Shown piece after piece: positions 1 through 64,000 of a DNA stretch of 64,000 bases (position 1 is the first letter of the stretch; each line of letters starts with the position of its first letter). Under the pieces are notes generated by a model. It was not told where the DNA came from. It searched no databases and saw nothing but the letters and a program-made list of their open reading frames with translations. The position numbers were made by a program, and so were the translations under genes. This DNA is from Dehalococcoidia bacterium (GTDB lineage Bacteria; Chloroflexota; Dehalococcoidia; Bin125). Location of the stretch: assembly GCA_965263065.1 (NCBI GenBank), contig CBDHGH010000003.1, positions 1,727,153 to 1,791,152 on the forward strand, given 5' to 3'.

Positions 1-275
1 GTGCCGGCGTGCCACGCCCCATGCCGCTCGGGCACGACGGTCGCCAGCCGCCCGTCGTGCCCGACGATGTAGTGAATTGACGGGTTGCGGTAGGTGGCCC
101 CGTCGGCGCCCTCGTAGCTGACCTGGCTGAGCCAGTTCAGCGCCGCGCCGAACTCGACGGCGGGTCTGCCCCGCGTGCGCTCGCCGCCGCGGGTGGAGTG
201 CAGCGTGACGCTCTGGATCGCGACGCCCAGCCGGTCGCGGTAGAAGTTGGCGCTCTCGCGCCTCACATCGGTCAT
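1..275 (-). CDS. N-acetylmuramoyl-L-alanine amidase (endolysin, amidase_2/PGRP-like), N-terminal part; continues past the left edge
   Basis: Manual translation from ATG at 275: MTDVRRESANFYRDRLGVAIQSVTLHSTRGGERTRGRP...SIHYIVGHDGRLATVVPERHGAWHAG. The HST-G, HY-V and AWHAG pattern is typical of amidase_2. Purine-rich RBS (GGGAAAGGG) upstream. Confidence 0.7.
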   Translation of the reverse strand, partial: MTDVRRESANFYRDRLGVAIQSVTLHSTRGGERTRGRPAVEFGAALNWLSQVSYEGADGATYRNPSIHYIVGHDGRLATVVPERHGAWHAG

Positions 276-342
276 CGGGACAGACCCTTTCCCTGTGCTC
301 AGACGGCCAGCGGTCGGACGGATCGCACGACGGCCAAGCCGG

Positions 343-594
343 CTACGCCGCCGGGCCGATGTCGCCCGGGGCCGGATGCTCGACGCCGAGGTCGTGCAGG
401 ACCTCCGGGCGGCCGTGGATGTCGCGCACCCCGACCATGACGATGCCGGCCACCGCGACCACGGTGATGCCGATCGCGCGCAGGTCCTCGGGCAGCGCGG
501 GCGCCGATGCGAGCGTCGAGATGCCGAGGGCGGCCAGGCCCACGAGCCGGCTGTTCCACTTGCCGATCGCGTTCTTGATGGGTACGGACTTCAT
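343..594 (-). CDS. holin-like small membrane protein
   Basis: 83-aa ORF with an ATGA overlap with the upstream gene. Two hydrophobic segments (LVGLAALGISTLASAPAL, AIGITVVAVAGIVMVGV). Sits directly before the amidase gene. Confidence 0.45.
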   Translation of the reverse strand: MKSVPIKNAIGKWNSRLVGLAALGISTLASAPALPEDLRAIGITVVAVAGIVMVGVRDIHGRPEVLHDLGVEHPAPGDIGPAA

Positions 595-935
595 GGGACG
601 GTGTTCCTTCCGGGGCCGGGCGCGACGCCCGGTCCATGCTGCGGCGCGATCCAGCGATCGGGCCGCGTGCGGTGCGGCGACGGCCGGGCGGCCGGCGTCC
701 GCGGGGTTTGGCTCTGCAGGCAGTCATCGAGGGCGCGTTCGGCGGCGGCGAGGCGCGCCTCCAGGTAGCGCAGCCACGGCCCCTGGCCGCGACTCCGGCC
801 CCGGCGCCCGACGCCCGGGCCGGCCGGCGTGCGGGGCCCGCGCCCCGGCAGGCCGAACAGCCGCATCCACTGGTAGAGCGCGGTGACGAGCCCCGCGATC
901 GCGGTGGCCAGGGCTGCGATGTTGGTGGGGTCCAT
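591..935 (-). CDS. small membrane protein of the lysis cassette (function unknown)
   Basis: 114 aa from ATG 935 with an AAAGGA RBS. N-terminal TM helix (IAALATAIAGLVTALYQWM) followed by a helical segment, WLRYLEARLAAAERALDD. Confidence 0.4.
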   Translation of the reverse strand: MDPTNIAALATAIAGLVTALYQWMRLFGLPGRGPRTPAGPGVGRRGRSRGQGPWLRYLEARLAAAERALDDCLQSQTPRTPAARPSPHRTRPDRWIAPQHGPGVAPGPGRNTVP

Positions 936-987
936 GGTCGGTGTCCTTTCGGGCGGCGCGTTGCGGCGCCGCGTGCGGTGGCGGGCT

Positions 988-2112
988 TCAGGCGAAGCGG
1001 GCGGGCGTGGTGCGCTCCGCGATGCGGCGTAGGGTGTCGGCGGCGTCGGGCGCGGGCGCGCCGAAGGCGCAATCGACGGTGATGGCCTCGCCCGTGTCGG
1101 CCCGCACGCGCACCGCCTCCACGCGACGGTCGAAGCGCAGCTCCAGGTCGGGCAGGTCGATGCTGACGCGGTCGCCCACCTGCCAGTCGCCGGGGTACGC
1201 GATGGGGCCGGCCGACGGCGCGACGGCCGCCACCCGCAGCGACTGCCCCGCCTGACGCGCCAGCTCGGCCAGGCCGGCGTCGCGGGCGGCCGCGCGGTCG
1301 CCCGCGTCACGGGCGTCCAGGCTCGACTCGCGGCGGCCGTGTCCGGCGATGGCGTCCGCGTCGGCCACCACCTCCACGACGCGGCCGGCGCCGCTGCCGG
1401 CGCCCAGCACGTAGACCGCGTTGCGACCCTGGGCGCCGCCCTCGCTGTACGACAGCGCCGCCGCCGTGCCCAGGTGGGGCGAGATGATGACCGGCGTGGC
1501 CGACGCCGCCGTGCGGTCGCGCGGGGCGCGCACGCCGAAGCGGATCGCGCCGTCCGGCCCCCGCGACGCCCCGAAGCCCACGTCGCCCAGCGCCGCGATG
1601 CGCTCGACCTCCCGCGCCAGGTTGCTGTAGCGGGCCCGCACGCTGACCGGCGGCCCCAGCGGCGGCCTGTTGGCTGACGCGAGCGTGGCCGCGACCGCGA
1701 TCGCCCGCGCCGGATCGGCGGGGCGCAGCAGGTGCGCGTCGATGTAGTGCCGGATCGCGGTTTCGGCCGGCACGCCGATCTGCTCGTCGTGCGACGCGCC
1801 CGCCGGCGGCACGATGACCCGCTGGTGCAGCCACCACGTCAGGTCGAGCCCGCGCAGCTCCCACGACGGCTCGCGCTCCGGCGCGTAGGCCAGTTCCCGG
1901 CTCTGGACGACGCCGCTGAAGTCGACCCGGCCGTCCAGCTCGATGTCGATGCCGTCGCCGCACTGCACCGACGCGCCCGCCTCCAGCGGCATCGACAGCC
2001 GGAAGCCGCCGCTCGCCGCGAAGCGATGCGTCCACTCCAGCTGCGAGAAGGGCAGCACGGCTTGCAGCGCGCCGCGGCGGTCGCGGTGGTAGAGCAGGGC
2101 GGTCTCCGGCAT
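988..2112 (-). CDS. phage tail protein (siphovirus Gp37-like by eye)
   Basis: 374-aa ORF at the distal end of the tail module. High GC3. Family name is from memory only and needs an HMM check. Confidence 0.5.
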   Translation of the reverse strand: MPETALLYHRDRRGALQAVLPFSQLEWTHRFAASGGFRLSMPLEAGASVQCGDGIDIELDGRVDFSGVVQSRELAYAPEREPSWELRGLDLTWWLHQRVIVPPAGASHDEQIGVPAETAIRHYIDAHLLRPADPARAIAVAATLASANRPPLGPPVSVRARYSNLAREVERIAALGDVGFGASRGPDGAIRFGVRAPRDRTAASATPVIISPHLGTAAALSYSEGGAQGRNAVYVLGAGSGAGRVVEVVADADAIAGHGRRESSLDARDAGDRAAARDAGLAELARQAGQSLRVAAVAPSAGPIAYPGDWQVGDRVSIDLPDLELRFDRRVEAVRVRADTGEAITVDCAFGAPAPDAADTLRRIAERTTPARFA

Positions 2113-2138
2113 CGTTGGGGCTCCCGTCGCCGCGGCCG

Positions 2139-2486
2139 TCAGGACCGGCCGCCGCGCACGGACTTGGCCAGCCAGCGCGCCATCTTGATCGCCTCGTCCG
2201 CCGTCGTGGCGTTCTCCGGCTTGGCGAGGATCGCGTCGACGTCCTTCTCCTCGGGGCTGCGCCGGTCGGGCGCCGGCGGGTCGACGCGGCGCTGCGCCTC
2301 GGGCGTGGTGCGCGGATCGGGCCCGGCGGCGTCGCGCAGCGTGAAGACGACGCTGCCCGCCGCCAGCCCCGCCGAGCGCTCGTAGCGCCGCGCCATCTGC
2401 TCGGCGCTCTGCTTGAACGTGCCTTGCGTCTCACGCGAGCCCGCGTGGTCGACCCCATCGACGGTCCAGGTGGCGATCTGCGCCAT
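2139..2486 (-). CDS. hypothetical phage protein
   Basis: 115-aa ORF co-directional with and tightly packed between tail genes. Confidence 0.45.
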   Translation of the reverse strand: MAQIATWTVDGVDHAGSRETQGTFKQSAEQMARRYERSAGLAAGSVVFTLRDAAGPDPRTTPEAQRRVDPPAPDRRSPEEKDVDAILAKPENATTADEAIKMARWLAKSVRGGRS

Positions 2487-2528
2487 GGCTCCCTCCTCTT
2501 CCGTTTCGCTTCGGACCCGCGGGCCCGC

Positions 2529-3506
2529 CTAGATGAGCTGCATGTAGAGCAGGAACGACCCCGCCAGGTGCTTCGACGGCGTGGGCTGCGACGCCGCCTG
2601 CGCGAACTGGCGCGCCACGACCCCGCCCTGGCCGTCGCTGACGACGAAGCCCATGAACAGGTGCTGGAATATGCGGTCGCCGGCGTCGTTGCCGGGGCCG
2701 CTCCACTGGTGGTAGCTCGCGCCCCCGCTCGGATCGACGATGCTGGTGGCGCCGCTGAAGTGCACGAAGTCCTTGTTCCAGCCGGCCTTGACGCCGTGCA
2801 TCTCGGTCGCGCCGGGCAGATTCCAGCCGAATTGCAGGTCGCCCGTGCGCGGCCCGACCCCCAGCGAGCCCGTGATCACGAAGTAGACGCTGTCGGGCTC
2901 GGCGATGAACGTCAGGTCGTCGTCGTCCTGCAGCGTGGTGCTCGACCGGACGCTCTCGTCCGACGTCTTGACGCGCTTCACGAAGCCGCCGGTGTCGCCG
3001 CTGTTGGCCGGCGCCGAGTAGGGCCGCAGGTCGGTGATCTGCGCCGGCCCGATCGTGCGCGCCCCCGCCGGCACGGCGATCCGCGCGATCGCCAGCTGGT
3101 AGTGCGCCTCCGTCTCGCTCAGCGCCGGGTCCGCGGGCGCGGCCGACGCCGCCCCCGGCACGACCAGCGCGCTCACCCGGCGCGTGTCGGGCGGCCCGCT
3201 CGACGTATTCATGTCGAGCACGACCAGGTCCTGCCGCGGCTGCGCGGGGTCGGCCGCCGGCACGACCAGCGTGCGCGGCAGCGTGCTGCGGTAGGCCCGC
3301 AGCTGCGTCAGCCCCACGAAGGCCCCGCCCGTGCCCAGCTCGACCGACATCGCCTGGGGCGCCGAGGCCCGCACGGCGAGCGCGTCGTCGATGCCCTGGA
3401 TGACGCCGCGCTCGCGGATGTAGCCCAGGTGCTTGGCGAACATCGCCGCGCTGACGGTGCGGTCGCCGTCGGCGAGCTCCTGGAAGGGGAAGGATTCTTC
3501 GGCCAT
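2529..3506 (-). CDS. phage minor tail / putative receptor-binding protein
   Basis: 325 aa. The N-terminus FPFQELADGDRTVSAAMFAKHLGYI resembles actinophage minor tail proteins. Positioned right after Dit. Confidence 0.5.
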   Translation of the reverse strand: MAEESFPFQELADGDRTVSAAMFAKHLGYIRERGVIQGIDDALAVRASAPQAMSVELGTGGAFVGLTQLRAYRSTLPRTLVVPAADPAQPRQDLVVLDMNTSSGPPDTRRVSALVVPGAASAAPADPALSETEAHYQLAIARIAVPAGARTIGPAQITDLRPYSAPANSGDTGGFVKRVKTSDESVRSSTTLQDDDDLTFIAEPDSVYFVITGSLGVGPRTGDLQFGWNLPGATEMHGVKAGWNKDFVHFSGATSIVDPSGGASYHQWSGPGNDAGDRIFQHLFMGFVVSDGQGGVVARQFAQAASQPTPSKHLAGSFLLYMQLI

Positions 3507-3592
3507 GCGCTGCTCCTTATCTCTTGTGGTCTCTCGTCCGCCCGCCCGGCCTCAATGGGCCGGTTCAGATCGCCTGCCTCAGATCGCCTGGC

Positions 3593-4508
3593 TCATATGG
3601 CCACGTGGCGCGGGAAGTACGCGTACTCGACGGTCGTCGCCCCCGCCGGGCTCTCCTGCGCGACGGTGATCGTGTTCTCGCCCGGCCCCAGCGCCCAGAA
3701 GCGCGAGCCGCTGCGCAGCGACCCCAGCACGTTGCTCTCGCCGCCCAGGTCGTCGATCAGGTGGGCGGCGGGCGCGTCGGCGGAGCCATCCGGCTTGCGC
3801 CCCGCAGCGCACCCGCAGGCTGATGCCCGGCGGCACGGTCAGCGCGAAGGCCAGCTGCCGCCCCGTCGCGCCGAGGCGGAACTGCGGATTGACGCTGGGG
3901 CCCGCCACACGCAGGACGGGGAAGCTGCGCACGCTGCCGGGGTTGCGCACCCGCGCCTGCGCGCTCGGCAGGTCGCTGCCGAAGCCGGCCGGGAAGCCCA
4001 GCTCCCCGGCGGCGCTGAAGCGCAGCGCCCCGGCCTGCCCGATGCGCAGCCGCCCGACCACGCCCGCCGGGTCGTACCAGAACGGGTCCGACGCCTCCAG
4101 GCTGATCGACTCCAGCGCTTGCGCCCCCCGCTGCCGGCCCGCCGCCCACGAGAGCCCCTGGCGCGGCAGCGCCCGCAGCGCCCGCACCCGCCCGTCGGCC
4201 AGCGTGGCCGTGAGGATGCCCGGCCGCGCGCGCAGGCCGCTGTCGCGCCAGGGCGCGAAGGCCGCCGCCAGCGTCGCGCGGTTGCGCTCGAAGGCCGCCA
4301 GGTCCGCGCCGCGGATCTGTAGGTGCAGCGTCACGATGCGCGGCTGCGCGGGCGCGTGCACTGCGAGACGCTCGTCGCGATCGGGCGTGCCGGCCGTGCG
4401 CAGGGTCGTGTCCGGCGCGCCGTGCCCCGCGACGCCCAGCAGCGTCCAGCGTGGGTCGCGGTCGATGCGCATCGCCGCGCCGCCGGCGGGGGTCCAGTCA
4501 AGCCGCAC
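3593..4508 (-). pseudogene. phage distal tail protein (Dit-like) with an apparent 1-nt frameshift near 3800-3803
   Basis: ORF 3579-4508 turns Arg-rich and nonsensical after ...TVPPGISLRV. An adjacent frame reads GRKPDGSADAPAAHLIDDLGGESNVLGSLRSGSRFWALGPGENTITVAQESPAGATTVEYAYFPRHVAI and stops at 3593. The frames switch at a C4/G4 run. Confidence 0.55.
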
Positions 4509-4527
4509 TTTCCGACTCCTAATCCAG

Positions 4528-4923
4528 CTAGTCCAGCGCCCCGGCGAGCTCGGCCCGTTGCCCCAGCTCGGCCAGCGCCATCTCGATCCCGGCTTGAATC
4601 GCCCTCGGGTGCTCCCGATCGACGGTGACGTGCAGCGTCCCGATCAGGGGCTGCGCCGCGCCCGCCGCGGGGCCGAGCCCCGGGGCGCCGCCCAGGCGGC
4701 CGGCAGCGGCCATGCCCGGTCGGCCCGGCGCCGCGAGCGCCTCCTCGATGCGGCGGGCGGCCGTCGCGACCGGCGTCGCGCCCGGCCCCCCGGCCGACGC
4801 CCGATCGATCCGCGCCAGCGACTCCCGGATGCGGCGTTCCGCCGCCTCGAGGCCCGCCCGCGGCGACGCGTCGTCGTCGCCCAGCGTCAGCACGCGATCC
4901 GCGATCTCCATTGCACCCTCCAC
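4528..4923 (-). CDS. candidate tape measure protein, unusually short (131 aa)
   Basis: The only ORF between the G/GT chaperone and Dit. GTG start with an AGGAG RBS 7 nt upstream. Ala/Gly-rich helical sequence. Confidence 0.4.
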   Translation of the reverse strand: MEGAMEIADRVLTLGDDDASPRAGLEAAERRIRESLARIDRASAGGPGATPVATAARRIEEALAAPGRPGMAAAGRLGGAPGLGPAAGAAQPLIGTLHVTVDREHPRAIQAGIEMALAELGQRAELAGALD

Positions 4924-4932
4924 TGCGATCTC

Positions 4933-5582
4933 CTACGTGTTGCCGCCGGTCCCGACCGCCGGCGCCCGGCGCACGGCCATGCCCTCGATGTCGTCGCCCG
5001 TGGCGTCCGCGCCGCCGCCGCCGGCCCGCGCCAGCCGTCGCAGCGTGCGCCGCTGCTCGGGCCGGCTCTGCCAGGGGAAGGCCGCGGCCTCGATGCGGGC
5101 CAGCTGATCGGCCGCCTCCAGCGGCGCCAGCGCCGCGACGTAGGCCGCCCACTCCGCTACGGGCATGGCGAGCTGCGCTCGCAGTCCGACGCCGAAGCGC
5201 GCCGCGACTTGCGCCGCCGCGAAGAAGCCCGCGCCGGCGTCGAGAAAGGGACGGGGTCGCCTGCCGGCGTCCTCAGCCGCACGACGGCTTCCATCAGGTG
5301 CCCGCTGTAGAACCCCATCAGGGTGAGCGCCTGCCTCGGGCCCAGCGCGACGGGCAGCTCGGGCGCGATGATTGCCACGATCTGCCGCACCACGGCGTCG
5401 CGTCGCGCGACGGCGCCGCGCTTCCTTTCCAACCGTGAGAACAGAGCGCCCAGATCGAAGGCTTCGCCCACGGCCAGCGCCTCCGGCGATCGCAGCGGGT
5501 ACTCCACCCCGTCGAGGCGCAGCGCCAAGTCAGGCAGGCGTCCCCGGTCGAGGTCGAGCAGGCTGGTGAATGGATCGGACAT
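4933..5582 (-). CDS. tail assembly chaperone G-T fusion via -1 programmed frameshift (~216 aa)
   Basis: The -1 frame is open from the slippery site to the stop at 4933 and reads protein-like: PFLDAGAGFFAAAQVAARFGVGLRAQLAMPVAEWAAYVAALAPLEAADQLARIEAAAFPWQ. Confidence 0.55.
5157..5582 (-). CDS. tail assembly chaperone (G-like, 0-frame product)
   Basis: 141 aa from ATG 5582 (MSDPFTSLLDLDRGRLPDLALRLDGVEYPL...). Located between the major tail protein and the TMP candidate. Confidence 0.55.
   Translation of the reverse strand: MSDPFTSLLDLDRGRLPDLALRLDGVEYPLRSPEALAVGEAFDLGALFSRLERKRGAVARRDAVVRQIVAIIAPELPVALGPRQALTLMGFYSGHLMEAVVRLRTPAGDPVPFSTPARASSRRRKSRRASASDCERSSPCP
5244..5250 (-). promoter_or_regulatory. 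-1 ribosomal frameshift slippery heptamer C CCT TTC
   Basis: Minus-strand CCCTTTC with 0-frame codons CCT (5249-5247) and TTC (5246-5244). This is the X XXY YYZ pattern, and frame arithmetic confirms a -1 link to the ORF ending at 4933. Confidence 0.6.
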
Positions 5583-5670
5583 CGTTGACTTCTCTCTTTC
5601 TGTGTGGCTTCTCTGTGCGTCTTCCCTGGGTTGCTTTGCTGGGCATCCGCCGCGGACGAGGCCGCGCCGG

Positions 5671-6225
5671 TTACGTCTCATAGACCGTGACCCCGAATCG
5701 CTCGGCCGGGCTCGCCGCTTCCTCGTCGACCAGGGCGCGGAACTCGACGGGGGCCAGCGTTTGCGCGTCCTTCTTGTGCGCCATGCCCAGCTCGCCGGCG
5801 AAGTAGCCGCGCGGGATGTACGTCTGCCCGCGCTTGCCGGGCCCCTCCGGCGAGCCCGCGCGGAAGAGCAGCGCCTGCTTCGCGACGGCCGCCCCGCGGT
5901 AGGCGCCCAGCGTCTCCGTGGACGGCGGACCCGCGTCGCGCGACGGCGCGGCGCCCGCCAGCACCGCGCCGAGGCGCGTCAGCGTCGGCTCCGCCAGCGA
6001 CGCCCGCACCCGCAGCGACTCCGCCGTGCGGGTCACGTCCACCGGCCCCGTCTCGTCGTCGACGAACAGCTCCTCGAGCGTCTGCTCGCGCTGCACGCTG
6101 ACGCCGCCGTCGATCGCGCCCAGGTCCGACCAGCCGGCCGCCGTGGGGTCGGCGCCGATGGCGGGCATCGCCGTGCCCGCGTCGTGGAGGTAGAGCCGGC
6201 CCGAGCCGACCAGGAGCTTCACCAT
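5671..6225 (-). CDS. phage major tail protein
   Basis: 184 aa from ATG 6225 (MVKLLVGSGRLYLHDAGTAMPAIGADPTAAGWSDLGAIDGGVSV...). Positioned between the tail terminator and the chaperones. Confidence 0.6.
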   Translation of the reverse strand: MVKLLVGSGRLYLHDAGTAMPAIGADPTAAGWSDLGAIDGGVSVQREQTLEELFVDDETGPVDVTRTAESLRVRASLAEPTLTRLGAVLAGAAPSRDAGPPSTETLGAYRGAAVAKQALLFRAGSPEGPGKRGQTYIPRGYFAGELGMAHKKDAQTLAPVEFRALVDEEAASPAERFGVTVYET

Positions 6226-6235
6226 GGGACTTGCC

Positions 6236-6700
6236 TCACTTGTTGTTCGCGCCGTCGGCCATGTCGGCGGCGGTGTCGGCAGTGTTGTCGGCAGTAGCGA
6301 CGCGCAACGTCGCGCGCACGAACGCCTCGCCGGTGTCGGCGTCGCGCAGCAGCGACGGCCCGCCCAGCTCGACGGCCCAGAGCAGGTGCGCCCCGGCGAC
6401 ATCAAGGCCGCCCACGTTGATGGCCCTGTGCAGGGCGGCCCACAGCGTCGCCGCGCGATGCGGGCCGCCCTGCCCCGGGCCGCCCCAGCAGCGCAGCTCG
6501 ACATCGACGTCGCTGATCGGCAGGTCGGGGTGGGCCCGGCCGCCGCTCAGCCGCGCGCTGATCGACGCCCCCAGCGGCGCCGCCGGCTGCCCGCCGCGCG
6601 GCCCCGGCGGCCGATCGCCGCCGAAGACGCGGCCCGACGTCAGCCGCGCGATCTCGGCGTCGGCGCCCAGGTGGGCCAGCAGCGTCGCCAGTGGATCCAC
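6236..6700 (-). CDS. tail terminator / tail completion protein (DUF3168-like)
   Basis: 154 aa. MDPLATLLAHLGADAEIARLTSGRVFGG... resembles the DUF3168 family. Synteny supports the call. Confidence 0.55.
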   Translation of the reverse strand: MDPLATLLAHLGADAEIARLTSGRVFGGDRPPGPRGGQPAAPLGASISARLSGGRAHPDLPISDVDVELRCWGGPGQGGPHRAATLWAALHRAINVGGLDVAGAHLLWAVELGGPSLLRDADTGEAFVRATLRVATADNTADTAADMADGANNK

Positions 6701-6702
6701 GG

Positions 6703-7032
6703 CTATCCCTCCAGTTCCGCGAGGCGCAGCAGCCGCGCCCGGCGATAGCCCACGCGCACGCGCCCCGTCGGGGCGGACACGCTCTCGACCGCGAACGGCC
6801 CCGCGTCGATGACCGTGCCGTCGGCCTGGCGGATGTCGCTGACGCGGTCGCGCCCGTCCAGCGCGGTCTCCCGCCCGACGAGCAGGCTCGGCGCCTCGGG
6901 CCGGCGCGCGCTGAACCGGCAGCGCACGTCGCCGGCGGCGACGGCGTAGCCCGTCGCCACGGGCTGCCCGTAGGCGTCGGTCCGCGTCCCGCTGGGGCGC
7001 GAGATCGTGCAGCGATGCGGCAGCGCGTGCAT
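6703..7032 (-). CDS. head-tail adaptor / head closure protein
   Basis: 109 aa. HRCTISRPSGTRTDAYGQPV...VRCRF pattern typical of HK97 gp10/SPP1 gp16-like head closure proteins. Synteny supports the call. Confidence 0.55.
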   Translation of the reverse strand: MHALPHRCTISRPSGTRTDAYGQPVATGYAVAAGDVRCRFSARRPEAPSLLVGRETALDGRDRVSDIRQADGTVIDAGPFAVESVSAPTGRVRVGYRRARLLRLAELEG

Positions 7033-7048
7033 GTCCGTCGCTTCTCCT

Positions 7049-7606
7049 CTATTCCAACGTCAGGAAGGGGCGCGCCTCGGCCAGCAGCGCCTCGCGGTGC
7101 GATTCGTAGTCGAGGCTCTCGTAGCGGTAGTCCTCGCCCACCGACTCCGACGCGCGCCCGCTCTGCGCCAGGTCCAGGCGCACCAGCTCCAGCAGCACCC
7201 GCCGGCGCTGCGCCTCGTCGTCGACGGGGTCGTAGCGGACCTCGACGACGGCCGCGAAGCGCGGCCCGCGGTCGGCGCCCAGCGGCGCGCCGCCGAAGTC
7301 GGCGCCCGGCGTCAGCCGTTCGATGCGGCCCTCCTGCGGCCAGACGCGGTAGTCGGTGTCCTGGCGCAGGCCCGGCGTGCCCGGCTCGATGCGTGACCCC
7401 TCGCGCACCTGCGTCACCCGCTCGATGGGGCGGCGCAGGAACACCGAGGGCCAGCCGCCGGCCAGCGTCTCGACGATCGGGCCGTGGTGCGGGCCGGCGC
7501 GCTGCGTCAGCTCCGCGTCCAGGCGGTCGATCACGGTCTGCAAGCCGGCGTCGTCGAGGCCGGTCTCGACGTGCTGGCGGATGTCGGCGGCGGTCAGTAG
7601 GGACAT
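7049..7606 (-). CDS. head-tail connector (gp6-like)
   Basis: 185 aa. N-terminus LLTAADIRQHVETGLDDAGLQTVIDRLDAEL is typical of gp6-like connectors. Synteny supports the call. Confidence 0.5.
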   Translation of the reverse strand: MSLLTAADIRQHVETGLDDAGLQTVIDRLDAELTQRAGPHHGPIVETLAGGWPSVFLRRPIERVTQVREGSRIEPGTPGLRQDTDYRVWPQEGRIERLTPGADFGGAPLGADRGPRFAAVVEVRYDPVDDEAQRRRVLLELVRLDLAQSGRASESVGEDYRYESLDYESHREALLAEARPFLTLE

Positions 7607-7635
7607 TGGCGAGGCTCCCGCCCGTTCCTATGGCG

Positions 7636-8049
7636 CTAGTTGTTGCTCTGGGGCCGACTGCCGGCGCCGGCGCGCACCATCACGGCGCCGTAGTCGACGT
7701 TGCCGGACGCGGTCGTCACCCGCAGGCGCACGTGCGTGAAGCCGCCGGTGATGTCGAGCGCCGAGGCGCGCACCGGGAGCGTCACGATCTCGTCGCCGGC
7801 GCCGTCCGCCTGCTTGCGCTGCGCGATCGCGCTGCCCGCCACGTCCTTCGAGCCCGTGCCGGCGGCGGTCTTGGCCTGCTGCAGCTTGGCGTCGAGCTTG
7901 GCGTTGTTCGCCATCGCGCCGATCATCAGGATGGCGGCCGCCTCGCCGAAGTCGGCCAGCGATACCCAGCCGCCGCTGACCGAGCCGGGCGTGTAGGCGT
8001 CCGGGTCGATCTGCCCGTCGTCGTACTGGAGCGATTCCTGGAGCGTCAT
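7636..8049 (-). CDS. capsid-associated hypothetical protein (decoration-like?)
   Basis: 137-aa ORF immediately downstream of the major capsid gene. Confidence 0.45.
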   Translation of the reverse strand: MTLQESLQYDDGQIDPDAYTPGSVSGGWVSLADFGEAAAILMIGAMANNAKLDAKLQQAKTAAGTGSKDVAGSAIAQRKQADGAGDEIVTLPVRASALDITGGFTHVRLRVTTASGNVDYGAVMVRAGAGSRPQSNN

Positions 8050-8065
8050 TGGGGGTCCTTTCCCC

Positions 8066-8119
8066 GCCCCCGCCCGCGCGGGCGGGGGCCGTCGTGGCGC
8101 CGCGCGGTGGCGGCGCGGC
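8066..8119 (-). terminator. two GC-rich hairpins downstream of the major capsid gene
   Basis: Perfect 24-nt palindrome GCCCCCGCCCGCGCGGGCGGGGGC (8066-8089) plus a 7-bp stem at 8099-8119. No clear U-tract. Confidence 0.3.
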
Positions 8120-8160
8120 TGTGCCGGTGTTGCAGTGCTGGTCTCGCTGGGGCGCCGTCG

Positions 8161-9450
8161 CTAGGCGCTGATCTGCTGCAGGCGGAAGGCGCGCGGCTGC
8201 GTCACCCGACCGCCGACCCGCTGCCGCCCGACGAAGCCGATCTGGTTCTTCTCGGCCAGCTGCTGGTCGCCGTCGATGCGCTGCACGGCGAAGCCCACCC
8301 GGTCGACCACGACGTAGCGGCTGAAGTCGCCGAACGCGATCGGCGTCGCCGCCGCCGCCACCGCCGGCATGAACTCCGAGCTCACCACCGCCCGTCCCAG
8401 CAGCGTCTCCGGCGTCGCCGCGAAGCCGCCCACCCAGAGGTACTGGTTGTTGCCGTCCTTGAGCTTGCGGATCGCGTCCTCGGTGGCGCTGTTGGTCACG
8501 AAGACGGCCGCGTCGCGGTACTGCGCCGGCAGCCCGTAGAACAGGTCGAGCAGCCCGTCGGCCGTCACCTTCGAGGCGTGCCCGCTCTTGACCGTCGGCA
8601 CGCCCGCCGTGTTGAGCAGCCCCAGCGGCTTGCCGACGCCGTCGCCGCTCAGGAACGCCTCCTCGTCGGACAGCCGCACCTCGTCGCCGAACAGCCCGGC
8701 CAGGATGTCGGTGAAGGGGACGGCGCTGTCCTCGACGAGGTTGCGGCTGGCCTTGGTCGTCAGCATCGCCGTGTGCACGGGGATGCGGATCGCGCCGAAG
8801 GTCGGCTCCGACTCCGCCGCGCCCTCGGCCGGCTGCTCATCGACCCAGGTGCGGCGCACGGCGCTGGCGTGGATGTCGTTGCCGCCCTCGATCGTGGGCC
8901 ACTCGACCGTGTCCCGCGACGTGGGGATCGCCGTCACGTGCTGGCGCAGGCCCGCCCGCGCGCCGGCCGCCCGCAGGATCTGCGCCTGCCAATCGACCGG
9001 CACCAGGTGGCCGCCCTCGCTGTCGGTGCCGGCCGTGAGCGCCTTCACGTAGGCGCCGCCCAGGGCCAGCACGGCGCGCTCGCCGTGGTGCACGTAGGTC
9101 TCGAACGCCTTGCGGTACAGCGCCGGTCGCTGCCGCTCGCCGGTCTCGCCACTGCCGACGCCCATGCCGCTGCCAACCGCCGCGGCGTTCGGGTCGCGCA
9201 GTCGCTGCGTCGCGCCGCGCTCGCCGTCGTGCCAGGCCTGTTCCAACTCCGAGACCGCGGCGTGGCGCTCCCGCTCGGCCAGGGCCGACTCGTAGGCCTG
9301 CCATTCCTCCCGGCCGCGCGCGATCAGGTCGTCGACCCGGGCGCCGACGTCGGCCGGCAGCTCCTCGCCGCCGTCGTGTTGTTCCAGCAGGGCGCGCGCT
9401 TCGGTCATCGTCTGGCGCGCGCGCTCGCGCAGGTCGTTACTGGTGGGCAT
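8161..9450 (-). CDS. HK97-family phage major capsid protein
   Basis: 429 aa. An N-terminal coiled-coil delta-like region is followed by ...ALTAGTDSEGGHLVPVDWQAQILR..., typical of the HK97 fold family. Sits after the protease. Confidence 0.85.
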   Translation of the reverse strand: MPTSNDLRERARQTMTEARALLEQHDGGEELPADVGARVDDLIARGREEWQAYESALAERERHAAVSELEQAWHDGERGATQRLRDPNAAAVGSGMGVGSGETGERQRPALYRKAFETYVHHGERAVLALGGAYVKALTAGTDSEGGHLVPVDWQAQILRAAGARAGLRQHVTAIPTSRDTVEWPTIEGGNDIHASAVRRTWVDEQPAEGAAESEPTFGAIRIPVHTAMLTTKASRNLVEDSAVPFTDILAGLFGDEVRLSDEEAFLSGDGVGKPLGLLNTAGVPTVKSGHASKVTADGLLDLFYGLPAQYRDAAVFVTNSATEDAIRKLKDGNNQYLWVGGFAATPETLLGRAVVSSEFMPAVAAAATPIAFGDFSRYVVVDRVGFAVQRIDGDQQLAEKNQIGFVGRQRVGGRVTQPRAFRLQQISA

Positions 9451-9501
9451 TGGGACTCCTTGACTGTGCTCTGCGATCGCTCGGTGGTTGGATGGGGTCG
9501 C

Positions 9502-10011
9502 TCAGGCGGGCGCCGGCGGCAGTGCGACATCGAGCCGCCGGCGCAGCGCGACGGCCGGCGCCCGCGGCCGCGCCGCCGGTCGCTCCAGCGGGCGCCCATC
9601 GAGCGCCGTCACACGCGCGTTCGGGTTGGCGGCCAGCGTCACCAGGCTGATCTCGACGAGGTCCAGCGTCTCGATGCGGCGCAGCGTGCGCCCGTCGCGA
9701 TGCTCGAAGCGCACCCGCCGCGGCACGAAGCCGATGCTGCACTCGCGCAGCGACCCGCGCTCGATCAGCGCCAGCGCGTCGGCCGCCCGCCGCGTGGGCG
9801 CGAGCGCCGCCTCGAACCACAGCCCGCGCCCGTCCTCGCGGACCGCCACGACGTGGCCCAGCGGCTCCGCCATCGCGTGCTGCCAGAGCAGCGGCAGGCG
9901 GTGCCCGCGGGCGCGCAGCGTGGCGCGGAAGGCGCCCGGGTCGAGGGCGTCGGCCTGCGCGTCGGGCGCGCCGAAGACGGCGGCGTAGCCGCTGATCCGG
10001 CGGCCGCTCAC
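9502..10011 (-). CDS. HK97-family prohead protease
   Basis: GTG start in a GTGA overlap with the portal stop. VSGRRISGYAAVFGAPDAQADALDPGAFRATL...LLWQH...ECSIGF is typical of the S78/U35 family. Confidence 0.8.
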   Translation of the reverse strand: MSGRRISGYAAVFGAPDAQADALDPGAFRATLRARGHRLPLLWQHAMAEPLGHVVAVREDGRGLWFEAALAPTRRAADALALIERGSLRECSIGFVPRRVRFEHRDGRTLRRIETLDLVEISLVTLAANPNARVTALDGRPLERPAARPRAPAVALRRRLDVALPPAPA

Positions 10012-11324
10012 GACCCCGCCTCCAGCGCGGGCCGCGCGTCCAGCGTCGCGACCGCGCCGCCGTCGGGCCCCGCCCACGACGCCAGCCGCGCCCCGCCCGT
10101 CGCCGCCCCGCCCACGAAGCGGTCGCCGTCGTCGATCGGCTCCAGGCCCAGCCGGCGGCGTGCGTCGTTGACGGTCAGCGCCCCGGCCCGCAGGCCGGCC
10201 AGCGCCGACCGCTCGATGCTCTCGCGCGATTCGCGCAGCGCCGCCACCTGGCTGAAGTCGAAGGCCACGCGCAGCCCCTCGGGCCGCGGGCCGTACTCGG
10301 GCGTCAGCTCGGCGTTGAACTTCTCGGCCAAGCGGCGGTAGAGGGAGAGCATCGTGTTCTCCCAGAAGAAGCGCCGCGCCTCGGCCATGTTGCTGAACGT
10401 CGATCGATCGAGCCCCACCTTGACGCCCACCAGCACCGGCGGCACGCGGAAGGCGGCGCAGATGCGCGCCTCGGTCTGCGCGCGCAGCTCCGGGAAGGCC
10501 ATCTCCTCCTGGGTCAGGCCGATGCGCTGGAATTCGGCGTCGGCGTCGAGCACGCCCACCTGGAAGCGGCCCAAGAGGCCGCGGAAGCGCTCCGACCAGC
10601 GCCGCCCGATGCGGCTCGCCTCGGGCTCGCCGCCGCGCAGCGCGCGCTTGAGCTTGATGATCCCGAAGGGCACGGCGGCGTTGCGAAAGAACGCTTCGAC
10701 GAAGCGCGAGGCTTCGCTGTCGGTGTCGATCTGGCGCGCGGCGGCCCGCACCGGCGAGAGCCCCCAGAGGTCGTTGGCCGGGTCGGGCAGCCGCAGGTGG
10801 ATCACGCTCTCGGCGGCCAGCCGCGTCTCGCGGTCGCCCACGCGGTGCACGTATCCCGCCACCAGGCGTCGCTCCCCCGCCACGATCTGGACGCGGTCGG
10901 GGCGCAGCTTCCACAGCGCCTCGATGCCGCCGCCGGTCCCGCCCTCGGGCCCGCGCTGCTTCAACAGGAAGGCGTTGCCGTAGACCAGCAGGTCGGTCAG
11001 CAGCGCCTCGATCAGCTCGAAGCCCGACTGCTCGGGGTTGGGACGCCCCAGCAGCCGCTGCAGGCCGTGCCCCGGCTGCGGCCGTCCCTCCCCGTCCTCG
11101 ACGCGCAGATCGACCTCCGCCGCCGTCGAGGCGATCTCCCGCACGCAGGCGTAGACCACCTCGTTGCCGCGGAAGCCCTCGCTGGCCAGCCGGTCCAGGG
11201 GCGTCGGCGCGGGCTGCTCGAGCCCGGCCTGCCAGGACGGCACGAGCGCCAGGGCGCCCTTGAGGCCTAAGTCGTGCAATGCCTGCGTAGTCAGGGCGAA
11301 GGAACCGGCGTCGGGGAGGGGCAT
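10008..11324 (-). CDS. HK97-family phage portal protein
   Basis: 438-aa ORF with portal-like sequence (…NEVVYACVREIASTAAEVDLRV…). Followed directly by the protease and capsid genes. Confidence 0.85.
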   Translation of the reverse strand: MPLPDAGSFALTTQALHDLGLKGALALVPSWQAGLEQPAPTPLDRLASEGFRGNEVVYACVREIASTAAEVDLRVEDGEGRPQPGHGLQRLLGRPNPEQSGFELIEALLTDLLVYGNAFLLKQRGPEGGTGGGIEALWKLRPDRVQIVAGERRLVAGYVHRVGDRETRLAAESVIHLRLPDPANDLWGLSPVRAAARQIDTDSEASRFVEAFFRNAAVPFGIIKLKRALRGGEPEASRIGRRWSERFRGLLGRFQVGVLDADAEFQRIGLTQEEMAFPELRAQTEARICAAFRVPPVLVGVKVGLDRSTFSNMAEARRFFWENTMLSLYRRLAEKFNAELTPEYGPRPEGLRVAFDFSQVAALRESRESIERSALAGLRAGALTVNDARRRLGLEPIDDGDRFVGGAATGGARLASWAGPDGGAVATLDARPALEAGS

Positions 11325-11390
11325 CGTGCTCTCGGCGGCGCCGGCCCCTGCCGTCGCCCGGAGCGGGTGCGTCCCGCCGATCGTCCAAGT

Positions 11391-11427
11391 GAGATCAGAA
11401 TACGCGAAGCGCGGATATCTGTCTGCT
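11391..11427 (-). promoter_or_regulatory. promoter-like motif upstream of portal, related to the one upstream of terS
   Basis: Minus strand reads AGCAGACAGATATCCGCGCTTCGCGTATTCTGATCTC. It shares ACAGATA..CGCG..TCGCGT..GATC with 18505-18541. Possible CAGACA-N17-TATTCT promoter. Confidence 0.3.
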
Positions 11428-11544
11428 ATGCGGGGAACAGAGGGAAGCGGATCCCGCCCGGCGGTCGCTCAGGCCCCGGCGCGGTCGCCCGGCCTCCACC
11501 GCGACACGATCATCGACTGGTGATCGCCGCGCTCACCCACGCAA

Positions 11545-11602
11545 TTGAAACGCGAGTTTCAACTTCTCGAGAAGTTGAAACAAATCCGCTGATTTGTTTC
11601 AC
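11545..11602. repeat. array of four TTGAAAC/GTTTCAA half-sites including a perfect 26-nt palindrome
   Basis: TTGAAAC at 11545-11551, GTTTCAA at 11556-11562, TTGAAAC at 11575-11581, GTTTCAC at 11596-11602. GTTTCAACTTCTCGAGAAGTTGAAAC (11556-11581) is self-complementary. AT-rich patch in GC-rich DNA. Confidence 0.6.
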
Positions 11603-12036
11603 TCCCGACCGCGCGCCCCCTCCGCCCCCTGCTGCCCCGCCCGCGACTGCAGCGCCCGCAGCGGGACCGTCGCCGCCAGCACGCCGTCCACCCGCACCTC
11701 GAACGCGTACTGGCCCGGCCGCTTCAGCGCCAGACCGTTGATCTGGATGGGGTGCGTGAACTGATGCGGCTGCCCCGGCTCCATCCCCGGCGGCACGACC
11801 ACCCGCGCGTCGATCTTGAACAGCCGCGCGCCGTCCGCGTCGATGAAGCGCACGTCGAGGTCGTGCGCGCGATTGCCGTCCGCCGCCGACGCCTCCAGCC
11901 GCAGCACCAGCGTCATGCTGGGGTGCGTCGTGGGGAACTTCGGCGCCTGAATCGCGTCGAAGATGCCCAGCAGGTTGAGCTTGCCGTCCCGCGACGTGTT
12001 GGCCGCGTCGGCCAGCAGTGCCAAACTGACGTCCAT
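11599..12036 (-). CDS. hypothetical beta-rich protein (possibly DUF6941-like; family name unverified)
   Basis: 145 aa from ATG 12036: MDVSLALLADAANTSRDGKLNLLGIFDAIQAPKFPTTHPSMTLVLRLEA... The longer upstream ORF extension is Arg/Gly-rich noise. Confidence 0.5.
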   Translation of the reverse strand: MDVSLALLADAANTSRDGKLNLLGIFDAIQAPKFPTTHPSMTLVLRLEASAADGNRAHDLDVRFIDADGARLFKIDARVVVPPGMEPGQPHQFTHPIQINGLALKRPGQYAFEVRVDGVLAATVPLRALQSRAGQQGAEGARGRE

Positions 12037-12087
12037 GCCGGCAGTGTCGCACACGGGACGCCGCCGCCGACCCGAGAGGCGTTGCCC

Positions 12088-12495
12088 ATGCCCGACCCAG
12101 GACCGCTCGCCGAATCGACCGTGATGCCCTTCGTCACCTGCAGCGACCCCGAGCGCGCGAAAGCGTTCTACGGCACCACGCTGGGGCTGCCCCTGCTCTC
12201 GGAGGACGGCTTCGGGCTCGTCTTCGCGACCGGCGGCGTGGTGCTCCGCGTCGCCATCACCGCCGACGTGCAGCCGGCCCCCTACACGGTGCTCGGCTGG
12301 AACGTGCCCGACATCGCCGCCAGCCTCGCCGCGCTCAGCGCCGCCGGCGTCGAGATGCAGCGCTTCCCCGGCATGGATCAGGACGCCGACGGCATCTGGA
12401 CCGTGCCCGGCGGCGCCCGCGTCGCCTGGTTCCGCGACCCCGACGACAACCTGCTCTCGGTGACGCAGGCCCCGCCGTCGGACGGCTCCGCTTAG
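12088..12495 (+). CDS. VOC/glyoxalase-family protein
   Basis: 135 aa. FVTCSDPERAKAFYGTTLGLPLL...VAWFRDPDDNLLSV is typical of the glyoxalase/bleomycin-resistance fold. Confidence 0.7.
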   Translation: MPDPGPLAESTVMPFVTCSDPERAKAFYGTTLGLPLLSEDGFGLVFATGGVVLRVAITADVQPAPYTVLGWNVPDIAASLAALSAAGVEMQRFPGMDQDADGIWTVPGGARVAWFRDPDDNLLSVTQAPPSDGSA

Positions 12496-12567
12496 GCCGG
12501 GATCCATGGCCGCCCCCTGGTAGCCTGCTCGCGGGAGGACCGGAATCGCGAGAAGTGGAGCCAGGCG

Positions 12568-13251
12568 ATGGCGGGCAGACAGGACGTTGGGATGCACGAT
12601 GCTGCCCTGCAGTCCGGTTCGCTGCTGGAGGAAGGACTGAGGCGCCTAGAGGATGACTACCGGGGAGAACCAGAGACGCGGGACAGCATCCTCCAAGATC
12701 TGTCTTTGGGGCTTGAAGTCCTGCTGAAGCTAACCCTTCGGCTGTTTGGCGAAAGCGAAGAAAGCATCGGCCGCGATCACAAGATTCCCGCCTTGCTCGA
12801 CAAACTGCTGCCACTAGTGCCGACCCACTCGACGCCAGCAGGCCGTCGCGAGTTCCTTGAGGGCGATCCGCGGTTCCGGGAGTTGCTGGAGATGCTAGGC
12901 AGGCATGGCGGAGCGGGTAAGTACGGTGCTCTTGACGCGGCTTTGGGCAGGAACACGACCGGCGCGTCGGATCAGTCGGCCTCCGAGATGTGGAAAAAGA
13001 TGAAATTGGACCTGCTGGACGACGACTGGTTCAATCTGATGAAGTCCGATCCCGGGCACTTCTGCCAACAGTACTACCCGCACGTCTACCGGGTGGTCGG
13101 CACATCGCTGGCCTACGGTATCCACTCGCTGTGGTGGTTATGGGCGCACGGTCCTCAAGCCGAGCAAGGTAGGCGGTGGTATGTCGCCTTGACAGGCGAG
13201 CCAGGGCGTCGCGTGAACGGACTCGCGATGAAGTTCGGGGAGATGAACTAG
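12568..13251 (+). CDS. hypothetical protein with an HEPN-like N-terminal helical region
   Basis: 227-aa ORF in a lower-GC stretch. LSLGLEVLLKLTLRLFGESEESIGRDHKIPALLDKLL resembles the LE-x-LK...H-x-x-x-LL helices of HEPN domains (by eye). Confidence 0.45.
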   Translation: MAGRQDVGMHDAALQSGSLLEEGLRRLEDDYRGEPETRDSILQDLSLGLEVLLKLTLRLFGESEESIGRDHKIPALLDKLLPLVPTHSTPAGRREFLEGDPRFRELLEMLGRHGGAGKYGALDAALGRNTTGASDQSASEMWKKMKLDLLDDDWFNLMKSDPGHFCQQYYPHVYRVVGTSLAYGIHSLWWLWAHGPQAEQGRRWYVALTGEPGRRVNGLAMKFGEMN

Positions 13252-13324
13252 CTGCTCCGCGTCGCGCGGCTGGCGGAGCTGTCGGGGTAGGGTGGGGGGC
13301 GGCTGGGTGGAGACCAGCCGCGTG

Positions 13325-13368
13325 CAAGCAACTGCTCCCTTCAGTCATGACGAGGGGGCAGTTGCTTG
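13325..13368. terminator. 15-bp hairpin between convergent genes
   Basis: CAAGCAACTGCTCCC (13325-13339) pairs with GGGGGCAGTTGCTTG (13354-13368) with one mismatch and a 14-nt loop. No U-tract. Confidence 0.4.
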
Positions 13369-13393
13369 AATCACGTGATTCGAGGTTGACGTC

Positions 13394-13513
13394 CTACTTC
13401 TTCTTCCGCGGGGAGACAGTCTGCTTGTAGGTCGTCTTGGGATTGCGAGCCATCTGACGGTTCGAAACGAATCGACCATTGATCGCCGACTTGTTGACGG
13501 ATCGTTTGCCCAT
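13394..13513 (-). CDS. 39-aa basic microprotein
   Basis: Manual translation: MGKRSVNKSAINGRFVSNRQMARNPKTTYKQTVSPRKKK. AAAGGGGGG RBS upstream. Immediately downstream of the DUF3892 gene. Below the ORF-track size cutoff. Confidence 0.4.
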   Translation of the reverse strand: MGKRSVNKSAINGRFVSNRQMARNPKTTYKQTVSPRKKK

Positions 13514-13564
13514 GTTCTTGCGCCCCCCTTTCGGCCGTCGGTGCTGCCGGCCGAGCGATCCGGG

Positions 13565-13819
13565 TCAGCAGTTTGGAAGGTTGTCGAGATTGTCGGAACA
13601 GGAGGAGTTCGGATCGGTTCGGAGGTACTTGCCCGTGCGTCCGTGCACCACCTGCACAGTGGCGCGACGGCTGTACCCATCCTGCACGTAGTACTTGTGC
13701 ACCCCGGCCTCAATCTCGATGATCGCTAGTGCCTTGTTGGTCCGTCCCCACGACCCGCAGAGCGCGGTGATGTCGCGGTCGCTGTCCTTGCCCGTTCGGG
13801 TTACTCGTCGGTCTGCCAT
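13565..13819 (-). CDS. DUF3892 domain protein
   Basis: 84 aa from ATG 13819 with a GGAGGG RBS. ...DRDITALCGSWGRTNKALAIIEIEAGVHKYYVQDG...GKYLRTDPNSSCSDNLDNLPNC matches my recollection of the DUF3892 pattern. Confidence 0.65.
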   Translation of the reverse strand: MADRRVTRTGKDSDRDITALCGSWGRTNKALAIIEIEAGVHKYYVQDGYSRRATVQVVHGRTGKYLRTDPNSSCSDNLDNLPNC

Positions 13820-13829
13820 GATGCCCTCC

Positions 13830-13891
13830 CGCGCAATAGGATTGTGGTGTTGCGCAATCGCACCGTACACTGGCGTTGTGTGATTGCGCAA
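13830..13891 (-). promoter_or_regulatory. operator-like TTGCGCAA palindromes and promoter in front of the DUF3892 gene
   Basis: Perfect TTGCGCAA at 13850-13857 and 13884-13891, and a degenerate CGCGCAAT at 13830-13837. The minus strand reads TTGCGC-N18-TACGGT (-10 at 13862-13867). Confidence 0.55.
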
Positions 13892-13894
13892 GCG

Positions 13895-14533
13895 TCACAA
13901 CCCAGGAGGGGGATCCTCTGTGTCGCAGCTGTCAATCAAGCCCAAGTCCTGTAGGCAGATTCGCAACGTCGTGCGCGAGACCCCCCACCTCTTAGCGGTG
14001 CCGCGGAAGTCCCTCCGCACCTCGTCGATGCTCGCGCGCACCAAGTCTGCGGGCAGCAGCAGGTGCGCCGCGAAGTTGTTCGCGTTCACCTCCCGGATCC
14101 GTTCAACTTCCGACAGCCCTGGGGATTCACGGTGATAGCAGTATTGCTCGCCGGTCTTCGAATCGAGATCGAAGCTCAACTGTCTAGGATCGTCGGCGTC
14201 GTAGATCCAATGCCCCAACTCGTGGGCGAGCGTGAAGCGCTCTGGTCCGACGCATTGCTCGAACAGGGCCTCGTGCCTCGAGTTGAGCATGATTCGCCGC
14301 TCGCGCGGCGCCAGCGCTCCGAGGATCATGGCTTCGGGAGGCTCCGGGATATCACCCCAGAGGATCTGCAGTTTGTGGGTCTGTTCGACGATCAACTCGA
14401 TCGGCACCGGGAGCGTCACCGGCGTGCCGTGAATTGATGCGTGTCGAGCGAGGACTTCGCTTGCTTTCCTCGCGTGGAGGTGATCGGGCCGGGGAAAGGT
14501 TCGCTGGGGCATCAGCGCTTGCCGGCCTTCCAT
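13895..14533 (-). CDS. ImmA/IrrE-family metallopeptidase
   Basis: HELGH motif (FTLAHELGHWIY) plus NNFAAHLLLP. An alternative start at 14512 would give a TGATG overlap with the XRE stop. Confidence 0.75.
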   Translation of the reverse strand: MEGRQALMPQRTFPRPDHLHARKASEVLARHASIHGTPVTLPVPIELIVEQTHKLQILWGDIPEPPEAMILGALAPRERRIMLNSRHEALFEQCVGPERFTLAHELGHWIYDADDPRQLSFDLDSKTGEQYCYHRESPGLSEVERIREVNANNFAAHLLLPADLVRASIDEVRRDFRGTAKRWGVSRTTLRICLQDLGLIDSCDTEDPPPGL

Positions 14534-14811
14534 TTGCGTAGGTACTCAAGGGAGCCCGTGGGATCCGCGGCGAACTGCTCAATTAAGTCTGGCGGCATGC
14601 GTCTCGCCGCCAGGAGGAGTTCGTCGAAGTCGCAGTCGAAGAGATCTGCGATCTTCCGCAGAAGATCATCGCTCGGGTTCTCGCGGCCAGCTTCGATCTT
14701 CGAGATGTGAGGCACGCCGACGCCAACCGCGTCGGCGAGCTCACGCTGAGTCATGGCTCGCGTCAGTCGTTCGCGTTTTATCCGCTGCCCGACCGGCTCA
14801 ATGCCGCTCAC
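14512..14811 (-). CDS. XRE-family HTH transcriptional regulator (ImmR-like)
   Basis: VGQRIKRERLTRAMTQRELADAVGVGVPHISKIEAGRENPS. I place the start at GTG 14811, because the ORF-track extension to 14895 contains the TTGCGCAA site. Confidence 0.7.
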   Translation of the reverse strand: MSGIEPVGQRIKRERLTRAMTQRELADAVGVGVPHISKIEAGRENPSDDLLRKIADLFDCDFDELLLAARRMPPDLIEQFAADPTGSLEYLRKWKAGKR

Positions 14812-14838
14812 ATGAGTATTGTCGCCGTTCTTGTGGAC

Positions 14839-14846
14839 TTGCGCAA
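14839..14846 (-). promoter_or_regulatory. TTGCGCAA palindrome upstream of the XRE gene (putative autoregulatory operator/-35)
   Basis: Perfect 8-mer, about 27 nt upstream of GTG 14811. The minus strand reads TTGCGC-N17-GACAAT followed by 6 nt and then the GTG. Confidence 0.5.
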
Positions 14847-14946
14847 CTGCTGACCGGCCTTCCCGGTCGAACGCAGTTACTGCTTGGTTCCACATCTCCC
14901 CGCTCGTGGGGGATCCACGGTCGCCCCCCTACGACCCCCCACGCCA

Positions 14947-14975
14947 CCGCAGCACGGGACGACGCGCCGCCGCCA
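14947..14975. repeat. 29-nt repeat, copy A
   Basis: CCGCAGCACGGGACGACGCGCCGCCGCCA recurs at 15608-15636 with 2 mismatches. Confidence 0.6.
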
Positions 14976-15053
14976 GCGCCTCGTGTTGCCCGAAGAGGCC
15001 GCCTCAAGTACGAATGACCCGCCTGAAGGCAGCCAGCGAGGGGGCTCTCGGGG

Positions 15054-15338
15054 ATGGACCTGCGCTTCTACGTCGACCCCGAGACGAGAGACCCTCACAT
15101 CCACGGCCACGGAGTCGAAGATTACGAAGTCGAGGACGTGCTACGCTCGCCTCGCGAGGACAGGTCTGGACGAGATGACTCGCGCGTTGCCATCGGTCAA
15201 ACGCAAGAGGGGCGGTACCTCCGCGTGATCTACAAGCGTGATCCGGGACCGGACAGGTTCTTCGTGATCACCGCGTACGAGTTGACCGGCAAGCCCCTGA
15301 CTGCCTACCGGCGGCGGATGAGAAGGAGAGGCGCATGA
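15054..15338 (+). CDS. small toxin-fold protein (DUF4258/BrnT-like by eye)
   Basis: 94 aa. HIHGHGVEDYEVEDVLRSP...GRYLRVIYKRDPGPDRFFVITAYEL. ATGA overlap with the next gene. Confidence 0.5.
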   Translation: MDLRFYVDPETRDPHIHGHGVEDYEVEDVLRSPREDRSGRDDSRVAIGQTQEGRYLRVIYKRDPGPDRFFVITAYELTGKPLTAYRRRMRRRGA

Positions 15339-15502
15339 GCGAAGCAGTCAACCGCTTCCCGCCAGGCTGGGACGAAGCGCGCGTGCGCGACCTCATCGAG
15401 CACTACGAGTCGCAGACGGAGGACGAGGCGGTGGCGGAGGACGAGGCGGCGTTCGACGACAAGTCGCAGACGGTGATGCTGATCCCCAACGAGCTGGTCC
15501 CC
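15335..15502 (+). repeat. 168-nt direct repeat, copy 1
   Basis: About 94% identical by eye to 16127-16294 (roughly 10-11 mismatches). Both copies start exactly at the ATG. Confidence 0.85.
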
Positions 15503-15565
15503 GCCGTGCGGGCGCTCCTCCCGGCGTCCCCCGGCGCGACACCGGCGATGGCCGACCGGCCGTAG
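15335..15565 (+). CDS. acidic antitoxin-like protein (copy 1)
   Basis: 76 aa. NRFPPGWDEARVRDLIEHYESQTEDEAVAEDEAAFDDKSQTVMLIPNELVPAVRALL. Translationally coupled to the upstream toxin-like gene. Confidence 0.5.
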   Translation: MSEAVNRFPPGWDEARVRDLIEHYESQTEDEAVAEDEAAFDDKSQTVMLIPNELVPAVRALLPASPGATPAMADRP

Positions 15566-15607
15566 CAACTCGCCGGCGAGCACCCCCGACGTCCCCCCGA
15601 CCGCCCC

Positions 15608-15636
15608 CCGCAGCACCCGACGACGCGCCGCCGCCA
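15608..15636. repeat. 29-nt repeat, copy B
   Basis: CCGCAGCACCCGACGACGCGCCGCCGCCA. In addition, GATGGGGCGCTCCAGACGCCGCC at 15653-15675 recurs at 16298-16321. Confidence 0.6.
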
Positions 15637-15767
15637 TCCCATCCAGCCGGCCGATGGGGCGCTCCAGACGCCGCCGGTGCCGGCCGTACCCCGATCGCCC
15701 AGCCGCAGCGGCCCCCGATGCGGCATCGATCAACACGCCGTGCTTGAGGGGACGCTAGAATGACCTC

Positions 15768-16127
15768 ATGACGACGCCACAGATCGAGACCTCCCGCGAT
15801 TCGGCCGCCGACCTGCTGGAGCAGGCGCGGACCGAGCTCGCCGGCGGCGGCGTGCGCCAGGCGTCGGAGAAGGGCTGGGGGGCGGCGGCGCAGTCGGTCA
15901 AGGCCATCGCGGAGGCCCGCGACTGGGAGCATCGCAACCATGCGGCCCTGTTCCGGGCCGCCTCTCAACTCGCGGCGGAAGCCGGCGATGACGATATCCA
16001 TCGCTGGTTTCACACTGCCAGCAGCCTGCACGTCAACTTCTACGAGGATTGGCTGGACGCTGCCGCCGTGCGGGTGGGTCTGCAGGACGTCGAGCGGCTG
16101 GTGCGTCGCCTGTCGCTGATTGCGTGA
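15768..16127 (+). CDS. PaREP1-like (HEPN-superfamily-like) protein, paralog 1
   Basis: 119 aa. QASEKGWGAAAQSVKAIAEARDWEHRNHAALF...ASSLHVNFYED. Two paralogs at 31709 and 43494. Confidence 0.6.
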   Translation: MTTPQIETSRDSAADLLEQARTELAGGGVRQASEKGWGAAAQSVKAIAEARDWEHRNHAALFRAASQLAAEAGDDDIHRWFHTASSLHVNFYEDWLDAAAVRVGLQDVERLVRRLSLIA

Positions 16128-16294
16128 TGAGCGACACCGTCAACCGCTTCCCGCCCGGCTGGGACGAAGCGCGGGTGCGCGACCTCATCGAGCACTACGA
16201 GTCGCAGACGGAGGACGAGGCGGTGGCGGAGGACGAGGCGGCGTTCGAGGACACGTCGCAGACGGTGATGCTGATCCCCAATGAGCTGGTTCCC
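16127..16294 (+). repeat. 168-nt direct repeat, copy 2
   Basis: See copy 1. After 16294 the sequence rejoins copy-1 sequence about 150 nt further on, which indicates an internal deletion. Confidence 0.85.
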
Positions 16295-16378
16295 GGCGAT
16301 GGGGGCGCTCCAGACGCCGCCCCCTACGCCGGGCTCCAGAGGAAGCCGCAGCCGCCCAGCCGGCCGTCGCAGCGATAG
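16127..16378 (+). CDS. acidic antitoxin-like protein (copy 2, C-terminus replaced)
   Basis: TGATG overlap with the PaREP1-like stop. The first 56 aa are near-identical to copy 1. The tail GDGGAPDAAPYAGLQRKPQPPSRPSQR looks non-native and overlaps a minus-strand ORF. Confidence 0.4.
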   Translation: MSDTVNRFPPGWDEARVRDLIEHYESQTEDEAVAEDEAAFEDTSQTVMLIPNELVPGDGGAPDAAPYAGLQRKPQPPSRPSQR

Positions 16379-16485
16379 ACCGCGTTGAACGACCCGTAGT
16401 CCGGCCGGTCGAGCAGCAGCCCGCTCTGCAGGTTGCAGCGCGGGCAGACCGGCGTTGCGGTCATCGAGGGGTGCGTGGTGGTCAT
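16324..16485 (-). CDS. 53-aa zinc-ribbon microprotein downstream of terL
   Basis: Manual translation: MTTTHPSMTATPVCPRCNLQSGLLLDRPDYGSFNAVYRCDGRLGGCGFLWSPA. CPRC...C-x5-C pattern. GGAG sits 8 nt upstream. High GC3. Confidence 0.45.
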   Translation of the reverse strand: MTTTHPSMTATPVCPRCNLQSGLLLDRPDYGSFNAVYRCDGRLGGCGFLWSPA

Positions 16486-16541
16486 GTGGTGGCTCCGTTC
16501 TCAGCAGCAAGGGCCCGATATCGCGGGCGCGGCATCGTGGG

Positions 16542-17984
16542 CTAGTAGATCCCCGGGCTGCGCGCGCCGTCTTCGTAGGCGGCCCAGGCCAGGGCCAGCG
16601 AGTCGGCGAGGTCGGGGCTGACGCCGCGGCCGCCCCCCGCGTCGCCGTCGCGCGCGCGTTTCCGCACCCGGCGGCGACCGTCGCTGCCCAGCGAGTAGCG
16701 CACGCCGGCGAGCTGGCCCGCCAGTGCGTCGAACGTGGGCAGGCCGGGCGCGATGCGCAGATCTCCCTGCTCGATCGCGATCGCCAGGCGGCTGTACATC
16801 TCGGCGGCGCGGTTCACGTAGTGCGCCGCGTCCTCGGCGGTGGCGCCGAAGTTCACCGCCAGCGGCGCGATGGCCTGCTCGCACAGCCGGTCCGTGACGC
16901 CGCCGCCCAGGCCCGTGTCGTCGACCGCGACGGCCATGCCCGGCCGCGCCCGCAGCGCCTCGACGACCCTGCCGGCGGTCTCCATCAGCGACAGCCCGCG
17001 CCGCTCTTCCTGGCGCACCAGGCGCCCGTCCTCGATCCAGCTGAAGGCCGTGGCGTCGTCGCCGAAGCGCGCCACGTCGACGCCCAGCGCCGCCCGCGCC
17101 GGCGACGCCGGCGCGGCGGCGGCGGGCGCGATGTCCGCGGCCGCGGCGGCGTCGAGCGCGCTGCGCGAGAACAGGCTGTCGGCCGCTTGGCGCGGGAACT
17201 CCGCCAGCACCCGCGACCGATAGAGGTTGCTGCCCTCGCCCCACAGCGCCCGGCGCTGGCGCACCCACTCGGGCGAGACCAGGTAGTCGCGCTGCGGCTG
17301 GCCGGGCTGGAAGTTGGGCGTGTCGAAGGCCGAGATGCGGAAGCTGCGATAGGCCTCCGCCTGGCTGTGGAAGGCGTCGAAGAAGGGGCCGTCGGGCTTG
17401 GTCGGGTTGCCGATCATGAGCAGTCGCGTGCGGCCCGACGCCAGCACACCCTCGATGCCCGCGAAGACGTTGGGCGGCACCGCGCCCGGCTCGTCGACGA
17501 CGACCAGCACGTGCGGCGCGTGGAAGCCCTGGAAGCGCTCGGCGTTGTCGGTGCTCAGGCCCAGGCCGTACCAGCGCCCGCCCAGGCGCAATTCGGTGTC
17601 GAGCAGCGACCCGCCCAGCGGGTGCCGCGCCCCCGCGACCAGCCCCTGAATCGAGCGCCAGAGGACGTAGCGGACCTGCCGGAACGTCGGCGCCGTGGTC
17701 AGCACGACGGCGCCCGGGCGGGTGTAGAGGAACCAGCACACGCAGACGGCCGCGACCATCGTCTTGCCCGCCGCGTGGCACGACCGCACGGCGACGCGGG
17801 CGTGGTCGCGCACCGCCCGCGCGATCTCGCGCTGCTGCGCCCACAGGTCGACGTCCAGCACCTCGCGGGCGAAGAGCGCCGGGTCGCGGCCCCAGCGCCG
17901 CGCGTGGGCCTGCATCGCCGCGTCCAGGCCCGGCGGCGCCGGCGGGGCGCTACGCCTCGGTCGGGGACGCGTCGTCACGGTCAT
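16542..17984 (-). CDS. phage terminase large subunit
   Basis: 480 aa. Walker A-like SCHAAGKT and Walker B-like HVLVVVDEPG. Nuclease-domain-length C-terminus. Confidence 0.85.
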   Translation of the reverse strand: MTVTTRPRPRRSAPPAPPGLDAAMQAHARRWGRDPALFAREVLDVDLWAQQREIARAVRDHARVAVRSCHAAGKTMVAAVCVCWFLYTRPGAVVLTTAPTFRQVRYVLWRSIQGLVAGARHPLGGSLLDTELRLGGRWYGLGLSTDNAERFQGFHAPHVLVVVDEPGAVPPNVFAGIEGVLASGRTRLLMIGNPTKPDGPFFDAFHSQAEAYRSFRISAFDTPNFQPGQPQRDYLVSPEWVRQRRALWGEGSNLYRSRVLAEFPRQAADSLFSRSALDAAAAADIAPAAAAPASPARAALGVDVARFGDDATAFSWIEDGRLVRQEERRGLSLMETAGRVVEALRARPGMAVAVDDTGLGGGVTDRLCEQAIAPLAVNFGATAEDAAHYVNRAAEMYSRLAIAIEQGDLRIAPGLPTFDALAGQLAGVRYSLGSDGRRRVRKRARDGDAGGGRGVSPDLADSLALAWAAYEDGARSPGIY

Positions 17985-18504
17985 CCGCCCAGCCCTCGCC
18001 GTCGCCGTCGCCGTCCGCGTTGGGCTCCGCCGGGCCCGCCTCCGTCTCCGCCTCGACCAGCGCCTCCGGCTCGTCCAGGTAGTCCGTGCCCAGCTCGGCG
18101 AAGATGTCGCGCACCGTCAGCTGCCCCTGCTCGACGTCCTTCTCGTCGGCGTTGCGCAGCGATTCCCCCGTGCGGATGGTCTCCAGCAGCGCCCGCGCCG
18201 CCGCCGGCACGGACTTGTCGTCGCCCTCCTCCATCCGCCGCTCGATCACCTTCCACAGCGACGCTTGGGTCTGCGCACAGAGGTCGAAGGTGCGCGCCCG
18301 CTCTCTCGCCCGCTCCCGGCGGAACTGGTCCGTCTGCAGCGCCCGCACCCGCTCCAGGTCGTCCTTCACGCCCCGCCGCGAGCGACCCATGGACTCCGCG
18401 ATCTCGTCCACCGTGTATCCGCGCCGCGCGCGCTCCTCGACCAGCGTCAGCCGCTCCTTGAGTTTTCCCGTCCAGTCTCGTTGTAGAACATGTGTTCGTG
18501 TCAT
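17950..18504 (-). CDS. terminase small subunit-like HTH protein
   Basis: 184 aa from ATG 18504. TLVEERARRGYTVDEIAESMGRSRRGVKDDLER HTH and an acidic C-terminus. Overlaps the terL start by 35 nt. Confidence 0.5.
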   Translation of the reverse strand: MTRTHVLQRDWTGKLKERLTLVEERARRGYTVDEIAESMGRSRRGVKDDLERVRALQTDQFRRERARERARTFDLCAQTQASLWKVIERRMEEGDDKSVPAAARALLETIRTGESLRNADEKDVEQGQLTVRDIFAELGTDYLDEPEALVEAETEAGPAEPNADGDGDGEGWADDRDDASPTEA

Positions 18505-18511
18505 GCAGCGG

Positions 18512-18541
18512 ATCGTAGCACGCGATTCGCGTATCTGTGAA
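18512..18541 (-). promoter_or_regulatory. promoter-like TTCACA-N18-TACGAT, 7 nt upstream of the terS ATG (possible leaderless mRNA)
   Basis: The minus strand reads TTCACAGATACGCGAATCGCGTGCTACGATCCGCTGC-ATG and contains the palindrome ACGCGAATCGCGT. Confidence 0.3.
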
Positions 18542-18616
18542 GTGCGATCAGGCACCCACACGCGACGGGAGGCCGCCCCATGGCAGCCCCCGACACACTC
18601 GACGGGGTGGGGGAGG

Positions 18617-19252
18617 CTACGCGCCTTGCAGCAGCGCCACCATCTCGTCGACCGACGCGTGGCGCCAGTCGTCCCATTCGTCCGAGGTCTGCAGGTTCTT
18701 GTAGCGCTGGCGCAGGCGGGCGCGCATCTCGTCCTCGCTCTCGCCCTCCTGGCGCGTGAACTCCTTGCCGATCGCCGAGATCGTCTCCTCGGCCAGGCGC
18801 GGCCGCTCGATCCAACGCGCGACCTCCTCGAAGCCGTCCGCCGTGTAGAACACGACCACCGGGATCGACTCGAACTGCTGGCCGTCCTTGACGTTCGGGA
18901 ACTCGGCCATCATGTCCTGGTGGTCGTCGCGCTGGAAGATGCGCAGCTCCCAGCCCGCCGCCGCGCACATCGCCGCGACGACCGGCAACCCGCGATAGAC
19001 GTCCGGGCACCAGTCCTCGCCCAGGACCATGACCTTGTGGGCCGGCAGCGCCCGCAGCGCCGCCGCCTGCTCGGGCTTCAGCGCGTACTGCTCGATGTTG
19101 CGCGTGAAGCGCGCGGAGTTGTCCGAGCGTGCGCCGCCGTAGGGGCCGGGCCGGCCCAGGTTCTCCTCGGAACCGATGTAGGACAGGTAGGTGTCCCAGT
19201 CGTGCCCCTGCGCGAAGCGCTCCATCGTGACGACGCTGCTGGTGGTGGTCAT
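18617..19252 (-). CDS. thioredoxin-fold family protein
   Basis: 211 aa from ATG 19252 with an AGGAGA RBS. VMVLGEDWCPDVYRGLPVV single-Cys thioredoxin-like motif. Confidence 0.6.
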   Translation of the reverse strand: MTTTSSVVTMERFAQGHDWDTYLSYIGSEENLGRPGPYGGARSDNSARFTRNIEQYALKPEQAAALRALPAHKVMVLGEDWCPDVYRGLPVVAAMCAAAGWELRIFQRDDHQDMMAEFPNVKDGQQFESIPVVVFYTADGFEEVARWIERPRLAEETISAIGKEFTRQEGESEDEMRARLRQRYKNLQTSDEWDDWRHASVDEMVALLQGA

Positions 19253-19370
19253 GGCGTTCTCCTGCCGTTTGGACTCGCGCGCCCGGCGGGCGCGCCCGTG
19301 GTGTGCCCCGATGCTAGCAAACGTGGGCGCGTCGGGGCGGCTACCATGTGCGCGAAGGGAGCACCCGACC

Positions 19371-19625
19371 ATGCGAGCCCCACGGATCACCCCATCCGAC
19401 ACGCTCAGCGCCGTGCGGCGCTGGCTCGCCGGCGGCATGACGGAGCCGGAGGCCGACGCGCTCGTCGATGTGATCGGCGGGCTCTCGACCAAGGAAGACA
19501 TCCGGCCGCTCGCCACGCGCGAGGATCTCTACCGGGCGCTCATGATCCAGGCCGGCGTGTTCGCCGCGATCGTCGCCGCCGCCGCCGCCGTCGCCATCGT
19601 CGTCGTGCTGCTGCCCCGCCTCTGA
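19371..19625 (+). CDS. small tail-anchored membrane protein (DUF1640-like?), tandem copy 1
   Basis: 84 aa. C-terminal TM IQAGVFAAIVAAAAAVAIVVVLL. Preceded by the repeated CGGCTACCATGTGCGC-AAGGGAGCA leader. Confidence 0.5.
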   Translation: MRAPRITPSDTLSAVRRWLAGGMTEPEADALVDVIGGLSTKEDIRPLATREDLYRALMIQAGVFAAIVAAAAAVAIVVVLLPRL

Positions 19626-19687
19626 CGGACGCAGCGCCCCCGCGACCACTCCCGGGCGGCTACCATGTGCGCCAAGGGAGCAGCAGC

Positions 19688-19888
19688 ATGCGGGCGCCAC
19701 GCTTCACCCCGTTCGACACACGCTGCGCCTGGCAGCGCTTGCTCGCGGGCGGCATGACGGCGCCGGAGGCCGGTGCGCTCGTGACCAGGGAGATCCTGCG
19801 CGCTGAGCTCTACCGGGCGCTCTTGATCCAGGCCGGCGTGTTCACCGCCATTGTCGCCGTCATCGTCGCGCTGCTGACCCGCCTGTAA
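19688..19888 (+). CDS. small tail-anchored membrane protein, tandem copy 2
   Basis: 66 aa. Same leader and the same LYRAL-IQAGVF TM end as copy 1, but lacks an internal segment of about 54 nt. Confidence 0.5.
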   Translation: MRAPRFTPFDTRCAWQRLLAGGMTAPEAGALVTREILRAELYRALLIQAGVFTAIVAVIVALLTRL

Positions 19889-19898
19889 CGCCCCGCGA

Positions 19899-20144
19899 CT
19901 ACTCCTGCGGCGGGTGCTCCTGGTGACAGGGGCAGGCGCATTCGTCCAGCGAGTAGCGCAGCACATCCGTGTACGTCAGCTCGGCCAAGCGCTCCGCCAG
20001 CCCGTCGGGCAGCGGACTGGGGCCCTCGCCACCGGCGCTGCGCACCGCCTGAAACGCGTAGCTGGCCATCGCCGCGGCGCGGTCGACCATCTCCGCGATG
20101 TCGCTGCGGATCACACCCTCTTCGCCCGCATGCCGTTCGTCCAT
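19899..20144 (-). CDS. hypothetical small protein with C-terminal CxCxCH motif
   Basis: 81 aa from ATG 20144 (an alternative ATG is at 20180). Ends ...YSLDECACPCHQEHPPQE. Confidence 0.35.
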   Translation of the reverse strand: MDERHAGEEGVIRSDIAEMVDRAAAMASYAFQAVRSAGGEGPSPLPDGLAERLAELTYTDVLRYSLDECACPCHQEHPPQE

Positions 20145-20310
20145 CAAAGTTCCGTCCGCTGTTCCTGCCGTCCGAGCCATCGTGCGTGGTTCGCGGCGCG
20201 CTGCGCCGGCACGCCCCGATGATACTCGGTGTGCGGCCCTGCGGCGTCCCGTCTCACCGCCCGAGCGCGCTTGCGGTAACATCCCCGTGCGAAGGAGCGA
20301 GGTTCCGGCC

Positions 20311-21216
20311 ATGGCGCACGTAGAACTCGGAGCAGAGATCCCCGCCGTGCGTTGGGATTACGGCGTCCGGGAACTGCGCGACGTCGCGCAGGCCGCCGAG
20401 GCCATCGGCTACGATTTCCTCTTCCTCGGCGACCACGTGGTCTTCGCCTATACGCTGCCCCACCGGCCGAGCCTCTCGAAGGCCGGCTTCGAGGGGGCCA
20501 TCCCCCAGCACGAGGCGCTCACCCTGCTCGCCGCCGTCGCCGGCTGGACCAGCCGCGTCCGCTTGCAGACCGCCGTCCTCGTCCTGCCCCAGCGCGACCC
20601 CATGCTCGTCGCCAAGCAGGCCGCCCAGCTCGACATCCTCAGCGGCGGACGGCTGCGGCTCGGCGTCGGGCTGGGCTGGTCGGACTCCGAGTACGCGGCG
20701 CTGGGCGCCTCCTTCGCCAACCGGGCCGCCCGCTTCGAGGAGGCGATCGCGCTGCTGCGCACCTGCTGGCGCGACGAGCCGATCGACTTCGCCGGCGACC
20801 ACTACCGCGTCGAGCAGATGAGCATGCTGCCGAAGCCCGTCACGCCCGGCGGTCCGCCCATCCTGATCGGGGCGAAGGCGCCGGCGGCGCTCGATCGGGT
20901 CGCGCGCCTCGGCGATGGCTGGTCCGCCCATGCGAGCATCACCCCGGAGCGCGCGGCGCCCGCCGCCCAGGCGATGCGCGACCGCGTCCGCGCCGCCGGG
21001 CGCGACCCCGCCGCCTTCGCCATGCAACTCACCACGTCGCTCGGTCCCGCCCCCGCCCCCATCGCCGCGGCCCTGTGCGCCTACCGCGCCGCCGGCTTCG
21101 ACCGCCTGGGCGTGCACCTGCCCGGCGCCGACGCCGTCACCCCCGACGACTACATCCGTCGCCTGGAGATGGTCCAGCGCGATGTCTGGCCTCAGGTGCT
21201 GGCGGCGGCGAAGTAG
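20311..21216 (+). CDS. LLM-class (luciferase-like) F420-dependent oxidoreductase
   Basis: 301 aa with a GAAGGAG RBS. ...FLFLGDHVVF...LQTAVLVLPQRDPMLVAKQAAQLDILSGGRLRLGVGLGW is typical of the LLM family. Confidence 0.75.
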   Translation: MAHVELGAEIPAVRWDYGVRELRDVAQAAEAIGYDFLFLGDHVVFAYTLPHRPSLSKAGFEGAIPQHEALTLLAAVAGWTSRVRLQTAVLVLPQRDPMLVAKQAAQLDILSGGRLRLGVGLGWSDSEYAALGASFANRAARFEEAIALLRTCWRDEPIDFAGDHYRVEQMSMLPKPVTPGGPPILIGAKAPAALDRVARLGDGWSAHASITPERAAPAAQAMRDRVRAAGRDPAAFAMQLTTSLGPAPAPIAAALCAYRAAGFDRLGVHLPGADAVTPDDYIRRLEMVQRDVWPQVLAAAK

Positions 21217-21437
21217 CTCTCGACCATCTCGCGGGGCGTCTTGAAGTAGCGGGCGTGCGTGCGCTCGATGTCGGCGCGGCAGTCGGCGCTCAGCAGCACG
21301 ACCTCGACGTGGTCGGGCTTGGCGAACTCCTGGGCGTCGCAGTCGGCGATCGCCTGGGCCTCCTCCTCGTCGCTGTACTCACGGATCGAAAGCAACTGCC
21401 CGGCGGGGCGGTCGTAGTGGATGAGGAAGTGCTTCAC
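21192..21437 (-). CDS. hypothetical small protein
   Basis: 81 aa from GTG 21437 with a GAAGGAG RBS 7 nt upstream. KHFLIHYDRPAGQLLSIREYSDEEEAQAIADCDAQEF. Confidence 0.45.
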   Translation of the reverse strand: MKHFLIHYDRPAGQLLSIREYSDEEEAQAIADCDAQEFAKPDHVEVVLLSADCRADIERTHARYFKTPREMVESYFAAAST

Positions 21438-21597
21438 TCTGAACGCTCCTTCGATGGCTCCAGCGCCTCGATGATCGCTTGGACGATGGTCCGGTAGCGA
21501 TCCGTTGCCGACCGTGTTCACCAGAGCGTATCGCGACGCACGATGCGATGTCTGTTCGGTTGACAAGCAGAACGGATGTTCTCTAGCCTCCCGACCG

Positions 21598-21786
21598 ATG
21601 ACGCCCTGCGACTTCTGCCCCCAACCCGCCGAGCGACGCCTGTGGGCCCGCCGCTGGCCCGTCCTCGACGGACGGCGGCGCCGCGACGACGTCCGGGACG
21701 TGCGCCTCGCCCTCTGCGGCGACCACTTGCGCCAGCGCATCTCCGGCGGCGCGCTGCTGATCAAGCAGGGCTGGGCCTATGACTAG
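21598..21786 (+). CDS. hypothetical Cys-rich small protein
   Basis: 62 aa: MTPCDFCPQPAERRLW...LALCGDHLRQR. A TTGACA and the AGAACGGATGTTCT inverted repeat (21568-21581) lie upstream. Confidence 0.3.
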   Translation: MTPCDFCPQPAERRLWARRWPVLDGRRRRDDVRDVRLALCGDHLRQRISGGALLIKQGWAYD

Positions 21787-21796
21787 CCGTGCGCCG

Positions 21797-22119
21797 TCAG
21801 GCGGCCCCGGTGGCTCTGGCCCGAACGGCATTGGCCCCCAGGGAGTTGGACAGCGCCTCGGCCCAGCGCGCGACATCGTCCCGCGCCGCCGCGTCGGCGG
21901 TCGGCGCGGCTGCGGGCTCGTCCTCGAAGATGGGGCCCAGCGTGCCGAGCGCGTCGTTGAAGTCGAACCAGTCGCTGAGGCAGGGAAGCGGCGCTCGGCG
22001 CCGCAGCGCCGGCACGACGCCGGATAGCCCCCCTCCGAGGGCAGCGACGCTACGAGCCAGTGGTGGATGCAGGCCGCAGCGGCGACGGCGGGCGGGGGCG
22101 GAACGATGGCATTGAGCAC
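21797..22119 (-). pseudogene. zinc-ribbon small protein, apparently frameshifted
   Basis: From GTG 22119 (GAGGTG RBS) one frame reads LNAIVPPPPAVAAAACIHHWLVASLPSEGGYPASCRRCGAERRFP. A neighbouring frame continues CLSDWFDFNDALGTLGPIFEDEPAAAP... to the stop at 21797. Confidence 0.3.
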
Positions 22120-22188
22120 GGGACACCTCAAGGGGTGGTCCACCGTGCGTCGATGGGATCCGGATGGGCGCGAGCGGTCGTGCGAGTC

Positions 22189-22217
22189 TTGCAGTTCGCG
22201 ATGCGCGGGTGTATGGT
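22189..22217 (+). promoter_or_regulatory. promoter-like TTGCAG-N17-TATGGT upstream of the second XRE gene
   Basis: Hexamers at 22189-22194 and 22212-22217, 65 nt before ATG 22283. Confidence 0.4.
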
Positions 22218-22282
22218 AACATTCGCAGGACAGGGGCGCAACGTCCCCCGGCCCGCCCCACGCAGCGAGGTGACAGCACACC

Positions 22283-22714
22283 ATGCCCGACTCCACCCCC
22301 CACTCCATGCCCGCCGACGGCGAGCCCGCAGCCCGGGCCGATGTCGGCGAGCGCCTGCGGCGCGTCCGGCTCGAGGCCGGACTAACCCAGGAGCAGCTGG
22401 CCGTCAAGGTGGGCCGCCGCAAGAACTGGCTCTCCGACATCGAGCGCGGCCGCCGCGGCATCGACGTCCACACCCTGCAGCGCGTCGCCGACCTGATGGG
22501 TCACAGCATTGAGTTCTTCACCAACCCCGGCTTCCGCCGCAAGCGCCGCGAGGAGATGCTGCGCCCCGTCACCCGCGAGGATTGGCGCCTCATCTACGCC
22601 GACGAGCCCGAGCGCGCCGCCGCCCACGCCTCGCTGGATGCGGCATTCCGTCGCGCGCAGCAGACCCTCGCCGGCGACGCCCCCGCCGACCCCGAGCCCA
22701 CCGAGCCCGGCTGA
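22283..22714 (+). CDS. XRE-family HTH transcriptional regulator
   Basis: VGERLRRVRLEAGLTQEQLAVKVGRRKNWLSDIERGRRGIDVHTLQRVADLMG. Confidence 0.7.
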   Translation: MPDSTPHSMPADGEPAARADVGERLRRVRLEAGLTQEQLAVKVGRRKNWLSDIERGRRGIDVHTLQRVADLMGHSIEFFTNPGFRRKRREEMLRPVTREDWRLIYADEPERAAAHASLDAAFRRAQQTLAGDAPADPEPTEPG

Positions 22715-22799
22715 GCGTCCGGCGGCGCCGCCCGCGCTGCGCCGCGCGCTGTCGCGCGCCGCGGCCCAGCTCGCCGCCGGCGCGACGCCCCCCATCTCC

Positions 22800-23216
22800 G
22801 TGCTCGACTGCCTGGCCCGCTGGGACGCCCGCCCCATCGTCGTGCTGGAGGACCGGCTGCACCCCGGCCTGCGCGGCGGCTGCGACCTCGTCGATGGCCG
22901 CTGGCTGATCATCCTCAACCGCGACGACGCGCCCGCCCAGGCCCGCTTCACCCTGGCCCACGAGTTGGGACACATCGTGCTGGGCGACCTCACCCAGGCG
23001 GCCCCGCCGCCCGGCGGGCGGGCGCACGAGGCGCTCTGCGATCGCTTCGCGGCCGAGCTGCTGCTGCCTGCGCCGCTGCTGCGCGCGGCCTGCCGTCAGA
23101 GCCCGGGCCTGCCCGCGCTCGTCGCCCGCTTCCAGGCGCCCGAGTCCGCGCTGCGACGTCGTTTGACGCAGCTGGGGCTGGCGGCGCCGGTGCCGCCCGG
23201 CCACGCCCCGGTCTGA
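22800..23216 (+). CDS. ImmA/IrrE-family metallopeptidase (start uncertain)
   Basis: FTLAHELGHIVLGD HEXXH motif plus CDRFAAELLLP. The coordinates give the conservative GTG-start core. The frame is open upstream to ATG 22638, which would overlap the XRE gene. Confidence 0.55.
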   Translation: MLDCLARWDARPIVVLEDRLHPGLRGGCDLVDGRWLIILNRDDAPAQARFTLAHELGHIVLGDLTQAAPPPGGRAHEALCDRFAAELLLPAPLLRAACRQSPGLPALVARFQAPESALRRRLTQLGLAAPVPPGHAPV

Positions 23217-23217
23217 G

Positions 23218-24948
23218 TCAGCCCGGCGATTCCTCCTCGTGGACCTCTTCGACGTAGACCTCCTCGACGGCGCCCAGCGCGGCCATCACGAAGTGCTGCG
23301 CGTTGTCGCAGCGCAGGTTGCGCCGCCGCAGCGACGACCGCACCGCGCCGCGGTGCTCGGGCCCGCCCACGAAGGCCAGGTCGGCGTCCTCCATGCAGAG
23401 CTGCAGCAGGAAGCGCATCGCCCCGCGCACGCTCGCCGCGTAGCGCTCGGCGCGCTCGTCGTCGCCGGCCCGCGCCGCCAGCGACAGCCCCCGCACGATC
23501 CCCTCCGTGTAGGCCGCCGTGCCGATCCCGGGCGTGTTCTCGAACGCGCCTCCCCAGAGCGGGTTCGGGTGCGACTCGGGGTGCTGGAACTGCAGCGCCC
23601 AGTCGCCCATCGCGAAGCCGAAGTCGCGCGCCGTCTCGTCCGCGCGCAGGCGGTACCAGGCCTCGCAGGCCTGGAGCATCCAGGTCACGAACGACAGGTC
23701 GCGGTTGCCGTCGTCCCACCACTGCCGGTAGTAGCGCAGCGACGCCAACCCCGCCTCCGCCAGCCGCGGCCGCCCGCTGACCTCGAAGCGGCGCGCCAGC
23801 GCCAGCGCGATCTGCCCCGCGTAGTACGTCTCCGACCCATCCAGCGCGAACCCCCGCGCCTCCGCCCCGAACCCGCCCGACGGCGTCTGCACGGCCAGCA
23901 GCGTCGCCGTCAGCCGTTGCCGGGTGTCCTCGCTGATCGGCGATTGCTCCTTCCACTCGTCCGCCGCGAGCAGGAACAGCGGGATCGCGCCCAGGCGCGG
24001 CGGGTCGCCCCGCACCTGCAGGTAGGCCAGGTTGCCCGGGCCGCCGCGCTTCAGCGCCACCTGCTCCAGGCCCTCCATCGCGCGGGTGGCGGGCGCGGCG
24101 AAGCCGGCCTCCGGCATGCGCCGGGTCAGCCGCGCCAGCGCCCAGGCGCAGCCCGCCTGCCGCACCAGCGAGTCGTCCGGCGACCAGCTCCGCGATTGGT
24201 GCTGATACAGGTAGCGGAAGAGGCCGTTCTCGCGCTGGTGCCGGACCAGCCACATGCCCGCGCGCCCCGCCGCCCGCACCAGATCCTGCCGCCCCACCGA
24301 CTGCGGCCAGACCAGCCGCGTCGCCCCCTGCATCGCCATCGGCCCCACCGGGCGGTCGCTGGGCGGCCACAGCATCCCCACCACCTCGCGCGTGCGGAAC
24401 CGCGCCACCCCCACCGACGGCGGCAGCCGCGTGCCCGGCGGCCGCACGGCGCGCAGCAGCGCCTTCGCCCAGCGGGCGTTGCCGCGCCCGCCGCTCAGCG
24501 CGTCGGCCGGCCAGCCCCCGGCCGTGCGATCCCCGTCCCGCAGCGCCAGCCCGTCGATGCCGGCGTGGGTCGCGTGCAGCAGGCCGCTCAGCCCCACCGG
24601 CCGGATCGGCTCCGCCCGCGTCACGATCTCGACATCGACCAGCGTGGCGTTGAACTCGTCGTCGGCGGGGACGCCGCCGTCCACCGCCGCCACGGCCGCG
24701 CCCGCCGCCCGCCGCACGGCCGTCGGCAGGTCGGGGCCCGTCGCCTCGGCGCGGCCCAGCAGCACGCCCGATCGCCAGAGCCCCACCCGCGCCCGCCCCA
24801 CGACGGACATCCAGGACGGCGTGTCCTGCGGGGCGGGCGTCGCAGCCCCCTCGCGGGCGAACTCCAGCAGCGCCTCGTCGATGATCGTGTCGGGGATCGC
24901 CGGCTGGGGCTCGGGCTCGGGTTGGGGCGTGGTCTGTGGGTCGTCCAT
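23218..24948 (-). CDS. hypothetical 576-aa protein, C-terminal alpha/alpha-toroid-like repeats
   Basis: From ATG 24948 (MDDPQTTPQPEPEPQ...). Helical repeats LVRQAGCAWALARL, YYAGQIALALARRF, FVTWMLQACEAWYRL resemble terpene-cyclase/prenyltransferase-like toroids (by eye). Confidence 0.45.
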   Translation of the reverse strand: MDDPQTTPQPEPEPQPAIPDTIIDEALLEFAREGAATPAPQDTPSWMSVVGRARVGLWRSGVLLGRAEATGPDLPTAVRRAAGAAVAAVDGGVPADDEFNATLVDVEIVTRAEPIRPVGLSGLLHATHAGIDGLALRDGDRTAGGWPADALSGGRGNARWAKALLRAVRPPGTRLPPSVGVARFRTREVVGMLWPPSDRPVGPMAMQGATRLVWPQSVGRQDLVRAAGRAGMWLVRHQRENGLFRYLYQHQSRSWSPDDSLVRQAGCAWALARLTRRMPEAGFAAPATRAMEGLEQVALKRGGPGNLAYLQVRGDPPRLGAIPLFLLAADEWKEQSPISEDTRQRLTATLLAVQTPSGGFGAEARGFALDGSETYYAGQIALALARRFEVSGRPRLAEAGLASLRYYRQWWDDGNRDLSFVTWMLQACEAWYRLRADETARDFGFAMGDWALQFQHPESHPNPLWGGAFENTPGIGTAAYTEGIVRGLSLAARAGDDERAERYAASVRGAMRFLLQLCMEDADLAFVGGPEHRGAVRSSLRRRNLRCDNAQHFVMAALGAVEEVYVEEVHEEESPG

Positions 24949-25020
24949 GACGGCAATGCTGGCGCAGCCGCGCCTCCCGCGCCATCCCCCGCCTAGACTC
25001 CGGGAGTGAGGAGGGGCCGC

Positions 25021-26184
25021 ATGGACGTCGAACTGACCGACGCGCAGCGCATGATCCGCGACGCCACCCGCGAGTTCTGCCGCCGCGAGATCGAACCGAT
25101 CGCCGATCGAATCGACGCCGAGGACTGGTTCCCGCGCGAGCTCTGGCCGAAGCTGGGCGCGCTCGGCGTGCTGGGCGTCATGGCCCCCGTCGAGTACGGC
25201 GGCGCCGGCGCCGACCTGCTCTCCGGCGTGCTGGTGATCGAGGAGATCGCCAAAGTCTCGGCCTCGATCGCGCTGTCTTACGGCGCGCACGCCAACCTCT
25301 GCGTCAACAACATCACGCTCAACGCCAGCGACGCGCAGCGACGCCGCTACCTGCCCGCCCTGTGCGACGGCAGCGCCATCGGCGCGCTGGCCCTGACCGA
25401 GCCCGAGGCCGGCTCCGACGCCGTCGGCATCCGCACCACGGCCCGCCGCGCGGGCGATGTCTACGTCCTCAACGGCCGCAAGATGTTCATCACCAACGGC
25501 TCCGTGGCCGACACCCTGGTGCTCTACGCCAAGACCGACCCCGCCGCCGGATCGCGCGGCATCACCGCCTTCCTCGTCGAGAGCGGCTTCCCCGGCTTCG
25601 CCGTCGGCCAGCGGCTCGACAAGCTCGGGCATCGTGGGTCGCCCACGGCCGAGCTGCTGCTCGACGATTGCCAGGCGCCGGCCGGCAACGTCATCGGCGA
25701 GGTGGGTCGCGGCGTGCAGGTGATGATGCAGGGCCTCGCCATCGAGCGCGCCTTCCTGGCCGGGGAGGCCATCGGCATCGCGGAAGCGGCGCTGGCCGAG
25801 GCGATCGCCTACGCCCGCCAGCGGCGGCAGTTCGGCCGGCGCATCGGCGACTTCCAACTGATCCAGGCCAAGCTGGCCGACATGTACACCGAGACCGAGG
25901 CCGCCCGCTGGCTCGTCTACAGCACCGCCGTGCGCGCCGGGGCGGCCGCCGCCGGCAGCGGCCAGCGCTTCGACAAGGAGGCCGCCGCGGCCATCCTCTT
26001 CGCGGCCGAAGTCTCCAGCCGCGTCGCGAACCAGGCCGTCCAGATTCACGGCGGCTACGGCTACATCAACGAGGCCCGTGTCTCGCGCTACCTGCGCGAC
26101 GCCCGGCTGCTGGAGATCGGCGCGGGCACGAGCGAGATCCGGCGCTTGCTCATCGGCCGGGAGCTGATCGGGCCCGAGGCATGA
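25021..26184 (+). CDS. acyl-CoA dehydrogenase (isovaleryl-CoA dehydrogenase-like)
   Basis: ...ALTEPEAGSDAVGIRTTA...FITNG...QIHGGYGYINEARVSRYLRDARLLEIGAGTSEI. An alternative start lies at 25006. Confidence 0.85.
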   Translation: MDVELTDAQRMIRDATREFCRREIEPIADRIDAEDWFPRELWPKLGALGVLGVMAPVEYGGAGADLLSGVLVIEEIAKVSASIALSYGAHANLCVNNITLNASDAQRRRYLPALCDGSAIGALALTEPEAGSDAVGIRTTARRAGDVYVLNGRKMFITNGSVADTLVLYAKTDPAAGSRGITAFLVESGFPGFAVGQRLDKLGHRGSPTAELLLDDCQAPAGNVIGEVGRGVQVMMQGLAIERAFLAGEAIGIAEAALAEAIAYARQRRQFGRRIGDFQLIQAKLADMYTETEAARWLVYSTAVRAGAAAAGSGQRFDKEAAAAILFAAEVSSRVANQAVQIHGGYGYINEARVSRYLRDARLLEIGAGTSEIRRLLIGRELIGPEA

Positions 26185-26195
26185 GTCGCCAGTAG

Positions 26196-27743
26196 TCAGG
26201 CGTCCTCGTCGGGCGACGGCCCGACCGGCGCCTCCGACATCTCCGCGGGCTCCCGGAAGGGCCCCTGCGACGGCCGATCGCCGCGCGCGACCCCGCGCGG
26301 CGCGGCGCCGACGCTCGCGGGCGGCGCGATCGGCGGCCCCGGCACCGCGACCGGCGCGCCGGGCGCGCGCGTCACCACGGCGCCGATCACGCGGTCGCGC
26401 AACTGCCCCAGCCGTTCCGCGGTCTGCTCGATCAACTCCGGGTCCGCCGACAGGCCGTTGACTACCACCAGCGTCGCTTCCGCCTGCCGGGCCAGCGCCG
26501 GCGCACCCTCGGTGCTCAGCGGCGGCCCGTCCACGATCACCAAGCTCGACTCGTCGGCGAGTTGCAACAGCACCTCGCCCAGGCGCGGGCTGCGATACAG
26601 CGCCGCCGCCTCGCCGACGGCTGCCTCACCGACGGGCCCCTCGCCCACGGACGCCGTGCGACGGCCGGACGCGTGCTGCGGCGTGCCGGCGCTCAGCACC
26701 CGCAGCGGCGGCGTCGGCACGCCCCCGAGTGCGCGTCCCGCGGGCGCCGGGTCGATGTCGACGCGCTGCAGCGGCAGGGGAGTCTCCGGCAGCGTCGCGG
26801 GGTCGATCACGCCCGGGACCGCCGTGGGCGGGCGCAGGCTCTCGGCGAGGCCGGGCCCGGCCTCGATGCCGAGCGCGTGGTGGACCGACGGCGCGGCCAG
26901 GTCGGCGTCGACCAGCGTCGTGGCGACGCCCCCCCGCGACGCGGCCAGCGCCAGTTGGATCGCGACCGTCGTCGCGCCGTCCCCCTCCTCCACCCCGGCG
27001 ACGAGCAGCGTGCGGAACCCGCGGGTCCGCCGGCGTTCATCGACCACCGTATGCAGGATCCCGTACGGCGATGTCAGCGTGCCCGCCGACGCCCCGCCGG
27101 TGGCGCTCCGCGGCAGCGACGCCAGCACCGGCCAGCCCGTCAGGCGGGCGACATCGATGGCGTGCCGGCCGGGCCGCTCCCGCCCCGACACCAGCAGCGC
27201 CAGCCCCAGCCCCATGACCAGCCCCGCCGCGACGGCGGCCGCCGTGTTGCGCGCCGTGTCGCCGCCCGCGCGGCGCTGCGGCAGCAGCGGCTGCCGGTAG
27301 GGCGTCAGCAGGGCGCCGTGGTCCGTCACGCGGGGGTCGCGGGCCTCGCTCATGAATACGCGCGCCAGCGCCTCCGCCTCCCGCGGCGACGGCGCCCGCG
27401 CCAGCACCTCGATCACGATGCCCTCGCTGCGCACATCGATGCGCTCGCGCAGGGCCTCGGCCGTCGTGTCGAGTTGCAGCGCGCTGATCGTCTGCGCGAA
27501 GACCACCTCGCGCTGTAGCTCCGCCACCAGGGCCTCCGGCGTCAGCGGGCCGCCCTCCGGCGCGAGCAGCGCCGCGCGCGACTCGTAGACCTGATCCTGC
27601 CGCTCCGACAGCGCGAAGGCCGCCGCCGCCGCCACTGCCGCCACGACCAGCGGCAGCCACCAGACGAAGCCCCGCGTCCGGAATCGCGACGCCGCCGGGG
27701 CGGAAACGATCGCCCTGGGGGGCGTGGGGGAGACGTACGTCAT
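26196..27743 (-). CDS. Wzz/chain-length-determinant plus BY-kinase-like protein with degenerate P-loop
   Basis: TM segments flank a periplasmic-like domain. The ATPase-like domain reads LLVAGVEEGDGATTVAIQLA...LVDADLAAPSV where GEGKS/T and DADLRRP are expected. No C-terminal Tyr cluster. Confidence 0.6.
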   Translation of the reverse strand: MTYVSPTPPRAIVSAPAASRFRTRGFVWWLPLVVAAVAAAAAFALSERQDQVYESRAALLAPEGGPLTPEALVAELQREVVFAQTISALQLDTTAEALRERIDVRSEGIVIEVLARAPSPREAEALARVFMSEARDPRVTDHGALLTPYRQPLLPQRRAGGDTARNTAAAVAAGLVMGLGLALLVSGRERPGRHAIDVARLTGWPVLASLPRSATGGASAGTLTSPYGILHTVVDERRRTRGFRTLLVAGVEEGDGATTVAIQLALAASRGGVATTLVDADLAAPSVHHALGIEAGPGLAESLRPPTAVPGVIDPATLPETPLPLQRVDIDPAPAGRALGGVPTPPLRVLSAGTPQHASGRRTASVGEGPVGEAAVGEAAALYRSPRLGEVLLQLADESSLVIVDGPPLSTEGAPALARQAEATLVVVNGLSADPELIEQTAERLGQLRDRVIGAVVTRAPGAPVAVPGPPIAPPASVGAAPRGVARGDRPSQGPFREPAEMSEAPVGPSPDEDA

Positions 27744-27970
27744 CGCGGCCAATCCTACTCCCACTGCCCGCCGGGCCAATCCACCCGGCGCCGTTGTGTG
27801 TCCTCGCCCCGCCGGGCGTGTAGCGTATTCACCCAGACGGCGGACGGGGACGGGCCGCGCGACCAGGCGTCGCGACGGGGGAGCGGTTGCTGGTGCGATT
27901 GCCGGCGCGATTGTCGCTGCAATTTCCAGGGGGGCGACCGCGGGGCCTGCGTGCGGCGCCGCGTCGCCGC

Positions 27971-30900
27971 ATGCGCGGGGCCGGGGCGCTGTTCGTCGTG
28001 CTGCTGCTGGCCCTCGGCCTGCCCGCCGACGCCCCGCTGCGCGCCCAGCAGACCGATGCCCTGCCGCCGCTGCTCCACGCTCTCGCCAGCCAGGCCGAGC
28101 GGCTCCACGCCGCCGGCGCCTCCATCGACGGGAACGGCCTTGATGGAAACGGGCTCGCCGGGACGAGCAAAGCCCTGCGCGACGCCATCGCGCTGCGCAG
28201 CCTGCGCCTCAACGACGCGGGCGCGGTGCAGGTCGCGGTGCGGCTGTGGGGGGACGGGCCGCCCGCCGGCGCGCTGGCCGCGCTGGGCGTCGAGACGCAG
28301 ATCTGGCGGCCCGACCTCGGCCACGCGCAACTCCTCGTGCCCCCGGCCCAACTGCGCGCCCTGCTCGCGCTGCCCGGCATCCGCGACGTCGCGCTGCCCA
28401 GCTACGCGATCTCCGCCCGCGGCGCCGTCACGACCGAGGGCGACAGCGCCCTCCGCTTCGAGGCGCTCCGCACGCGCACGGGCCTGACCGGCGACGGCGT
28501 GCGTGTCGGCGTCATCGCCGAGGGCATCGCCGGCCTCGCCGACGCCCAGGCCAGCGGCGACCTCCCCGCCCTCGCCGGCCAGCAGGACTTCACGGGGGAG
28601 GGCGTCGATGGCAGCGCCGAGGGCACCGCGATGCTGGAGATCGTCCACGACATCGCGCCCAACGCCGCGCTCTACTTCGCCGCCGCCACCACCGACGCCG
28701 AGATGATCGAGGCCGTCGACTACCTCGCCCGGCGCACCGATGTCGTCGTCGACGACCTCAGCTTCCACTTCCCGGACGACCAGCGCAGCGCCGTCTCGCT
28801 CAACACCGCCGCCGCCCTCAACCACCCGGGCTGGCCGATCCGCGCCTACGTCACCGCCGCCGGCAATTGGGCCCTGCGCCACTACGAGGGCGAGTTCCGC
28901 GCCGGCCCCGGCGGTCGCACGCTGGGCCTGACCGGCGCCGGTCCCGTGCACCTCTTCGGCCGCGACGGCGCGACCGACCAACTCGGCCGCGGCGAGGCGC
29001 CCTACAACGAAATCCGCCTCGAGTCCGGCGACGAACTCCGCGCCGTGCTGCACTGGAACGACCCCTGGGGCGACTCGAGCAACGACTACGACCTGTTCCT
29101 GCTCGACGAGAGCGGCGCGGTCGTGGCCTCGGGCGCCGCGCAGCAGGGCGTCTCGACGCGCAACCCCCGGGAGCGCATCGTCTACCAGCACGACGGCGAG
29201 AGCGGGCGCTTCCGGCTCGTCGTGCAGAACGCCGGCGGACGCGCCGCCCCGCGCCGCCTGGAGATGTTCGCGTTCGGCCCGAAGGCGCTCGAACCGGACG
29301 GCACGATCCTCAACTTCAACACGACCGCCAGCAGCCTGCTCGCGCAGAGCGACGCCCCGGGCGGCGTCATCACGATCGCCGCCGTCGGGCACGCCCCCGC
29401 CGACTTCCGCCGCGCGCGCCCGTACAGCAGCCGCGGGCCGACCAACAACGGCGCCCGCAAGCCCGACCTGGCCGCCGTCGACAACGTCGCGATCACGGGC
29501 GGCGGCGACTTCGCATCGCCCTTCTTCGGCACCAGCGCGGCCGCGCCGCACGTCGCGGCGCTGGCGGCCCTGCTGCTCGAGGCGCGGCCGCAGTTGCTGG
29601 CCGAGGACGGCGGCCGGCCCGATCGCGAACGCGAGCTCCTGCGTCACGTGCTGACCGGCTCCGCCATCGACCTGGCGCCGCCCGGCCCCGACGACGCCAC
29701 CGGCGCCGGCCGCGTCGACGCGCTGGCCGCCGCCAGCCTGCTGGACGCCACGGTGCTGGTCGTCGATCGCGACGTGCCCGCCGGCCCGGGCAGCCTCCGC
29801 GCCGCCATCGTCGCCGTCAACCAGCCGGCCGCCAACCGGCCGGCCGGTGGCCCGCGCGCGATCTTCATCGACGCCGGACTCAGCATCCCGTTGACGGCGG
29901 CGCTGCCCCCCATCACGCGCGGCGACGTGAGCCTCTCCGGCGCGGCGACGATCGTGGGCGACCGCCTGCCCGCCGGTGCGCCGGGCCTCGTCCTGAGCGC
30001 GGCGGCGGTCGCCATCGACGGGCTCACGATCAGCGGCGTCCCCGGCGTCGCGATCCGCGTCGCCGGCGCCGAGGACATCGCGATCGACGGCGTCACGCTG
30101 ATCGGCAACGGCGCCGGCATCCAGATCGACGACGGGTCGGCCCGCGTCGCGATCGGCGCCATGCAGGGCGTCACGATCACCGCCAACGACGGCCCCGGCG
30201 TGGTCGTCGCCGGCGAGGGGACACACGACGTCACGATCCAGAACAGCCGCATCGGCGTCACGCCGGCCGGCCTGGCGGCGGGCAACGCCGGCGACGGCGT
30301 CCGCGTGGAGGCCGGCGCGACCGGCGTCGTGCTGGGCGCGCCCGCCAGCGCCGAGCCCCGGCTTCGCACTGCCCAGGCCGCTGGCCAGGCCGCGACCCTC
30401 GTCCATACGATCCGCGGGCGCGTGATCCTCAACGGACAGCCCGCGCCCGCGGGCACGATCGTCGAAGCGCTGATCGACGGGCAGATCGTTGCCGCCACCG
30501 CGGTAGGCGTCGTCGACGTCGACGGCGCGCCCGGCTTCGTGCTCACGATCCCCGGCCCGGGCCTGGTGGTGCGCTTCCGCGTCGCCGGCCTGCCCGCCAT
30601 GCGGCTGATCTTCTTCGAGCCGGGCGCGCGCTCCGACATCGTGCTGGAAGCGAGCGGCGAGTTCCCCCAGTCGGAGCTGAGGCTGGCCGGCGCGAACGTC
30701 ATCGCCTACAACGCCGGCGCCGGCCTGCGCCACGACGCCGGCCTCGTCACCTATCGCGGCAACGCCATCTACGGCAACGCGGACGGCGACGTCCGCGGCG
30801 ACGCGCCCACCCCCGCGCCGCCCGTCCTGACCGCGTTCCACTACACCGGGGACCGCCTGCGCGTCGATGCCACGGCCCCCGCCGGCGCGACCGTCGACCT

Positions 30901-31630
30901 GTACGTCGTCGAGGATCCGGCCGCGCCCGGCGTCGTGGCCGATCCCGACGGGGCCGGCGGGGCGCTGCGCTATCTCGGCAGCGCACTGCCCGGCGACGCC
31001 AGCTTCCGCGCCGCCGGCCTCGCCCCCGGGACGGCCCTCGCGCTGACCGCGCTGGCGACCGACGCCAGCGGCGCGACCTCCCGCTTCGCGACCAACCTGC
31101 GGCTCGGCCCGGGCCCGCGCATCGACGCCGTCTTCCCGGCCGAGGGCTCCAACGCCGGCGGCGTCCAGGTGACGATCACGGGCGCGGGGCTGGGCGACCT
31201 CGCCGGCTTCCACGTCGCTTTCGGCGATCGCGCGGCGACCGCGCTCAGTGTCAGCGATACGCGCGCGGTCGTGATCACGCCGCCGCAGCCGGCCGGCCCC
31301 GCCGCCCTCACGATCGAGGTCTCGGACGGGCGCACGCGGCGCGTCGAGGAGGCGTTCACCTTCCTCGCCGGGCGCGTCGTGCTGCTCAGTCCGGGCTGGA
31401 ACAACGTCACCTGGTCGGGGCCCCGCACGTCGATCACCGCCGTCATCGCGCCGCTGGCGCCGCGCGTCAACGGGGTCTGGGCCTGGTTCGCCGCCGAGCA
31501 GCGCTGGCGCAGCTACCGCGTGGGCGCGCCCGCCATCGTCAACCGGCTCACCGCGCTGCAGCCGGGCCAGGCGATCTGGCTCCTGCTCGAAGGCGACCGG
31601 CCGCTGACCTGGGAGCAGCCGCCGCCGTAG
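27971..31630 (+). CDS. secreted subtilase-like (S8-type) protein with beta-helix-like repeats and an IPT/TIG-like domain, 1219 aa
   Basis: Signal peptide MRGAGALFVVLLLALGLPADAPLRAQ. AAGN and GTSAAAPHVAALAALL motifs. GxxIxG-type repeats across 29.9-30.8 kb. VFPAEGSNAGGVQVTITGAGL IPT-like segment. Confidence 0.65.
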   Translation: MRGAGALFVVLLLALGLPADAPLRAQQTDALPPLLHALASQAERLHAAGASIDGNGLDGNGLAGTSKALRDAIALRSLRLNDAGAVQVAVRLWGDGPPAGALAALGVETQIWRPDLGHAQLLVPPAQLRALLALPGIRDVALPSYAISARGAVTTEGDSALRFEALRTRTGLTGDGVRVGVIAEGIAGLADAQASGDLPALAGQQDFTGEGVDGSAEGTAMLEIVHDIAPNAALYFAAATTDAEMIEAVDYLARRTDVVVDDLSFHFPDDQRSAVSLNTAAALNHPGWPIRAYVTAAGNWALRHYEGEFRAGPGGRTLGLTGAGPVHLFGRDGATDQLGRGEAPYNEIRLESGDELRAVLHWNDPWGDSSNDYDLFLLDESGAVVASGAAQQGVSTRNPRERIVYQHDGESGRFRLVVQNAGGRAAPRRLEMFAFGPKALEPDGTILNFNTTASSLLAQSDAPGGVITIAAVGHAPADFRRARPYSSRGPTNNGARKPDLAAVDNVAITGGGDFASPFFGTSAAAPHVAALAALLLEARPQLLAEDGGRPDRERELLRHVLTGSAIDLAPPGPDDATGAGRVDALAAASLLDATVLVVDRDVPAGPGSLRAAIVAVNQPAANRPAGGPRAIFIDAGLSIPLTAALPPITRGDVSLSGAATIVGDRLPAGAPGLVLSAAAVAIDGLTISGVPGVAIRVAGAEDIAIDGVTLIGNGAGIQIDDGSARVAIGAMQGVTITANDGPGVVVAGEGTHDVTIQNSRIGVTPAGLAAGNAGDGVRVEAGATGVVLGAPASAEPRLRTAQAAGQAATLVHTIRGRVILNGQPAPAGTIVEALIDGQIVAATAVGVVDVDGAPGFVLTIPGPGLVVRFRVAGLPAMRLIFFEPGARSDIVLEASGEFPQSELRLAGANVIAYNAGAGLRHDAGLVTYRGNAIYGNADGDVRGDAPTPAPPVLTAFHYTGDRLRVDATAPAGATVDLYVVEDPAAPGVVADPDGAGGALRYLGSALPGDASFRAAGLAPGTALALTALATDASGATSRFATNLRLGPGPRIDAVFPAEGSNAGGVQVTITGAGLGDLAGFHVAFGDRAATALSVSDTRAVVITPPQPAGPAALTIEVSDGRTRRVEEAFTFLAGRVVLLSPGWNNVTWSGPRTSITAVIAPLAPRVNGVWAWFAAEQRWRSYRVGAPAIVNRLTALQPGQAIWLLLEGDRPLTWEQPPP

Positions 31631-31708
31631 TGCCTGTTCACATTGCGGCGGCGTCGTGGCAGGGCGCGGATAGTGCGGCGCCTGCCGGACTCAGGCTATG
31701 ATTGGCTC

Positions 31709-32068
31709 ATGACCACCCGCTCCAACTACCACACCGACACCGCGAACGCGTTCCTTATCAAGGGTCGCGCCCACCTCGCCGAGGGGGACCTGCTGCAGGC
31801 CTCGGAGAAGGGATGGGGCGCCACCGCCCGCATGGTCAAGGCCGTCGCCGAAACGCGCGGCTGGCCGAACCGCACCCACGGCGACCTGTACCGCGCCGTC
31901 GACCGCTTGGCGGAGGAACGCTCCGACCCGCGGCTGCAGACTCTCTTTAGCGCGGCCGGATCCCTGCACCAAAACTTCTACGAGGGGCACATGGCCGAGG
32001 CGAGCGTCGCCAACGGCCTCAATGATGCCGAGGAGTTCGTCGGCCGGCTGCAGGCCGTCATCGACTGA
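31709..32068 (+). CDS. PaREP1-like protein, paralog 2
   Basis: LQASEKGWGATARMVKAVAETRGWPNRTHGDLY...AGSLHQNFYEGH. Confidence 0.6.
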   Translation: MTTRSNYHTDTANAFLIKGRAHLAEGDLLQASEKGWGATARMVKAVAETRGWPNRTHGDLYRAVDRLAEERSDPRLQTLFSAAGSLHQNFYEGHMAEASVANGLNDAEEFVGRLQAVID

Positions 32069-32167
32069 GCGGTGTTCGGGAAGCCCCGGGCCGCCTGCGT
32101 CCGCCTCGCGCGCAACCGCGGCGCGCGGCGATCAATCTGAACAGGCCCTCGTCCGGCCCCGTCAGCC

Positions 32168-32911
32168 CTACAGCGTCAGCCGGTAGGCGTTCGCGTCGAG
32201 CCAGCGACGGCAGGCCCGGTGCCGCGGGAAGCGGGCGTCGAGCTGCGACCAGAACGCCGCCGAGTGGTCGGGCTGGGTCAGGTGCAGCAGCTCATGCGCG
32301 ACCACCGCATCGAGCACCGCCGGCGGCGCCATCACCAGGCGCCAGTTGAAGCTCAGCCGCCCCTTCGACGAGCAACTCCCCCAGCACGTCGCCTGGTCCC
32401 GCACCGTCATCCGCCGCACCGGCCCGTCTGACGGCTGGAGCAGCCGCTCGACGCTGGCCAGCAGCGCCCGGCGCGCCTCGCCCCGGTACCAGTCCGTCAA
32501 GCGACGCCGCAGCGCCTCCTCGTCCGGCGTCTGCGGTAGGCGCACGCGCAACTCCGCGCGGGCCGGGTCCATCTCCACCGATGCCCGCTCGGCCGTCGTG
32601 ATCGATAGCCGCAGCCACTGCCCGCGATACGGCAGCGCCGTGCCCGGCCCCAGCGTCAGACGGCGACCCGCCCGCAGGATCGCCGTCGCGTGGCGGTCCA
32701 GCCAGGCCTGCTGCTCGGCCAGCACGGCCTTCGCCTCACGCGCCGCGACGCCGACCGGCAGCACGACTTCAAGGCCCCGTCGCGGGTGGATATGGACCGC
32801 CGCCCGTCGCGCCCGCGTCGAGCGGCGCAGCCGGTACGGCACGGCCTGCCCGCCCACGCGCACCGCCCCGGCCGGCTCGACACCGGTCGCGGGCTCGCTG
32901 ACGCTCGGCAT
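32168..32911 (-). CDS. DUF45/YgjP-like (M48/WLM-type) metal-dependent hydrolase
   Basis: VVAHELLHLTQPDHSAAFW motif near the C-terminus. 247 aa. Confidence 0.7.
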   Translation of the reverse strand: MPSVSEPATGVEPAGAVRVGGQAVPYRLRRSTRARRAAVHIHPRRGLEVVLPVGVAAREAKAVLAEQQAWLDRHATAILRAGRRLTLGPGTALPYRGQWLRLSITTAERASVEMDPARAELRVRLPQTPDEEALRRRLTDWYRGEARRALLASVERLLQPSDGPVRRMTVRDQATCWGSCSSKGRLSFNWRLVMAPPAVLDAVVAHELLHLTQPDHSAAFWSQLDARFPRHRACRRWLDANAYRLTL

Positions 32912-33005
32912 GCGTGGCTCCCTGCCGCCGGCCTGCGCCGATCGTAGCGCCGCCGTCCGTTTCGCGGACGGCGGCGCACGTCCGGGCGCGGGGCGATGGG
33001 CGGGC

Positions 33006-33515
33006 TCAGTCGGCCCCGGAGGGCAGCAGCTCCACGGGGTCGCCGGGGCGCAGTTGCCCCGTCTGCACGACGCGCGCGTAGACCCGGCTGCGGCCCGGGT
33101 GCTGATCCTGCGAGATGTGCAGCGGGTCGCCGTCGCGGAAGTACTTCGCGACGTGCCCGCAGGGCGTCGTGTAGCGCGTGACCTCCACCAGCACCGACTC
33201 CCCCAGCCGCAGCCGCGAGCCGGGCGCCAGTTGCGCCCAGTCGAGCCCGCGCAGGGTCATGTTCTCGCCCGTGTCGCCCGGCCCGATCGGATGCCCCTCC
33301 GACTGCAGCGCCTCGATCACCTCCGCCGAGAACAGGCACAGCGCCCGGTCCCGTCCGCCGTGCGCCTTCGTGTTGCGCTGCCGGTCGACGCTGATGCCCA
33401 GCTCGGTCACCTCCGCGATGTCGAGCGGGGTCTTCGGCACCCCGCCGTCGGAGGCGTTGATCTGGAGGATGCTGGCGGTCGCGGTCGCGGTACTCGTCAT
33501 CTCGGAAGTCCTCAC
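33006..33515 (-). CDS. MOSC domain protein
   Basis: ...GGRDRALCLFSAEVIEAL...GENMTLRGLDW...VEVTRYTTPC. 169 aa. Confidence 0.7.
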   Translation of the reverse strand: MRTSEMTSTATATASILQINASDGGVPKTPLDIAEVTELGISVDRQRNTKAHGGRDRALCLFSAEVIEALQSEGHPIGPGDTGENMTLRGLDWAQLAPGSRLRLGESVLVEVTRYTTPCGHVAKYFRDGDPLHISQDQHPGRSRVYARVVQTGQLRPGDPVELLPSGAD

Positions 33516-33736
33516 GTCGGTCGTCGTGGCCTGCGGTCTGCGCCAAGAATAGCGGGTCGCGTCGCAGCCGCGCCCCCTCGGCCGACACTTCCGCCAGAAT
33601 GAGAACTGATGTACTATGCGGCCATTGCGGGCGCCTTCGGTGGCCCCGATACTGCCGGGAGTGGGAGGGCTCCGTGGAGAAGCAGGCTCCTGGGACGCAC
33701 GACCGCACGGAGGCCACGCTCGCTGAGTGGGTCCAG

Positions 33737-34672
33737 ATGTTCCCGAACCGTGCCGGCCGGCCGCCGGTGCAGGACGATGCCCGACCGGGAGTTGGCGGTG
33801 TGGACTCCTACACGCGGGTTGACGGGCGCCGCGGCCGTCATTTCACGTCCATTGATGGCTCCCTGCTGCTGTGCGGCGATGCGAGGCAGTTGCTTGAGCT
33901 GCTCCCGAAAGATTCCGTCCAAACCGTCGTCACGTCGCCGCCCTACTGGTCTCTTCGCGACTACAAGGCGGAGGGCCAAATTGGGCGGGACGACAGCCTC
34001 TCGGAGTATGTGGACAGCATCGTCGGCGCCTTCGAAGAGTTGAAGCGCGTCCTTCGCGGTGATGGAACTGTGTGGCTCAACGTCGGCGACGCCTTCACCT
34101 CTGGCAACCGGCGCTATCGCGCACCGGACAGGAAGAACCGCGCCCGTGCGATGAGCGTTCGACCGCCAACACCGGACGGCCTCAAGCCGAAGGATCTCAT
34201 CGGCTTGCCATGGCGGCTGGCCTTCGGGCTCCAAGACGCCGGCTGGTGGGTTCGTTCGGAGGTGATCTGGAATAAGCCCAACGCGCACCCGGAGTCGGTG
34301 AGGGACCGCCCCACGAAGGCACATGAGACGCTGTTTCTGCTGTCGAAGAGTCAGAACTACCACTACGACGTTCAAGCGGTGCAGGGACCGAATGGGCGCA
34401 GGCTGCGAACCGTCTGGGACATACCAACCGAGCCAGGGCAGTGCCTCAACGGGGACGCGGGGGATCACCCGGCTCCGATGCCGCTGTCTCTCGCCCGGCG
34501 GTGCGTCTCGCTCACCAGCTCCGAGAACGGGGTTGTCCTCGACCCGTACGCCGGCTCGGGGACGACGCTGGTGGCGGCGCGGGAACTTGGCAGAAAGTGG
34601 GTTGGTATCGAGTTGAACCCGGCGTTCGTGGATCTGATCGAGCATCGGATGGGCGTCGATGAACCTGGATGA
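33737..34672 (+). CDS. beta-class DNA methyltransferase (N4-C/N6-A family; SPPY motif suggests m4C)
   Basis: Motif IV VVTSPPYW comes before motif I LDPYAGSGTT. Lower-GC region. The ORF is open from 33599, so the start is uncertain. Confidence 0.8.
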   Translation: MFPNRAGRPPVQDDARPGVGGVDSYTRVDGRRGRHFTSIDGSLLLCGDARQLLELLPKDSVQTVVTSPPYWSLRDYKAEGQIGRDDSLSEYVDSIVGAFEELKRVLRGDGTVWLNVGDAFTSGNRRYRAPDRKNRARAMSVRPPTPDGLKPKDLIGLPWRLAFGLQDAGWWVRSEVIWNKPNAHPESVRDRPTKAHETLFLLSKSQNYHYDVQAVQGPNGRRLRTVWDIPTEPGQCLNGDAGDHPAPMPLSLARRCVSLTSSENGVVLDPYAGSGTTLVAARELGRKWVGIELNPAFVDLIEHRMGVDEPG

Positions 34673-35414
34673 GCTCAAAGCAGAGATCGACAAGCTCTCG
34701 CCGGTCAAGATCGCGTTCGTTGTGAACGTTGTCGAATCTCTCTCGAATCCCCCTCGCGCCGACATCCACGCACAAGACACGTGGATCACCGGATCGCCGG
34801 AATGGATGGAGTATTTCGGGCTGGCACTGTCCGTCCATCATGCCGCGACGATGGAGCCCCTACAACTCACGGCCTTCGAGACGGTGTTCCGCAACGCCTG
34901 CACGGCTGCGGGATGGTCGGCCGATGCACCCGGATCAGCGACTCAGAGATTCCTGGATATGACGGTCACCCCTGGCGATAGAGTGTCGCGACGCTTGTCT
35001 CTCAAATCCACCGCTGCGAAGAGCCTTCGCAAGACGACCGCCCACATCTCAAAGCTGACTGAGGCCGCGTGGGTTCAAGACGTGAGAACACCGACCGCTC
35101 GTCGCACGGCCATGAGGCAACTGTTCCAGGAGTACGCCGAGGCTGTGGATTCGATCGTGATGCTGCGAGCGTTCCGCGATGGCATCTCCATAGCCCGGTA
35201 CCAGCTCGTCGAGATTCCGGTGGCCCTCTTCGGCTCGGTGCACACCGCGCCGCTCTCCGACTTCCAGTCCGACGCTCCGCTCATCGAGTGCATGCGTGAT
35301 GGCGCGCGAGTCGCGACGGTCGCGGTTGACCGCTCCGATGCGAAGATCACCGTCCGCAATATCCGGCTGTCGGCGTGTGTCGTGCACGCTGAGTGGACCA
35401 GGACGGCCCGATGA
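34659..35414 (+). CDS. candidate type II restriction endonuclease (by position only)
   Basis: 251-aa ORF overlapping the MTase end by 14 nt, with the same lower GC. No recognisable family. A possible D...SLK element is weak. Confidence 0.4.
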   Translation: MNLDELKAEIDKLSPVKIAFVVNVVESLSNPPRADIHAQDTWITGSPEWMEYFGLALSVHHAATMEPLQLTAFETVFRNACTAAGWSADAPGSATQRFLDMTVTPGDRVSRRLSLKSTAAKSLRKTTAHISKLTEAAWVQDVRTPTARRTAMRQLFQEYAEAVDSIVMLRAFRDGISIARYQLVEIPVALFGSVHTAPLSDFQSDAPLIECMRDGARVATVAVDRSDAKITVRNIRLSACVVHAEWTRTAR

Positions 35415-35491
35415 GCGACAGGAAGCTGGGCCGTCCACCGCACCCGCCGCCTCCCTATACTGCCCACAAGACGCGACCCCAGGAGCCCGCC

Positions 35492-36598
35492 ATGCCTACC
35501 GACCCCACCCTCCCCGACCGCATGGCCGACGTCGCCGCCGAGTTCCTCGCCGCCCTCGACGGCCGGGGCCGCGCCGCCGCCCAGATCCCCTTCACGCCCG
35601 AGGACGAGCGCACGCGCTGGTTCTACACCCCCATCCTGCGCGCCGGCCTGCCCCTGCGCGACATGGACCCGGGCCAGCAGCGCCACGCGCACCGGCTGCT
35701 GGCGCTGGGGCTGTCGGCGCCGGGCTACGTCACCGCCTCGACGATCATGGGGTTGGAGAACGCCCTCGACGCCGAGGAGGGCTTCATCCGCGACTGGTAC
35801 CCCGGCCGCGGCCGCGACCCCCAGATGTACTACCTGAGCGTCTTCGGCGACCCCGGCCCCGGCGCCTGGGGCTGGCGCTTCGAGGGCCACCACGTCAGCG
35901 TCCACTACACGATCGTCGACGGCGTCATCGCGACCCCGACGCCGCTCTTCTTCGGCGCCGACCCGGCCGAGTCGGCGCTGCTCGGCGCCGCCGCGCTGCG
36001 CCCGCTGGCCGGCGCGACCGACCTCGCCCGCGAGGTCATGCACGCCCTCGACGAGGAGCAGCGCGCCGCCGCCACGCTCTCCCCCGTCGCCCCGCACGAC
36101 ATCATGCTCACGAATCACTCCCGCATTGAGGAGGGGCTGCTGCCCCGGCCGACCTTCGCGATGATGGACGGCGAGGTCACCGCCGAGCGCCTGCGCCGCG
36201 ACGAGGAGGCGCGCCGCGCCATGGGCCTGACCCCCGAACTCGAGGACGCCCTCGTCTACCGTGCGCAGCCGCGCGGCCTGCCCGTCGCCGGCATGACGCT
36301 GGCCCAGCGCGACATCGTCGAGGAGCTGATCGGCCAGTACGTCGGCCGCCTGCCCGACGCGCTGGCCGCCATCGAGTCGGCCCGGCTGACCGGCGACGCC
36401 ATCGACGCCGTCCACTTCGGCTGGGCCGGCGAGCTCGAGCCCCGTCGTCCGCACTACTACCGGCTGCACGCGCCGCGCTTCCTCGTCGAGTACGACTGCG
36501 TGCAGCGCGGCGCCAACCACATCCACTCCGTCTGGCGCGACCCCGAGGCCGACTTCGGCCGCGACGTGCTCGCCCGTCACTATGCTGCTTCACACTGA
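35492..36598 (+). CDS. DUF3500 domain protein
   Basis: AGGAGC RBS. ...WGWRFEGHHVSVHYTIVDG... and HYYRLHAPRFLVEYD are typical of DUF3500. Confidence 0.65.
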   Translation: MPTDPTLPDRMADVAAEFLAALDGRGRAAAQIPFTPEDERTRWFYTPILRAGLPLRDMDPGQQRHAHRLLALGLSAPGYVTASTIMGLENALDAEEGFIRDWYPGRGRDPQMYYLSVFGDPGPGAWGWRFEGHHVSVHYTIVDGVIATPTPLFFGADPAESALLGAAALRPLAGATDLAREVMHALDEEQRAAATLSPVAPHDIMLTNHSRIEEGLLPRPTFAMMDGEVTAERLRRDEEARRAMGLTPELEDALVYRAQPRGLPVAGMTLAQRDIVEELIGQYVGRLPDALAAIESARLTGDAIDAVHFGWAGELEPRRPHYYRLHAPRFLVEYDCVQRGANHIHSVWRDPEADFGRDVLARHYAASH

Positions 36599-36670
36599 GG
36601 TCACCCGATCCCGATCCCGCCGCGTTAGACTGGATGTAGCGGGGTGGCGGCCGCACGAAGGGATACGCGC

Positions 36671-38272
36671 GTGCCTCGCAACCTGATCCGATCGCATCTC
36701 CTCATCCTCTGGATCGCGCTCTTCGCTGCGGCGTCCGTCATGGTCGCCTGCAGCGGCGACGACGATGAGCCCGAGCCCCCGGCCCCGCCCGCCGCCGCCG
36801 AACAGTCGGCCGACGCCGATGACACCGACGCCGACGCCGAGGCCGCCGCCGAGCCCGAGCAGCGCGCCGTCGCGCAGACCCAGGCCGACGAGCAGGCCGA
36901 TGAGCCGGCCGAGGAGGACGCGGCCGAGCAAGCCGAAGAAGACGCCGCCGAGCAGGTGGCGGAGGAAGACACCGCCGAGGAACAGGCCGTCGAGCAGGCC
37001 GCCGAGCAGGCCGAGGAACAGGCTGCCGAGCAGGCCGAGGAACAGGCTGCCGAGCAAGCCGCCGAGCAGGCCGAGGAACAGGCTGCCGAGCAAGCCGCCG
37101 CCGCCGCCGCCGCTGAGCAGGCCGCCGAGGAAGAGGAACAGGCCGCCGAGCAGGCCGAGGAACAGGCTGCTGAGCAGGCCGCCGCCGCCGCCGCTGAGCA
37201 GGCCGCCGAGGAAGAGGAACAGGCCGCCGAGCAGGCCGAGGAGCAGGCCGAGGAACAAGCCGCCCCCGAACCGGCCGACGAGGAGGACACGCCCGACGAC
37301 GCGGCTGAAGAAGAGGTGGCCGATGAGACCATGGACGACGAACCGCTCATCACCGGACCGCTCGGCGACTACGCCCCCGTCGACGACTTCCGCTTCAAGG
37401 CGGTGGTCAAGCTCGACGTCACGCCCAACACCTCCGGTGGCGAGACCGAGATTCTGATGGCTATTGGCGACATAACGGTAGAGGGCGCGTACCTCGCCTC
37501 CGGCGACCACGAGATCGCCATCTCGCTCGGCGAGTCGGCCTTCAGCCAGACCATCGGCATCGTCAGCATCGGCGACACCGTCTACACCAACCTCGGCTTC
37601 GGCTGGGAATCGGCGCAGGGCAGCACCGGCGCCCTCGTCGATGGCATCGCCGGCGACCTCCTGGGCGTCGGCGGTCTCGTTGGCGGCCTCGACCTCCAGG
37701 GCCTGGTCGCCGGCGGCGACCTCGGCATCCTGCTGACCCTGCTGCCGTACGAGACTTGGGACGACGGCGGCGCCGAGACCCTCGACTCGGGCCCCGCCCG
37801 CATCTACTCGACCCAGCACGATGACCTCGCCGGCTTCTTCGCGAGCATCGGCGATGCCCTCCTCGGGGGCCTCGCCTTCGGCATGGACGGTGGGCCGCCC
37901 GCGGAGAACGGCGGGGCGCCCGTGGAGAACGGCGTGGCGATCCCCCCGGAGCTGCTGGCCGAACTCGGCGAGCTCGATTCGATCGAACTCACCCTCTGGA
38001 TCGACGAGGCCACCGGGATCGTCGCCCGCCTCGACCTGGCCATCGCCGGGCTCGTGCTCAAGGAGTTCGCGGGCCCCGGCGCCGACCTCTCCATCGGCGC
38101 CCTCTCGCTCGTGCTCGACACGTCGCCCGAGTTCGGCGTCATCACGAGCCTTGTGATCGCCATCGATGGCCTCGACATGCCTGGCCCGGACGGGATGAGC
38201 GGCGCCGTCGCCATCACCCTTGAAGTCACCGACGTCAACTCCGGCGAGGTGGTTATCGAGCCGCCGATCTAG
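36671..38272 (+). CDS. lipoprotein with a long acidic (AEQ/AEE)n linker and a C-terminal globular domain
   Basis: Signal plus lipobox [19 protein letters not shown], followed by an Ala/Glu/Gln low-complexity run of about 170 aa. The ORF track starts at 36644. Confidence 0.6.
36900..37260 (+). repeat. in-frame imperfect tandem repeats (GCCGAGCAGGCCGAGGAACAGGCT-like units)
   Basis: Encodes reiterated [12 protein letters not shown] units within the lipoprotein gene. Confidence 0.7.
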
Positions 38273-38307
38273 CCGCCCCCGGCGCGACGGCCCAGCACGG
38301 AGACGCC

Positions 38308-39837
38308 GTGTCCGACACCATCCGCCGCCTGCTCGACGCCGCCGATACCGCGGCCCCGGCCATCGGCGCGCCCGACCGCGACGACCTCGCCTACGCCGAT
38401 CTGCGCGCCCTCATCGACCGCACCGTCGCCGATCTCAACGGCTTCGGCATCGGACGCGGCGACGCCGTCGCCATCGTGCTGCCCAACGGACCCGAGATGG
38501 CCGCCGCCTTCCTCGGGGTCGCCTGCGCCGCGACGGCCGCCCCGCTCAACCCCGCCTACCGCCCCGACGAGTTCGAGTTCTACCTGGCCGACCTCGAGGC
38601 CCGCGCCGTCGTCGTGCAGGCCGGCGACGACTCCCCCGTTCGCGATGTCGCCGCACGGCTCGGCCTCCCCCTGATCGAACTGGAGCCCCGGCCCGACGGC
38701 CCCGCCGGCGACTTCCGCCTGCGCTCTGATCTGCGCGCCGACCCCGCCCGCCCCGGCCCCGCGCAGCCCGACGACGTCGCCCTCGTGCTGCACACCTCGG
38801 GCACGACCTCGCGGCCCAAGATCGTGCCGCTCAGCCATCGCAACGTCTGCGCCTCGGCCCGCCACATCGGCGACACCCTCGCCCTCGGCCGCCACGACCG
38901 CTGCCTCAACGTCATGCCGCTGTTCCACATCCACGGCCTGATCGCGGCCGTGCTCGCGACCGTCGCCGCGGGGGCCAGCGTCGTTTGCGCGCCGGGCTTC
39001 AACGCGCTGCGCTTCTTCGCCTGGCTCGCGGCCGTCGAGCCCAGTTGGTATACCGCCGTGCCGACGATGCATCAGGCCATCCTGACGCGCGCCGCCCGCA
39101 ACGCCGCCGCCCGCGTTGCCGTCACTCATGGGGGCGCCCGCCTGCGCTTCATCCGCTCCTCCTCCGCTTCCCTGCCCCCCTCCGTCATGGCCGACCTGGA
39201 AGCGGCCTTCGGCGCGCCCGTCATCGAGTCGTACGGCATGACCGAGGCCGCCCACCAGATGACCTCGAACCCCCTGCCGCCGCGAGCGCGCAAGCCCGGC
39301 AGCGTCGGCGTCGCGGCGGGCCCCGATGTCGCCATCATGGACGCCGCCGGCGCCTTGCTCCCCCTCGGCGCGACCGGCGAGATCGTGATCCGCGGCCCCA
39401 ACGTCACGACCGGCTACGCCCGCAACCCCGAGGCCAACGCCACGGCCTACCACGACGGCTGGTTCCGCACCGGCGACCAGGGCCTCTTCGACGACGACGG
39501 CTACCTGCGCATCACGGGCCGGCTCAAGGAGATCATCAACCGCGGCGGCGAGAAGATCAGCCCGCGCGAGATCGACGAGGTGCTGCTGGCCCACCCCGAT
39601 GTCGTGCAGGCCGTCGCCTTCGCCGTCCCCCACGACGCCCTCGGCGAGGAGGTCGCCGCCGCCGTCGTGCTGCGCTCCGGCGCGACCGCCACGCCCCGCG
39701 ACATCCGCGCGCACGCCGCCGCCCGCGTCGCCCCGTTTAAGGTGCCCCGCACCGTCCTCATCGTCGACGAGATCCCCAAGGGGCCGACCGGCAAGCTGCA
39801 GCGCATCGGCCTGGCCGCGAAGCTCGGCCTGGCGTGA
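38308..39837 (+). CDS. AMP-dependent acyl-CoA synthetase (oxalate-CoA ligase-like)
   Basis: [20 protein letters not shown]-binding motif, GWFRTGDQG, and GKLQR at the C-terminus. Confidence 0.8.
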
Positions 39838-40826
39838 CCCGCGTCGCGATCTACGGCGCCGGCGCGATCGGCGGCTACATCGGCGCGCTGCTGCATCGCG
39901 CCGGCGCCGATGTCACGCTCATCGCCCGCGGCCCGCACCTCGCCGCCATCCGCGACCACGGCCTGCGCCTCGACCTCGCCGATGAGACGCTCGTCGTCCA
40001 TCCCCCCGCCAGCGACGACCCCGCCGACGCCGGCGAGCAGGACTACGTCTTCGTCACCGTCAAGGCGCACGCTGCCCCCGCCCTCGCCGGGCCGATGCAG
40101 CCGATGCTGGGGCCCGAGACCGCCGTCGTCACCGCGATGAACGGCATCCCCTGGTGGTACTTCCACGGCCTCGACGGCCACCACCGCGATCGCCGCTTGC
40201 CCCTACTCGACCCCGGCGACGTCCAGTGGCGCGGCATCGGCCCCGAGCGCGTGATCGGCTGCGTCGCCTGGCAGTCCGCCGCCATCGCCGCGCCCGGCCA
40301 CATCGCGCACCTGCACGGCGACCGCCTCGCGCTCGGCGAGCCGCTCGGCCCCGACCGCGACCAGGCCCGCGTGCGGCGGCTCGCCGCGCTCCTCCGCGAG
40401 GCCGGCATCCGCGCCCCCGTCGCCCGCGACATCCGCACCGAGATCTGGCTCAAGCTGTGGGGCAACCTCAGCTTCAACCCCGTCAGCGTCCTCACCGGCC
40501 TCACCCTCGAAGGCATCGCCCGCGACCCCGACGCCCGCGCCGTCGTCGCCGCCATGATGGAGGAGGGGCGCGCCGTCGCGACGGCCCTCGGCGTGCGCCT
40601 GCGCATGTCCCTCGACGAGCGCATCGCCGTCGCCGAGCGCGTCGGCCCGCACCGCACCAGCATGCTCCAGGACCTCGAGTCGGGCCGCCCGATGGAGATC
40701 GACGCCCTCGTCGGCGTCGTCGCCGAGTTGGGCCGCATCACCGGCGTCGCCACCCCCACCATCGACCACGTCCGCGCCCTCGTCGTCGCGCGGGCGCGCG
40801 CCGCCGGCTGCTACCCGCCCGCCTGA
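39834..40826 (+). CDS. ketopantoate reductase family oxidoreductase (PanE/ApbA-like)
   Basis: GTGA overlap with the upstream gene. [17 protein letters not shown] Rossmann motif. [17 protein letters not shown]. Confidence 0.75.
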
Positions 40827-40860
40827 GCGCCCCACCCGGCGGGCAGATTCGGAGGCCCCC

Positions 40861-41082
40861 ATGTGCCGCAGCATCAAGACCCTGCGCGACGCCGATCGCC
40901 CCATCGCCGACGCCGAGATCGAGGCCGCCGCCCTCCAATTCGTGCGCAAGGTCAGCGGCTACCGCGCCCCGTCGCGCGTCAACGCCCCCGCCTTCGACGC
41001 CGCCGTCGCCGAGGTCGCCCGCGCCACCCGTCGTATGCTCGACCAACTCCGAGACAACGCGGTCGCTGCTGGCCGCAGTTGA
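40861..41082 (+). CDS. DUF2277 domain protein
   Basis: MCRSIKTLRDADRPIADAEIEAAALQFVRKVSGY matches my recollection of the DUF2277 N-terminus. Confidence 0.65.
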   Translation: MCRSIKTLRDADRPIADAEIEAAALQFVRKVSGYRAPSRVNAPAFDAAVAEVARATRRMLDQLRDNAVAAGRS

Positions 41083-41521
41083 GCGCAGTCCGCGTCCGGC
41101 ATCACCGTCGACCTCCGCCGCGACGCCCTTTGACCGTCGGCAGCCGTGACGACCGCGGCGGCCGTCTGCTAAAGTGCTGGTGGAGCCGGGGACGTTACCC
41201 CCGACGATCCGGCAGGCCGCCTCCGATTAGCCATGGTGGCCCGCGACCGCCGCCCGAGGACGGGCGGCCCCACCAGCGCCCCCGACGATGCCGCCGGGGG
41301 CGTGTTGGCGTCTGCCCCCAAGCGCCGCTCGCCTGCGCGCGCTCCTCCGTCGAGCCGCCGCGCTGCCGCCGCTCCGGGAACCCCCCGCGCCGCTGCCGCG
41401 TTGATCGTTAAGGCTGTGATCGATCGGGCCGCCTGGGGCCGTCGCCGGCGGGGCTGCCGCATGGCCTCTGCCGATCCGGCGACGTACCGTTGACGTAAGG
41501 CAGCCGGAGGGAGGATCGGGC

Positions 41522-42427
41522 TTGACGGAGGAAGACTCCAGGCCGGAATCCAGCGGCGTGTGGAGCACCCTGGGCTTGGGCGTCGCTGTCATCCTTGCGG
41601 CGAGCGTCTGCTTCTTGGCGGCCTTCTTCATCACGGCCGACCGGCTCGACGACGGCGGGACCGCCGGCGCGCCGTCGCAGGTCGCCCCGCGATCGGGTGT
41701 CGCGCCCGCCGACGACGACGCCGGGGACGACGCCAGCGATCGCGCCGTGCCGATCAGCCCCGGCGCTCTCGCCGGCGCCCCCGAGCCGTCCCCCGGCGCC
41801 GCCGCCACCGGCGCCGGCGAGCTGTTCACCACCAGGGTGATGCCTGACTTCGACCCCGACACGCTGATCCACGGCGGCCCCGGCGAGCAGGGCGCCATCC
41901 TGGCCGGCCCCGGCATCGTCCGCAGCAGCGGCGCCGACCGTCGCACCGACTGGGAGCTGATCGTGCCCAGCGCCCAGATCCGCGCGTCCATCGCCAAAGT
42001 GGGCGTCACGCCCCGGAACCTGCTCGGCGCGCCTGACAACCCCGAGATCATCGGCTGGTGGGAGGATGGGCCCGCCCCCGGCGAGGACGGCAACGTGCTC
42101 ATGGACGGCCACCGCGACTACCGCGACATCTTCGAGAACGTCGGCTTCGGCGTCTGCTGGCTGCTCACCGAGACCCGCCCCGGCGACCTCATTATCGTCC
42201 GCGACATCAGCGACGGCCGGGCCTACGTCTACACGGTGAGCGAGATCCACAGCGTCGATTGGGACGACCCCAGCGGCGATCGCTTCCTGCGCAGCAGCGA
42301 CGACCCCATCCTCACGCTCGTCACCTGCGAGGGCGCCTTCGACGAAGAAAACCACAACTACTCGCAGCGGCGCGTCGTCGTCGCGGAGCTCAGCGACCGC
42401 GTCGCCCCGTCCGTCGGTGGTGGGTAG
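41522..42427 (+). CDS. sortase family protein
   Basis: TTG start after a GGAGGGAGG RBS. N-terminal TM segment. LMDGHRDY His motif and the ILTLVTCEG active-site Cys motif. Confidence 0.7.
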   Translation: MTEEDSRPESSGVWSTLGLGVAVILAASVCFLAAFFITADRLDDGGTAGAPSQVAPRSGVAPADDDAGDDASDRAVPISPGALAGAPEPSPGAAATGAGELFTTRVMPDFDPDTLIHGGPGEQGAILAGPGIVRSSGADRRTDWELIVPSAQIRASIAKVGVTPRNLLGAPDNPEIIGWWEDGPAPGEDGNVLMDGHRDYRDIFENVGFGVCWLLTETRPGDLIIVRDISDGRAYVYTVSEIHSVDWDDPSGDRFLRSSDDPILTLVTCEGAFDEENHNYSQRRVVVAELSDRVAPSVGGG

Positions 42428-42454
42428 CCGCGTCCGGCGACGTAAGCTGGGCCC

Positions 42455-43471
42455 GTGACCCCGCCGACGCCCACCCCCGCGACCGCTCCGTCCGATTCCT
42501 GGCGCGACCCCGTCCTGCGGCGCGTCGCCATCATCGGCGCGGGCGCGATGGGCTGCTCCCTGGCGGCCATCACCGCGCCGCACATCGACACGGTGATCGT
42601 CGTGCGCGATCCCGCCCGCGCGGCCCGCATCCGCGACGCCGGCATCGAGCTGCACGGCGCGCTCGAGGCCACGGGCCATCCCACGGTCGTGCCCTCGATC
42701 CGCGACCTGTCCGACATCCACCCCATCGACCTCGTCTTCATCGCCACGAAGACGACGGCCATCCCCGCCGTCTGCGAGCAGATGGCCCCCGACCTGCTGT
42801 CGCTGCCCTACATCGTCTCGTACCAGAACGGCATCGAGCCGGGCCGCGAGATCGTCCGCCGGCTCGGCACGCCGCGCGTGATTCGCATGGTGCTGCACTA
42901 CGGCGCGACATTGGAGCCCCCGTCGCCGAACGCCTCCGCCGCGGGCCCCATCCGCGTGCGGGCCGGCTTCCAGGCGGCGCCGCACTTCATCGGCGGCGAG
43001 GGCGAGCGGGCGCAGGCGTTCGCACGGGCGCTCGCCCGCCGCCTCACCGGCATGCGCCTGACGACCGCCTTCGCGCCCGATATCGACGTCGAGGTCTGGC
43101 GCAAGGGCGTGCTCAACGCCGCCGCCAACCCCGTCGCCGCGCTCACGCGCATCCCCCTCGACGGCCTGATGTCCGGTCCCGCCCGCCCGCTCGTGCTGCG
43201 GCTCGTCGACGAGGCGCTGGCGGTCGCGGCGGCGGCGGCCATCGACCTGGGGCCGGACGCGCGCGCCGACGCCGTGCGCATGCTGGAGTCGGCCGGCGAT
43301 CACCTGCCCAGCATGGCCGAGGACGTGATCGCCGGTCGCTCGACGGAGATCACCCAGCTCAACCTGCAGATCGCGCAGCGGGCCGCCGAGCTCGGCCTGC
43401 CGGCCCCGACGCACCACACCATCGTCGAGCTGATCCGAGCCATCGACGATCGCCTGGTCGGGCGGGGGTAG
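42455..43471 (+). CDS. ketopantoate reductase family oxidoreductase, second copy
   Basis: VAIIGAGAMGCSLAAI Rossmann motif. C-terminal SMAEDVIAGRSTEITQLN. Confidence 0.7.
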   Translation: MTPPTPTPATAPSDSWRDPVLRRVAIIGAGAMGCSLAAITAPHIDTVIVVRDPARAARIRDAGIELHGALEATGHPTVVPSIRDLSDIHPIDLVFIATKTTAIPAVCEQMAPDLLSLPYIVSYQNGIEPGREIVRRLGTPRVIRMVLHYGATLEPPSPNASAAGPIRVRAGFQAAPHFIGGEGERAQAFARALARRLTGMRLTTAFAPDIDVEVWRKGVLNAAANPVAALTRIPLDGLMSGPARPLVLRLVDEALAVAAAAAIDLGPDARADAVRMLESAGDHLPSMAEDVIAGRSTEITQLNLQIAQRAAELGLPAPTHHTIVELIRAIDDRLVGRG

Positions 43472-43493
43472 CCCTCTCCGCTATCGTGGCCCC

Positions 43494-43877
43494 ATGACCC
43501 CCGACGACTCCTCCACAGCCGACTACGTGGCCCAGGCCCGGGAGTTCCTGGCCCAGTCCCGGGAGCATGTCGCCGCGGACCACCTGCACCAGGCGTCCGA
43601 GAAGGGCTGGGGGGCAGCCGCGCACATGGCCAAGGCCGTCGCCGCAGCCCAAGGCTGGGAATACGACACCCACGCCGACTTCAGCGTCGTGCTGAACCGC
43701 GGTCTGGAGGTGACCGGCGACGACCGCCTGCGAGGGTTGCGAGCCACCGCCAACGACCTGCACAGCAACTACTACCGGCGCAAGCGGCACCTGAACGCCG
43801 GGGTGATCGGCAGGGACATCGAGAGCGTGGCGGAACTGCTGGGGATCCTCGCTCCGCTGACCGCGCCGTCCCGCTGA
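43494..43877 (+). CDS. PaREP1-like protein, paralog 3
   Basis: HQASEKGWGAAAHMAKAVAAAQGWEYDTHADF...ANDLHSNYY. Confidence 0.6.
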   Translation: MTPDDSSTADYVAQAREFLAQSREHVAADHLHQASEKGWGAAAHMAKAVAAAQGWEYDTHADFSVVLNRGLEVTGDDRLRGLRATANDLHSNYYRRKRHLNAGVIGRDIESVAELLGILAPLTAPSR

Positions 43878-43913
43878 GGCGCCCGAAGCAAGCGCCAGAG
43901 TCGCGACCAAGTG

Positions 43914-44348
43914 CTACTCCGGCTGCTGCGACATCCGCTCGAACACGTCCGCGAGCATCCGTTCCGGCACGAGGGCGATCCCAAGCGAACGCGAAATCAG
44001 CAGCCCGAGTCCGAACGTCTCCAAGAACTTCATGCCCGCCAATATCGATGTCTCCCTCGGCGGCATCAACACAAGGCCCGCCTGTGTGACGTCCATGAAG
44101 GTGACGTACGCAATACCGCCGGGCAGTACCACGTTCGATCCATCGGCGAGCGTTACAGGCACCCCCGTCAACGGCACGATGCGCAGGTATGATGCCAGTT
44201 CTTGGGGAACCTGTAGGAATTCCGTGAATCCGGTATCAATGATCGCATCGATGGTGCCGCCTTGAGCGACTCCATCCGCGCTCAGATGGAGCGTCAGGCA
44301 CGCGTTCCCCTGTTCGTCGTAGTGTCCCCGTCCGATCGTCTCACTCAA
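43914..44348 (-). CDS. retropepsin-like (clan AA) aspartic protease
   Basis: 144 aa. AIIDTGFTEFLQVP DTG motif. Lower-GC islet. Confidence 0.65.
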   Translation of the reverse strand: MSETIGRGHYDEQGNACLTLHLSADGVAQGGTIDAIIDTGFTEFLQVPQELASYLRIVPLTGVPVTLADGSNVVLPGGIAYVTFMDVTQAGLVLMPPRETSILAGMKFLETFGLGLLISRSLGIALVPERMLADVFERMSQQPE

Positions 44349-44616
44349 CGTAGCTCATCCGGCAGACGCTGGAGAAGCCGATCCGGATCAAGTAGAACAC
44401 ACCCTCGGGGGCGCGATCCTTCGCCAGTTGCAACGCATCCGCTGGGGACACCCCCACGCAGGCCGATCCATCCCGAATGTCAATGACCACGAACTGCTTG
44501 GGATAGGTTCGCTCGTACTCCTCCCGATACCGTTCGTTGTAGATCGCCTCTGCGGTATCGGAAATGGAACGCAGATCCGCCTCTGCGTGCGCTGATGGGG
44601 AATGTGCCTGCGTCAT
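44341..44616 (-). CDS. DUF5678-like small protein
   Basis: 91 aa from ATG 44616. AEAIYNERYREEYERTYPKQFVVIDIRDGSACVGVSPADALQLAK...FYLIRIG. 8-nt overlap with the protease gene. Confidence 0.5.
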   Translation of the reverse strand: MTQAHSPSAHAEADLRSISDTAEAIYNERYREEYERTYPKQFVVIDIRDGSACVGVSPADALQLAKDRAPEGVFYLIRIGFSSVCRMSYVE

Positions 44617-44687
44617 GATCGCCCCTCTGCTGCGGTCTCCGTGGCCAGTATACGCCTTCACTTGCCGTCCAGCCGACGACCGGCCCC

Positions 44688-45785
44688 CTACGCCTCCGAC
44701 GGCAGCACGCGGATCGATGCCGGATCGAGGCGCACGCGCACGACGTCCCCGACGCGCCAGCCGCCGACCCCCGACGGTGGATCGACGCCAAACGTCAGCT
44801 CCGAGCCCCCGCTGCGGACGTGCAGCCGGACGCGGCGGCCCTGGAAGCTCCGCCCCATGATCTCGCCGACCAGCATGGGCTCGCCGTCCGGCTCCTGCGC
44901 CGTGTCCGCGGGTTCGACGCGCGCGCGCTCGTCGCCGAGCAGCAGCGCGACCGGCCCCGGCGTCGCGCCCGCGTCCGGGATGATGAACTCGCCCACCGGC
45001 GTCCGCACCCGCGACGTCCCCGCCTCGTCCGGCGTCAGCTCCCCCGCCACGAGGTTCGTGCGGCCGAGGAAGCGTGCTACCCAGGCGTCGACGGGGTCGC
45101 CGTAGATCTCCTCGGGCCGGCCCGACTGCCGCGCCAGCCCCCCCTGCATGACCAGTACCCGGTCGGCCAGCGCGAAGGCCTCCTCTTGGTCGTGCGTGAC
45201 GTAGATCCCCGTCAGCCCCTGCGACCGCAGGATCACCGCCAGCTCCGACAGCAGCTCCTCGCGCAGCGCCCGGTCGAGCGCCCCGACCGGCTCGTCGAGC
45301 ATCAGCAGCCGCGGTCGCGGCGCGAGCGACCGCGCCAGCGCGACCCGCTGCCGCTCCCCGCCCGACAGCTCGTGCACCTTGCGGCCGCCGTAGCCCGACA
45401 GCCCCACCAGCGCCAGCATCTCGGCGACCCGGGCCGCGCGCGCCGACCCGCTCAGCCCCTGCATGCGCAGCCCGAACGCCACGTTCGACTCGACGTCGAG
45501 GTGGGGGAACAGCGCCAGCTCCTGGAACATCAGCCCGATTCCGCGGCGGTGCGCCGGGGTCCCGTCGAGGCGCGCGCCGTCGAGCCACACCTCGCCCGAC
45601 TCCGCCCGCTCCAGCCCGCCGATCACGCGCAGCAGCGACGTCTTGCCGCAGCCGCTGGGCCCGATCACGGCGAAGATCTCCCCCTCCGCCACCTCCAGCG
45701 ACACCCCGCCCAGCGCGAGCGTCGCCCCGTAGTGCAGGCGCACGTCGCGCACCGACAGCAGCGGCCCCGCGCCGGTTCCGGCCAT
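44688..45785 (-). CDS. ABC transporter ATP-binding protein (thiamine/Fe3+-type importer)
   Basis: GPSGCGKTS Walker A, LSGGERQRVALARS signature, LLMLDEP Walker B. ATGA overlap with the permease stop. Confidence 0.85.
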   Translation of the reverse strand: MAGTGAGPLLSVRDVRLHYGATLALGGVSLEVAEGEIFAVIGPSGCGKTSLLRVIGGLERAESGEVWLDGARLDGTPAHRRGIGLMFQELALFPHLDVESNVAFGLRMQGLSGSARAARVAEMLALVGLSGYGGRKVHELSGGERQRVALARSLAPRPRLLMLDEPVGALDRALREELLSELAVILRSQGLTGIYVTHDQEEAFALADRVLVMQGGLARQSGRPEEIYGDPVDAWVARFLGRTNLVAGELTPDEAGTSRVRTPVGEFIIPDAGATPGPVALLLGDERARVEPADTAQEPDGEPMLVGEIMGRSFQGRRVRLHVRSGGSELTFGVDPPSGVGGWRVGDVVRVRLDPASIRVLPSEA

Positions 45786-47443
45786 CAGAACTCCCCCACG
45801 TCGCGATAGCGCAGCCGCTCGATCAGCAGGAAGCCCACCCCGCTCACCAGCATCAGCACCACGCTCATCGCCAGCGCCGCCCCCAGCCGCTCCGCGCCGG
45901 GCAGCCCCAGGTAGCGGAAGATCGCGACGTTCATCGTGGCGTACTCCGGCCGCGACAGCAGCAGCGCCGCGCCGAAGTCGCCGATCGAGATCGCGAAGGC
46001 GAAGGTCGCGCCCACCAGCGTCGCCCGCGAGACGATGGGCAGGTCGATGCGCCGGAAGGTCTGCCGCGGCGACGCCCCCAGCATCGCCGACGCCTCGCGC
46101 AGGCGTTCGTCGATGCCGCGCACGACCGCCAGCACGCTGCGCATCACGAACGGATACGCGATCAGGGTGTGCGCCACCACGATGATCAGCCACGACGCGC
46201 GCAGGTCCAGCACGCCGGTGTCGAACGCGATCAGGATGCCGAACGCCAGCGTGATCACCGACACGCCCAGCGGCAGCATCGCCAGGGCGTCGGCGACCGA
46301 CCGCCAGCGCCCCCGCGCCCGCGCGACGGCGAAGGCCAGCGCCGTCCCCAGCGGCACCGCGATCGCCACCGTCGTCGCCGCGAACCACAGCGAGTTCGTC
46401 AGCGCCTCCGACAGCGAGACGAAGAAGAACTCCCCGCGCGTGTTCGTCTCCAGCGCCCGGTAGAACCCGAGGCCGTAGCCCTCGGCCCCCCGCAGCGAGC
46501 GCTCGACCAGGGCCAGCAGCGGCGTCCCCAGCCACAGGAACACGACCGCGAAGTTCGCCCCGATCAGCAGCCGCTCGCGCCCGCCGCGGATGCGTCGCGC
46601 CGCCGACGACTGCGGCTGCAGGTTGAGCGGGACCGCGCTGCGGGCCTGCAGGCGCGCGTAGGTCCACATCACCGCCAGCGTGAACACGATCTGCACGACC
46701 GCCAGCGCCGCCGCCAGCGGCAGCCGGAAGAGCCGCGCCGTCAGCGTGTAGATCGTCGCGTCCAGGGTCGCGAACTGCGGCCCGCCCAGGATCAGCACGA
46801 CCCCGAAGCTGGTGAACGAGAACATGAATACCAGCAGCGCCGACGACAGGATCGCCGGCGCGATCTGCGGCAGCGTCACCCGGCGGAACACCGCCAGCGG
46901 CCCCGCCCCCAGCATCCGCGCCGCCTCCTCGCTGCGCGGGTCGACGTTCGCCCACAGCGCCGACACCGTCCGCACCACGATCGTGTAGTTGTAGAAGGCG
47001 TGCGCCAGCAGGATCACGGTGATCGTGTTGAGCACCCGGATCGGCGGCTCGTCGAGCCCGAAGATCGCCTGCAAGCCCGCGTTCAGCGTCCCCGACGGCC
47101 CCAGCAGCGCCGTGAACGCGATCGCCACCACGACCACCGGCAGCACGAAGGGGATCGTCGTCAGCGCCCGGATCGTCGACTTGCCGCGGAACTCGTAGCG
47201 CGCGAGGACGTAGGCGCTGGGCAGCCCGAGGGCCAGCGTCAGCGCCGTCGAGGCGAACGCCTGCCAGGTCGTGAACCACAGCCGGCCGAGGAAGAAGTCG
47301 TCGGTCAGCACCGTCTCGAACGGCGACAGACTGAACGCGCCCTCCGGCGCCAGGCTCACGCGCAGGATCTCGACCAGCGGATAGACGAAGAACAGCGCCA
47401 GGAAGCCCAGCGCCGGGATCAGGACCAGCCGGCTCGCCCGCAC
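45785..47443 (-). CDS. ABC transporter permease (two fused permease domains)
   Basis: 552 aa with about 12 hydrophobic segments. Duplicated EAA-like loops (EEAARMLGAGP, REASAMLGASP). Confidence 0.85.
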   Translation of the reverse strand: MRASRLVLIPALGFLALFFVYPLVEILRVSLAPEGAFSLSPFETVLTDDFFLGRLWFTTWQAFASTALTLALGLPSAYVLARYEFRGKSTIRALTTIPFVLPVVVVAIAFTALLGPSGTLNAGLQAIFGLDEPPIRVLNTITVILLAHAFYNYTIVVRTVSALWANVDPRSEEAARMLGAGPLAVFRRVTLPQIAPAILSSALLVFMFSFTSFGVVLILGGPQFATLDATIYTLTARLFRLPLAAALAVVQIVFTLAVMWTYARLQARSAVPLNLQPQSSAARRIRGGRERLLIGANFAVVFLWLGTPLLALVERSLRGAEGYGLGFYRALETNTRGEFFFVSLSEALTNSLWFAATTVAIAVPLGTALAFAVARARGRWRSVADALAMLPLGVSVITLAFGILIAFDTGVLDLRASWLIIVVAHTLIAYPFVMRSVLAVVRGIDERLREASAMLGASPRQTFRRIDLPIVSRATLVGATFAFAISIGDFGAALLLSRPEYATMNVAIFRYLGLPGAERLGAALAMSVVLMLVSGVGFLLIERLRYRDVGEF

Positions 47444-47482
47444 CGGGACGCCGCCGATGCCCCGGCCCGCGCGGCCCCGTCC

Positions 47483-48586
47483 CTATCGCACCACCGTGTC
47501 CGTCCACTCGTCCAGCCAGCGCTCGAAGTGGGCCGCGACGGCGTCCGGGTCGATGCGGGCCGGCTCGTCCGGGATCTCCGAGTAGCGCTCGAACTCCTCC
47601 GGGATGGCGACGCCGGAGCGGGCGGGGTAGACGAACATGTTGAGCGGGATGTCGGCCTGGAACTGCTCGCTCAGCATGAAGTCGATGAAGGCCTCGGCCA
47701 GCGGCTGCTTGTCGGTCCCGCGCAGGATGCCCACGCCCTCGATCTGGAAGTAGCTCGAGCGGGGCGCGAGCACCGATCCCGTCGGTGCGTCGTCGAGCGG
47801 CTCCTCCGAGAACATCACCTCGGCCGGCGGCGAGGTCGAGTAGCTGTTCACGAGCAGGGCGTTGCCGCCGTAGCGCGAGAACTGCGTGTAGTACGCGTCC
47901 GACCAGCCGGCGCTGACGATGACGTCGTTGGCCCGCATGTCGCGCCAGAAGTCGAGCCAGGTGTAGTCGCCGTCCTCGCCGAAGTGCGCGACCGTGACCA
48001 GCATGAACTGCAAGCCCGGCGACGACGTGTTGGGGTCCTGAATCGCGACCCGGCCGCGCCATTGCGGCTCGGTCAGCTCGCGCAGCGACCGCGGCGGCTC
48101 CAGCCCCGCCTCCGCCAGCGACGCCTTGTCGTAGTTCAGCAACACGTACCCGAAGTCGATCGGCGTGAGCCGGCCGCTGTCGTCGAAGATCAGCGACGCG
48201 TCGACGTTGGCGAGCTGCGGCGATCGGTACTCGACGAAGATGTCCTCCTCAAGCGCGCGCGCGTAGAAGACGTTGTCGACCCCGAACAGCAGGTCGCCCT
48301 CGGGGTTGCCCTTGTTCAGGATCGCCCGGTTCAGCGCCTCCACCGCGTCGCCGATCGGCACGACCTTGACGGTCACGCCGTACCGCGCCTCGAAGGCCGC
48401 GATCGTCTCCTCCGAGATCGCGAAGCTGTCGTGCGTCAGCAGCACCAGCTCCTCGCCGGCGAAGTCGGCGGCCGTGCGATCGTCCTGCGGCTCGTCGGCG
48501 CAGGCTGCCCCCACCGCTGCCGCGATCACCAGCGCCAGCAGCGCGATCAGCGTCCCCGTCCAACGCAACGTCCAAGTCCGGGGCAT
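47483..48586 (-). CDS. thiamine-type ABC substrate-binding protein
   Basis: From ATG 48586 with a GAAGGAGGG RBS. Signal/lipobox-like LIALLALVIAAAVGAAC. TPP riboswitch upstream. Confidence 0.75.
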   Translation of the reverse strand: MPRTWTLRWTGTLIALLALVIAAAVGAACADEPQDDRTAADFAGEELVLLTHDSFAISEETIAAFEARYGVTVKVVPIGDAVEALNRAILNKGNPEGDLLFGVDNVFYARALEEDIFVEYRSPQLANVDASLIFDDSGRLTPIDFGYVLLNYDKASLAEAGLEPPRSLRELTEPQWRGRVAIQDPNTSSPGLQFMLVTVAHFGEDGDYTWLDFWRDMRANDVIVSAGWSDAYYTQFSRYGGNALLVNSYSTSPPAEVMFSEEPLDDAPTGSVLAPRSSYFQIEGVGILRGTDKQPLAEAFIDFMLSEQFQADIPLNMFVYPARSGVAIPEEFERYSEIPDEPARIDPDAVAAHFERWLDEWTDTVVR

Positions 48587-48768
48587 GGCCCCCTCCTTCG
48601 GCTTCCGGCGCGTCCCCGCGACCGGAGCTATGGGGTGCGTGATCGAGCGCGCGCGATCAGCGCTCCCCGCCGGCCTGAACGGGACGACGGCCGCCGCATC
48701 GCATGCGGAGGGGCCCGTGTCGCCACGCGTGCCGAGAAGCGTGCCGAGTAGCAAGGAGGGCAGCGAGA

Positions 48769-48874
48769 AGTGCCATGGCTCCCTACGCCGGTACGAACCG
48801 GTTCAGGTACAGCGGGTATGCTCTCAGGTCCTCGGCGCATCCTCGGCGCGAAGGCCCACCCCGGCTTGTCACTG
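48769..48874 (-). promoter_or_regulatory. TPP (THI-box) riboswitch
   Basis: The minus strand reads ...GGGGTGG..CTGAGAGCATACCCGCTGTACCTGAACCGGTTCGTACCGGCGTAGGGA..., matching the conserved CUGAGA / ACCUGA / CGUAGGGA elements. Confidence 0.75.
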
Positions 48875-48977
48875 CCGCGCAGTATACCCCAGCCCCGTCG
48901 CCAATGGCGGCAGCCGACCGGCTCGTCTACGATCGGCCGCGAAAACCCACCCCATATTCCGTTCCCAGGAGGCCGCC

Positions 48978-49745
48978 ATGGTCGTCGCAGATTTCTCGTT
49001 GCAGGGCAAAGTCGCCATCGTCACCGGCGGCAGCCGCGGCATTGGCCGCTCGATCGCGCTGGGCTTGGCCGAGGCCGGCGCCGACGTCGCCATCGCCGCC
49101 CGCAAGCCGGGCCCCCTCCAGGAGGCCGTCGAGGCCGTGCAGGCCCTCGGCCGCCGCGCCATCGGCGTCGAGACCAACGTGCGCCGCATGGAGCACCTGC
49201 AGAACCTGGTCGAGCGCACCAAGGCGGAGTTGGGCCGCATCGACGTGCTCGTCAACAACGCCGGTACCAACCCCCACTTCGGCCCCGTCCACACCATCGA
49301 GGAGGGGCAGTGGGACGTGGTCATGAACACCAACCTCAAGGCCCCCTTCTTCCTCAGCGTCCTCTGTCGCGAGGCCATGCTGGAGCACGGCGACGGCGGC
49401 ACGATCGTCAACGTCAGCTCCGTCGGTGGCATGCGCGCCTCCGACGTCATCGCCTCCTACTCCATCTCCAAGGCCGCGATGAACATGATGACCCAGACCT
49501 GCGCCAAGAGTTGGGGCGTCGACGGCATCCGCGTCAACGGCATCGCCCCCGGCCTGATCAAGACCGAGTTCTCGCGCGCGCTCTGGGAGAACGAGGAGAT
49601 CCTCGCCGCCTCCACGCAGGGCGCCGCCCTGCACCGCATCGCCGACCCCGACGAGATGGCCGGCGCCGCCGTCTACCTCGCCTCCCCCGCCTCCTCCTTC
49701 ACCACCGGCCAGACCCTCATCCTCGACGGCGGCGTCGTCCTCTGA
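48978..49745 (+). CDS. SDR-family oxidoreductase
   Basis: AGGAGG RBS. VTGGSRGIGRSIA, NNAG and YSISK motifs. Confidence 0.8.
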   Translation: MVVADFSLQGKVAIVTGGSRGIGRSIALGLAEAGADVAIAARKPGPLQEAVEAVQALGRRAIGVETNVRRMEHLQNLVERTKAELGRIDVLVNNAGTNPHFGPVHTIEEGQWDVVMNTNLKAPFFLSVLCREAMLEHGDGGTIVNVSSVGGMRASDVIASYSISKAAMNMMTQTCAKSWGVDGIRVNGIAPGLIKTEFSRALWENEEILAASTQGAALHRIADPDEMAGAAVYLASPASSFTTGQTLILDGGVVL

Positions 49746-49861
49746 CGCCCGGCCGCCGAGGGCCGGGCCGAGGCTGACCGCCGTCGGGGGATGGTCGGCC
49801 CCGATTGCCCGCGTTACGATAGCGCTGCACCCGCCCGCGGACGGGGAGAAAGGGGGCTCCG

Positions 49862-50140
49862 ATGTTCAACCTCTTCGCCGTGGTGCATGATCAGAGCCGC
49901 TCAGACGCCACCAACGAGCGGATCGCACACCGCTACGGCGACGATCAGTTCGTGGTCTCGCCGACGGTCCTGCTGATTCGGAGCAGTGCCTCGGATCCGG
50001 ACATTCTGCGCACGGACATCGGCATCGGCCAAGGGCCGGCGGAGAGCGTCGGCGTCGTGTTCAAGCTCAACGCGTCGCACGCGGGCTACTTCAACACGCA
50101 ACTCTGGGAATGGCTCAAAGACACTCGGCAGCGGGTATGA
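49862..50140 (+). CDS. hypothetical small protein
   Basis: 92 aa in a lower-GC islet. ...VGVVFKLNASHAGYFNTQLWEWLKD. Confidence 0.45.
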   Translation: MFNLFAVVHDQSRSDATNERIAHRYGDDQFVVSPTVLLIRSSASDPDILRTDIGIGQGPAESVGVVFKLNASHAGYFNTQLWEWLKDTRQRV

Positions 50141-50391
50141 ATCGGGAACGGAACGGCGGTTCGCCCCTCATCCTCGAACGCTACCACGAGGAGAGCAGTG
50201 CGGCGGAACGCCGATTCTCGGAACTCGCGCAGCGCGTCGCTCTCATCGAGGGACGGCTCGAACAGGCCGCGACCAAGGAAGATGTCGCGAACGCGAAGAG
50301 TTGGATGCAGAATCTCATCCTGACCGCCCTGCTGGCGGCCGCGGCGATCCTCGGCGGGCTCCTCGCCCGGCTGATCCCGATCGCGTATTAG
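50137..50391 (+). CDS. small tail-anchored coiled-coil membrane protein
   Basis: ATGA overlap with the upstream gene. AERRFSELAQRVALIEGRLEQAATKEDV followed by the TM LILTALLAAAAILGGLLARLI. Resembles the genes at 19371 and 19688. Confidence 0.5.
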   Translation: MNRERNGGSPLILERYHEESSAAERRFSELAQRVALIEGRLEQAATKEDVANAKSWMQNLILTALLAAAAILGGLLARLIPIAY

Positions 50392-50433
50392 GCCACCGGG
50401 TCCGCGGACCGATTCCGGGTAGGAGGAACTCCC

Positions 50434-50571
50434 GTGCCACGCTCACACATCACGATCACCGACGGCCACGTCACCGTGTCGATGCCCGTCGGCGAGTTGC
50501 ATTTCTCCGACAACGCGCCGCCACCCGTCAAGCACAAGCCCGACGCCAAGCCGCCGAAGAAGTCTTCCTAG
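50434..50571 (+). CDS. 45-aa microprotein
   Basis: GTG start 4 nt after a TAGGAGGAA RBS. VPRSHITITDGHVTVSMPVGELHFSDNAPPPVKHKPDAKPPKKSS. Confidence 0.35.
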   Translation: MPRSHITITDGHVTVSMPVGELHFSDNAPPPVKHKPDAKPPKKSS

Positions 50572-50603
50572 CCCGCCGAGCCCGCGCGCCGCGACCACAC
50601 GCC

Positions 50604-51779
50604 CTACACGACGCCCGACTCCCGCAGCGCCGCGATCCCCGCCGCCGTGTAGCCCAACTCCTCCAGGATCGCGTCGCTGTCCGACCCCGGGTCCGGCGCG
50701 GCGCTGCGCACCGACCCCGGCGTCCGCGACAGCTGCACCGGCAGCCCCAGCACCTCCAGCGCCCCCAGCGCCGGATGCTCCACCGGCGCCGTGATCGGCA
50801 GCGACCGCACCTGCGGGTCCGCGAACACCCCCGGCACGTCCAGGATCGGCCCCGACGGCACGCCCGCCGCGTTGAGCGCCTCGATCAGCGCCTGGCACTC
50901 GAACGTCGCCGTGCGCCGATCGATCTCTTCGTGCAGCGCCGCCCGCTGCGCCGATCGCCCCGCCGGCTCGGCGAAGCGTGGGTCGTCCGCCAGATCCTCG
51001 GCCCCGATCGTCGTGCACAGGCCGCGCCACTGGGCCGGCGTCGTCGCCGCGATGTTGATCTGCCCGTCGGCGCACTGGAACACCCCCGTCGGCATCGTCG
51101 TGGGGTGATCGTTGCCGGCCTGCGGCGGGACCTCGCCGCCGATCAGCCAGCGCGTCGCCTGGAAGTCGAGCATGTTGACCATCGCCTGCAGCAGCGACGT
51201 CGTCACCCACTGCCCCTCGCCCGACCGCTCCCGCTCGATCAGCGCCACCAGGATGCCCTGCGCCAGGAATATCCCCGCCGTCAGGTCGGCGACCGGGATG
51301 CCCACCCGCATCGGCCCGCCGCCCGGCGCGCCCGTGATCGACATCAGCCCGCCCATGCCCTGCGCCACCTGGTCGTAGCCGGGCCGGTCCCGATACGGCC
51401 CCTCCTGCCCGAAGCCCGAGATGCTCCCGTAGATCAGGCGCGGGTTCTCGGCCCGCAGCGTCTCGTAGTCGATGCCGAGCCGCGCCGTCACCCCCGGCCG
51501 GAAGTTCTCGACCAGCACGTCGGCCCCGCGCGCCAGCCGCAGCAGCACGTCGCGGCCCCGCGCGTCGCGCAGGTTCAGCCGCAGCGAGCGCTTGTTGCGC
51601 TGCACGTTCTGATAGTCGAAGCCGTGCACGCCGAACGCCGACGCCCCACCGCGGCCCTCGCCCGGCGCGACCACCTGGACCACCTGCGCGCCCATGTCGG
51701 ACAGCTGGCGCACGGCCGTCGGGCCCGAGCGGAAGCGGGTCAGGTCGACGACGCGGATCGATGCCAGCGGCAGTCCCAT
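50604..51779 (-). CDS. CaiB/BaiF family (class III) CoA-transferase
   Basis: 391 aa from ATG 51779. IRVVDLTRFRSGP...ADVLVENFRPG...GYDQVAQGMGGLMSITG. Confidence 0.8.
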   Translation of the reverse strand: MGLPLASIRVVDLTRFRSGPTAVRQLSDMGAQVVQVVAPGEGRGGASAFGVHGFDYQNVQRNKRSLRLNLRDARGRDVLLRLARGADVLVENFRPGVTARLGIDYETLRAENPRLIYGSISGFGQEGPYRDRPGYDQVAQGMGGLMSITGAPGGGPMRVGIPVADLTAGIFLAQGILVALIERERSGEGQWVTTSLLQAMVNMLDFQATRWLIGGEVPPQAGNDHPTTMPTGVFQCADGQINIAATTPAQWRGLCTTIGAEDLADDPRFAEPAGRSAQRAALHEEIDRRTATFECQALIEALNAAGVPSGPILDVPGVFADPQVRSLPITAPVEHPALGALEVLGLPVQLSRTPGSVRSAAPDPGSDSDAILEELGYTAAGIAALRESGVV

Positions 51780-51857
51780 GCGATGCTCCCGCGGGCAGCG
51801 TAGACGGCGCCCCCGCCCGCCGACCAACGCGACCCCCGGAGGCGGTACGCTGAGGCC

Positions 51858-52412
51858 GTGAACTTCAGCTCGCTCAAGGGCCGCCTGCTCGTCGCCACCA
51901 GCGACATGGTCGACCCCAACTTCTTTCGCACCGTCGTGCTGCTGCTCGAGCACGGATCGCAGGGCAGCCTGGGCCTCGTGCTCAACCGGCCCACGGCGAT
52001 GCCCCTGCGCGCGCCGCTGCCGCGCTGGAGCGCGCTCGCCTCGACGCCGGCCGAGTTCTTCCGCGGCGGCCCGGTCGACCCCTCGGCCGTGATCGGCCTG
52101 GTCCGCGCCCAGGGCCTGCCCGACGAGCGCTGGTCGCCCCTGCTCGACGATGTCGGCGTCGTCGACCTGCGCAGCGACCCGGCGGAGCCGGCCGGCGCGA
52201 TCCTGGATCTGCGCATCTTCCGCGGCTACGCCGGCTGGGCCGCCACCCAGCTCGAGGGCGAACTCAGCGCCGGCGGCTGGTTCGTCACCGAGCCCGGCCT
52301 CACCGATCCCTTCACGCGCGCGCCCGATGCGCTCTGGCATCGCGCCATACGCCGCCGGCCGCACGGCCCCAATTGGATCGCCATGCACCGCGCGCCGCGG
52401 CCGTCGAACTGA
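51858..52412 (+). CDS. YqgE/AlgH family protein
   Basis: GRLLVATSDMVDPNFFRTVVLLLEHGSQGSLGLVLNRP. Confidence 0.8.
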   Translation: MNFSSLKGRLLVATSDMVDPNFFRTVVLLLEHGSQGSLGLVLNRPTAMPLRAPLPRWSALASTPAEFFRGGPVDPSAVIGLVRAQGLPDERWSPLLDDVGVVDLRSDPAEPAGAILDLRIFRGYAGWAATQLEGELSAGGWFVTEPGLTDPFTRAPDALWHRAIRRRPHGPNWIAMHRAPRPSN

Positions 52413-52582
52413 TCCCGCTCAACCGACCCTGCGCCGCCGCTCCTCACGCCCCGCGCTCTGTTGCCGAGGTGATGTATTCTCAGGTGGCCAGTTGACATCC
52501 GCGCCGCGATCCGTGATCCTCCCGGTCAGCCGCCATGAGGCCTCCGGAGGGGGCAGTCGGCGGAGCAGCGAAAGGGATTGCC

Positions 52583-54814
52583 ATGAGCGACCGCAACTAT
52601 TGGACCAGCCTGCGACACCGCAAGATCAGCCGCCGCACCATGTTGGGAGCCAGCGCGAAGGCGGGCGTTGGCGCTGCCGGGCTGGCCTTGGTCGGCTGCG
52701 GAAGCGGCGACGACGACGATGACGCCGCCCCGGCCGTCGTCGACACCTCGGCCGCGGAAGCGGCCGGGGGTGAGGCCGCCGCCGCCGCCCAGGAGGCGTC
52801 GGCCGCCGCGGACGCCGCGGACGCGGCCGCCGCGGCCGTCGAGGCCGCCGCCGCCGCCGCCGCCGCCGCGGAATCCGACGATGTCGCCCAGGCCGTCGCC
52901 GCCGCCGAGGCCGCCGCCGCCGCGGCCTCCGCGGCCGCCGACGCGGCCGAAGCCGCCGGGGTGGAGGGCGCTGCCGCGGTGGCGCAGATCGCGGCTGAAG
53001 CCGCCGAGGCCGCCGCCGCCGCCGCGCGGGCGGCGGGATCGGGGGACACCGCGGCCACCCAGGCCGCCGTCGCCGCCGCCGCCGAGGCCGCCGACGCCGC
53101 GCAGGCCGCCGCCGCGGCTGCGGCCGCCGTCGTCGAGGAGGTCAGCAACGTCGCCGCCGCCTTGACCGCGGAGGCCGAGTTCGTGGACTGGAGCGTGCCC
53201 TGGCCGATCGACGAGATCGACCTGGACGCCACGATCACCCTCGCCGTCCCCGTCGACTCGGGGGGCCTGGATCAGCACAAGGTCGGCAGTGATGCGAACT
53301 ACATGTCGCACGGCGCCGTTCTCGACGGCCTCGTGGAGATCTCGCCCGAGACGAAGGATCTGATCCCGCATCTCGCCACACTGGAGTGGGCCGACGAGGG
53401 CGCCACGTGCATCGGCACCGTCAACGGGGCGATGTTCCACGACGGCTCCCCGGTCACCGCCCACGACTTCGCCTTCACCTACGACCGCATGGGCGGCGTC
53501 GCGGCGTACCACGACGGCGGCGAGACGAGCGACCACCCGGCCGGCTGGCAACCCGCCCGGGCGAGCTGGGGGGCCTCCTACTGGCTTCGCAACGAGGCGA
53601 TCGACGACAGCACCTGGGTGGTCGAGCTGCCGGAGTTCGACGCGGGCCTCTGGGGCACCGTCGGCATCTCCGGCAACGTGATGGTCATGTCCAAGGCGGA
53701 CATCGAGCGGCGCGGCGACCTCGCGGTGGATAACCACCCGATGGGCACGGGACCCTTCCGCTTCGTCAGCCACACCGACGAAGAGGACTTCGTCTTCGAG
53801 CGCTTCGAGGACCACTTCAATCCGGTCGACCACCCCATCCGCGTGCCGCACTACGCCCACCACAAGACGCTGATCGGCTTGGTGCGCCCCGAGTTGCAGT
53901 CGCGCATCGCCGGCATCGAGGCGGGCGAGATCGACGGGGCCGCGGAGTTGGGGGTCAACGCGGTCGCGCAGTTCATCGACGACCCCGACTTCACGGTCCA
54001 GTTCGTCCCCGGGCCGGGGTGGACGATTCACAACATCTTCCCCAACCTCTGGAAGGAGACGCGGGAAGACGGCACGCCCAACCCGTGGATGGACGAGCGC
54101 GTCCGCATCGCCGCGAACCTTTCCATTAACCGCGCGGCCATCGCCGAAGGCCTGCTGCTCGGCACGCCGCCCATCGAGCCCATGTGGGGGTACCGCGGCG
54201 TCGTTGGGTACCCCAGCGAGGCGGACGCGCGGGCGGCGGACTGGGGCTTCAATGCCGATCGGGCGCGGGCGCTGCTGGCGGAGGCCGGCTATCCGGACGG
54301 CTTCGACGAGACGCTGTACTACACGCCCGACTGGGGCGGCGACCTCCAGGAAGACTTGGTGCTGACCACGGCGCAGATGCTGACCGAGGTCGGCATCCGG
54401 ATCACCCTCGTCTCGCTCCCCGCAACCGAGTACTTCACCGATGCATACTCCCGCGGCGGTCCGTCGGGCACCGCTCCCGTGGCGCTCTATTGGTTCTGGG
54501 CGAACTACATGGCGGACCCCAGCGTGATGTGGACCTGCTGCACCAACTTCGAGGGCTTCTTCACCATGGCGATCCATGGCGACCCGGTCCTCGACGAGAT
54601 CTACGCGCAGGTCAAGGTCGAGCGCGATCCCGAGCATCGCAACGAGCTCACCTCGGAGTTGTTCCTCCGGCACAAGCGGGGCGCCTGGTTCATCAACGTC
54701 ATCGAGCCGCCGGACGGGGTGCTCACCCGCAGCGACATCAACTGGCCGGTGGGTGGACCCTTCGGCTCGCTCGGCTTCCTCAACACGTACTCCATGCAGA
54801 AGCGCCGGGCCTAG
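52583..54814 (+). CDS. family-5 (peptide/opine/nickel-type) ABC substrate-binding lipoprotein with Tat-like signal and a long Ala-rich linker
   Basis: SRRTMLGASAKAGVGAAGLALVGC-GSG, then an Ala/Glu-rich run of about 150 aa, then an SBP_bac_5-like body. Confidence 0.75.
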   Translation: MSDRNYWTSLRHRKISRRTMLGASAKAGVGAAGLALVGCGSGDDDDDAAPAVVDTSAAEAAGGEAAAAAQEASAAADAADAAAAAVEAAAAAAAAAESDDVAQAVAAAEAAAAAASAAADAAEAAGVEGAAAVAQIAAEAAEAAAAAARAAGSGDTAATQAAVAAAAEAADAAQAAAAAAAAVVEEVSNVAAALTAEAEFVDWSVPWPIDEIDLDATITLAVPVDSGGLDQHKVGSDANYMSHGAVLDGLVEISPETKDLIPHLATLEWADEGATCIGTVNGAMFHDGSPVTAHDFAFTYDRMGGVAAYHDGGETSDHPAGWQPARASWGASYWLRNEAIDDSTWVVELPEFDAGLWGTVGISGNVMVMSKADIERRGDLAVDNHPMGTGPFRFVSHTDEEDFVFERFEDHFNPVDHPIRVPHYAHHKTLIGLVRPELQSRIAGIEAGEIDGAAELGVNAVAQFIDDPDFTVQFVPGPGWTIHNIFPNLWKETREDGTPNPWMDERVRIAANLSINRAAIAEGLLLGTPPIEPMWGYRGVVGYPSEADARAADWGFNADRARALLAEAGYPDGFDETLYYTPDWGGDLQEDLVLTTAQMLTEVGIRITLVSLPATEYFTDAYSRGGPSGTAPVALYWFWANYMADPSVMWTCCTNFEGFFTMAIHGDPVLDEIYAQVKVERDPEHRNELTSELFLRHKRGAWFINVIEPPDGVLTRSDINWPVGGPFGSLGFLNTYSMQKRRA

Positions 54815-54915
54815 GGCCCGGCCTCGAGGGTGGAGCGACCGGTCCCGGTGGCCGCCATGCCCATGGCGGTCGCCGGGGGCGCTGCGAGCCCACGTAGCGG
54901 AGAGAGGATCGGATC

Positions 54916-55830
54916 ATGGACATCACCGCCCTGCAGGCATCGCCGAACGCCGACGCCGCCGTCGGCGAGATCGCCCGCTACGGCCTGGAGCGCAACGTCG
55001 TCGAACTGGCCGCCTACGGGTTCACCGTCATCCCGCCCGAGAAGACCGCCGCCGCGCCGGACTTCGTGGAGCGCCTGCGCGAGGCCATCCTGCGCACGCA
55101 CGGCGCCCGCAACGACGACCCGATCGACGACTACCGCACCTCGGATCTCAAGGCAGGCCAACAGAACAGCTGGTGGCTGCTGGAGGAGGACGAGGTGTTC
55201 GTCGAAGCCACCCTCAACCCGGTGGCCCTGGCGATGGCCCGCTGGATGTGTGGCCAGAGCGCGATCCTGTCCGGCGCCTCGTGGATCCTCAAGGGCGCCA
55301 ACAAGGCCGTCTCGCTCGGCGGGTACGACCAGACCGACCCCCTTCCGCTGCACAACGACACCCACGCCGCGCCGCCGCCCCTGTCCCAGTATGCCCACTT
55401 CTGCAACACCTCCTGGGTGCTGAGCGACTACAGCAAGGAAGAGCACGGTCCCACGGTCTACGTGCCGGGCAGCCACCTCTTCGGCCGCTCCCCCTTCGCC
55501 CACGAGCAGCAGTTCACGCAGGAGGGCTGCCCCTACCCCGTCGTGCCGCTGAGCGCGCGCGAGGGCTCCCTGGCCGTCTGGCACGGCGCGACTTGGCACG
55601 GCGCGCTGCCCCGCAGCACGCCCGGCCTGCGCGTCACGCTGGTGCTCGCCTGGATGCGCGCCTACATGCAGCCGATCCAGGATTGGCGCGAGATCGACCC
55701 CGAACTCATCGACCGCCATCCCGAGTTGACGCGCCTCTTGGGTCTGGAGCACCTCTACCCGTTCAAGTACGGCGATGAGGCGGGGCGCCTCGAGCCGCTG
55801 CTGGAAGCCGGCCGCGACCAGTTCGCCTAG
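54916..55830 (+). CDS. PhyH-family Fe(II)/2-oxoglutarate dioxygenase, copy 1
   Basis: LHNDTH and WHGATWHGA motifs. 304 aa. Confidence 0.65.
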   Translation: MDITALQASPNADAAVGEIARYGLERNVVELAAYGFTVIPPEKTAAAPDFVERLREAILRTHGARNDDPIDDYRTSDLKAGQQNSWWLLEEDEVFVEATLNPVALAMARWMCGQSAILSGASWILKGANKAVSLGGYDQTDPLPLHNDTHAAPPPLSQYAHFCNTSWVLSDYSKEEHGPTVYVPGSHLFGRSPFAHEQQFTQEGCPYPVVPLSAREGSLAVWHGATWHGALPRSTPGLRVTLVLAWMRAYMQPIQDWREIDPELIDRHPELTRLLGLEHLYPFKYGDEAGRLEPLLEAGRDQFA

Positions 55831-55888
55831 ACTCTCCGGAGGACGCCACGCGCGTGGCGACCGCCAGCCTCGAAAGGAAGACCCGACC

Positions 55889-56800
55889 ATGGATATCACC
55901 GCCCTGCAAAGCTCCCCCGCCGCCGACCTCGCCGTCGGCGCCATCCGCGAGTACGGCCTCGAACGCAACATCGTCGAGCTCGCCGCCTACGGCTTCACGG
56001 TCATCCCGCCCGAGAAGACCGCCGCCGCGCCGGACTTCGTGCCGCGCCTGCGCGACGCCATCCTGCGCACGCACGGCGCGCGCAACGACGACCCGATCGA
56101 CGACTACCGCACCGCCGAACTCAAAGCCGGGTTCAAGAACAACTGGTGGCTGCTGGAGGAGGACGAGGTGTTCGTCGAGGCCGCGCTTAACCCGGTCGCC
56201 CTGGCGATGGCGCGCTGGATGTGCGGCCAGAGCGCGATCCTGGCCGGCGCCGCCTGGATCCTCAAGGGGGCCGACAGGGGAGCCGGGCGCCCGGGCTTCG
56301 ACTCGGGCTTCCTCCGCCTCCACAACGACAACCACGGCGTGCCGCCGCCCATGTCGCAGTACGCGCACTGGTGCAACACGTCCTGGGTGCTGAGCGACTA
56401 CAGCAACGTGGAGGACGGCCCCACGGTGTACGTGCCGGGCAGCCACCTCTTCGGCCGCTCCCCCTTCGCCCACGAGCAGGACTTCACGCAGGAGAGCGCC
56501 CCCTACCGCGCCGTGCCGCTGAGCGCCGCCGAGGGCTCCCTGGCCGTCTGGCACGGCGCGACCTGGCACGGCGCGCACCCCCGCAGCACGCCCGGCCTGC
56601 GCGTCACCCTGGTGATGACCTGGATGCGCTCCTACATCAAGGGCATCCAAGAGTGGCGGGAACTCGACCCCGAGATCATCGACCGCCACCCCGAACTCAC
56701 CCGCATCTTGGGCCTCGAGCACCTCTACCCGTTCAAGTACGGCGACGAGGCGGGCCGCGTCGAACCGCTCATGGAGGCCGGCCGCGACCAGTTCGCCTAG
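55889..56800 (+). CDS. PhyH-family dioxygenase, copy 2 (tandem paralog)
   Basis: LHNDNH and WHGATWHGA motifs. About 85% aa identity to copy 1 by eye. Confidence 0.65.
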   Translation: MDITALQSSPAADLAVGAIREYGLERNIVELAAYGFTVIPPEKTAAAPDFVPRLRDAILRTHGARNDDPIDDYRTAELKAGFKNNWWLLEEDEVFVEAALNPVALAMARWMCGQSAILAGAAWILKGADRGAGRPGFDSGFLRLHNDNHGVPPPMSQYAHWCNTSWVLSDYSNVEDGPTVYVPGSHLFGRSPFAHEQDFTQESAPYRAVPLSAAEGSLAVWHGATWHGAHPRSTPGLRVTLVMTWMRSYIKGIQEWRELDPEIIDRHPELTRILGLEHLYPFKYGDEAGRVEPLMEAGRDQFA

Positions 56801-56929
56801 GCAGCGTAGGCTCCGCGCGCGCCCCTGTAATATGCGGGCGCCGGGATCGGACCCGGCGAGAGGCCGCGCGCGCCGGCGCCGGGGGAACGCCCCCACCGCT
56901 GCACCGGAGAGCGAGCCGCAAGGGATCTG

Positions 56930-57871
56930 ATGCAGTTCTGGCACTACCTCGCGATCCGGCTGGTCCAGGCCTTCATCGTCGTCATGTTCGTCGTGACGAT
57001 CGTGTTCTTCGTCTCGCGCACCATCGGCAACCCGGAAGTGTTCCTCGTGCCGACGATGAGCGCGAGCCAGGAAGACATCGACCGCATCCGTGAGCACCTG
57101 GGCCTGGACAAGCCGCTGATCGTCCAGTACGGCGCCTTCCTGCTCGACATGGCGCAGGGGGATCTGGGGATCTCGTTCCGGGGCGGCGGCGGCAAACAGG
57201 CGCTCACGCTGATCGGAGAGCGGGCGATCAACACGGTCAAGCTGGGCGTGGCGGGCCTGGTGTTCGCGATCGTGCTGGCCGTGCCCATGGGGATCCTCGC
57301 GGCGCTGCGACGCGGCACGGCCATCGACTGGGTCACGCGCTTCCTCGCGGTGATCGGCCAGGCCACGCCGGGCTTCTGGCTGGGTCTGATGATGATCTTC
57401 TTCTTCGCGGTGGAGCTGGGCTGGCTGCCCACCGGCGGCTCGAAGGAGGGCTTCAAATCGTTGATCATGCCGGCGATCGCGCTGGGGCTGTTCGAGTTGG
57501 TCGCCATCATGCGGCTGACCCGGTCGGGGATGATCGATGTGATGGACACCGACTTCATTCGTACGGCGCGGGCCAAGGGGCTGGACGAACGGGTGGTGGT
57601 CTTCCGGCATGCGATCCGCCACGCGCTGCTGCCGGTCATCACGATGCTGGGTCTCTCGCTGGGCCGCCTGATCGGCGGGTCGGTGATCATCGAGATGGTG
57701 TTCGCCTGGCCGGGGGTCGGCCGGCTGCTCGTCACCGCGATCTTGGAGGATGACTTCCCGGTGGTGCAGGCGGGGATCATCGTCTTCGCGATCTCGATCG
57801 CGGTGGCGAACCTGTTCGTGGACGTGACCTACCGGATGATCGATCCGCGCATCCGAGCGGGGGCCGCCTGA
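56930..57871 (+). CDS. ABC transporter permease (DppB/OppB-like)
   Basis: 313 aa. BPD_transp_1-like with FIRTARAKGL. Confidence 0.85.
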   Translation: MQFWHYLAIRLVQAFIVVMFVVTIVFFVSRTIGNPEVFLVPTMSASQEDIDRIREHLGLDKPLIVQYGAFLLDMAQGDLGISFRGGGGKQALTLIGERAINTVKLGVAGLVFAIVLAVPMGILAALRRGTAIDWVTRFLAVIGQATPGFWLGLMMIFFFAVELGWLPTGGSKEGFKSLIMPAIALGLFELVAIMRLTRSGMIDVMDTDFIRTARAKGLDERVVVFRHAIRHALLPVITMLGLSLGRLIGGSVIIEMVFAWPGVGRLLVTAILEDDFPVVQAGIIVFAISIAVANLFVDVTYRMIDPRIRAGAA

Positions 57872-58767
57872 TGGCCCGGGACACGGCCGCTCCGGCCCCC
57901 GTTCTCCAGGTCGAGCGCCGACGCGGGGGCATCCGCTGGCGACGCTGGCTGGGGCTCTCGCTGCCCATCCTGATCGTGCTGGTGCTGCTCGTCTGCGGCG
58001 CCGGGGCGGACCTGCTGGCGCCGTACGACCCGGAGCACATCGACGTCCTGAACCGCCTGCAGCCGCCCGTCTTCGACGGGGGCACCTGGGACTACCCGCT
58101 GGGCACGGACGACCTGGGCCGGGACATGTACAGCCGGCTGGTGCACGGGGCGCGCATCTCCGTGATCGTCGTGGGCATCGTGGTGCCGGGCGCGGCGCTG
58201 ATCGGGACGCTGCTGGGGCTGGTCGCGGGCTGGGTGGGTGGCCTCCTCGGCCAGCTGCTGATGCGGCTGGTCGACGTGCAGCTGGCGCTGCCGGCGATCC
58301 TCTTCGCGGTGCTGCTGGCGGCCCTGGTGGGAGCCAGCCTGCGCAACGTGATCATCATCCTGCTGATCTGGACCTGGCCCTCGTATGCCCGGCTGGTGCG
58401 GGCCGACGTGCTCTCGCTGAAGGAGCGCGACTTCGTGACGGCGTCCCTGGCGACGGGCGGGACGGGCTGGTGGATCATGCGCAAGCACCTGTTCCCGAAC
58501 GTGCTGAACACCGTCGTGATCATCATGACGCTGGAGGTCGCGCTGGTGATCCTGGCCGAGGCCGCCCTGAGCTTCCTGACCGTCGGCGTGCCGCCGGGCA
58601 CGGCGTCGTGGGGGCGGATGATCACGGAGGGCCTCGACACGATGGGCATCGCCTGGTGGACGATCTGGCTGCCGGGGCTGGCGCTGCTCACGGTTTCGCT
58701 GACCGGGAACCTGATGGGCGACTGGCTGCGCGACGAAGTGGACCCGCGCCTGCGCCACCTGCGCTAG
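57871..58767 (+). CDS. ABC transporter permease (DppC/OppC-like)
   Basis: 298 aa. PLGTDDLGRDMYSRLVHGARIS N-terminal motif. Confidence 0.85.
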   Translation: MARDTAAPAPVLQVERRRGGIRWRRWLGLSLPILIVLVLLVCGAGADLLAPYDPEHIDVLNRLQPPVFDGGTWDYPLGTDDLGRDMYSRLVHGARISVIVVGIVVPGAALIGTLLGLVAGWVGGLLGQLLMRLVDVQLALPAILFAVLLAALVGASLRNVIIILLIWTWPSYARLVRADVLSLKERDFVTASLATGGTGWWIMRKHLFPNVLNTVVIIMTLEVALVILAEAALSFLTVGVPPGTASWGRMITEGLDTMGIAWWTIWLPGLALLTVSLTGNLMGDWLRDEVDPRLRHLR

Positions 58768-59957
58768 TCGGAGGCCCCCGCGATCGCGGTGGCGTGGGGT
58801 CGCGTCCACCCCCGCGTTCGACCGCCCAGCAGCGCCACCGCTCCCACGAGCAGTAGGATCGCCGACACCCAGAACACCGTCTCCACGTTGAGCGCCGACG
58901 CCACGAAGCCCAGCCCCACCCCCGCGATCAACTGGCCCAGATCCCACGCCACCTGGAAGATCGCCGTCGCGCCGCCGCGCTGTCCGGCCCCCACCCGGTC
59001 GATCGAGAGCGCCAGCATCGTCGTGTGGACCGCCGCGAAGCCCAGGCCCGCGACCGCCCCGGACAGCAGCATCTCGGTGCTGTTCTGCGCCTGCGTCAGG
59101 ATCAGCATCCCGGCGGCCGCCACGATCAGCCCCAGCAGCGCGATGCGCACCCGCCCCACGCGGTCCGAGATGCGTCCCGCCGTGGGCCGCGCCAGCACCG
59201 TCGTCACGCCCATCACCAGGAAAAACAGCCCCACGTTGCCCAGGTCGCGCTCCTTGCCCAGCAGCGGCAGGAACGTCGCCGCCGCCGACCAGGCGAAGGT
59301 GAACGTCAGGAAGATGCCCATCGGAAACAGCGCCCCGCGCGGGAACAGCGTCGGCCGCGGGCCCGTCCCGGCCGGCGCCCCGCGCGGCTCCTTCACCCCC
59401 ACCGTGAAGACCAGCGTCGCCAGCGACGTCACCGCCGACACGATGAACACCGCATCGAAGCCCCAGCTATCGGCGATCACCACCCCCAGCGCCGGCATCG
59501 TGATCTGCGCCCCCGAGGCCGCCATCCCGAAGAAGCCCAGCCCCTCGCCGCGGCGCGAGGGCGGGATCAACTCCGCCGCCAGCGACGTCGCCGACGTCGG
59601 CCACAGCGCCATCCCAATCCCCTGCACCAGGCGCAGCGCCAGCAGCGACCACACGTCCTGCGAGAACACCATCAGGAACAGCGCCAGCGCGAAGACCACC
59701 GTGCCCAGCCGCATCAAGCGCAGGCGCTTGCCCTCGTCGCACCAGCGCCCCACGTGCGGCCGGATCAGCAGCGGCAGCAGCCCGAAGCCCCCCACCACCA
59801 GCCCCACCTGCCACTCCGCGCCGCCGATCTCGTCGACGTAGTCGGGCAGCACCGACAGCAGGTACATGAAGCTCGCGAAGAAGCTGAACGTCCCCACCGT
59901 CGTGAGGATGTAGTCGCGCGTCCACAGCGGCGGGCGGTCGGGCGTCGATGGGGTCAC
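58764..59957 (-). CDS. MFS transporter
   Basis: 397 aa with about 12 TM segments. GRWCDEGKRLR-type loop 2-3 motif. Confidence 0.8.
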   Translation of the reverse strand: MTPSTPDRPPLWTRDYILTTVGTFSFFASFMYLLSVLPDYVDEIGGAEWQVGLVVGGFGLLPLLIRPHVGRWCDEGKRLRLMRLGTVVFALALFLMVFSQDVWSLLALRLVQGIGMALWPTSATSLAAELIPPSRRGEGLGFFGMAASGAQITMPALGVVIADSWGFDAVFIVSAVTSLATLVFTVGVKEPRGAPAGTGPRPTLFPRGALFPMGIFLTFTFAWSAAATFLPLLGKERDLGNVGLFFLVMGVTTVLARPTAGRISDRVGRVRIALLGLIVAAAGMLILTQAQNSTEMLLSGAVAGLGFAAVHTTMLALSIDRVGAGQRGGATAIFQVAWDLGQLIAGVGLGFVASALNVETVFWVSAILLLVGAVALLGGRTRGWTRPHATAIAGASD

Positions 59958-60252
59958 CGCCGCAGTATCGCCGATCGGCCGTGGATGGGCCTCTCGCCCG
60001 CGATCCCCGCGCGTTCCCTACCCGGCCCTATCGTTCAGGATGAATGCGACGGCGTGTGGGTGTAGCCTGCGCCGCGAAGTGCGGCGAGCACCGCTGGATG
60101 ATGGCGACCTTTGCCTCCAGGAGCAGCAGGCGGGTCTGCGCTCCACCCACGAAGGCGACCAGCAGATCGGTGTCTTCTTGCTTGCCCGCGATGCAGGTGA
60201 TCGGATACGTTGCGAACCAGAACAGATGTGCGTCCGAGGTTGGAGTTTCGGC

Positions 60253-60951
60253 ATGGCTATGGCGCGCGACGTGCCTATCGAATCACGCCCCGGAGACTCA
60301 GGCTTCTACGGCCCGGTAGAAGCCTGCCGCCTCACTCGGGTGCCACTGTCGACCCTGCGGTATTGGGTGAAGGCGGGCATCATCACCCCTTCCCGCCGAC
60401 TCGTGGGTGCGCAGACACGGGTGTGCCGTGACGGCTACTCGCTTGCGGACCTCGGGTATATCCGCCTTCTCCATCAGCTCCGCACCCGGGGTGTTCCCAC
60501 GGAGGACGCGGTGCGATTCCTGAACGCGATGCTTGACATGATTGGGCCGCCAGGCCCCTCGTGGGCTGAAGTTCGTGTATGGGTCGACGGGAAGCGCGTC
60601 TATCTCTTTGAAGCGGGTGAATGGGCAACGATGGAGGCGCAGAGGCTCACCCGCCGCGGCGCGGGGCTCCAGCGAGTAGCAGACACGTTCTTTGGCGACG
60701 CCTTCATCGGGCTCCAGGGAAGCGCAGACTCCATCTTGGTGCCGCCGGAACTCCTTGAGCATATCGAGATCAATGCTGAGGTCATTGACGGTGAACCCGT
60801 TATCCGAGGCACGCGGATTCCGACGAGAACCATCCAGAAACTTGCAAGCGCCCGCTCTACATCCGAGATCTTGGAGATGTACCCTTTCCTCACGTGTGAC
60901 CAGATCAAGTCCGCACTGGAGTACGAGCAATACCTAGATCGCGCCGCCTGA
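60253..60951 (+). CDS. MerR/excisionase-type HTH plus DUF433 protein (antitoxin-like)
   Basis: ACRLTRVPLSTLRYWVKAGII HTH. C-terminal IDGEPVIRGTRIPTRTIQKL...EILEMYPFLTCDQIKSALEY is typical of DUF433. Confidence 0.6.
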   Translation: MAMARDVPIESRPGDSGFYGPVEACRLTRVPLSTLRYWVKAGIITPSRRLVGAQTRVCRDGYSLADLGYIRLLHQLRTRGVPTEDAVRFLNAMLDMIGPPGPSWAEVRVWVDGKRVYLFEAGEWATMEAQRLTRRGAGLQRVADTFFGDAFIGLQGSADSILVPPELLEHIEINAEVIDGEPVIRGTRIPTRTIQKLASARSTSEILEMYPFLTCDQIKSALEYEQYLDRAA

Positions 60952-61511
60952 GATTCGTTGGAGACGAGGCGCTGCCCGTCCCATGGATTGTGCCCCTGCG
61001 GCGCCTTGGCTTCGATCTGCTCGCGTTCCACGACGATCCGGAGCTGGCGGGCTTGCGCGATGATGTTGACATTCTGAAGTGGGCGCGTAGGCACCGGCGA
61101 GTATTCCTGAGTGTGGACCTGTTTCGCGGCGACACGGGGAAGCGGATGCAGGACGAGGTGTCGCGCCGCGGAGGTAGTGTCATCAAGGTTGGCGGGGGCC
61201 CGGAACAGCCGATGACTCGGTTTCTCGGTAAGGTTCTCATCCACCAAGAGCACTGGGAACCATTCCTATTGGATGGCCACGGCTGGGTCCACATTCAACG
61301 TGGTGACTCAGGGCGATGCTCGATGACTCGACCAAAGGACTTGGACCGCATGGCGTGGATCGAAACTGAGCAAGGCAGGCGCTACGTGTCGGTTCGAGAC
61401 GCTGCGCGAACAGGTCCGCCGAGGACACGCGGCAGGGGCAAGACATACGTCAAGGTGGCGGGCCAGTCTCTAGCGGAATGGTCCAAACGGGGCGACAGCG
61501 GTCGTGGGTAG
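60948..61511 (+). CDS. DUF5615-like (PIN-like) protein with a C-terminal extension
   Basis: Upstream of the ORF-track start the frame reads (L)RFVGDEALPVPWIVPLRRLGFDLLAFHDD, like the MRFL-DENLP N-termini of DUF5615. The putative CTG start overlaps the upstream stop (CTGA). Confidence 0.45.
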   Translation: MRFVGDEALPVPWIVPLRRLGFDLLAFHDDPELAGLRDDVDILKWARRHRRVFLSVDLFRGDTGKRMQDEVSRRGGSVIKVGGGPEQPMTRFLGKVLIHQEHWEPFLLDGHGWVHIQRGDSGRCSMTRPKDLDRMAWIETEQGRRYVSVRDAARTGPPRTRGRGKTYVKVAGQSLAEWSKRGDSGRG

Positions 61512-61772
61512 CAGCTGAGGACACCTGCATCTCGCTGGACCCGTTGTCGCGCGCCAGATTCTCCACGTCGTAGCTTGGCCAGGCGTACGGTGTCGACGGC
61601 CCGGAGGCCCATGCCCTCCGCGCCACCCGACCGCGATTCCGCCCCTCAATGAACACGATTGTGCGCACAAAAAAACACCCGCCCGGGGATCGGGCCGAAG
61701 CCACGATCCAGCGGACGGGGTGGAATTGACCCTCACTCTACCATCCTCATCCGCCGCCGGCAACCCGACCCC

Positions 61773-62513
61773 CTATCCCCCCCAGCCGCCGCTCAGCGAG
61801 AAGAACTGCCCCGTCTGGAAGCGATTGACGCCGTCCAGCAGCGCCGCGCAGAAGTGCGCCACCTCCTCGGGACGCCCCAGCCGGCGGATCGGCACCCGCG
61901 ACTCGATCTTCGCGCGGATGACCGGGTCGTCCGCGCCGGTGGCCGCCCGGTAGCCCGGGTAGTCCAGGTGGTTCGTCCCGATGGCGTTGACCGTCACCCC
62001 CTGCTTCGCGACCCGCAGCGCCGCGTTGCGCACCAGCATGTTGGCCGCCGCCCGCGTCGCGCTGTACAGAGCCGCCCCCGGTGTCGGGCTGGCCCCGCTG
62101 GCGCTCGTCACGATCACCACCTGCCCGCCGCCCCGCTCGACCATCACCGGCAGCAGCGCCTGCAGCGCGTGCAGCGTCGACTCGACGTTCAGCGCCGTCA
62201 GCTGCCGCAGATCCTCGACGCTGGCTTGGAAGATGTCGCCCGTGATGATCCGCCCCGTGCGGATGCAGGCCGCGTCGAGCCGGCCGAAGCGCGACAGCGC
62301 CGCATCGATCAGCGCCGGGACCGTCTCCGGCCGCGTCAGGTCCGCCGTCCCGGTTACCGCTTCCACGCTCGCGCCCCCCGCGACGAGCTCCTCGACCAGG
62401 CCCTCGGCCGGCTCGCTTAGCACCAGGTCGTGCTCGCGCGCCGCCAGCGTGCGCGCCAGATCGGGCCCCAGGTGCGTATTGGCGTCGGCGATGATCGCGA
62501 CTCGTCGGGACAT
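61773..62513 (-). CDS. SDR-family oxidoreductase
   Basis: 246 aa. YSATRAAANML active-site region. Atypical N-terminal glycine motif (VAIIADANTHLG). Confidence 0.7.
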   Translation of the reverse strand: MSRRVAIIADANTHLGPDLARTLAAREHDLVLSEPAEGLVEELVAGGASVEAVTGTADLTRPETVPALIDAALSRFGRLDAACIRTGRIITGDIFQASVEDLRQLTALNVESTLHALQALLPVMVERGGGQVVIVTSASGASPTPGAALYSATRAAANMLVRNAALRVAKQGVTVNAIGTNHLDYPGYRAATGADDPVIRAKIESRVPIRRLGRPEEVAHFCAALLDGVNRFQTGQFFSLSGGWGG

Positions 62514-62595
62514 GTCGGCTCCTCCCCCGCTCGCGCGCCAGCGTATGCCAGCGGTCGCCGCCGCCCCAGCCCGGGGCGTTGTCTTCAGCAGCCTG

Positions 62596-64000
62596 CTAGG
62601 GGCGGTACGTGGGCCCGACGCCGGGCCCGAGCTGCGTCTTGATCACGCCCTGCGCCATGTCCACGAAGTCGCAGAGCAGGGACCGCGTGTCGCGTGGGTC
62701 GATCAGGTCCATTCCGCTGGCCTCGGCGGTGCGGAAGGGTGAGGTGAGCTGGCGGAGCCCGTCCTCGATCTCGGCGCGCTTCGCGTCGGGATCGGGCGCC
62801 TCGGCGATGACGCGCCGGAAGGCGGCGTCGGTGCCGCCCTCGATGTGCATCGACCCCCAGCGTCCCGAGACCCAGGCGTAGCGGCGATACAGGTGCGGCC
62901 CCGCGCGGTACTGGATCCCGCCGGCCAGGCCGAAGGTCCGCCGCAGGATGATCGAAATCCAGGGCATGGTGCTCTGCAGGATCGCGTGCATCAGGCGCGC
63001 GCCGGCCCGCTCGACGCCCTGCTTCTCCGACTCCACGCCCACCTGGAAGCCCGGCTCGTCGAGCAGGATCACCACGGGGATGTGGAACGTGTCGCAGAGC
63101 TGCACCAGGCGGGTCGACTTCTCGGCCGCCGCCGTGTCCATCGAGCCGCCCTTGTACTTGGGGTTGCTCGTGATCACGCCGATCGGGTAGCCGTGCGTGC
63201 GCGCCAGCCCAATGACCCGCGAGCGCCCGTAGCCGGGCGCGATCTCGAAGAACGACCCCGCGTCGAACACGCCGGCGATCATCACGTAGGGGTCGTAGAC
63301 CTTGCGGATGTCGCGCGGCACGAGCGAGAGCAGGCGCTCGTCGCGGCGGTTCGGGTCGTCCGACGTGTCGCCGCGCGGGGGCATCTGCCAGACGTTGTCG
63401 GGCAGGTAGCTGAGGAAGCGCTTGGCCTGCTCGATCGCGTCGGCCTCGCTCTCCGCCGCGTTATCGACGACGCCGCTCCCGCGGGTGTGGATGCGCCAGC
63501 CGCCCAGGTCCTCCTTGTCGATCTCGATGCCCAGCGCCGCCTTGACGACCGGCGGCCCGCCGGGGAAGACCTGCCCCGTGCCCTTGGACATGACGCTGAA
63601 GTGGGCCAGGGGCGGCAGGGGCGCCGCGCCGCCCGCCGCCGGCCCCAGCACGACCGACACCACCGGCGCCAGGCTGAGCTGGTTCGAGACGCTTTCGGAG
63701 TACTCGGGGCCGTCGGGGATGTAGGTGCGGCCCAGCTCGTTGTACTCGTTCACGCTGCCCCCGGCGGTGTCGATCAGGAAGACCGCCGGCAGCCGCAACT
63801 CCAACGCGTCGGGGTGCCCGTGGCCGATGTCCACGCCGCCGTCGTCGTCGTTGCCGCTGGCGCCGCGCACCGAGAAGTCCGTCGCCTGCAGCCAGACGCG
63901 GCGCCCGTTGACCTTCGCGACGCCCCGCAGCCGGCTGCCGGGCGTGAACGCGGTCAGGGCGCCGTCGGCGTCGTACTGGGCGTGTCCGGCCAGCTTGCCC
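62596..64000 (-). CDS. acyl-CoA carboxylase carboxyltransferase (beta) subunit; N-terminus beyond the right edge
   Basis: The frame is open to position 64000 (GKLAGHAQYDADG...). Carboxyl_trans-like sequence ...VFLIDTAGG...GPAAGGAA...GGSMDTAAAEKSTRLVQLCDTFHIPVV. Confidence 0.8.
   Translation of the reverse strand, partial: GKLAGHAQYDADGALTAFTPGSRLRGVAKVNGRRVWLQATDFSVRGASGNDDDGGVDIGHGHPDALELRLPAVFLIDTAGGSVNEYNELGRTYIPDGPEYSESVSNQLSLAPVVSVVLGPAAGGAAPLPPLAHFSVMSKGTGQVFPGGPPVVKAALGIEIDKEDLGGWRIHTRGSGVVDNAAESEADAIEQAKRFLSYLPDNVWQMPPRGDTSDDPNRRDERLLSLVPRDIRKVYDPYVMIAGVFDAGSFFEIAPGYGRSRVIGLARTHGYPIGVITSNPKYKGGSMDTAAAEKSTRLVQLCDTFHIPVVILLDEPGFQVGVESEKQGVERAGARLMHAILQSTMPWISIILRRTFGLAGGIQYRAGPHLYRRYAWVSGRWGSMHIEGGTDAAFRRVIAEAPDPDAKRAEIEDGLRQLTSPFRTAEASGMDLIDPRDTRSLLCDFVDMAQGVIKTQLGPGVGPTYRP

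Follow-up and report, generated by a model that had tools for sequence, protein, structure and literature searches.

The genes for the terminase large subunit (terL) and the portal protein are usually neighbours, as in the nearest cultured phages: in Geobacillus phage GBK2 they lie 34 bp apart, and in Arthrobacter phage Kuleana a single 110-aa gene separates them. In the window, i.e., the whole 64,000-nt stretch of Dehalococcoidia DNA analysed, the gap is 5.2 kb and contains 12 small genes in both orientations (Table 1), close to the count of the first-pass annotation. The question is whether this interval is an accessory island, as was proposed there, and whether its genes form one system. 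The left end of the element falls outside the window.

Table 1. Features of the terL–portal interval and its borders (positions in the window)
Feature	Positions	Strand	Assignment and evidence
portal	10008-11324	-	PF04860, 2e-70; core; left anchor of the hotspot
slot B (DUF6941/portal)	11325-11598	.	empty in the window; one AT-rich palindromic element
DUF6941	11599-12036	-	PF22091, 5e-34; core; divides slot A from slot B
M1	12080-12495 (CDS 12088-12495)	+	VOC/glyoxalase/bleomycin-resistance superfamily; PF00903, 2e-7
M2	12543-13259 (CDS 12568-13251)	+	227-aa all-alpha protein, uncharacterised family; orphan
M3, whole	13260-14921	-	insertion of 1.66 kb, nested between M2 and M4
M3 gene 4	13394-13513	-	39-aa very basic peptide, pI 12; conserved
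M3 gene 3	13565-13819	-	84-aa DUF3892 protein; PF13031, 3e-8
M3 gene 2	13895-14533	-	ImmA/IrrE-type M78 Zn-metallopeptidase; PF06114, 9e-11; HELGH motif
M3 gene 1	14512-14895	-	XRE-family HTH repressor; HTH_3, 5e-16; PADLOC capH, 5e-7
M4, whole	14922-15666	+	DUF4258 and acidic partner1; flanked by degenerate gcvPB relics
M4 DUF4258	15054-15338	+	RelE/ParE superfamily; PF14076, 2e-6, 28.6 bits vs cut-off 25
M4 partner1	15335-15565	+	76 aa; 4-bp overlap with DUF4258
M5, whole	15667-16320	+	PaREP1/HEPN-T-family gene and partner2; PaREP1 CDS 15768-16127, PF05942, 4e-22
M5 partner2	16127-16378	+	83 aa; paralog of partner1
Zn-ribbon ORF	16324-16485	-	53 aa; core; directly downstream of terL
terL	16542-17984	-	PHROG_2 terminase large subunit, 1e-35; core; right anchor of the hotspot

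The terL–portal interval in related elements

The window was compared with eight elements from other Dehalococcoidia/Chloroflexota assemblies (L001-L006, L015, L020). Their flanking core genes are 66-99% identical at the amino acid level (terL 73-97%, portal 66-98%, capsid 80-99%), and the core order Trx9-terS-terL-Zn-ribbon-DUF6941-portal-protease-capsid is kept, while the cargo between terL and portal is swapped. All nine elements, including the window, differ in this content; in L004, nothing but the Zn-ribbon and DUF6941 genes lies here, and cargo is absent. Since the nine elements share the core yet differ in the intervening cargo, the hotspot reading of the first-pass annotation, with its unusual location inside the packaging-head module, is borne out, and sequence comparison supports a genuine exchange site for accessory cassettes in a phage-like element of high-GC Dehalococcoidia.

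Among the genes initially assigned to the island, DUF6941 alone proved to be a conserved core phage gene: it is present in all eight relatives, lies on the terL/portal strand and shows dN/dS of 0.13-0.37 and GC3 of 0.95. The Zn-ribbon ORF is also core (58-96% identity in all relatives, GC3 0.96). These two genes thus delimit two cargo slots, and the order is terS-terL-Zn-ribbon-[slot A]-DUF6941-[slot B]-portal. In the window, slot A is full and slot B is empty except for an AT-rich multi-palindromic element of ~57 bp (11545-11601), single-copy within the window and folding at -28.9 kcal/mol (z = -4.6); copies of it border the SoFic gene in L001, L002, L003 and L020.

In the relatives, slot B holds 1.6-4.8 kb, with genes of SoFic/Fic, HigBA and DEDDh exonuclease. 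PADLOC recognised SoFic (3e-113) and a type IIG REase-MTase (8e-61) in the relatives' cargo, which further includes DEDDh exonuclease and Gp49/HigB with HigA. In the window, PADLOC and PHROGs revealed no defence effector, and the capH/capP-like regulator pair alone was recognised. The cassettes are delimited by sharp homology breakpoints; no recombinase, target-site duplication or defined att site accounting for their movement was found.

The GC dip noticed initially is real: 1-kb windows at 13-15 kb have GC of 0.61-0.63, compared with 0.73-0.78 around them. GC3 is 0.70-0.77 in the six genes of the 2.8-kb sub-segment 12568-15338 and 0.92-0.97 in core genes, VOC, DUF6941 and both partners. Values of dN/dS are 0.06-0.49 for MCP, portal, DUF6941 and terL (seven or eight genomes; dS to ~0.75 or more), as high as 0.87 for Zn-ribbon and terS, which are short, and 0.12-0.52 for the cargo, with pN < pS in all four M3 genes. 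The cassettes are conserved and under purifying selection.

Cassettes of slot A

The VOC gene of M1 is present in L001 and L002 and absent from L003-5, L015 and L020, while L006 carries a different VOC gene. The M2 protein has 22 close homologues and 125 remote representatives, the latter free of Pfam domains, and itself matched nothing in Pfam, PADLOC or PHROG; its AF2 model (pLDDT 82.5) found no match in PDB or BFVD with Foldseek. It had been called HEPN-like, but no HEPN signature was present, and neither profile searches nor structure comparison gave any HEPN relationship; this identity is unsupported. M2 homologues occupy slot A of L015 and L020, adjoin an MmeI-like RM enzyme in L013 and adjoin IS21 in L016; in L015, L013 and L016, the gene stands without the other cassettes.

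L018 and L020 lack M3: there, ~35 bp separate the 227-aa gene from the homologue of the window from 14922 onward. The XRE gene likely starts at the GTG at 14811, giving 99 aa (99-102 aa are called in L047 and L048), and the peptidase gene likely starts at 14512. Upstream of XRE lies the palindrome CTTGCGCAAC (14838-14847), with a -10-like GACAAT (14818-14823); a TTGCGCAA-type palindrome is also found upstream of XRE in L022, L025, L026 and L027. The peptidase, whose orthologues are 56-61% identical, matches PADLOC capP (3e-18) over profile positions 5-145 of 242, so that the GAF part is unmatched. The best PHROG matches of the XRE/ImmA pair are phage repressors and metalloproteases. The DUF3892 protein has at least 212 homologues of 83-86 aa, and its gene comes after XRE-ImmA in eight further loci. 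The 39-aa peptide is 64-74% identical in L021-23 and L027 (pN 0.17-0.21 vs pS 0.48-0.58), and its gene is called at the equivalent position in L047 and L048. The four-gene operon recurs in these six loci, none of them in phage context. L026 has the orthologous XRE-ImmA pair as well, but the next gene there encodes a CBASS cyclase (PADLOC 8e-127) in place of DUF3892. Genes upstream of XRE vary across every other locus; here, the pair stands head-to-head with the DUF4258 operon.

In M4, the assignment of DUF4258 as BrnT-like holds at the level of the RelE/ParE superfamily and not more narrowly; the other family calls of the first-pass annotation, HEPN apart, stand. The pI is 9.1 for DUF4258 and 4.2 for partner1, and degenerate relics of the gcvPB 3'-end lie on either side of the cassette (14944-14994 and 15602-15658). 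The DUF4258-partner pair recurs in L017-L020 and L028-L034 and is found in chromosomal defence-island settings near Cas genes, IS elements, reverse transcriptase and methylase. The partner genes of M4 and M5 share a 172-nt direct repeat with 94% identity (15335-15506 and 16127-16298). The partner family matches no known antitoxin and is modelled poorly by AF2 (pLDDT 66); some of its members stand as orphans among housekeeping genes.

M5 is present in L001. Because L002 has PaREP1 without partner2, and the conserved part of partner2 is truncated here at the core junction near 16297, PaREP1 is unlikely, judging from gene content, to be a classic lethal toxin. The His of its LHxNFY motif is kept and the Arg is absent.

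As read from these distributions, slot A is a mosaic of five independently occurring cassettes and not one system. The gene combination, which was not recognised initially, thereby resolves into separate parts, and one pairing among them, XRE/ImmA with DUF3892, is already noted in the CapH/CapP literature.

Proposed explanation and alternatives

The best explanation, with a probability of about 0.8, is a two-slot cassette hotspot in the packaging-head module of a conserved prophage-like head-tail element, with independent cassettes. The hotspot architecture and the independence of the cassettes are directly observed in the compared loci. Cassettes would be gained, lost and swapped through recombination at the slot borders, and each would act by itself. 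M1 may encode a small-molecule binding or detoxifying enzyme, while M2 encodes the 227-aa orphan protein, placed in other loci beside restriction enzymes and IS elements. By analogy with the protease-repressor switches CapH/CapP, IrrE/DdrO and ImmR/ImmA (Lau et al. 2022; Calloji et al. 2026, bioRxiv 10.64898/2026.05.16.725639), M3 could be an autoregulated XRE repressor/ImmA-type protease switch, co-transcribed with DUF3892 and the 39-aa basic peptide as its putative output or effector; upon a stress or infection signal, the protease would cut the repressor and expression of DUF3892 and the peptide would rise. DUF4258 of M4 is predicted to be toxin-like, with a RelE/ParE fold, presumably an RNase, accompanied by the overlapping acidic partner, and M5 joins PaREP1, a protein of the HEPN-T type, to a shortened paralog of partner1. 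Accordingly labelled as toxin-antitoxin-like and regulator modules, the contents of slot A have putative functions, including all biochemical activities. The cassettes are presumably expressed from the resident element and may protect from other phages or from mobile DNA, or help to keep the element stable; for the copy in the window, a defence role is suggested.

The cassettes could instead be purely selfish addiction or stabilisation modules and hitch-hikers at a permissive site, with no anti-phage benefit to host or element. This is somewhat doubtful, although the DUF4258 and PaREP1 genes with their partners resemble toxin-antitoxin pairs, the gcvPB relics suggest movement of the DUF4258 cassette as a unit, and PADLOC identified no effector in the window. 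However, the relatives' slots hold the validated defence families SoFic and type IIG RM enzyme, the DUF4258 pair lies elsewhere beside Cas operons and methylases, and in L026 the regulator orthologue drives a CBASS cyclase; moreover, selfish modules are compatible with the cassette hotspot. That the region is junk in a decaying, non-functional prophage remnant is improbable: core genes are intact and combine GC3 of 0.95-0.97 with the low dN/dS given above, and cargo genes are likewise intact and under purifying selection, although the part right of terS shows no integrase, replication or lysis genes, the L005 portal appears as two tblastn segments, and partner2 is truncated.

A single new multi-gene defence system, with all parts of the 4.3-kb slot A content cooperating, would agree with the contiguity of the genes and with the head-to-head arrangement of XRE/ImmA and the DUF4258 operon, which is reported for CapH/CapP. 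It is nevertheless very improbable, given that the 227-aa gene, DUF4258 and partner occur in L018 and L020 without the XRE/ImmA block, L015 carries no cassette but the 227-aa gene, L001 and L002 have PaREP1 without M2-M4, the upstream neighbours of XRE change from locus to locus, and GC3 is unlike between modules. Least probable of all is that XRE/ImmA is the element's own lysogeny switch of the ImmR/ImmA type, a core regulator. Such pairs govern how ICEs and some prophages are induced, and the PHROG matches fit this role, but all eight relatives lack the block, comparison with L018 and L020 shows it as a clean insertion of 1.66 kb, and wherever it recurs in non-phage loci, it accompanies either DUF3892 and the 39-aa gene or a CBASS cyclase.

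Comparison with known systems

Lau et al. (2022, bioRxiv 10.1101/2022.04.27.489752) noted CapH/CapP-like pairs with DUF3892 as an uncharacterised operon with a predicted link to defence. M3 shares with them the association of the regulator pair with DUF3892, and with CapH/CapP the XRE HTH protein beside an M78 HExxH peptidase, the PADLOC capP and capH matches and, in L026, the position before a CBASS cyclase. In contrast, the M3 peptidase (205-212 aa) consists of peptidase and HTH parts only and lacks GAF, ssDNA-binding in CapP and IrrE; its regulator genes point the same way as DUF3892, whereas CapH/CapP lie upstream on the opposite strand (divergent); and M3 has one DUF3892 gene plus the 39-aa basic peptide, which is unmentioned in the accounts of Lau 2022 and Calloji 2026.

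DUF4258 is a RelE/ParE-superfamily toxin family of type II toxin-antitoxin modules (BECR) (Gerdes 2025, PMC11980606). M4 resembles them in the small basic DUF4258 protein with an overlapping small acidic downstream gene and in a pairing kept across many loci. It differs in the toxin-antitoxin order (antitoxin-toxin is listed for the family in Gerdes 2025) and in its partner, which lacks a known antitoxin domain and is found beside PaREP1 or as an orphan as well. Within the HEPN-T clade, PaREP1 is placed in the PaREP1/8 family, described as mainly archaeal (Anantharaman et al. 2013, PMC3710099); the M5 protein fits it by its Pfam match and by the retained His and missing Arg, as described. Unlike that family, the M5 copy is bacterial, on a phage-like element, its neighbour is an acidic 83-aa protein and not MNT or REase, and PaREP1 persists without the partner in L002.

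The locus as a whole is comparable to prophage and satellite hotspots of anti-phage systems, the P2 gpA-gpQ locus and the P4 hotspot (Rousset et al. 2022, PMC9122126). The P2 hotspot lies between replication gpA and portal gpQ, beside cos, whereas the one described here is bounded by terL and portal, within the packaging-head module. In contrast to P2 and P4, it has two slots divided by the conserved DUF6941 gene, it resides in an uncultured lineage of Chloroflexota, the element is possibly not inducible as a phage, and the cargo roles are predicted. In common with both, a conserved phage core surrounds a short interval that varies among close relatives, and the cargo mixes known defence genes, toxin-antitoxin-like pairs and unknowns; as in P2, the portal gene is one anchor and packaging genes are near.

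Gene content and two slots of the terL–portal interval

The head–tail cluster is encoded on the minus strand and includes genes of terS, terL, portal, prohead protease, an HK97-type capsid and tail proteins. An interval of 5.2 kb with 12 ORFs separates terL from portal. The Pfam search upheld most of the family assignments of the first-pass annotation, namely DUF6941, VOC, DUF3892, XRE, ImmA, DUF4258 and PaREP1. No family match was found for four ORFs, the 227-aa gene, the 39-aa gene and the small genes following DUF4258 (partner1) and PaREP1 (partner2); the 53-aa Zn-ribbon gene has no Pfam match either.

The GC content of the window is very high, about 0.73–0.78 in 1-kb windows outside the dip. 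The less GC-rich part of the island noticed earlier was confirmed and stands out more clearly at third codon positions, with GC3 values of 0.70–0.77 in the six genes of the region 12568–15338, 0.85 in PaREP1 and 0.92–0.97 in the core genes, DUF6941, VOC and both partner genes. Owing to the 75% GC content, spurious ORFs of great length occur antisense to, or out of frame with, the real genes (6691–10341 on the plus strand, 9502–11388 on the minus strand and others; one example, of 1216 aa on the plus strand, extends across the capsid and portal genes), and the true frames were picked by GC3. Promoter and terminator consensus scans gave essentially nothing in the GC-rich DNA of the window, and tRNA and Rfam scans of the window gave zero matches. 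Lower-GC patches are also present elsewhere: the patch 33599–35414 (GC 0.63) contains genes of an N6/N4 DNA methylase (PF01555, 3e-49) and a SmaI-like type II endonuclease (PF17411, 3e-10) and is probably a horizontally acquired restriction–modification system; two further patches (0.63–0.65) lie at 44001–45000 and 60001–62000.

Coordinates of the features of the head–tail element in the window and in related loci (L001–L003 and L020, related elements; L018, a chromosomal locus; M1–M5, cassettes of slot A)
Locus	Feature	Position	Strand	Match or remark
Window	Trx9 (Thioredoxin_9 family)	18617–19516	as terS	55 bp upstream of terS; conserved in relatives
Window	terS-like, HTH-bearing	17950–18561	−	
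Window	terL	16542–17984	−	PHROG_2 1e-35
Window	M5: PaREP1 + partner2	15667 to about 16320		PF05942 4e-22
Window	M4: DUF4258 + partner1	14922–15666		PF14076 28.6 bits (cut-off 25)
Window	M3: XRE-ImmA-DUF3892-39aa	13260–14921		HTH_3 5e-16; Peptidase_M78 9e-11; DUF3892 (Pfam) 3e-8
Window	M2: 227-aa gene	about 12543–13259		
Window	M1: VOC/glyoxalase	12080–12495		Pfam 2e-7
Window	DUF6941	between terL and portal		Pfam 5e-34
Window	57-bp element	11545–11601		
Window	portal	10008–11324	−	PF04860 2e-70
Window	prohead protease		−	
Window	HK97-type capsid	8161–9450	−	
Window	tail genes	reaching down to 1	−	
Window	172-nt direct repeat	15335–15506; 16127–16298		94% identical
Window	gcvPB 3′-end relics	14944–14994; 15602–15658		degenerate; flank M4
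Window	palindrome CTTGCGCAAC	14838–14847		
L018	duplicated gcvPB 3′ end	7508–7603		last 32 codons, 100% identical; upstream of M4
L020	gcvPB 3′-end relics	4669–4764; 5436–5567		flank M4
L001	57-bp element	16633–16689; 17922–17978		
L002	57-bp element	13069–13125; 14528–14584		
L003	57-bp element	12174–12230; 13465–13521		
L020	57-bp element	1704–1760; 2993–3049		

With each species represented by one genome, a scan revealed six related elements, L001–L006, in MAGs of Dehalococcoidia/Chloroflexota (terL identity 73–97%), and two more, L015 and L020, were added through look-ups of cargo homologues. The complete chromosomes OZ244557.1 and OZ252031.1 carry L001 and L006, respectively. The gene order Trx9–terS–terL–Zn-ribbon...DUF6941...portal–protease–capsid is common to all eight relatives, and in every relative DUF6941 lies on the strand of terL and portal. 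In L004, the terL–portal gap holds the Zn-ribbon and DUF6941 genes only. Since these two genes are kept in all eight relatives, including L004 with nothing else, they are core genes; DUF6941 had been called correctly, but its listing among the genes of the island does not stand. The two genes delimit slot A (between Zn-ribbon and DUF6941) and slot B (between DUF6941 and portal), and the window and its eight relatives contain nine different cargo arrangements.

Cargo of the two slots in the window and in its eight relatives
Element	Slot A	Slot B
Window	VOC, 227-aa gene, XRE-ImmA-DUF3892-39aa, DUF4258 + partner1, PaREP1 + partner2	empty
L001	VOC, 1031-aa type IIG REase-MTase (PADLOC 8e-61), PaREP1 + partner	SoFic (PADLOC 3e-113)
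L002	VOC, PaREP1	SoFic, second Fic gene
L003	empty	SoFic, HigA-like gene
L004	empty	empty
L005	empty	Gp49/HigB + HigA, DEDDh exonuclease, two Fic genes
L006	different VOC gene	empty
L015	227-aa gene, unassigned 278-aa gene	empty
L020	227-aa gene, DUF4258 + partner, PaREP1	SoFic

The accessory hotspot between terL and portal proposed in the first-pass annotation is borne out by flanking core genes kept in the relatives and by cargo that differs in all nine elements; the near-contiguity of terL and portal, which had been sought in related clusters, was found in L004 and in the most closely related phages in culture, which share no more than 31% portal identity and have the two genes adjacent or one small gene apart. 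The comparison accordingly supports a hotspot with two slots, in the terL–portal region, whose accessory cassettes can be exchanged. The expected defence content was recognised by PADLOC in the slots of relatives, as SoFic and type IIG restriction–modification systems, while in the slot contents of the window capH/capP-like regulators alone were recognised, and no effector. For DUF6941, no close IMG/VR relative, PHROG family, PDB relative or papers were found; its identification with the small terL–portal gene of phage Kuleana was rejected, the two being unrelated.

Slot B of the window contains an AT-rich element of about 57 bp with interlocking palindromes around GTTTCAAC/GTTGAAAC, which folds well and is present in the window in one copy only. 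Direct copies of this element flank the SoFic gene in L001, L002, L003 and L020; single copies were found in the window and L015, both SoFic-less, and zero copies in L004–L006. The element could be a scar, a recombination site, a terminator or an operator array.

Cassettes of slot A

The breakpoints of slot A are clean by nucleotide comparison. Cassette M1 is an ordinary VOC-family gene. For the 227-aa protein of M2, AF2 predicts an all-alpha fold with confidence (pLDDT 82.5). Its earlier designation as HEPN-like is not supported, as the Rx4-6H motif is absent among the invariant residues and no relation to HEPN was found in sequence or fold; hhalign of the family against the PaREP1 profile gave a probability of 0.1. 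No Foldseek neighbour was detected in PDB or BFVD, and among these and the PDB sequence and profile searches no match fell below E = 0.1 except the unrelated MIS12 (profile, E = 0.001). Pfam domains were absent from the ORF and its remote relatives (profile search with 125 representatives, Pfam on 45), and the ORF has no PADLOC or PHROG match. A relation to Deinococcus DdrC, tempting because of the IrrE/DdrO link, was rejected, since the single-sequence match (E = 0.28) was gone with the profile. The gene was found in slot A, beside an MmeI-like restriction–modification enzyme and beside IS21; this genomic context suggests a mobile defence-island gene, nothing more. In the locus L013 (2923–6729), a 64%-identical homologue forms a divergent pair with a 978-aa MmeI-family type IIG enzyme, and the place held in the window by the 227-aa gene and its neighbours is taken up in L001 by a type IIG enzyme.

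Four genes of M3 are co-directional in seven loci, namely, the window, L021–L023, L027, L047 and L048, and three, XRE-ImmA-DUF3892, in an eighth, L024. Identities to the window in L021–L023 and L027 are 56–61% for ImmA, 65–73% for DUF3892 and 64–74% for the 39-aa peptide; in L047 and L048, the 39-aa gene was called independently. For all four genes, pN is well below pS, which indicates that the basic 39-aa peptide (pI 12) is encoded by a real gene. The neighbour divergent to XRE is not conserved across the M3 loci. In both L018 and L020, about 35 bp separate the 227-aa gene from the downstream homologue of the window sequence that starts at 14922; judged by this arrangement, M3 is a nested insertion. 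Target-site duplications and terminal repeats were looked for at its borders, and none were found.

The regulatory pair of M3 consists of an XRE HTH protein and an adjacent M78 peptidase with the motif HELGH (PADLOC capP 3e-18, capH 5e-7). In CapH/CapP, an HTH repressor is paired with an ssDNA-activated peptidase, and DNA damage leads to cleavage of the repressor and derepression of immune operons. CapP is built of a peptidase, an HTH and a GAF part; ssDNA is bound in the groove between peptidase and GAF, and a cysteine-switch loop is located between HExxH and the third Zn ligand. The M3 peptidase has 205–212 aa, compared with 288 aa of E. coli CapP, lacks the GAF domain and matches the capP profile at positions 5–145 of 242 only. 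CapH/CapP are located upstream of the regulated operon on the opposite strand, whereas the M3 regulators are co-directional with DUF3892; CapH/CapP-like pairs with DUF3892 operons have already been listed, always divergent (Lau et al. 2022, bioRxiv 10.1101/2022.04.27.489752). By analogy, M3 would work like a CapH/CapP or ImmR/ImmA switch, yet it is not a canonical CapP, being without GAF and matched over only the first 145 of 242 profile positions. A Cys in ..QYCYHRE.., in the loop after HELGH, is conserved across all orthologues inspected. The palindrome CTTGCGCAAC immediately precedes a -10-like motif, GACAAT, and the GTG at 14811 that is the probable start, and similar palindromes precede XRE in four relatives, which is consistent with putative autoregulation.

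The closest metagenomic orthologues of XRE-ImmA (60% identity) were found in L026 (4687–6744), where this GAF-less ImmA-type regulator is attached to CBASS, being followed by a co-directional oligonucleotide cyclase gene (PADLOC 8e-127, SMODS 1e-16). This position ahead of a CBASS cyclase argues that XRE-ImmA is a portable regulator, with DUF3892 and the peptide as its output in M3. DUF3892 is a predicted dsRBD/HPF-like sensor of RNA or ribosomes, a prediction credited to Burroughs & Aravind 2020. A possible role of M3 is that of an autonomous abortive-infection system triggered by stress, in which DUF3892 would sense RNA or ribosomes and the basic peptide would be the effector.

Cassette M4 encodes a basic DUF4258 protein (pI 9.1), assigned to a RelE/ParE-superfamily toxin family (Gerdes 2025, PMC11980606), and acidic partner1 (76 aa, pI 4.2), with a 4-bp gene overlap. 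The pair is present in at least 10 other loci (L017–L020, L028–L034), where its neighbours are Cas genes, IS elements, reverse transcriptase and methylases. In L018, the 3′ end of the chromosomal gene gcvPB is duplicated upstream of M4, and the genuine gcvPB ends directly after the DUF4258–partner cassette; relics of the same 3′ end flank M4 in L020 and, in degenerate form, in the window. These relics suggest that M4 was traded with a chromosomal island beside the glycine-cleavage operon. M3 likewise adjoins the glycine-cleavage operon in L047, from the genome of L005. In the related chromosomes L018 and L047, TA/defence cargo in common with the phage slot is present at both flanks of the gcv operon.

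The 172-nt direct repeat identifies partner1 and partner2 as paralogs. The partner family comprises at least 1784 homologues with a conserved core of about 60 aa. Its assignment to a known antitoxin family or fold was not supported: no Pfam or PADLOC match exists, the PDB profile search was empty, and orphan copies occur. The AF2 model of the partner is too poor for a fold search (pLDDT 66, pTM 0.29). Two sampled members are orphan genes, so the family is not strictly toxin-linked and may have a role beyond toxin neutralisation. Orphan genes of the family in L036–L044 have conserved housekeeping-like contexts, being either flanked by NifU and RNase H or followed by Uma2. The acidic partners (66–83 aa) could represent a promiscuous antitoxin domain for unrelated RelE-like and HEPN-like toxin folds.

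PaREP1 belongs to the HEPN-T clade, in which His is kept and Arg is missing (Anantharaman et al. 2013, PMC3710099). PaREP1 of M5 (119 aa) matches the profile and has the His without the Arg: LHxNFY is conserved in all three PaREP1 paralogs of the window, and the residue 6 positions upstream is H, S or A. The two further paralogs are located at 31643–32068 (44% identity to the island copy) and 43494–43877 (35%), and no partner-family gene was found beside them by tblastn. The conserved part of partner2 extends no further than the core junction near 16297, the remaining tail being read-through sequence antisense to the Zn-ribbon gene; in L002, PaREP1 is present without any partner. Given this partnerless PaREP1 and the truncated partner2, a role of PaREP1 as a classic lethal toxin is unlikely.

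Nature of the host element

A decaying prophage remnant is very unlikely in view of the low dN/dS of core and cargo genes: in comparisons with seven or eight relatives, values are 0.06–0.49 for capsid, portal, terL and DUF6941; they are 0.12–0.52 for the cargo and reach up to 0.87 for the short Zn-ribbon and terS genes. The right flank is shared between genomes: Trx9 and a luciferase-like monooxygenase are common to L001–L006 and L015 (seven genomes), and an XRE gene, a 943-aa unassigned gene and a ParA-like gene are common to L001–L006 (comparison over window 1–27779). The dS values are 0.05–0.8 for phage genes and flank alike, those of the phage genes being close to that of the luciferase-like gene. 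No phage-family matches were obtained for the right-flank genes tested, and no integrase, replication, lysis or lysogeny genes were found to the right of terS; the left end of the element lies outside the window.

The element occupies the same position across several species and looks co-inherited with the chromosome. An unchanged locus, divergence tracking that of the flank and purifying selection, which are among the marks of a GTA or domesticated cluster, were found; a GTA would in addition package host DNA. The element is possibly vertically inherited, domesticated or GTA-like, or it may be an inducible prophage. In the former case, the cluster would be no active temperate phage, and the terL–portal interval could be a landing pad of long standing, exchanging defence cassettes with the chromosomal island beside the glycine-cleavage operon. 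A GTA-like or domesticated host element with such a landing pad, taken jointly with M3 as an abortive-infection system and the partner as a promiscuous antitoxin, is rather unlikely to hold in full.

Significance and comparison with known hotspots

Prophage hotspots are a productive source of new anti-phage systems, but those described so far belong almost entirely to Enterobacteria and a small number of other cultured groups. The two-slot region indicates that the same logic is at work in an uncultured, very high-GC lineage of Chloroflexota, at a site within the packaging–head module where accessory genes are not usually sought, and it provides a search rule for cargo in metagenomes, terL–Zn-ribbon / DUF6941 / portal. 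The leads comprise the compact XRE-ImmA-DUF3892-peptide operon, the 227-aa orphan family, the acidic partner family pairing with two toxin folds and the possible vertical inheritance, which, if real, would bear on how domesticated phage-like clusters tolerate and use insertions. A defence role of the window copy is suggested by the same-slot cargo of relatives, the company of the cassettes elsewhere and family-level predictions. The closest counterpart is the defence hotspot of P2/P4 prophages and satellites (Rousset et al. 2022, PMC9122126), from which the region described here differs in its position, in being split by the conserved DUF6941 gene and in its host lineage.

Follow-up and report, generated by a model that had tools for sequence, protein, structure and literature searches.

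A probable XRE/M78-peptidase switch upstream of DUF3892 and micropeptide genes in a mobile cassette carried by a prophage

In the window, the whole 64-kb stretch of DNA analysed here, positions 13308–14903 (minus strand) probably form a cassette of four genes that is self-contained, horizontally mobile and regulated in the manner of CapH/CapP (ImmR/ImmA, DdrO/IrrE). The cassette spans about 1.6 kb and encodes an XRE-family repressor, an M78 peptidase, a DUF3892 protein and a 39-aa peptide, with all genes on the minus strand. As the explanation of the whole we favour, with moderate confidence, a switch in which the XRE/M78 pair would repress and then release the DUF3892 and micropeptide genes. 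This reading draws on gene content and synteny, on conserved operators and where they lie with respect to the conserved -10 elements, on the CapP-like catalytic residues of the peptidase and on the foreign origin of the cassette. Regulators of this type, and their association with DUF3892, have been published before; what this analysis adds is the operator, a compact layout with every gene on one strand, and a micropeptide family that lacks annotation and often occurs beside M78 peptidases.

The features, in the order of transcription, are as follows.

14841–14846, minus strand: XRE promoter -35, TTGCGC, a sequence reading, inside O_X
14830–14846, minus strand: predicted operator O_X, TTGCGCAAGTCCACAAG, with an exact 8-mer; 25.8 bits; overlaps the XRE promoter -35
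14818–14823, minus strand: putative XRE–ImmA promoter -10, GACAAT, 17 nt after TTGCGC and 6 nt before the GTG at 14811
14512–14811, minus strand: XRE-family (CapH/ImmR/DdrO-like) repressor, 99 aa, GTG start; Pfam HTH_3 5e-16, PADLOC capH 5e-7
13895–14512, minus strand: ImmA/IrrE/CapP-like M78 zinc metallopeptidase, 205 aa; Pfam Peptidase_M78 9e-11, PADLOC capP 3e-18
13886–13891, minus strand: DUF3892 promoter -35, TTGCGC, a sequence reading
13875–13891, minus strand: predicted operator O1, TTGCGCAATCACACAAC, with an exact 8-mer; 27.7 bits; columns invariant in the 16-locus alignment
13862–13867, minus strand: putative DUF3892–micropeptide promoter -10, TACGGT, 18 nt after TTGCGC
13841–13857, minus strand: predicted operator O2, TTGCGCAACACCACAAT, with an exact 8-mer; 24.9 bits; conserved in relatives
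13829–13836, minus strand: degenerate copy TTGCGCGG, two mismatches, beside the ribosome-binding site, in a stretch unconserved in the 16-locus alignment
13565–13819, minus strand: DUF3892 protein, 84 aa, ATG start after GGAGGG; PF13031 1.3e-8, phrog_8224
13394–13513, minus strand: basic micropeptide, 39 aa, pI 12, 12 K+R, no D/E
13325–13368, minus strand: terminator-like hairpin with 16-bp arms (inverted repeat I4) that closes the cassette; RNA fold -42 kcal/mol, z = -4.1

Genomic setting and relatives of the cassette

The cassette lies between the terminase large subunit and portal genes of a prophage. Its GC3 is 0.70–0.77 versus about 0.95 in the flanking phage genes, which marks it as foreign cargo. 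A preliminary description of this DNA had placed the genes within a phage structural operon; the terminase and portal flanks agree with this, but the unit is independent mobile cargo and not the phage's own circuitry. DNA identity to locus L001 is 83% over 13308–14903 and extends through the hairpin to 13308, whereas the flanks are unrelated.

XRE and ImmA genes were found directly upstream of DUF3892 in 15 of the 22 loci from our genome scan, which came from Dehalococcoidia, Acidimicrobiia, Thermoanaerobaculia and others. The micropeptide gene follows DUF3892 in 10 of these 15, and also in the truncated locus L010 and the fragment L023 (tblastn). The proposed linkage of XRE, ImmA and DUF3892 is thus real and takes the form of one 1.6-kb unit, most copies of which include the micropeptide gene. 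Elsewhere the cassette sits in defence islands and integrative elements, flanked in L024 by GmrSD, HicAB and an MTase-HNH gene, and in L025 by an integrase, a TrwC relaxase and a NACHT protein. In L010 the cassette is 5'-truncated and in L030 the regulators are frameshifted, yet both loci retain DUF3892 and micropeptide genes that are intact. Close relatives of the DUF3892 gene are likewise present where regulators are lacking, for instance beside a phage lysis module. Such regulator-less or regulator-broken copies disfavour a strongly toxic payload. Two TA-like genes, DUF4258 and PaREP1, lie in the same island.

Operators and promoters

Exact copies of TTGCGCAA occur at 13850–13857, 13884–13891 and 14839–14846, as the preliminary description had reported, and nowhere else in the 64-kb window. 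Its rough estimate of fewer than one copy per window agrees with a mean of 0.39 in dinucleotide shuffles of the window, of which 1 in 100 reached three copies. Copies with one mismatch showed no enrichment in the window (15 versus 16.3 expected). The 8-nt palindrome had been taken as the site itself; its copies are genuine, but it is only the core of a longer operator, which we predict to be a 16–17 bp imperfect palindrome, TTGCGCAA-N3-CRCAAY, with TTGCGCAA as the best-conserved half. A degenerate fourth copy had also been described, at 13830–13837. A two-mismatch copy is indeed present, but at 13829–13836 (CCGCGCAA on the plus strand, TTGCGCGG on the minus strand), and it is probably without function; being unconserved in relatives, it was ruled out as an operator. 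An altered form of TTGCGCAA, TTGATCAA, is envisaged as a binding control.

A weight matrix built from 34 sites, all from other genomes, scored the three window sites at 24.9–27.7 bits and the next best window site at 15.4 bits. By this matrix the 64-kb window holds no operator-like site beyond the cassette's three, and three such sites appeared in none of 20 shuffles. Across loci L001–L022 we counted 33 exact copies of TTGCGCAA in 161.8 kb (shuffle mean 1.9, maximum 6), 31 of which fall in the two homologous promoter regions. Fifteen loci from several phyla that carry XRE, ImmA and DUF3892 relatives have sites at matching promoter positions, and seven DUF3892 loci without regulators have none. 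The palindromes therefore belong to the cassette's XRE as cis-elements, as had been suggested, and the trios with equivalent palindromes that the preliminary description proposed to seek in other genomes recur in these 15 loci. One of the sites, in L016, is a perfect 16-bp palindrome, TTGCGCAATTGCGCAA. Distant cassettes with a diverged XRE (L029, L026, L048) carry other palindromes in the same place.

Chance occurrence of TTGCGCAA and a host-factor site were both ruled out by its strict co-occurrence with the cassette's XRE, and a restriction-site palindrome would not explain the conserved position relative to the -10. Scanning viral contigs for the composite operator and promoter pattern returned no high-GC cassette; the only matches came from one family of unrelated low-GC phages. 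In that family, TTGCGCAA-type arrays lie in a true cro / XRE+ImmA immunity region.

Both predicted promoters carry operators at defined positions. O_X has a counterpart upstream of XRE in 13 relatives. The -10 of relatives reads GACAAT, GACACT or CATAAT at equal spacing, 5–7 nt before ATG or GTG. Because the window's GACAAT lies only 6 nt before the GTG start, the XRE transcript is predicted to be leaderless. O1 begins 3 nt after the ImmA stop and overlaps the DUF3892 promoter -35. O2 begins 4 nt after the DUF3892 -10 and would therefore cover the expected transcription start, so that O1 and O2 bracket the -10. Of the 16 aligned loci, 15 (all but L010) have a TAnnnT hexamer at about this -10 position. 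The two promoters that had been proposed, TTGCGC-N17-GACAAT before XRE and TTGCGC-N18-TACGGT in the 75-nt gap between the ImmA stop (13895–13897) and the DUF3892 ATG (13819), can be read in the sequence with the geometry described, and the spacing of the former is repeated in relatives. A strict E. coli consensus sigma-70 scan called no promoter at either place; our promoter calls are predictions from comparative conservation, namely of TAnnnT and spacing only. A terminator scan returned one irrelevant terminator-like site only. No terminator separates ImmA from DUF3892, so transcription running on from the XRE promoter could drive payload expression as well.

Regulators and payload proteins

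The XRE stop codon and the ImmA ATG overlap by one base. PDB relatives of the XRE protein include DdrO, ImmR, ClgR and SinR, and its orthologs keep the recognition helix VPHISKIEAGRE and the tail DELLLAARRMPxDL...LEFLR. The peptidase consists of a peptidase domain and an HTH-like linker. Its closest solved relative by PDB sequence match is CapP (7T5T, 1.5e-4), and Foldseek with an AF2 model (pLDDT 82.8) likewise ranked CapP first (4e-6) and IrrE second (4e-5). Its HELGH motif and the REVNAN Glu align with CapP H96/E97/H100/E129 and are invariant in 61 orthologs. With the peptidase CapP/IrrE-like and its zinc site intact, the ImmR/ImmA-type circuit of the preliminary description is the natural reading. 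PADLOC RmrA models match both the XRE protein and ImmA, with the peptidase at 9e-9 versus 3e-18 for capP.

A Cys after the HEXXH motif (Cys125, counted from the ATG at 14512) aligns with CapP Cys113, the autoinhibitory "cysteine switch" of that enzyme, and is invariant in sets of 16 and of 61 orthologs. It lies in an insertion loop at residues 110–130, where AF2 pLDDT falls below 50. CapP's switch loop, too, is inserted into the peptidase domain, and about a third of CapPs have such an internal loop. The GAF domain is absent: the window peptidase and its orthologs are about 205 aa long and end after the HTH-like linker helices. In CapP, the GAF and peptidase domains form the ssDNA-binding groove, so CapP/IrrE-style ssDNA sensing in a peptidase–GAF groove is not simply transferable to this protein. 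A minimal GAF-less peptidase that bears the Cys raises the question of how it might be activated without the known ssDNA groove.

The DUF3892 protein matches PF13031 at 35.6 bits (gathering cut-off 22.3) over profile positions 2–71 of 71, ends in the family signature GKYLRTDPNSSCSDNLDNLPNC and has 212 homologs at 64–87% identity. Its AF2 model is confident (pLDDT 89.8), but no Foldseek match in PDB or BFVD was better than E = 0.2. The dsRBD/HPF-like resemblance described by others for DUF3892 was not reproduced by this search. A PDB profile search returned only a spurious de novo protein.

The micropeptide belongs to a family with the core VNKSAxxGRFVSxRxxxxxPKTTYKQTV, and a search led by a 43-aa ortholog recovered 829 homologs at E<=0.01. 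Its ORF has a third-codon-position bias (1031 versus 478 and 343). Pfam at E<=10 gave no credible match, the only hit being DNA_mis_repair (E 0.026, well below cut-off); no match was found in PHROG or PADLOC, in NCBIfam at E<=0.01 or in PDB at E<=10. In metagenomic loci where the micropeptide occurs alone, a Pfam scan of neighbouring ORFs found an adjoining Peptidase_M78 in at least 19 of 38. The micropeptide also adjoins TIR and multi-ubiquitin/E1 genes, and in L026-28, L032 and L076 it lies directly opposite fused HTH-M78 proteins. A CapH/CapP pair was sought upstream of the L087 multi-ubiquitin gene, where 630 nt hold no ORF of at least 50 aa; the 212 nt examined upstream of the L098 multi-ubiquitin gene hold none of at least 40 aa. 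Tandem two-repeat proteins of the family also occur.

We tentatively propose that this family (core VNKSAxxGRFVSx7PKTTYKQ) may be a recurrent, unrecognised partner of XRE/M78 switches (CapH/CapP- and RmrA-type) across phyla, acting either as a nucleic-acid or ribosome effector or as a third regulatory component, for example a feedback modulator of the peptidase. With DUF3892 it might make up a new pair of effectors, induced by damage or phage and carried on prophages and defence islands. Gene callers and catalogues of defence systems routinely miss genes this small, and this family, which has no annotation, occurs next to M78 peptidases, TIR proteins and ubiquitin-like systems.

Proposed circuit, alternatives and known systems

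In the circuit we favour, the XRE repressor, probably as a dimer, would bind TTGCGCAA-N3-CRCAAY at three places. At O_X, over the -35 of its own leaderless promoter, it would autoregulate the translationally coupled XRE–peptidase operon. At O1 and O2, over the -35 and the transcription start, it would keep the DUF3892 and 39-aa peptide genes off. A stress signal would activate the M78 zinc peptidase, which may then cleave the C-terminal region of the repressor, with the conserved LLLAARR stretch as the candidate site; both promoters would be freed, with a burst of DUF3892 and micropeptide as the result. Judged by its genomic company, the payload most likely serves stress response or phage defence from a prophage or genomic island, and DUF3892 and the very basic peptide may target nucleic acid or the translation machinery. 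Switches of the CapH/CapP type are increasingly recognised as a common means by which bacteria and their mobile elements activate immune or stress genes once DNA damage or phage replication is sensed, and their DUF3892 branch has so far been listed but never dissected. The defined operator and promoter layout offers a handle for binding and reporter work, and a two-gene payload is small enough for direct testing.

An unlikely alternative is a RosmerTA-like toxin–antitoxin system, with DUF3892 or the micropeptide as toxin, the XRE/M78 pair as a split RmrA antitoxin acting mainly at the protein level, and the palindromes serving TA autoregulation only. RosmerTA systems pair an HTH + ImmA-protease antitoxin with diverse toxins, can be phage-borne, and appear toxic upon rmrA deletion; to this may be added the many PADLOC RmrA models matched by both regulators, the micropeptides opposite fused HTH-M78 proteins and the other TA-like genes of the island. 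Yet two operators bracket a separate payload promoter, which points to repression of the payload and not to autoregulation only, the best match of the peptidase is capP and not RmrA, and the regulators are split here instead of fused. Neither payload protein resembles a known toxin, and the payload retained beside truncated or broken regulators in L010 and L030 argues weakly against strong toxicity.

Still less probable is a miniature DdrO/IrrE-like damage or stress regulon, whose payload would be protective rather than anti-phage, for example in nucleic-acid or ribosome protection or hibernation under DNA damage, desiccation or oxidative stress. The peptidase has IrrE among its top structural matches, and the XRE protein has DdrO among its PDB relatives; IrrE activity responds to ssDNA and to zinc or redox state, and the invariant Cys could be a redox sensor. 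The payload also persists without regulators in some genomes, and an HPF/dsRBD-like DUF3892 beside an extremely basic peptide would suit a protective role, but Foldseek did not recover that resemblance. The cassette is moreover patchy, mobile and in defence-island company, unlike a core-genome regulon, and its operator would control the cassette alone. We consider it very improbable that XRE/ImmA is the prophage's own lysogeny switch, like ImmR/ImmA of ICEBs1 or phi105-like phages, with DUF3892 and the peptide as early phage genes or passengers. The cassette does lie inside a prophage, ImmR/ImmA-type pairs do control prophages and ICEs, and the low-GC phages carry their TTGCGCAA-type arrays in an immunity region. 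Against this, the 64-kb window has no further operator-like site, the 1.6-kb unit recurs with unrelated flanks in chromosomal islands outside phages and in an element with a relaxase, its GC3 marks a recent insert in the structural operon, and it has no linked gene for an integrase, an excisionase, cro or replication.

The XRE/M78 switch that we favour has close published counterparts. The architecture had initially been thought undescribed, but Lau et al. 2022 (bioRxiv 10.1101/2022.04.27.489752), who cite Burroughs & Aravind 2020 for it, already report CapH/CapP-like HTH and metallopeptidase pairs adjoining DUF3892 operons. The published 'DUF3892 system' of a Sulfitobacter/Pseudosulfitobacter plasmid (our L048, which carries WP_037275356.1, an accession cited in Lau et al. 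2022) encodes, like the window, CapH-like, CapP-like and DUF3892 proteins, the first DUF3892 being 55% identical to ours. Its payload is two DUF3892 paralogs, whereas the second gene of the window encodes a 39-aa peptide without a DUF3892 match, and its operator sequence differs.

In CapH/CapP systems generally, CapH binds its own promoter and CapP cleaves CapH when ssDNA is present, which derepresses the operon; the known relatives sense ssDNA from DNA damage or phage replication. These systems (Lau et al. 2022; Calloji et al. 2026) share with the window the pairing of an XRE repressor with an M78 peptidase, the HEXXH motif and Glu, a Cys aligned with the switch Cys of CapP, and palindromic sites in the promoter of the regulated operon. 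The published regulators are divergent from their operon, a layout also seen in L048, L029 and L038, whereas those of the window are co-directional and upstream. CapP-type peptidases of published systems have 256–291 aa, compared with 205 aa and no GAF domain here, and the window has three predicted operators, including one for autoregulation of a leaderless XRE gene.

ImmR/ImmA of the Bacillus subtilis element ICEBs1, with related immunity modules of phages and ICEs, resembles the window pair in its short GAF-less M78 anti-repressor downstream of XRE, in a single autoregulated operon and in its location on a mobile element; the ImmR HTH is among the PDB matches of our XRE protein. That pair controls the integrase, excision and transfer genes of its own element, whereas the window operators serve the cassette only. 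The window output, DUF3892 and a micropeptide, is also unlike that of ImmR/ImmA, and the cassette is carried as cargo by another element. It has no linked int or xis gene and moves independently of its host element. In the DdrO/IrrE (PprI) system of Deinococcus, the M78 peptidase cleaves the dimerisation region of the XRE repressor, and the window circuit would work likewise. IrrE is the second-best structural match of the window peptidase, but it has a GAF domain, binds ssDNA in the peptidase–GAF groove and has no cysteine switch, whereas the window peptidase is GAF-less and bears the Cys aligned with CapP Cys113. The Deinococcus pair controls a regulon of repair genes on the chromosome by way of another motif; the window has a single mobile cassette.

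RosmerTA (RmrT/RmrA) combines, as the window does, an HTH and an ImmA-type protease with a small, functionally uncharacterised partner, and is in some cases phage-borne like our cassette. RmrA is one fused polypeptide that acts as an antitoxin, whereas the window has two separate ORFs and a payload with its own doubly operated promoter. Fused, RmrA-like HTH-M78 forms occur only in the more distant micropeptide loci.

Cassette layout and predicted operators

Gene calls around the palindromes agree with those of the preliminary description, with every gene on the minus strand, in the following order:

minus strand: XRE/HTH_3 protein
minus strand: Peptidase_M78 (ImmA/IrrE) protein, its ATG overlapping the XRE stop by one base
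gap of 75 nt between the Peptidase_M78 and DUF3892 genes
minus strand: DUF3892 protein, 84 aa
minus strand: basic ORF of 39 aa (the micropeptide), 3' of DUF3892
strong hairpin after the 39-aa ORF

As had been reported, the palindrome TTGCGCAA occurs in three exact copies, at 13850, 13884, and 14839. There are no others in the 64 kb of the window. Dinucleotide-shuffled windows contained a mean of 0.39 copies and reached three in 1 of 100 shuffles, while one-mismatch variants displayed no enrichment in the window. A degenerate fourth copy had also been proposed; it is present as CCGCGCAA at 13829–13836, one base away from where it had been placed, and carries two mismatches. Across the 161.8 kb of comparison loci L001–L022 we found 33 exact copies (shuffle mean 1.9, maximum 6), 31 of which lie in the two promoter windows. 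Occurrence of the palindrome is far beyond chance.

Comparative evidence identifies these palindromes as putative operators. The element conserved at 34 sites in other genomes is longer than 8 nt, TTGCGCAA-N3-C(A/G)CAA(C/T), and the predicted operator is an imperfect inverted repeat, TTGCG-N6-CRCAA, of which the copy in locus L016 is a perfect 16-bp palindrome. A matrix built from the 34 sites scored the three window sites at 24.9–27.7 bits and the rest of the window at 15.4 bits or less. Because no further site exceeded that value, the predicted regulon within this window is the cassette itself.

A composite pattern, TTGCGCAA-N3-CRCAAY...TAnnnT...TTGCGCA, also occurs in one low-GC phage family (L041–L047, IMG/VR, 35–44% GC), in the gap that separates a cro-like gene from an XRE plus HEXXH (ImmA-like) pair, e.g., at 3289–4506 of L043. 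The XRE/ImmA-like proteins of these phages have no detectable similarity to the XRE or ImmA of the window, and the shared pattern reflects either convergence or an operator type of great age.

Conservation and promoter geometry in relatives

Close homologs of the DUF3892 protein number 212, at 64–87% identity. Scanning one genome per species yielded 23 loci, 22 of them informative, from Dehalococcoidia, Caldilineaceae, Acidimicrobiia, Thermoanaerobaculia, and Balneola MAGs. Linkage of XRE/ImmA with DUF3892 recurs among them, with orthologs of both regulators directly upstream on the same strand in 15 of the 22 informative loci; the micropeptide follows downstream in 10 of these 15. All 15 regulator-bearing loci carry TTGCGCAA or a one-mismatch variant at three matching places, approximately −72 and −38 relative to the start of DUF3892, and approximately −1025, just upstream of XRE. 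No such sites were found in the seven DUF3892 loci without XRE/ImmA. In an alignment of the 75–90 nt gap (51% mean identity), invariant columns fall nearly all inside the two boxes, with only one in the −10 hexamer. The proposal that the palindromes wire XRE/ImmA to the DUF3892 operon is well supported by comparative genomics.

The putative XRE promoter consists of TTGCGC, 17 nt, GACAAT, and 6 nt to a GTG start; in relatives the hexamer is GACAAT, GACACT, or CATAAT, 5–7 nt ahead of ATG or GTG. This short distance to the start codon predicts a leaderless XRE transcript, with its −35 under the operator. At the payload promoter, the candidate elements are TTGCGC, 18 nt, TACGGT, and 4 nt to the second operator. 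Of the 16 aligned loci, 15 have a TAnnnT-type hexamer in nearly this position, the exception being the truncated locus L010. By comparison among relatives, the payload promoter would have its −35 under one operator and its expected start site under the other. Neither the XRE nor the payload promoter was detected in a strict scan for the E. coli-type consensus; both are predicted from the same comparison.

Regulators and genomic setting

The best PADLOC match of the peptidase was capP (3e-18) and the XRE matched capH (5e-7), while both also matched many models of RmrA, the RosmerTA antitoxin. The nearest solved sequence to the peptidase is CapP (7T5T), to which it aligns at HELGH, at the third zinc ligand (Glu of REVNAN), and at Cys113, the "cysteine switch" of CapP. 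Neither the aligned Cys nor the zinc ligands vary among 16 and among 61 orthologs, and the invariance of the Cys suggests a peptidase that may be autoinhibited or redox/zinc-sensitive. An AF2 model (pLDDT 82.8) comprises the peptidase core and a helical HTH-like linker with nothing after it; its Cys-bearing insertion, residues 110–130, is of low confidence. Foldseek placed the M. tuberculosis XRE-M78 regulator 6CZ6 first, with CapP at 4e-6 and IrrE at 4e-5. In CapP and IrrE, GAF and peptidase domains together form an ssDNA groove. Because the orthologs are all ~205 aa and the model stops after the linker, the GAF domain is absent here. The recognition helix of the XRE is conserved among orthologs, consistent with the conserved operator, as is a C-terminal segment, DELLLAARRMPxDL...LEFLR, which by analogy with CapH and DdrO is likely the dimerisation and cleavage region.

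A prophage or phage-like cluster occupies the left 18.5 kb of the window (1–18561), also holding capsid, portal, and TerL, with these outer genes:

991–2112: tail protein Sipho_Gp37
17953–18561: TerS-like gene (small terminase)

Host genes, including thioredoxin-like and luciferase-like monooxygenase genes, begin directly after the small terminase at 18.6 kb (18617 onward), and no lysogeny or replication module was found on the host-gene side of the cluster within the window. Between TerL and portal is a 5-kb island that holds the cassette as well as a glyoxalase-like gene, a 227-aa ORF without known family, DUF4258, and PaREP1. The cassette is mobile cargo: DNA homology to L001 (83%) covers 13308–14903 and ends there, and GC3 is 0.70–0.77 in its genes and ~0.95 in terminase, portal, and capsid. 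Elsewhere the cassette adjoins GmrSD, HicAB, and an MTase-HNH gene (L024), or sits in an element with integrase, TrwC relaxase, and a NACHT protein (L025).

Two ORFs of the island, the 227-aa ORF (12568–13251, plus strand) and one of ~172 aa after trimming (11599–12117, minus strand), had no match in Pfam, PHROGs, NCBIfam, or PADLOC; GC3 of the former, 0.74, is low like that of the cassette. The island also contains a 172-nt direct repeat of 94% identity (15335–15506 and 16127–16298), through which a small acidic ORF is present twice (76 and ~84 aa), once after the DUF4258 gene (15054–15338) and once after the PaREP1 gene (15768–16127). These look like two TA-like pairs with one common partner type.

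The micropeptide, precedents, and a possible payload role

The micropeptide has a pI of 12, with 12 K+R and zero acidic residues. Loci with DNA identity of only 64–73% share its nearly invariant core, VNKSAxxGRFVSx7PKTTYKQ; substitutions are mostly at third codon positions, a partly circular result as loci were picked by peptide pattern. A profile search returned 829 family members, none annotated, among them tandem duplications of the motif (67–69 aa; P0151, P0175, P0213, P0216). Association with DUF3892 is not obligatory for the micropeptide. In L029 it comes after DUF3892, and the regulators are divergent; in L026–L028, L032, and L076 it lies directly opposite fused HTH-M78 proteins, and DUF3892 is absent; in L067, L084, L087, and L098 (at ~3001) it follows a Multi_ubiq / DUF6791-ThiF(E1) / DUF6527 operon; and in L062 and L072 it has a Zn-dependent phospholipase C-like gene on one side and ThsB_TIR / TIR_2 genes on the other. 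Peptidase_M78 lies within ~2 kb in at least 19 of 38 distinct metagenomic loci, a lower bound as the scan took the three longest ORFs per locus. The micropeptide is a recurrent small gene of defence-type neighbourhoods. In L033, a two-copy motif gene (4001–4207) has ParA and a type ISP restriction enzyme as neighbours, and no M78 gene lies close by.

CapH represses its CBASS operon through binding to the promoter, CapP activated by ssDNA cleaves CapH, and the operon is induced by DNA damage (Lau et al. 2022). The same authors listed CapH/CapP-like pairs adjoining DUF3892 and DUF2188 operons, and cite Burroughs & Aravind 2020 for the HTH-metallopeptidase association and its predicted defence role. 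Their Sulfitobacter example was recovered in our plasmid search as L048, with divergent HTH and ImmA/IrrE (256 aa) genes, then two DUF3892 genes. The first of these is 55% identical to the window protein, but the gap palindrome differs from the window operator. The architecture, for which the preliminary description was aware of no described system, is thus a variant of this published association, from which it differs in being compact, co-directional, and GAF-less. The other relevant precedent is RosmerTA, an HTH + ImmA-protease antitoxin with diverse toxins, some phage-borne. New here are the operator definition, the predicted leaderless autoregulated layout, and the identification of the micropeptide as widespread, unannotated, and found alongside M78/XRE switches and other defence genes.

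L048 is a Pseudosulfitobacter (roseobacter) plasmid, NZ_CP054605. The 20-kb L050 (GenBank PP438431, "Synechococcus phage Ssp-JY41") is 93% identical to it over 3.8 kb; the plasmid record assigns this stretch to a MobQ relaxase and a type IV coupling protein, and L050 lists the same genes as hypothetical. L050 also has the divergent HTH-regulator / two-DUF3892 layout of the published system, and it may be a plasmid deposited under a phage name.

To the observed parts, conservation, and geometry of the cassette, family precedent adds a probable cycle in which an XRE dimer would occupy all three operators, the peptidase would cleave XRE upon a stress signal, and both promoters would then fire. 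In a later preprint from the Aravind group, DUF3892 is said to consist of a three-stranded meander and a helix, to resemble dsRBD/HPF, and to be fused to Min-Wnt effectors; the dsRBD/HPF likeness was not recovered with our model (pLDDT 89.8), for which Foldseek found no neighbour in PDB or BFVD. Several relatives argue against a lethal payload of the abortive-infection type. L010 (3491–4425) is 5'-truncated, without XRE and with an ImmA that lacks its N-terminal third and begins at residue 68, yet it retains both payload operators, DUF3892, and the micropeptide in intact form. In L030 (2719–4111), XRE and ImmA are split over several frames, which may reflect real decay or long-read errors, and the payload is intact. 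Close relatives of DUF3892 are also found without regulators, e.g., adjoining a phage lysis cassette. The neighbourhoods in which the cassette occurs point towards a defence or stress module.
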